Part shown: positions 1 through 18,645 of the stretch, in pieces
How positions within the stretch are numbered: the stretch's first letter is position 1
Layout: each line of letters starts with the position of its first letter
Assembly (NCBI GenBank): GCA_031459625.1
Contig: JAVKIH010000003.1
Coordinates: 152,769 to 171,413 of the forward strand
DNA from: Candidatus Geohabitans tengchongensis
GTDB lineage: Bacteria; Sysuimicrobiota; Sysuimicrobiia; Sysuimicrobiales; Humicultoraceae
Reading direction: 5' to 3'
Length of the DNA: 18,645 nucleotides
Position numbers and translations under genes: made by a program
The notes under the pieces: generated by a model
The model's database searches: none
The model's input: only the letters and a program-made list of their open reading frames with translations
Told to the model about the DNA's origin: nothing

Positions 1-85
1 CCTGGCCGGGCTCCCCCTGCCGCGCTGCTTCGGGTGCGTCCTGGCCCTGCTCTGCCACCCGCGGGCGCAGCCCGCTCCGGCGTGA
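1..85 (+). CDS. 3' end of an upstream gene, partial, product unknown (LAGLPLPRCFGCVLALLCHPRAQPAPA*)
   Basis: The frame starting at base 2 has G/C at nearly every third position and ends at TGA 83-85, which overlaps GTG 82-84 of the next gene (GTGA coupling). Confidence 0.5.
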   Translation, partial: LAGLPLPRCFGCVLALLCHPRAQPAPA

Positions 86-1377
86 GGGCCCCGCCCACCC
101 GCCGGTCTCCCTGGCCGCGCCGCAACATGCCGGAGCAGATCGCCGAGCGCCAGGCCGCCCTGCGCGCCCTGCCCCAGTGGGAGTCGCAGCACGAGTTCCT
201 CTTCGCCTTCCCCCACCCCCCCGAGGTGTACGCCAGCGCCATCGAGGCGCTCACCGCCGGGATGTTCCTGCCGGTGGCGGTGGTGGGACCGCTGCGCGTG
301 GAGCTGGGGCGCTACGCGGTCGACCCCGCGGACGGCCGGCTGGTGGAAGAGGGGCGCGAGGTCGACGAGGTCTTCGTCCCTATCGCCCACACCGAGGGGG
401 GGCTGTCCGCCTCGATGCTGCGCGGCATGACAGCGGTGCTGCAGGACGGGGGCGTGCGCACCTACGTGCTGCACGACCGGATGACGCGCGACTCCGCCTT
501 CGTCTTCCGCACCACCGGTGAGGCCGTCGCCTTCGCCCGGTGGGTCGCCGCCCACGCCGCGGCGATGCGGGACTGGCTGCACGACCCCCAGAACCCGCTC
601 TACCGGGAGCGGGTGGGCGGGGTCGCCCGCCTCAGCCGCCACGCCCGCCTGTGGGAGGTGGACACCCACGTGGTCGGCGCCACCTGCCACGTCCTCTACC
701 GGTACACCACCGGGGACGCCTGCGGGCCCAACATGATCACCCGCAACTCCCACGCCCTCAACCACGAGTTCATCATGCGCCGCTTCCCCGCCGAGACCGG
801 CATCACCCCGGTGCGGTTCTTCCTGGAGACCAACATGGGCGGGGACAAGAAGCCGAGCGCCCTGTACTACATCCAGGGCGGGCACGGCAAGACCGTCCTG
901 GCCGAGGCCACCGTGAGCGGGGAGACGCTGCGCCGCGTGCTCCGCACCACCGCCGAGGACCTCGTGGCGCTGGAGCACGCCGGCGTGCACGGCAGCCACG
1001 CCAGCGACATGCAGTCGGTGGCCTTCACGCCGGCCTCGGCCATCGCCGCCCTCTTCGCCACCACCGGGCAGGACCTGGGAATGGTGGGGACGAGCAGCAT
1101 GGCACACGAGGTCCTCGAACCGGCCGGCGACGGGGTCCACCTGGCCATCCGCCTGGCCGGGCTCGAGGTGGGGACGGTCGGCGGCGGTACCGTGCTGCCC
1201 CACGCCCGTGCCTACCTGTCGCTCCTGGGGTGCACGGGACCCGGCAGCGTCTACCGGCTGGCTCAGATCATCGCCGCGGCCACGCTCTGCCTGGAGCTCT
1301 CCGCCTCGGCGGCCATGGCCAGCGCCGGCAGCGAGAGTTTCGCCACCGCCCACCTGCGGCAGAGCGGGCGGGTGTGA
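82..1377 (+). CDS. Divergent class I HMG-CoA reductase-like protein
   Basis: Class I HMGR motifs in order: PIAHTEGGLSAS (PMATTEG..VAS), MTR, TGDACGPNM (GDAMGMNM), NMGGDKKPS (N.CTDKKP), GHGKTVLAE, TGQD, VGTVGGGT, ELS, C-terminal AH. Start placed at GTG 82 because of the GTGA overlap; ATG 127 is the alternative. Confidence 0.85.
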   Translation: MRAPPTRRSPWPRRNMPEQIAERQAALRALPQWESQHEFLFAFPHPPEVYASAIEALTAGMFLPVAVVGPLRVELGRYAVDPADGRLVEEGREVDEVFVPIAHTEGGLSASMLRGMTAVLQDGGVRTYVLHDRMTRDSAFVFRTTGEAVAFARWVAAHAAAMRDWLHDPQNPLYRERVGGVARLSRHARLWEVDTHVVGATCHVLYRYTTGDACGPNMITRNSHALNHEFIMRRFPAETGITPVRFFLETNMGGDKKPSALYYIQGGHGKTVLAEATVSGETLRRVLRTTAEDLVALEHAGVHGSHASDMQSVAFTPASAIAALFATTGQDLGMVGTSSMAHEVLEPAGDGVHLAIRLAGLEVGTVGGGTVLPHARAYLSLLGCTGPGSVYRLAQIIAAATLCLELSASAAMASAGSESFATAHLRQSGRV

Positions 1378-2267
1378 GGGCGTTCGCCATCGTCAACCCC
1401 GCCGCCGGCGGGGGGCGGGCGCGACGGGTGTGGCCGGCGGCGCGCCGCACGCTGGTGGCGGCCGGCTGGCAGGTGGACGAGGCCACGGCCGAGCACCGCG
1501 GCCACGAGGCCGACCTGGCCGCCGCCGCGCGTGACCGCTACGAGGTCGTGATCGCCGTCGGCGGCGACGGGACCGCCCACTGGGCGGTGAACGGCCTGCT
1601 GCGTCCACCGGCCCCGGGCGCCGGCGCTCCGACCCCGGCCCTCGCCGTCATCCCCGCCGGCACGGGGGCGGACTTCGCCGCGGCCATGGGCCTGCCGCGC
1701 CACCCGCTGGACGCGGCTGCCCGGCTGGCGGGCGGACGCGTCGGACGCGTCGACGTGGGCCGACTCAACGACCGCTACTTCCTGACCATCGGCACCGTGG
1801 GGTTCGGGGGCGAGGTGGCCCGGCAGGTGAACGCTTGGCCGCGCGGGGTGCCCGGCCCGCTGCTCTACGTGGCCGCCATCCTGAAGATGCTGGCGGTCTA
1901 CCGCCCCGTCGAGATGACGGTGACCCTCGACGGCACCGCCCGCCGCCGCCGCCTCTTCATGGTGGCCGTGGGGAACACCTCCCGCGCCGCCGGGGGCATG
2001 CGGCTGTGTCCCACCGCGCGGCCCGACGACGACCGCTTCGAGGTGGTGGTCTTCGGCGACCTCACCCGGCCGCAGGTGCTCGGCCTGCTGCCGCGCGCCT
2101 TCTCCGGCCGGCACGTGCTCCACCCGCTGGTGGAGGTCCGGGCGGCGCGCACGGTGACGGTGGAGAGCCCTACCCCCCTCTCGCTGCAGGCCGACGGCGA
2201 ACTCGTCGGACAGGTGCCGGCCACTTTTGCGCTGGTCCCCCGCGCCCTCGCCGTCCTGGTCCCCTGA
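1374..2267 (+). CDS. Diacylglycerol kinase family (DagK/YegS/BmrU-like) lipid kinase
   Basis: C-terminal 297 aa of ORF 540..2267: IVNPAAG, VGGDGT, IPAGTGADFA, DVG, GNT..AGG, LQADGE. GTG 1374 overlaps the HMGR-like stop (GTGA). Confidence 0.9.
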   Translation: MRAFAIVNPAAGGGRARRVWPAARRTLVAAGWQVDEATAEHRGHEADLAAAARDRYEVVIAVGGDGTAHWAVNGLLRPPAPGAGAPTPALAVIPAGTGADFAAAMGLPRHPLDAAARLAGGRVGRVDVGRLNDRYFLTIGTVGFGGEVARQVNAWPRGVPGPLLYVAAILKMLAVYRPVEMTVTLDGTARRRRLFMVAVGNTSRAAGGMRLCPTARPDDDRFEVVVFGDLTRPQVLGLLPRAFSGRHVLHPLVEVRAARTVTVESPTPLSLQADGELVGQVPATFALVPRALAVLVP

Positions 2268-2279
2268 AGCCCCGGCCGG

Positions 2280-2999
2280 TCAGTCGCGTCCCCCTGGCGC
2301 GGTGGGCGTCCCGGACGAGGTCGCGGCGGGCGCTGAGACGTCGGGCCGCGGGGGGGTGGCTGCCGCCTGCGCTGCGAGGGGCCGGACGGGCCGCTGCTCC
2401 TCCGGGAGGAGGGCGGCCACCGCGGCCTCGAAGCGCGCGGTCCACTCGCGCACCAGGGCGTGGCTCAGCCGTCCCTCCACGCGCGGCACCGCCAGGGGCG
2501 GACCCAGCCGGATCGACACCGGGGCCCGGCGGGGCCAGCGCGCCCCTTTGGGCATGATGCGGTGGCTGCCGCCGATGCCCAGCGGCAGGACCGGGACCCC
2601 CGCGCGCAGCGCCAGGTAGGCGGCGCCCTGCTGGAAGGGCTGGAGCCGGCCGTCCAGGCTCCGCGTCCCCTCGGCGAAGACGCCGATGGCCCAGCCCTGG
2701 GCCAGGCGGTCCAGCGCGGTGCGCAGCGCGGTGCGGTCGGCCTGGTCGCGCCGGACGAAGAAGCTGCCGAGCGAGCGGATCCACAGCCGCACGCCCCGCA
2801 GCCGCGCCAGCTCCTCCTTGGCCATGAAGGCCACCCTGGCCCGCAGCGCCAGGGCCACGAGCGGGATGTCGGCCGCGCTGGCGTGGTTGGCGATGACGAT
2901 GAACGGCGGTGGCGGCTCGTGGTGGCGCCCCTCCACCCGGTAGCGCACCTGCACCCGAAACCACAGCCGGAAGAGGAAACGGTTGAACCTAAACCACAC
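2280..2999 (-). CDS. plsC: 1-acyl-sn-glycerol-3-phosphate acyltransferase (lysophospholipid acyltransferase family)
   Basis: NHASAAD (HxxxxD), FMAKEEL, FVRR, FAEGTRS, VPVLP motifs; overlaps the 3' end of cmk as in the common cmk-plsC pair. Confidence 0.88.
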   Translation of the reverse strand: MWFRFNRFLFRLWFRVQVRYRVEGRHHEPPPPFIVIANHASAADIPLVALALRARVAFMAKEELARLRGVRLWIRSLGSFFVRRDQADRTALRTALDRLAQGWAIGVFAEGTRSLDGRLQPFQQGAAYLALRAGVPVLPLGIGGSHRIMPKGARWPRRAPVSIRLGPPLAVPRVEGRLSHALVREWTARFEAAVAALLPEEQRPVRPLAAQAAATPPRPDVSAPAATSSGTPTAPGGRD

Positions 3000-3696
3000 T
3001 CAACCGCTCCTGACAGAGGCGCAGCACCGCCTCCACGACCTCCCCGAGCTCCCGCTCGGTGGTGTCCATGACCACGGCGTCCGGGGCCGCCCGCAGTGGG
3101 GAGTGCGGGCGGCGCCGGTCCCGTTCGTCGCGCGCCTCCTCGGCGGCGCGGAGGTCCTCGTAGGCCACCTCGATGCCCTTGGCGCGCAGCTCCCGGTAGC
3201 GGCGGCGGGCGCGCTCCTCGGGCGAGGCGGTGAGGAAGATTTTCACCTCGGCGTCGGGGAAGACCACCGTCCCGATGTCCCGTCCCTCCACCACCACCCG
3301 CCCGTCGCCGGCCAGCCGTCGCTGCAGGGCCACCAGCGCCTGGCGCACCTCCGGGTGTGCACTCACGAGGGAGGCCGCCTCGCTCACCGCCGGGCTCTGC
3401 AGGGCCTCCGTGACATCTTCGCCCGCCAGCAGCACGCGCTGCCCGTGGGAGCCCTCGCGGAAGTCGATGGCCAGGGTGCGGGCGATGGCCGCCAGCGCAG
3501 GGGCGTCATCGGGGGCGATGCGGCGGCGCAGCGCCTCGTAGGCCACCGCCCGGTACATCGCGCCGGTGTTCACGTACCGGAACCCCAGCCGGGCCGCCAC
3601 GGCGCGGGCCACCGAGGTCTTGCCCACGCCGGCCGGACCGTCGATGGCCACGATCGGTCCTGTCCGCCGCTCTCCGGTGTCCCGATCTTCGGCCAT
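2989..3696 (-). CDS. cmk: Cytidylate kinase
   Basis: IAIDG-type P-loop VAIDGPAGVGKT, TGAMYRA, VVEGRDIGTVVFPDA, KIFLTAS, RDERD. Start moved to ATG 3696; the longer ORF overlaps csaA on the other strand. Confidence 0.95.
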   Translation of the reverse strand: MAEDRDTGERRTGPIVAIDGPAGVGKTSVARAVAARLGFRYVNTGAMYRAVAYEALRRRIAPDDAPALAAIARTLAIDFREGSHGQRVLLAGEDVTEALQSPAVSEAASLVSAHPEVRQALVALQRRLAGDGRVVVEGRDIGTVVFPDAEVKIFLTASPEERARRRYRELRAKGIEVAYEDLRAAEEARDERDRRRPHSPLRAAPDAVVMDTTERELGEVVEAVLRLCQERLSVV

Positions 3697-3837
3697 GCTG
3701 CAGGGGCTATTCCGTGGCGCGGCGGGGAACTCCTGTGCTCCCGCTGCCGCGGGCGCCGCGGGGCGGACCGGTGGCCGGCCCCGCCCTCTGCCCCGCGCCG
3801 GGAGGCGTGACGGCACGGGGCGTGGAACCGGTCCTCC

Positions 3838-4191
3838 ATGCCCGCGGACGAGCCCCTGCCTACCATCACGCTGGCGGAGTTCCAGCGGGTGGAGATGCGC
3901 GTCGGCCGTATCGTCGCTGTGGAGCCCTTCCCCGAGGCGCGCCAGCCGTCCTACCGGCTGCTCATCGACTTCGGCCCCCACGGAACCCGCCGGTCCTCCG
4001 CCGCCCTGCGGCCCTTCTACCCGCCCGAAGCGCTGCAGGGACGGCTCGTGGTGGCGGTGACGAACTTCCCGCCCCGCCGCATCGCCGGCTTCGCTTCAGA
4101 GGTGCTCGTCCTCGGCGCCGTGGAGTCCACCGGGCGGGTGGTCCTGCTCCAGCCCGACGGCGAGGTGGAGCTCGGCGCGCGCATCGCCTGA
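3838..4191 (+). CDS. csaA: tRNA-binding domain protein / export chaperone CsaA
   Basis: F..VEMRVGRIV.VEPFPEARQPSYRLLIDFG, SSA, VTNFPPRRIAGFASEVLVLG signature; 117 aa. Confidence 0.9.
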   Translation: MPADEPLPTITLAEFQRVEMRVGRIVAVEPFPEARQPSYRLLIDFGPHGTRRSSAALRPFYPPEALQGRLVVAVTNFPPRRIAGFASEVLVLGAVESTGRVVLLQPDGEVELGARIA

Positions 4192-4241
4192 TCCCGCGGC
4201 GGCGGCCGGGGACGCCGCGCGCGGTCAGGCCTCCGGCCCGG

Positions 4242-4865
4242 TCAGGGTTCCGGGCGCCCCGGGGATCCGGCGGCACCAGCCGCGCGCGCGCCGGGCGACA
4301 CCCTCCGGTAGATCCCCCGTTCCCGCCGCATCAGGCCGTGGTCCACCAGCGCACGGCGCAACTCACAGTGGTCGTGGTAGAGGGCCTTGAGCACCTGGTC
4401 CACCTCCCGCTCGGAGTAGGCCCGGTCGGGCGCGAAGCGCCGGGCCACCTCCTCCAGCACCATGAGGCGCTTGCGCCGGGCCGCCGGCAGCCGGCGCAGC
4501 CGGCCGTCCGGGAAGAAGGCACGCAGGACCTGGTCCCGCTCCTCGGCCGCCGGGGCCGCCTGCCGCGGCAGCAGAGCCCGGGAGAGGTGGGCGAGCCGCT
4601 CCGACTCCAGGCGGTAGTAGACGTGCTGGTCACGGCGCCCGGCCGTCACGAGACCGGCGGCCCGGAGGCGGAAGAGGTGGTGCGAAACGGTGGGCGCGCT
4701 CACGCCGAGCGCCTGAGCCAGCTCCTGGACGTAGCGCGGCCGCTCCGCCAGCAAGCCGACGATGCGCAGGCGCGTGCGGTCAGAGAGGACCTTGAAGAAC
4801 TCAACCAAGTCCTCGAAGGGAACCTCCCCCGGCTGCCGCTCCGGGGGACCACCGGTCGACACCAT
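4242..4865 (-). CDS. ArsR/SmtB-family regulator fused to a C-terminal DUF2087 domain
   Basis: FKVLSDRTRLRIVGLL...LAQALGVSAPTVSHHLFRLRAAGLV (ArsR wHTH), then FF.DGRL..LP..RRKRL.VL...YSEREVD..L...HD...LRRALVD.GLM.R (DUF2087). SD GGAGG upstream. Confidence 0.88.
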   Translation of the reverse strand: MVSTGGPPERQPGEVPFEDLVEFFKVLSDRTRLRIVGLLAERPRYVQELAQALGVSAPTVSHHLFRLRAAGLVTAGRRDQHVYYRLESERLAHLSRALLPRQAAPAAEERDQVLRAFFPDGRLRRLPAARRKRLMVLEEVARRFAPDRAYSEREVDQVLKALYHDHCELRRALVDHGLMRRERGIYRRVSPGARAAGAAGSPGRPEP

Positions 4866-4907
4866 GAGCCGCCTCCTCCCCCGCCGGACCCCTCGGCCCG
4901 GCGGGAG

Positions 4908-4946
4908 TTAAACAATTTTACAGTTGTCTCATCGTCGATTGTCCAG
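4908..4946 (-). promoter_or_regulatory. Putative promoter and operator of the ArsR-DUF2087 gene
   Basis: AT-rich island. Minus strand reads TGGACA-N19-TAAAAT; imperfect inverted repeat TTAAACAA-N8-TTGTCTCA (4908-4931) overlaps the -10. Confidence 0.45.
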
Positions 4947-4967
4947 GGCCGCAGGCGGTACCGGCGG

Positions 4968-5375
4968 TCAGAGGCGCCCTGGACGCAGGAGGAGGATGAG
5001 GAGCCCGGCGAGGATGAGGACCACCGCGGCCAGGCGCTCGCCGCCCAGGCTCACCAGGTCCAGGTGGCGCAGCGCCAGGTAGAGTCCGCCCAGGACCAGG
5101 ATCAGGCCCAGCGTGCGCTGGCGCTGCACGCCGGGGGGCTCGCCAGCGTGTTCCTGGGGCAGGTCCGGTTCCGTCGCCACGTGGCCCAGCGGCTCCTCCG
5201 GGATGGTCACCGTCATCACCAGGTAGAGGAGCACGCCGAGCCCGTCCCACAGGCTCAGGGCGACGAAGGCCACGCGCACCGGGAGGGGGTCGACGCCCAG
5301 GAAGCGGGCCAGGCCCGCGGCCACACCGGCGATCCAGCGGTCCTCCCGCGCCCGGTAGAGGCGCCGCCCGGTCAC
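4968..5375 (-). CDS. PspC domain membrane protein
   Basis: RRLYRAREDRWIAGVAAGLARFLGVDPLPVRVAFV...LLYLVM...IPEEP (PspC), followed by two hydrophobic helices. GTG 5375 overlaps the citE-like stop (GTGA). Confidence 0.85.
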   Translation of the reverse strand: MTGRRLYRAREDRWIAGVAAGLARFLGVDPLPVRVAFVALSLWDGLGVLLYLVMTVTIPEEPLGHVATEPDLPQEHAGEPPGVQRQRTLGLILVLGGLYLALRHLDLVSLGGERLAAVVLILAGLLILLLRPGRL

Positions 5376-6277
5376 GAGCGAGAGCGGCGGCGCGTGGGAC
5401 GCTCCGGCGGCACTGCGGCGCCCCGCGCGCGTTCCAGCAGGCGTTGCGCCTGGGCGACGATGGGCGCGTCGACCATGCGCCCGTCCAGCACGATCGTCCC
5501 GCGCGGCGCCGTCGCATAGGCCTCCACCACGCGCATAGCCCAGGCCACCTCCTCGGGCGAGGGGGTGAAGACGGCGTTGGCCACCTCCACCTGCGTCGGG
5601 TGGATGCACTGCTTGCCGGTATAGCCGAGCAGCCGCCCCGCCTCAGCCTCGGCCCGGAAGCCGTCGGTGTCGCGCACCGCCGTGTAGACCATGTCGATCG
5701 CCTCCACACCGCCGGCGTGGGCGGCCACGGCCACATGCGCCCGCGGGTAGGCCACCTCGGCGTTGGTCGGGGTACGGCGGATGCCCATGGCCGCGGCCAG
5801 GTCGTCGGCGCCCAGCAGCAGCGCCGTCACCCGCGGAGTGGCCTGGGCGATGGCGACGGCGTCGAGGACGGCCCGCGGGGTCTCGATGAGGACGAGCAGG
5901 CGCACCGTCCCCGGGTCCAGGCCGGCCGCCGGTTCGTGGGCGGTCAACCACTCGTCGAGCGCCACCACCTCGGCGGCATCGGCCACTTTGGGGACCACCA
6001 CCCCCCACAGCGCCGGGTGGAGGACCGCACGCAGGTCCTCTTCCAGGAGGCCCGTTCCCCGGCTGTTGGGCCGCACGCAGACGGCCGTCGACGCGGGGAA
6101 ACCCTCGGCCAACGCCTGCGCCACCAGCGCCCGCGCCCGCGGCTTGTCCGCGGCGGCCACCGCGTCCTCCAGGTCCAGGATCACCGCGTCGGCGGACACC
6201 TGGCGCGCGCGGGCCAGCATGCGCGGCTGGTCGCCGGGGACGAAGAGCATGGAGCGGAGGGGACGGCTAGGGCCCAT
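5372..6277 (-). CDS. CitE/HpcH-HpaI family CoA-ester lyase (citryl/malyl-CoA lyase-like)
   Basis: RSMLFVPG, DAVILDLEDAV, VRPN, PKV, LIETP, G.DDL, GYTGKQCIHPTQV, DGRMVDAP. Confidence 0.9.
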   Translation of the reverse strand: MGPSRPLRSMLFVPGDQPRMLARARQVSADAVILDLEDAVAAADKPRARALVAQALAEGFPASTAVCVRPNSRGTGLLEEDLRAVLHPALWGVVVPKVADAAEVVALDEWLTAHEPAAGLDPGTVRLLVLIETPRAVLDAVAIAQATPRVTALLLGADDLAAAMGIRRTPTNAEVAYPRAHVAVAAHAGGVEAIDMVYTAVRDTDGFRAEAEAGRLLGYTGKQCIHPTQVEVANAVFTPSPEEVAWAMRVVEAYATAPRGTIVLDGRMVDAPIVAQAQRLLERARGAAVPPERPTRRRSRS

Positions 6278-7511
6278 CCCCGGCCGCCTGCGGGAAGGGC
6301 TCCCGGCCCCGCCGGATCCAGAGCCAGCCGGCCAGGCGCTCCCACCACGAGAGGGCGGCGACGTCCGCGGCGGCGACGATGGGGACCTGCAGGGCCCGTC
6401 CGCCGCCCCGGAGGACCACCACCGCCCCTACGCGCGCTCCGCGCCGGATGGGCAGGGTGAGGCCGGGGTCCAGGCGCACGACCACCGGCGGCGCCGGTGC
6501 GCCGCGCGGCAGGACGACGTAGAGGTCGTCCCGGGGCACGCCCGTCAGCACACGGCGCCCGCCGGCCAGGGGGCGGCGGACCACCACGCGGTCGTGCGCC
6601 ACGACCCGGACCAGGACGGAGGCGGCAAAGCCGTAGTCGAGCAGGCGGGCGGCATCGCCGAAGACCTCATTGCTGTTCAGGACGACGGCGATGAGCCGCC
6701 GCCCGCCGCGGGTGGCCGAGGCCACCAGCGAGGGACCCGACTGGGCGGTCCACCCGGTCTTCACCCCGTCCGCCCCCGCGTAGAGCCAGAGCAGCCGGTT
6801 CCGGTTGATGAGCTCCACCGGAGGCTGCCCGGGGCGCACCAGCCGCCAGGTGGGCTGTCGGACGATGGCGTCGATGACCGGGTGGCGCAGGGCCCCGCGG
6901 GCGATGAGGGCTAGGTCCCGCGCCGTGGTCAGGTGGCCGGGATCGTGGAGCCCGTGCGGGTTCACGAAGGTGCTCCGGCGCGCGCCCAGCGCGCGGGCCC
7001 GCCGGGTCATCTCGGCGGCGAAGGCCTCCACCGAGCCGCTCACCGCCTCGGCCAGCGCCACCGCGGCGTCGTTGGCCGAGTGGAGCAGCAGCGCGTGCAG
7101 CAGGGCCTCCACCGACCAGACCTCCCCCTGCCTCATCCCGATGGCCGACCCGTTCCGCTGCGCCTCGGCCCGCCCCGAGACGGTCACCGGGTCCTGCAGG
7201 CGCAGGCGTTCCGCCGCCAGCAGCGCGGTGAGGATCTTCGTGGTGCTGGCCGGCGGCCGGGGCAGGTCGGGGGCGCGCGCCCACAGCACCTCACCGGTGC
7301 GCACGTCCATGAGCAGCGCCGAGGTCGCGGCGACGCGGGGGGCTGGGACCGTGCGGACGGCGGCCGGGTGCAGGGAGGACCGGCCGGTGGCGGCGCCTCC
7401 CGGCGAGCCCGCCAGCGCAGGGGCGGCCACCATCGAGACCGCCGCCAGGACGGACGCACAGGTCCGCGGCCGGACGAGCCGGAGCGGGTGGGCTCCGCGG
7501 GACGCCATCAT
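6267..7511 (-). CDS. D-alanyl-D-alanine carboxypeptidase (peptidase S11, DacB/DacF-like)
   Basis: PASTTK (SxxK), SAN (SxN), NPHGL, GVKTGWT (KTG); signal-like N-terminus; amphipathic WWERLAGWLW C-terminus. Start at ATG 7511 or GTG 7514, overlapping the scpB stop. Confidence 0.9.
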   Translation of the reverse strand: MMASRGAHPLRLVRPRTCASVLAAVSMVAAPALAGSPGGAATGRSSLHPAAVRTVPAPRVAATSALLMDVRTGEVLWARAPDLPRPPASTTKILTALLAAERLRLQDPVTVSGRAEAQRNGSAIGMRQGEVWSVEALLHALLLHSANDAAVALAEAVSGSVEAFAAEMTRRARALGARRSTFVNPHGLHDPGHLTTARDLALIARGALRHPVIDAIVRQPTWRLVRPGQPPVELINRNRLLWLYAGADGVKTGWTAQSGPSLVASATRGGRRLIAVVLNSNEVFGDAARLLDYGFAASVLVRVVAHDRVVVRRPLAGGRRVLTGVPRDDLYVVLPRGAPAPPVVVRLDPGLTLPIRRGARVGAVVVLRGGGRALQVPIVAAADVAALSWWERLAGWLWIRRGREPFPQAAGDGP

Positions 7512-8113
7512 CACCCGGGCGGTGTCTGCCCGTCGCGGGCCGCCACCGGCACCAGGTCGGGGCGCGGCGGGAGGTCGGCCAGGCTGCGCAACCCGAAGTA
7601 GCGCAGGAAGGCGTCGGTGGTGCCGTACAGCAGCGGCCGGCCCACGGTCGGCTTGCGGCCGACCACCCGCACCAGCTGGCGCTCCTCCAGCCGCTCCAGC
7701 AGGTGCTCGCAGCGCACCCCGCGCACCGCTTCCACCTCGGCGCGCGTCACCGGCTGGCGGTAGGCGACGATGGCCAGGACCTCCAGCGCGGCCTGGGAGA
7801 GCGGCTCGCGCGCGGCGGCGCCCAGGAAGCGGCGCACCACGTCGGCATAGGCCGGGTGCGTCACCAGCTGGTAGCCGCCGGCCACCGCCTGCACCTGCAG
7901 GCCGCGCCGCTCGCACGCCGCCGCCAGATGGCGCACCGCCGCCTCGGCCAGGTGGGGCGCCACCTGGACCGCGTCGGCCAGACGGTCGAGCGGGACGGGC
8001 TCACCGCTGACGAAGAGCACCGCCTCGATGGCGCGGGCGGTGTCCTCGACCGCGGCGTCGGCCTCCCCGATCAGGTCGGCCAGGCTGGTGAGCGCGGTCC
8101 GCACGTCGATCAT
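7511..8113 (-). CDS. scpB: SMC-Scp complex subunit ScpB
   Basis: IEAVLFVSGEP, VAGGYQL, LSQAALEVLAIVAYRQPVTRAEVEAVRGV, GRPLLYGTT.FLRYFGL.SL.DLP. Confidence 0.96.
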   Translation of the reverse strand: MIDVRTALTSLADLIGEADAAVEDTARAIEAVLFVSGEPVPLDRLADAVQVAPHLAEAAVRHLAAACERRGLQVQAVAGGYQLVTHPAYADVVRRFLGAAAREPLSQAALEVLAIVAYRQPVTRAEVEAVRGVRCEHLLERLEERQLVRVVGRKPTVGRPLLYGTTDAFLRYFGLRSLADLPPRPDLVPVAARDGQTPPG

Positions 8114-8880
8114 GTCACAGCGTCCTCCCCATGGCGGCTGAGCCGCACCTGCAGCGCCCCGTCCTCCCCCGCCTGCACCCGCACCCGCCGCAGCCGGATC
8201 AGCTCCAGCACGGCCAGGAAGGTCACCACCACCTCCAGCCGGGTGGCCTCCGCCGGGAAGAGCCGCTCGAAGACGACACCCGCCGGATGGGTCCGCAGCA
8301 GCGCCAGCAGCGCGGCCATCCGCTCGGCCACCGTGATCCCCTCGGGCTCGATGGCCGGCGGCGGCGCTTCCCGCGACCGGGCCAGGACGCGGTGGAAGGC
8401 CGCGAGCAGGTCGTCCAGCGAGACGCCGGCCAGCAGCGCCTCGTCCGGCGGCTCCCCGGGCGGACGGGCGAAGACGCGCTGGCGGTAGGCCTCGAGCACC
8501 CGCAGGGCGGTGGCGGCGTCCTTGAAGGCCCGGTAGGCGCGCAGCCGTTCCTCCAGCAGGGCGTCGAGGTCGGCGGCGGACTCCTCGAGGGTGACCGGTT
8601 CAGGGGGGGCGGGCGGGCGGGGCAGCAGGGCCCGCGCCTTCAGCTCGACGAGCGCCGAGAGCAGCCACAGCGTCTCGGTGGCGTCGTCCAGGTCGAAGCC
8701 CTCGCGCACGCGCGCCAGGACGTCCCGGGCGAGCTCGGCCAGGGGGAGGGTCTGAAGGTCCACCTCGCCCTGCTGCGCCAGCTGCACCAGCAGGTCGAGC
8801 GGGCCTTCAAACGTGGTGGTATGGACGACGTAGGACGACGGTCGGGTGCTGGTCACGCTCGACGACGGCCCACCACGCAA
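8110..8880 (-). CDS. scpA: Segregation and condensation protein ScpA (kleisin)
   Basis: FEGPLDLLVQL, LKARALLP, VVTFLAVLELIR; ATGA overlap with scpB. Start uncertain, possibly a downstream GTG. Confidence 0.93.
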   Translation of the reverse strand: MRGGPSSSVTSTRPSSYVVHTTTFEGPLDLLVQLAQQGEVDLQTLPLAELARDVLARVREGFDLDDATETLWLLSALVELKARALLPRPPAPPEPVTLEESAADLDALLEERLRAYRAFKDAATALRVLEAYRQRVFARPPGEPPDEALLAGVSLDDLLAAFHRVLARSREAPPPAIEPEGITVAERMAALLALLRTHPAGVVFERLFPAEATRLEVVVTFLAVLELIRLRRVRVQAGEDGALQVRLSRHGEDAVT

Positions 8881-8949
8881 CGGATATGGAGGGGCACGGA
8901 GCCCCGCTGCCCTGGTACGGTTAGGTGCCGGCGCCCCGAAATCCTGCGG

Positions 8950-9561
8950 TCAGGCCCCCAGCGCCTGGCGCATCAGCCAGAGGAAGGGCGGCCCCACCAG
9001 CACGTCCACCAGCCCCAGGTAGATGAGGCCGATGAGGATGAGCACGCCGAAGGGCTGCAGCCGCGCGTAGGCCAGGCTCAGCTGCGGCGGCAGCAGGCCG
9101 ATGAGGATCTTCGAGCCGTCCAGGGGAGGCACCGGCAGCAGGTTGAAGACCGCCAGGATGGCGTTGATGCGCACCAGCGTGACGACGAGCTGCACGAGCG
9201 GGTCGGCGGTGTCGCGGACCAGCCCCAGCTTCACCGGCAGCCCGAAGAGGAAGGCCAGGACGACGTTGGCGAGCGGGCCGGCGGCGGCCACCACCAGCAG
9301 CCCGCGGCGCCAGTCGCCGCGGAAGTTCAGCGGGTCAACCGGCACCGGTCTGGCCCAGCCGATGCCGAAGAGGAGCAGCAGGAGGGTGCCGAGCGGGTCG
9401 AGGTGGACGAGGGGGTTGAGGGTGAGGCGCCCCAGCCGGCGCGCCGTCGGGTCCCCGAGCCGGTCGGCGGCGTAGGCGTGGGCCGCCTCGTGGGCCGGCG
9501 CGGCCACCAGCAGGGCCAGGGCCCGGAAGAGGAGGACCGACGCGGACGGCAGGAACGGCAC
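8950..9561 (-). CDS. Site-2 protease family (M50) intramembrane Zn metalloprotease
   Basis: HEAAH, GDPTA..GRLTLNPLVHLDP, GWARPVP, AAGPLAN, FNLLPVPPLDG. Confidence 0.93.
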   Translation of the reverse strand: MPFLPSASVLLFRALALLVAAPAHEAAHAYAADRLGDPTARRLGRLTLNPLVHLDPLGTLLLLLFGIGWARPVPVDPLNFRGDWRRGLLVVAAAGPLANVVLAFLFGLPVKLGLVRDTADPLVQLVVTLVRINAILAVFNLLPVPPLDGSKILIGLLPPQLSLAYARLQPFGVLILIGLIYLGLVDVLVGPPFLWLMRQALGA

Positions 9562-9564
9562 GGC

Positions 9565-10866
9565 TCAGGCCAGCGGGCGGTCCAGGCGGATCAGGTCCTC
9601 GTAGGTCTCGCGCTCCACGATCACGCCGGTGCGCGCCGCGTCGCTGAGGACCACCGCCGGACGGGGGAAGCGGTTGTAGTTGCTGGCCATGGCGTAGGTG
9701 TAGGCCCCGGTGGAGAAGACGGCCAGCACGTCCCCCGGCTCGACCGGCGGCAGGGCCGCCTCCCAGATCAGCACGTCCCCCGACTCGCAGCAGCGCCCGG
9801 CCACGGCCACCGGCTCCCCCGCCGGCGCATCGACCCGGTCCGCCACCACCGCCGTGTAGCGCGCGCCGTAGAGGGCCGGGCGGGGGTTCTCGTACATCCC
9901 GCCGTCCACCATGACGTAGGTGCGCACGCCGGGGATGCGCTTCACCGCGCCCACGGTGTAGAGGGTCACGCCCGCCGGGCCGACGATGGAGCGCCCGGGC
10001 TCCAGGAAGAGGCGCGGGCGCGGCAGGCCGTGCCGGTCTACCGCCTCGCCGAGCGCCCCGGCCACCGCCCCCACGTAGGCGGGGATGGTGGGCGGGGCGT
10101 CCTCGGGCAGGTAGGCGATCCCCAGCCCGCCGCCCAGGTTGACCTCCGCGGCCACGAGCCCGGTGGCTTGCCGCACCTCCGCCAGGAAGTCGGCCACGGC
10201 GCGCGCGGCCAGGCGGAACGGTTCCAGGTCGAGGATCTGCGAGCCGATGTGGCAGTGAACCCCGCGCCACTCCAAGCCCGGCAGCCGCGCCGCCACGCGC
10301 ACCGCCTCGAGCGCCGCTCCGTCCGGGATCCCGAAGCCGAACTTCGAGTCCACCCCGCCGGTCTGGATGGCCCGGTGGGTGTGGGGCTCGATGCCGGGCG
10401 TCACGCGCACCAGCACGGCTGCCCGCCGTCCCAGGTCGCGGGCCAGGCGGTCGAGCAGGCGCAGCTCGTGGGCGTTGTCCACGATGATCCGCCCCACCCC
10501 TTGCGCCAGCGCCAGGCGCAGCTCGTCGGGGGTCTTGTTGTTGCCGTGGAGGTGGAGGTGCTCGGGCGGCACGCCGGCCCGCAGGGCCGTGTACAGCTCC
10601 CCGCCCGAGGCCACGTCCACGTGCAGCCCTTCCTCGTGGGCGAGCTGGCAGAGCGCCACCGTGCACAGCGCCTTGCTGGCGTAGATGACCTGCCCGTCGC
10701 CCCAGGCGTCGCGCAGGGCCGCGGCGTAGGCGCGGCAGGCGGCGCGCAGGCGGGGCTCGTCGAGCACCAGGAGCGGCGTGCCGTACCGCTCGGCCAGGGC
10801 GAGGGCGCTGTGTCCCCCGATGTGCAGCACCCCGCGGGCGTCCACCTGAAAGCCGTGCAGGACCAT
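9565..10866 (-). CDS. lysA: Diaminopimelate decarboxylase
   Basis: YGTP, YASKA (PLP lysine), HGNNK, SKFG, HCHIGSQI, NLGGG, EPGRSIV, CESGD, GAY..MASNYN. Confidence 0.96.
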   Translation of the reverse strand: MVLHGFQVDARGVLHIGGHSALALAERYGTPLLVLDEPRLRAACRAYAAALRDAWGDGQVIYASKALCTVALCQLAHEEGLHVDVASGGELYTALRAGVPPEHLHLHGNNKTPDELRLALAQGVGRIIVDNAHELRLLDRLARDLGRRAAVLVRVTPGIEPHTHRAIQTGGVDSKFGFGIPDGAALEAVRVAARLPGLEWRGVHCHIGSQILDLEPFRLAARAVADFLAEVRQATGLVAAEVNLGGGLGIAYLPEDAPPTIPAYVGAVAGALGEAVDRHGLPRPRLFLEPGRSIVGPAGVTLYTVGAVKRIPGVRTYVMVDGGMYENPRPALYGARYTAVVADRVDAPAGEPVAVAGRCCESGDVLIWEAALPPVEPGDVLAVFSTGAYTYAMASNYNRFPRPAVVLSDAARTGVIVERETYEDLIRLDRPLA

Positions 10867-10872
10867 GGCGCT

Positions 10873-10881
10873 ACTCTAGCA
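10873..10881 (-). promoter_or_regulatory. Extended -10 promoter for lysA (probably leaderless)
   Basis: Minus strand TGcTAGAGT followed by 6 nt (AGCGCC) and then the ATG; no SD. Confidence 0.5.
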
Positions 10882-10979
10882 GAGACCCCCGCAAGCTGTC
10901 CCCCGCGCAGGAGCGGCGGGCGGGGCGCACGGTGCGGGTGTAGACTGGAGCCAGCGATGTTCCTTCGGAGGCGGAGACC

Positions 10980-12158
10980 ATGGCCGAGGTCGTCATCCTC
11001 AGCGCCGCCCGCACCCCCATCGGGCGCTTCCTGGGCGGGTTCGCCACCACCCCGGCGCCGCGGCTGGGGGCGGCGGCGATCCGTGCCGCCCTGGAGCGTG
11101 CCGGAGTCGGCCCCATCCAGGTGGACCAGGTGATCATGGGCAACGTCCTCTCCGCCGGGGTCGGCCAGGCCCCGGCGCGGCAGGCCGGGCTGGGCGCAGG
11201 GCTGTCCAACACCGTGCCGGCCACCACGGTGAACAAGGTCTGCGGCTCGGGGCTGCAGGCGGTCGTGCTGGCGGCGCAGGCCATCCGCACCGGCGATGCC
11301 GAGGTGGTGGTGGCCGGGGGCATGGAGAACATGAGCCTGGCCCCCTACCTGCTCGACCGGGCGCGCGCCGGGTTCCGACTCGGCCACGCCACCGTGTTCG
11401 ACAGCATGCTGCGCGACGGGCTCCACGACGCCTACACCGACCTGCACATGGGGCAGTGCTGCGAGCTGTTGAACCGCGAGTACCGCTTCACCCGCGAGGA
11501 GCAGGACGCCTACGCCGCCGAGAGCTACCGGCGGGCGCTGGCGGCCATGGACACGGGGGCCTTCGCCGACGAGCTGGTCCCCGTGGAGGTGGCGCAGCCG
11601 AAGGGCCCGCCCGCGGTGGTGGACGCGGACGAGGAGCCGCGCCGCGTCGACTTCGACCGCCTCCCCTCGCTGCCGCCGGCCTTCGACCCGCAGGGCTCGG
11701 TGACGGCGGCCAACGCCAGCAAGATCAGCGACGGGGCGGCGGCGCTGGTGGTCGCCTCCGCCGACGTGGCGGCCCGTCTGGAGCGGCGGCCGCTCGCCCG
11801 CATCGTGGGGGCGGCCGGCGCGGCGGGCGCGCCCGAGTGGTTCACCATCCAGCCCGCGGCGGCCATCCGCCGCCTGCTGGAGCGCGTCGGCTGGACGCTC
11901 GACGAGGTCGACCTCTTCGAGATCAACGAGGCCTTCGCCTCGGTGGTCCTCGCCGTCACGCGCGACCTCGGCGTGGGCACGGAGCGGGTGAACGTCCACG
12001 GCGGGGCGGTGGCGCTGGGCCACCCCATCGGGGCGAGCGGGGCGCGCATCCTCACCACCCTGCTGCACGCCCTCCGCCGGCGTGGGGGCCGTCGGGGCGT
12101 GGCCGCCATCTGCCTGGGCGGCGGCGAAGCCCTGGCCCTGGCGGTCGAACGGGTCTGA
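10980..12158 (+). CDS. Acetyl-CoA C-acetyltransferase (thiolase)
   Basis: RTPIG, GQAPARQA, NKVCGSG, GGMENMS, NEAF, GHPIGASG, CLGGG; SD GGAGG 8 nt upstream; possible -10 TAGACT at 10941-10946. Confidence 0.96.
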   Translation: MAEVVILSAARTPIGRFLGGFATTPAPRLGAAAIRAALERAGVGPIQVDQVIMGNVLSAGVGQAPARQAGLGAGLSNTVPATTVNKVCGSGLQAVVLAAQAIRTGDAEVVVAGGMENMSLAPYLLDRARAGFRLGHATVFDSMLRDGLHDAYTDLHMGQCCELLNREYRFTREEQDAYAAESYRRALAAMDTGAFADELVPVEVAQPKGPPAVVDADEEPRRVDFDRLPSLPPAFDPQGSVTAANASKISDGAAALVVASADVAARLERRPLARIVGAAGAAGAPEWFTIQPAAAIRRLLERVGWTLDEVDLFEINEAFASVVLAVTRDLGVGTERVNVHGGAVALGHPIGASGARILTTLLHALRRRGGRRGVAAICLGGGEALALAVERV

Positions 12159-13969
12159 CCCCGCAGGCGCTCGCCACCCTCCTCATCCTGGCGGGGGCGG
12201 TGGTGGCCCTCGCCCTCGGCCGGTGGCCCGCCGACCTCACCGCCTTTGCCGTCCTCCTCGTCGTGGCGCTGGCCCGTCTCGTCCCGCCGGAGCAGGCCTT
12301 CGCCGGGTTCGGCTCGCCGGCCGTGGCGGCGGTGGCCGCCATCTTCGTCCTCAGCACGGGGCTGGAACGCACCGGCGCCGTGGCGCTGCTGGCCCGGCCC
12401 CTGCGCCTGGTGAGCGGCCGGTCCTACCAGCGGCTGCTCGCCCTGCTCATGGGCCTCGCCGGAGTGCTGGCCGGCTTCATGAACAACCTGGCGACCATGG
12501 GCGTGCTCCTCCCTGTCACCTTGACGGTGGCCCACCGGCGGCGCATCAGCCCCACCCGCCTCCTCCTCCCCCTGGCCTACGCGGCCCGCTTCGGCGGGAA
12601 CCTCACGTTGGTGGCCGGCCCGTCCAACGTCCTCATCGCCGCCATCCTGCAGGAGCGCGGGCTGGCGCATCTCGGCCTCTTCGACTTCGTGCCGCTGGGC
12701 CTGACGATGCTGGTCGTGGGGACGGCCTGGACCGTGGCGGTGGGGTGGCGCCTCCTCCCCGCGCGCCCCTCCGAAGAGCTCCTGCGCGCCACCCGGCGAC
12801 GCACGCGCCTGGTGCGCCTGTACCGCCTCAGCGAGCGCCTCTTCGAGGCCCGCATCCCCGCCGGCTCCCCGCTCGTCGGCAAGACCATCGAGCAGAGCGA
12901 GTTCGGCCGCGCCTACGGGCTGACCATCGTGGCCGTAGTCCGCGACGGCCGCCAGCTGCTGGCCCCGCCCAAGGACCTGGCGCTGCGGGCCGGGGACCGG
13001 CTCGTCATCGAAGGGCGGCTGGAGGAGCTGCTGGAAGCCGAGGCGCTGGAGCGGCTGGGGCTGGAGCTGGCCGCACGCTCGGAGGGGGGTGCCGCACCCG
13101 AGGTGGCGCTGGACGGCGGCGACGTCGGCATCGTCGAGGCGATGCTCTCTCCGCGCTCCGGCCTCGTCGGACGGACTTTGCGCGAGATCAACCTGCGCGA
13201 CCGCTCCGGGCTCACGGTGCTGGCGCTGTGGCGGGAGGGACGCCCGGTGCGCACCCGCCTGGCCGACCTGCCCCTGCAGGTGGGCGACGGCCTCCTCCTC
13301 CAGGGGCCCTGGCGTGCCATCCACGCCCTGCGCAGTGATCCCGACTTCATCGTGCTCGAGGCGGAGCTGCCTGCCGAACCCCGGCCGCAGAAGCTCGCCT
13401 ATGCGCTGGCGGCGCTGGGGGTGATGATCGTCCTGGCCCTGGCCGGCGTGCCCATCGCCCTGGCCGCAGCCGCGGCTGCCGGGGTGATCGTCCTCAGCGG
13501 GGCCATCACCCCCGAGGAAGCCTACCGGGCCATCCATTGGCGCAGCATCGTCCTCATCGGCGGGATGGTCCCTCTGGGCCTGGCCCTGGAACGCACCGGC
13601 GTCGCCCGCCTCGTGGCCGAGGCGTTGCTGGCGGTGGTGGGGCGGACGCCGCTGGCGGCCCTGGCGGGACTGCTGGCCGCCGCCGTCGTGGTGGGACACT
13701 TCATGGACAGCGTGGCCCTGACACTCCTCATGGCGCCCATCGCGCTCGACCTGGCGGCCACGCTGGGCGTCTCCCCCGTCCCCTTTGCCATGGCCGTGCT
13801 GGCGGCCACGGGGCTGACGCTCCTCACCCCCTTCAGCAACGCGGTGATGCTGATGGTCATGGCGCCGGGCGGATACCGCCTGCAGCACTACGTGCGCTCG
13901 GGCCTGCCGCTCGTCGGCCTCCTCTTCCTGGTAGTGCTGGCGGTGATCCCGCTGGCCTACCCCTTCTGA
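12155..13969 (+). CDS. SLC13/DASS-like permease with two TrkA-C (RCK-C) domains
   Basis: Hydrophobic N and C halves (AFAGFGSPAV, FMNN, GGNLTL...N, MVMAPGGY...YVRSGLPL) flank two RCK-C repeats (SPLVGKTI...GDRL; SGLVGRTLREINLR...GDGLLL). Start inferred at CTG 12155, overlapping the thiolase stop. Confidence 0.88.
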   Translation: MTPQALATLLILAGAVVALALGRWPADLTAFAVLLVVALARLVPPEQAFAGFGSPAVAAVAAIFVLSTGLERTGAVALLARPLRLVSGRSYQRLLALLMGLAGVLAGFMNNLATMGVLLPVTLTVAHRRRISPTRLLLPLAYAARFGGNLTLVAGPSNVLIAAILQERGLAHLGLFDFVPLGLTMLVVGTAWTVAVGWRLLPARPSEELLRATRRRTRLVRLYRLSERLFEARIPAGSPLVGKTIEQSEFGRAYGLTIVAVVRDGRQLLAPPKDLALRAGDRLVIEGRLEELLEAEALERLGLELAARSEGGAAPEVALDGGDVGIVEAMLSPRSGLVGRTLREINLRDRSGLTVLALWREGRPVRTRLADLPLQVGDGLLLQGPWRAIHALRSDPDFIVLEAELPAEPRPQKLAYALAALGVMIVLALAGVPIALAAAAAAGVIVLSGAITPEEAYRAIHWRSIVLIGGMVPLGLALERTGVARLVAEALLAVVGRTPLAALAGLLAAAVVVGHFMDSVALTLLMAPIALDLAATLGVSPVPFAMAVLAATGLTLLTPFSNAVMLMVMAPGGYRLQHYVRSGLPLVGLLFLVVLAVIPLAYPF

Positions 13970-14115
13970 GTAGCCGGTCCTGGAGTAAGGGGCCGGTCCT
14001 CGAGGCCCCGCGCGCCCCGCGAGGCGCCCGGGGGTCGGCCGGCTCCCCGACGGTTTGGTCCGCCGGCCGGATGGGCATATACCGAGTGCCTGGCGACGGC
14101 GCGTCGGCTGACGGA

Positions 14116-14145
14116 TTGACAGGCGCCGCGTGCCGTCTCTATACT
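14116..14145 (+). promoter_or_regulatory. Near-consensus sigma70/SigA promoter with no downstream protein gene
   Basis: TTGACA (14116-14121) - 18 nt - TATACT (14140-14145) in an otherwise very GC-rich context. Confidence 0.75.
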
Positions 14146-14149
14146 GAGC

Positions 14150-14320
14150 ACCCGTCTCAACGAGGGTCGCGTCGCAACGCCGTCGCCGCCACTCAAGTTC
14201 GCCGGGCACGCGGCACGGCGCAAGCGCGACGGACCTCTCTCGGACGGGTTCTCGGGACCGTCCGGGGTCAGCCGAGAGGATGTCCGTTCACTCGGCGCCC
14301 GGTCGGTCCCTGCGCGTTTT
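14150..14320 (+). ncRNA. Candidate structured non-coding RNA, family not recognised (may extend to about 14402)
   Basis: Begins just after the promoter. A 100-nt interrupted hairpin (14150-14249) and a 57-nt hairpin (14254-14310) are followed by TGCGCGTTTT; no convincing ORF. Confidence 0.55.
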
Positions 14321-14409
14321 CGAGGGCCAGGGTCAGCGGGCCGGCCCCGGGGATGTGGGTGTCGGTCCGCTGTGACGATGGAGGAGCGCCCCTGAAGGGC
14401 GCGTGCGGT

Positions 14410-15102
14410 TCAGCGGGGCACCGGACGGGCGTGGCGGAAGAGGAGCGGGCCGCGGTACGGCGGCAGGCGCAGCCGGGCCTGACGCTGCACGGTGACCCGC
14501 AGTCCGATCGCCTGCAACCCGTCCACGAAGCCCCCCCGCAGGCTCAGGGCGCCGTGCAGGGTGAGCGGCTCGCCGATGGCCGCGATGGTGAAGGGCGCCA
14601 CCATCGGCACGGTCCCCACGACGATGGCGCCGTCCTCCCGGTCCCCGATGCCGGTCGTGGCCAGGACGCGCACCCCGTTCACCGCCACCGCCTCCGCCCC
14701 CGCCGCCCACAGCTCGTTCACCAGCCCGGCCAGGTCGGCCGCCCGGATCGTCACCGGCAGCGGTCCGCCCCCCAGGGCGGGCCGGTCGAGCCGGACCACC
14801 ACGCCCGGGCCCTCCACCGGCAGCAGCCCCAGGGCCATACGCAGCTGGGCCAGCTCCTGGGCCAGGGCCTCGGCGGCCCCGCGCCCTTCCTGGATGGCCT
14901 GCAGGTAGGCGCCCAGGCGCCCCTGGAGGCGCTGGATCTCGGCCTCCAGGGCGGCCACCGCCTCCTCCTGCCGCTTCAGCAGCACGGCCACCTCCTGCAC
15001 CCGGCGCGAGGGGAGCTGGGTGCGGGCCCGCAGCGGCCGTTCGGCGCGCCACTGGGCCACCCCGGCCATCCCGGTCACCAGGAGGAAGAGCGCCAGGGCC
15101 AC
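14410..15102 (-). CDS. DUF881 domain membrane-anchored coiled-coil protein
   Basis: N-terminal TM helix, coiled coil, then GLLPVEGPGVVVRL, DL..LVNELWAAGAEAVAVNG.R, APFTIAAIGEP..L..AL...GG. Start uncertain; the frame is open further upstream. Confidence 0.88.
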   Translation of the reverse strand: MALALFLLVTGMAGVAQWRAERPLRARTQLPSRRVQEVAVLLKRQEEAVAALEAEIQRLQGRLGAYLQAIQEGRGAAEALAQELAQLRMALGLLPVEGPGVVVRLDRPALGGGPLPVTIRAADLAGLVNELWAAGAEAVAVNGVRVLATTGIGDREDGAIVVGTVPMVAPFTIAAIGEPLTLHGALSLRGGFVDGLQAIGLRVTVQRQARLRLPPYRGPLLFRHARPVPR

Positions 15103-15142
15103 CTGCCAGGCGCGCCCGCCGATGCCGTGTCGAGATTCCCTC

Positions 15143-15171
15143 TTGATTTGCCCGCCCCCCCTCCTAAGAAT
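15143..15171 (+). promoter_or_regulatory. Putative groEL promoter
   Basis: TTGATT (15143-15148) with TAAGAAT at 15165-15171 (16-17 nt spacer), just upstream of CIRCE. Confidence 0.5.
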
Positions 15172-15184
15172 AGGGGATAGAAGA

Positions 15185-15211
15185 TTAGCACTCCGGCCTG
15201 TGGAGTGCTAA
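15185..15211. promoter_or_regulatory. CIRCE element (HrcA operator)
   Basis: Perfect TTAGCACTC-N9-GAGTGCTAA upstream of groEL. Confidence 0.97.
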
Positions 15212-16882
<1,671 letters not shown>

Positions 16883-16899
16883 TCCGCCTGCCCACCCCA

Positions 16900-16938
16900 G
16901 CGGGGGAGCGGGGTATCCCGGCTCCCCCGCTTTGCTTT
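16900..16938 (+). terminator. Intrinsic terminator of groEL
   Basis: GCGGGGGAGC / GCTCCCCCGC perfect 10-bp stem followed by TTTGCTTT; lies between convergent genes. Confidence 0.85.
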
Positions 16939-16943
16939 CATGG

Positions 16944-17645
16944 CTATCCCGCCGCCAGACCGGCACGCTGGCGCAGCCGCAAGGGGTCGAGCAGGACGAT
17001 GCGCCGGCCGCGCAGGGCCACCAGCCCTTGCGCCCGCAGCGCGCCCAGCGCCCGGTTCACCCGTTCCCGCGTCGCCCCCACCATGGAGGCCAGCTCGGCC
17101 TGCGTGAGGTCGACGTCGATCTCCACCGCCGGGCCGTCCCGGCGGCCGGCGTGGCGGCCGGCCAGGTCGAGGAGGAGACGGGCCAGGCGCGCCTGCACGT
17201 CCAGGAAGGCCAGGCTCTCGGCATAGGCGGTGGCGTGGCGCAGCCGGGCGCCCAGCAGCTCGATCAGCTTGACGGCCAGCCCCGGCGTCGTCTCCACGGC
17301 GCGCAGGAACGCCTCCCGGGTGAGGGTGTAGAGGACGACATCCTCCACCGCCTCGGCGCCGGCGGACCGCGCCCCCCTGTCCAGCAGGGCCAGCTCGCCG
17401 AAGACGTCCCCCGGGCCGGCCAGGTCGACGGTGAGCTCCGTGCCGTCCTCGCCGAGCAGGAAGATACGGACGTGCCCCTCGCCGACGATGTAGAGGGCAT
17501 CCCCCGCCTGGTCGCGGTGGAAGATCATCGTGCCCCGCCGGTAGGTCCGCCGGCGGAGGTGCGGTCCCAGGACGTCCAGGGTCCCGTCCGGGAGCGCCGA
17601 GAAGAGTTCGACGCGGCGGAGCAGCTCTCGCCCCTCTCCGGCCAT
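16944..17645 (-). CDS. Crp/Fnr family transcriptional regulator
   Basis: cNMP-binding domain (LYIV.EG.V, FGELALLDRGARSA) plus HTH LTQAELASMVGATRERVNRAL; SD AAGGAG. Confidence 0.94.
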   Translation of the reverse strand: MAGEGRELLRRVELFSALPDGTLDVLGPHLRRRTYRRGTMIFHRDQAGDALYIVGEGHVRIFLLGEDGTELTVDLAGPGDVFGELALLDRGARSAGAEAVEDVVLYTLTREAFLRAVETTPGLAVKLIELLGARLRHATAYAESLAFLDVQARLARLLLDLAGRHAGRRDGPAVEIDVDLTQAELASMVGATRERVNRALGALRAQGLVALRGRRIVLLDPLRLRQRAGLAAG

Positions 17646-17703
17646 GGCGAGGGCTCCTTCGGCGCCGGCTGCAGCCTTCCTGTTGCCTGGCCGGTGACGC
17701 GGC

Positions 17704-18050
17704 CTACCGCCCCGTGAGCTGCCCGCGGACCTCCCCGGCCGGGTTCAGCGCGGTGTGCAGGTTCACGTAGATGCGGCCGGCCTGCAGCTCGGCCATGAGC
17801 TCCTGGCTCGGCCGCCACACGCCGGCCATGGTCCCGCTGTTCCCGCCCGTCGGGCAGGCACCCGCCAGGGCGGGTTCGGGCGCCCCGCAGATCGTCTGTA
17901 CCACCGGCCCCGCCTGTCCCGCTGCATCGCCGCAGCCATGGGTGTCGCTGGCGCGGCCGCACCCGACATCGTCAGCCACAACGCCAGGAGCCCCGCTGCG
18001 ACCACCAGCACCAACGCGTGCTGCACGGGCCTCACCAGGCTGTGAGCCAT
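17704..18050 (-). pseudogene. Secreted CHRD-domain protein, frameshifted with apparent internal deletion
   Basis: SD, ATG 18050 and a signal peptide (MAHSLVRPVQHALVLVVAAGLLALWL...) lie in one frame; the CHRD C-terminal half (AGQAGPVV...GRIYVNLHTALNPAGEVRGQL) lies in another; the AHIH motif and preceding strands are absent. Confidence 0.7.
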
Positions 18051-18153
18051 CCTCCGCCTCCTCCGCCTGTCGCCACAGACACCGGCCTGTACGGGCGCGG
18101 ACCCCGCCGGCCTCACGCGTGCCGGGTCCCCCCCGGTCTCACACGTGCCCTAG

Positions 18154-18645
18154 CCCATGTTTGACATTGACGGGGCTGAAACCCGCATGGTTGAGCCATT
18201 CCTGTTCAGGCAATTTCACTACAGGGCTCAGGGGGCGTGAGGCGGGGCAGCCCGACAGCCTTGAGGACCGCTTGAGCATGTGGGGTGGGCCTGGTGATCA
18301 CCCGGGTCTGGTGCCCGTCCAGCTCCAGGGTGACTAACCGCACTGGGCGGAGCGCCTCCAGGGCGGCGTCGAGCGAAAGCGTCAAGCCCGCCCGCCGCAG
18401 TGCCTTTTCCAGGGCGATGCCCAGCAGCAGCGCGAGATGGGCCACGAACAGGTGCCCCCGGACCCGCGACTCGGTCTGGTGGTAGATGGGGCGCACCGCC
18501 AGCACATCTTTGAGGCAGCGGAAGCCCCGCTCCACCGTCTGCAGGTCTTTGTGGGCCGCCACAGCCTCGCGGCTGTCCAAGGTGGCGTCGTTGGTCTGTA
18601 GGATGTACGTACCTTCCACCCGCAGCTCGACGCGCAGCTTCGCCC
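18154..18645 (-). mobile_element. IS1634-family insertion sequence, downstream end (partial)
   Basis: Transposase C-terminus plus a likely terminus CCCATGTTTGACA starting at 18154; visibly lower GC than the flanks. The end position is inferred, since the partner IR is outside the window. Confidence 0.7.
18206..18643 (-). CDS. IS1634-family DDE transposase, C-terminal part (5' truncated by window)
   Basis: EG.YILQTN...L...E....L..VERGFRCLK..L.VRPIYH....RVRGHLFVAHLALLL; frame open to the window edge. Confidence 0.87.
   Translation of the reverse strand, partial: AKLRVELRVEGTYILQTNDATLDSREAVAAHKDLQTVERGFRCLKDVLAVRPIYHQTESRVRGHLFVAHLALLLGIALEKALRRAGLTLSLDAALEALRPVRLVTLELDGHQTRVITRPTPHAQAVLKAVGLPRLTPPEPCSEIA

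Follow-up and report, generated by a model that had tools for sequence, protein, structure and literature searches.

The window analysed comprises 18,645 nucleotides of the genome of Candidatus Geohabitans tengchongensis, and three genes follow one another on the forward strand from its first bases. The first is represented by its 3' end: the frame is open from base 2 (LAGLPLPRCFGCVLALLCHPRAQPAPA) and is closed by the TGA at 83-85, and positions 2..85 hold the last 27 codons of a gene for a ferritin-like di-iron protein of 316 amino acids. The whole gene lies in the host genome (G000) at G000:C23:151676-152626, equivalent to L001:10908-11858. It is followed at 82..1377 by the gene for a putative acyl-thioester reductase of the FcrA type, ie derived from class I HMG-CoA reductase (HMGR) (431 amino acids; Pfam HMG-CoA_red, E 7e-75), and at 1374..2267 by that for a lipid kinase of the DAGK/YegS/Rv2252/BmrU family (297 amino acids; DAGK_cat and YegS_C domains), which is found throughout this lineage. 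A PlsC-type acyltransferase (2280..2999) and a cytidylate kinase (2989..3696, start approximate) lie on the reverse strand, the former convergent with the lipid kinase. The latter is housekeeping context, and the cmk-plsC arrangement is ancestral.

The two GTGA stop/start overlaps that an earlier, sequence-only reading had described as joining the three genes are present, at 82-85 and 1374-1377. By themselves they are weak evidence, as the window contains 52 copies of GTGA. The reductase start was placed at the GTG at 82 and not at the ATG at 127, because W11, P12 and N15, 5' of that ATG, are conserved and because a close strain has ACG in its place (L001 place 12128). Close relatives keep the overlap between the di-iron and reductase genes; between reductase and kinase they have a gap of 1-6 nt or a TGATG overlap. 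The kinase follows the reductase in all six relatives holding the reductase, a gene order far above chance. The gap that the scaffold shows ahead of the window arose in assembly: the di-iron gene runs into the window without a gap in all four sequencing runs. A true duplication ahead of the window was ruled out, 227 bases being absent from 4/4 runs. One RNA run has the stretch on a 22.8-kb contig at flat depth, which is no proof of expression. The gene upstream of the window encodes the 316-residue di-iron protein, and no mevalonate cluster was found there.

Residue numbering for the reductase was transferred by alignment with 6HR7 and human HMGR, and residues were counted over 81 sequences, ie that of the window and those of 80 loci. 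The equivalents of E559, K691, D767 and H866 are kept in all 81; they are the catalytic residues E105, K256, D331 and H424 in the window's numbering. FcrA is an HMGR-derived fatty acyl-CoA reductase defined by three substitutions (Grossi et al. 2025, PMC11948995), of which that at Lys735, printed as Lys795 in the paper, is mostly to small residues (PMC11948995). The window reductase has this signature at E249, A300 and F420. Across the 81 sequences, the S684 position is invariably Glu and the L862 position invariably Phe, and the K735 position is never Lys (A 58, T 8, V 6, L 5, I 3, S 1), nor do the columns flanking it contain Lys. Further pocket changes, T316 and S319 in the window, are H752 to Thr in 80/81 and N755 to Ser in 81/81. 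Two enzymes from Streptomyces mevalonate clusters, used as controls, retain Ser, Lys and Leu at the signature positions. The HMG pocket of class I HMGR is formed by Ser684, Lys735 and Asn755 (PMC7503714); these positions hold Glu, a residue other than Lys, and Ser in every one of the 81 reductases, ie the mevalonate-type pocket is absent. The NADPH-site Ser626 is present in 92/92 rows of the subfamily, some of which are duplicates. Against TIGR00533 the reductase scored 189.9 bits, below the cut-off of 441.8. As judged from its residues, the reductase carries the FcrA signature and is predicted to form an alcohol and not to be a mevalonate enzyme; the FcrA that has been assayed, from Ca. Promineifilum breve, yields the alcohol (PMC11948995).

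With the FcrA proteins of Ca. Promineifilum breve and Natronomonas pharaonis the window reductase shares the class I HMGR fold, the catalytic Glu/Lys/Asp/His, the replacement of Ser684 by Glu, of Lys735 by a residue that is small or not basic and of Leu862 by a bulky one, and a host without the mevalonate pathway. It differs in having no N-terminal Lad domain (Pfam gives HMG-CoA_red only), in belonging to a separate, long-branch subfamily with Thr for His752 and Ser for Asn755, in a host without wax synthase, and in its partnership with a di-iron protein and a DAGK, neither of which is mentioned in the main text of PMC11948995. Between the subfamily and an FcrA with the Lad domain (L104) the identity is 31%; with so low a value and two further pocket changes, the product or its chain length may differ from those of FcrA. 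In a tree with one long-branch outgroup, and without the sequences of the FcrA paper, the subfamily clustered (93/93) with homologues fused to ACP and kinase and was separate from the mevalonate enzyme; the trees of the FcrA paper may contain it. In 12 of 30 sequences scanned, from 150 profile matches, the reductase is fused with a kinase domain of APH/EcKL type; in two of the 12 the order is AMP-binding, ACP, reductase and kinase. FcrA is marked by a lengthened alkyl pocket and by the reduction, with NADPH, of acyl-CoA of C14 and longer but not of HMG-CoA; the monomer model of the window reductase is of low confidence in the active-site loops. Compared to class I HMGR (human 1DQ8, Methanothermococcus 6HR7, the Streptomyces clusters), the fold, the cis-loop DKK, the catalytic residues and the NADPH-site Ser are shared, whereas the HMG-binding residues are missing and the genome is without HMG-CoA synthase and mevalonate kinase. 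A literature search, thin in its coverage of subscription journals, returned no paper on HMGR or FcrA with a di-iron or kinase module; lipid data for the hosts were likewise not found, and atlas searches gave only unnamed clusters of ferritin-like protein and HMGR.

Neither GHMP kinase nor HMG-CoA synthase was found in the window, as the sequence-only reading had noted, or upstream of it. Family searches of the host genome (94% complete) gave no HMG-CoA synthase and no mevalonate kinase, and HMG-CoA synthase was likewise not found in 5/5 other hosts; the five GHMP kinases of the host are all on other contigs. No mevalonate genes were found in the 80 reductase loci. A tblastn search with five Streptomyces mevalonate genes gave no host match, and since the same queries also missed the host's own GHMP kinases, the family searches carry the weight of this negative result. 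The MEP genes dxr, ispG, ispH and two of ispE are present. A thiolase-like gene, read by eye, is located 9 kb off within the window. A role in wax ester synthesis in this host was rejected, as no wax synthase (WS/DGAT) was found in its genome by a search that was positive in 2/5 other hosts. The search for an AGPS-type ether synthase gave three FAD-oxidase_C genes in the host, one of which, by eye, adjoins malate synthase and glycolate-oxidase-like genes.

In the model of the di-iron protein (pLDDT 85), a core of four helices carries a pair of ExxH motifs and two additional carboxylates. The predicted ligands are E69, E102xxH105, D152 and E182xxH185, each residue invariant in 54-56 of 56 homologues, the remainder being cut sequences; the C-terminal tail is CFGCxxxxxC. 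The nearest folds were RNR R2 (Z 23.8), R2lox (Z 23.4) and ADO (Z 22.5), and on this model the upstream gene encodes a di-iron protein of the R2/R2lox/ADO fold. AurF gave a fold Z of 16.3, under R2lox and ADO, and its PF11583 profile 25.3 bits against a gathering score of 29.6. The radical tyrosine of R2, which we take to lie four residues past the His of the first ExxH, is missing: that position is Leu in 52, Ile in 3 and a gap in 1 of the 56. The R2lox NCBIfam profile gave 31.1 bits, below its cut-off of 194, and the Val72 position of the R2lox Tyr-Val cross-link is Ala72 in 55/56 homologues. No match to the ADO Pfam was obtained at E up to 0.1, and the protein has an R2-type N-terminal helix with W37 and D181 invariant among the 56. 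GkR2loxI (4HR0) shares the R2 fold (Z 23.4, rmsd 2.9, 248 aligned), the E69/E102/H105 spacing and the lack of a radical Tyr; the identity is 18%, however, and the window protein has Ala at Val72, Asp as the third carboxylate and a reductase as its fixed partner. R2lox proteins have a Mn/Fe cofactor and a bound fatty acid; long-chain hydroxy fatty acids are among their ligands (PMC9314684), and GkR2loxI was reported to be an alkane hydroxylase (PMC10867098). No fusions of the di-iron protein were seen among longer proteins, which is weak evidence. The modelled fold does not reveal the reaction.

The reductase and di-iron genes are held together by the same 7 of 41 relatives. A ferritin-like di-iron gene is found at 75/80 reductase loci, and in one Binatia order it is kept in 39 of 40 genomes. 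A DAGK kinase is found at 49/80 loci, in three arrangements and from four separate kinase clades; it is absent from the other 31, including all those of Gaiellales and Bacillota. The kinase, originally named as the partner of the reductase, does adjoin it at 49 loci, but it is the di-iron protein that accompanies the reductase most constantly. Further lipid neighbours are a CDP-alcohol phosphatidyltransferase (17/80 loci), a hot-dog thioesterase (12/80), a PlsC type (9/80) and a membrane desaturase (6/80).

The window kinase scored 164.8 bits against TIGR00147 (cut-off 118.65) and fell under the cut-off of every named equivalog. It shares with YegS/Rv2252/BmrU kinases both Pfam domains and the NPxAG, GGDGT and DGE motifs, and differs from them in the HW after GGDGT. 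Both variant motifs, GGDGTAHW at aa 63 and GTGADFA at aa 96, agree with the sequence-only reading. As markers of a new specificity they were rejected: GGDGTxHW occurs in 7/7 module genomes and also in 3/23 genomes without the module, loss of the Asn from GTGNDFA is common in genomes without the module, and module kinases from other phyla have different motifs. An ortholog (43-56% identity) is present in 23/34 relatives without the reductase, with the same flanking genes in 17 of the 23, and the window kinase is the lineage's own gene. It may therefore act simply as a DAG kinase. Where relatives lack the pair, a small divergent gene directly abuts the kinase.

Our best reading is drawn from what the genes are and from their residues, folds, order and distribution. 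It is that the operon would oxidise a long acyl chain, turn its thioester into a primary alcohol by reduction and then phosphorylate the alcohol, giving a membrane-lipid precursor, to which we assign a probability of about 0.5. The product of the trio is likely an undescribed phosphorylated long-chain alcohol lipid and not mevalonate. In the first step, the weakest, the di-iron protein and O2 would hydroxylate the chain near its head, or alternatively desaturate it. In the second, for which the family signature argues strongly, the reductase would use 2 NADPH to convert an acyl-CoA or acyl-ACP to the 1-alcohol, which would be a diol if the first step is a hydroxylation. In the third, the kinase, judged by its context, would probably phosphorylate the primary hydroxyl. 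More speculatively, the adjoining PlsC-type enzyme, a candidate for an acylating step, could acylate the second hydroxyl to give a glycerol-free analogue of phosphatidic acid. Of the reduce-then-phosphorylate scheme in the sequence-only reading, the step from long-chain thioester to primary alcohol is supported by the FcrA signature; phosphorylation is probable, from the 49/80 loci and the fused sister reductases.

It is possible, if doubtful, that the trio and PlsC form an O2-dependent, glycerol-free route from a hydroxy-acyl thioester through an alkane-diol and a diol-1-phosphate to an acyl-diol-phosphate, replacing a lost PlsY step in this hot-spring host. The host has no plsY gene at the customary position after der, and none was found elsewhere in its genome. 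Many relatives without the module likewise have no high-scoring PlsY. As a general replacement for PlsY the module was ruled out for Binatia, where PlsY is kept in 21/21 genomes with the reductase. The biosynthesis of non-glycerol or alkyl polar lipids has been called unresolved for Thermomicrobium (PMC2615216), to whose diols the sequence-only reading had drawn a link. That link found no support among Chloroflexota: the reductase subfamily occurs in 5/401 genomes, all of one order, in a sample for which four candidates per genome were scored in one scan and of which Thermomicrobium, Nitrolancea and Roseiflexus are not established as members. This distribution disfavours a route through the subfamily in the known diol makers.

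It is unlikely that the product of the pair is a neutral fatty alcohol in modified form, destined for ether lipids, for esters or for export, and that the pair was inserted next to a kinase that is an ordinary DAG kinase. The occurrence of the kinase at the same locus in pair-free relatives, abutted by the small divergent gene, and the 31 loci without a DAGK gene would fit such a scheme, and FcrA has been proposed to supply ether lipids (PMC11948995). However, kinases of four clades and three arrangements adjoin the pair, sister reductases carry a fused kinase domain of unrelated fold, and no wax synthase was found in the host.

The cyanobacterial AAR/ADO system likewise pairs a reductase of acyl thioesters with a di-iron enzyme of the ferritin-like type, ADO, whose fold was matched at Z 22.5. 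A similar route here, in which the reductase releases an aldehyde that the di-iron protein deformylates to an alkane one carbon shorter, seems distinctly improbable. ADO is among the top folds (rmsd 2.5, 204 aligned) and its 22% identity is the highest of the top rows; reductase and di-iron gene form the near-constant core; and N755, which lines the HMG site (PMC7503714), is changed in 81/81. Nevertheless, the reductase is of an unrelated fold and an alcohol-making family, as the assayed product shows (PMC11948995), the R2-type N-terminal helix, with invariant W37 and D181, is absent from ADO (the alignment begins at residue 48), the ADO Pfam is not matched, and the lipid kinase partner would be left without a role.

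A catabolic direction, with the di-iron protein hydroxylating an alkane and the reductase running in reverse from alcohol to acyl-CoA, is very improbable. The alkane hydroxylase activity reported for GkR2loxI (PMC10867098) and the reversibility of HMGR chemistry (PMC7503714) would permit it, but the neighbours are biosynthetic lipid genes with no recurring beta-oxidation cluster among them, and Ser626 of the NADPH site is retained throughout the subfamily rows (some duplicated). That the enzyme is a genuine HMG-CoA reductase and that the DAGK stands in for mevalonate kinase, as once suggested, is close to refuted: the class I fold and catalytic residues and the thiolase-like gene (by eye) are outweighed by the loss of the HMG pocket, the TIGR00533 score, the absence of HMG-CoA synthase from 6/6 hosts tested and the MEP genes of the host.

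The 2025 description of FcrA concerned wax esters, and its authors held that many hosts must have another use for the enzyme (PMC11948995); the module supplies concrete partners for a non-wax use. It spans at least six uncultured or little-studied lineages whose habitats are soil, sediment and hot springs; in one order of Binatia it is near-universal. Its reductases are annotated as HMG-CoA reductase, and risk being misread as markers of the mevalonate pathway. The module is likely a physiological context for an R2-fold di-iron enzyme, and its three soluble genes are a directly testable candidate for the synthesis of non-glycerol or alkyl polar lipids. If the glycerol-free route were true, diol-backbone membrane lipids would have their first gene set, and the R2-fold di-iron enzyme would have a new reaction.

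The upstream frame is joined to the reductase gene by a GTGA overlap at 82-85, and the reductase gene to the kinase gene by another at 1374-1377, as the sequence-only reading had described. The reductase gene (82-1377, class I HMGR-fold, 431 aa) is followed by a DAGK/YegS-family kinase gene (1374-2267, 297 aa), and the sequence places the window start within an operon. In the assembly a run of 100 N precedes the window, whose first 127 bases exactly repeat the pre-gap bases. This gap plus duplicated overlap (L001:11774-12000 in the extended host locus, just before window base 1) is an assembly artefact. Its 227 bases are skipped by contigs of 4/4 public runs, which come from two hot-spring studies and of which two may be the source of the assembly, so the upstream gene is whole. 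It encodes a di-iron protein of 316 aa, lies largely upstream of the window and ends at base 85. The GC content of the three genes (72-77%) is in line with the host (73%). Divergent from the operon is a gene for a small protein of ~110-125 aa (L001:10394-10768, minus strand), which had no match in Pfam or NCBIfam and is retained next to the kinase in relatives both with and without the module. By eye, the rest of the window (3838-17645) is housekeeping (CsaA-like, ArsR regulator, citrate-lyase-beta-like, DacB, ScpAB, site-2 protease, LysA, thiolase, SLC13 transporter, GroEL, CRP regulator), and 18206-18645 is a transposase fragment.

A GTDB scan gave 570 stretches with a relative, of which the best 80 were analysed; reductase residues were counted in these plus the window sequence (human HMGR numbering). 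The catalytic residues of human HMGR, as named in PMC7503714, are retained in 81/81. The HMG pocket is lost: Ser684 is replaced by Glu and Asn755 by Ser in all 81, and none has Lys at 735. The residue we take to be His752 is Thr in 80 of 81. Leu862, too, is replaced in all 81, by Phe. The Ser, Lys, His, Asn and Leu are all retained in two Streptomyces enzymes that belong to annotated mevalonate clusters. According to PMC11948995, FcrA uses NADPH to reduce acyl-CoA of C14 and longer to the alcohol, leaves HMG-CoA unreduced, and is recognised by changes at 684, 735 and 862; the subfamily of the window reductase carries exactly these three. The trees resolve the subfamily as a tight, long-branched clade (100/99) next to ACP- and kinase-fused homologues and apart from the mevalonate enzyme, a placement limited by an outgroup of one long branch. 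The window reductase is the only HMGR-fold gene in the host genome; another genome, G012, has a second such frame with its catalytic residues lost (L009:1459-2814, minus strand). UbiA prenyltransferase and PEP-dikinase-like genes adjoin a second FcrA-like type in Chloroflexota (L101, L105, L103); at L103 a membrane protein without a Pfam match resembles, by eye, a phytol/dolichol kinase.

The sequence matches of the di-iron protein, to AurF (25.3 bits, below cut-off), R2lox and ADO, were all weak. Its AlphaFold model (pLDDT 85) matched RNR R2 (Z 23.8), R2lox (23.4) and ADO (22.5), with AurF (16.3) and acyl-ACP desaturase (14.7) ranking lower. Wherever the 56 aligned homologues cover them, the predicted ligands E69, E102xxH105, D152 and E182xxH185 do not vary; W37 and D181 are retained as well. 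The column that we take to be the R2 radical tyrosine position is Leu or Ile. The protein is predicted to be of di-metal oxidase type, outside any named family. A CxxC tail is present in 19/56 homologues and absent from those of Binatia; in the host it reads CFGCxxxxxC (window 2-85), follows a disordered linker and is a possible extra metal site. A more distant ferritin-like protein adjoins OsmC-like and rhodanese genes (L149-L153, by eye) in six relatives, all lacking the module.

The reductase occurs in 7/41 relatives (6/40 excluding the unpublished G008), with the di-iron gene in the same seven and the kinase behind the reductase in 7/7. The best 80 of the 570 loci fall in CSP1-3 (the host's lineage group), Chloroflexota, Dormibacterota, Binatia, Bacillota and Gaiellales, and, as they include kin, represent about six lineages rather than 80 events. 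A ferritin-like gene is present at 75 of these 80. At 55 loci it belongs to the same clade, and at 20 to a second type that is just ~28-32% alike across 100 residues and has D and E swapped at three ligand positions. Two of the five loci without one start <600 bases from a contig end. A DAGK gene is present at 49/80 (41 downstream, seven upstream on the opposite strand, one upstream on the same strand), and none of the 80 matched any of five mevalonate genes. By sample, the subfamily is in 21/151 Binatia genomes, the di-iron gene in 39/40 genomes of one Binatia order, and the reductase in 19/201 of the class holding Gaiellales. Loci L018-L020, L022, L023 and L026 (Chloroflexota, Dormibacterota) add a membrane fatty-acid desaturase (PF00487), a DUF4383 protein and an unnamed membrane protein. 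Seven records titled Enterobacteriaceae or Klebsiella pneumoniae (L028, L030, L039, L045, L057, L058, L062) have the Binatia-type gene order; the titles look wrong, those treed grouping with Binatia.

Among the 34 relatives that lack the reductase, 23 have the kinase (43-56% identity; one, G018, is unpublished); in 17 of these it is flanked upstream by the same small divergent gene or downstream by plsC-cmk. The di-iron/reductase pair therefore sits between the divergent gene and a resident kinase, a position that arose by insertion or by loss elsewhere. The window kinase is not special to the module, and its HW motif is found in 3 of the 23 as well. In favour of a functional link, the kinases next to the pair fell into four separate clades (Binatia, Dormibacterota, Chloroflexota, CSP1-3) in a tree without outside paralogues, which suggests more than one origin of the pairing. 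In 12 of 30 scanned hits (of 150 listed) the reductase is fused to an APH/EcKL kinase, two being AMP-binding + ACP + reductase + kinase; such fusions would place reduce-then-phosphorylate logic in one chain, acting on a carrier-bound fatty acyl group. Fused FcrA-like reductases (P0358, P0373, P0331, P0297, P0320, L110:5326-8202) include AMP-binding + ACP + reductase + EcKL/APH, DUF3419 + reductase + APH, and thymidylate-kinase-like + reductase + APH; that of L110, a Streptomyces plasmid, lies behind a GH3 acyl-adenylating gene.

We put the probability at about 0.5 that the module oxidises, reduces and phosphorylates a long acyl chain. The firmest step is the reductase, which quite probably converts a long acyl thioester to the alcohol; the di-iron protein would hydroxylate the chain and the kinase would phosphorylate the resulting alcohol. 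Hydroxylation is the favoured form of oxidation, on several grounds: long-chain hydroxy fatty acids are ligands of R2lox (PMC9314684), one R2lox is reported to hydroxylate alkanes (PMC10867098), genes for PlsC-type enzymes and CDP-alcohol transferases are recurrent neighbours, and in known diol lipids the first OH bears the head group and the second an acyl group (PMC3504966). Two results speak against the diol form. The known makers Thermomicrobium (PMC2615216), Nitrolancea and Roseiflexus are Chloroflexota, and in the Chloroflexota sample the reductase is in 5/401 genomes, all within one order of 21, an order of large genomes; PlsY is also retained in 21/21 Binatia hosts.

Glycerolipid genes are unusual across the lineage. 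The host genome (94% complete) has PlsX and two PlsC-type genes, but searches found neither PlsY nor a CDP-alcohol phosphatidyltransferase; plsY follows ispH-der in two relatives, while in the host another gene follows der, mid-contig (C23:135274-138956). A search for GpsA (E up to 1e-20) gave no match in 40/41 genomes of the order, so its lack is lineage-wide.

A neutral alcohol product, with the kinase a bystander, is unlikely; a wax synthase was not found in the host genome by a search positive in 2/5 other hosts. An ADO-like alkane route is a little less likely again, and a catabolic one improbable. A mevalonate route, with the kinase replacing mevalonate kinase, is scarcely credible: the host has dxr, ispG, ispH and two ispE, no HMG-CoA synthase was found in it, the HMG pocket is lost, and none of its five GHMP kinases (ThrB, GalK, two IspE, an HddA-like sugar kinase) came near the mevalonate kinase cut-off.

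The reductase type was described in 2025 (PMC11948995), in a paper whose main text mentions no kinase, ferritin or diol, and no description of the module was found in the literature searched, where coverage of subscription papers is thin. The module is a real, conserved and undescribed variant built on FcrA, and is easy to test.
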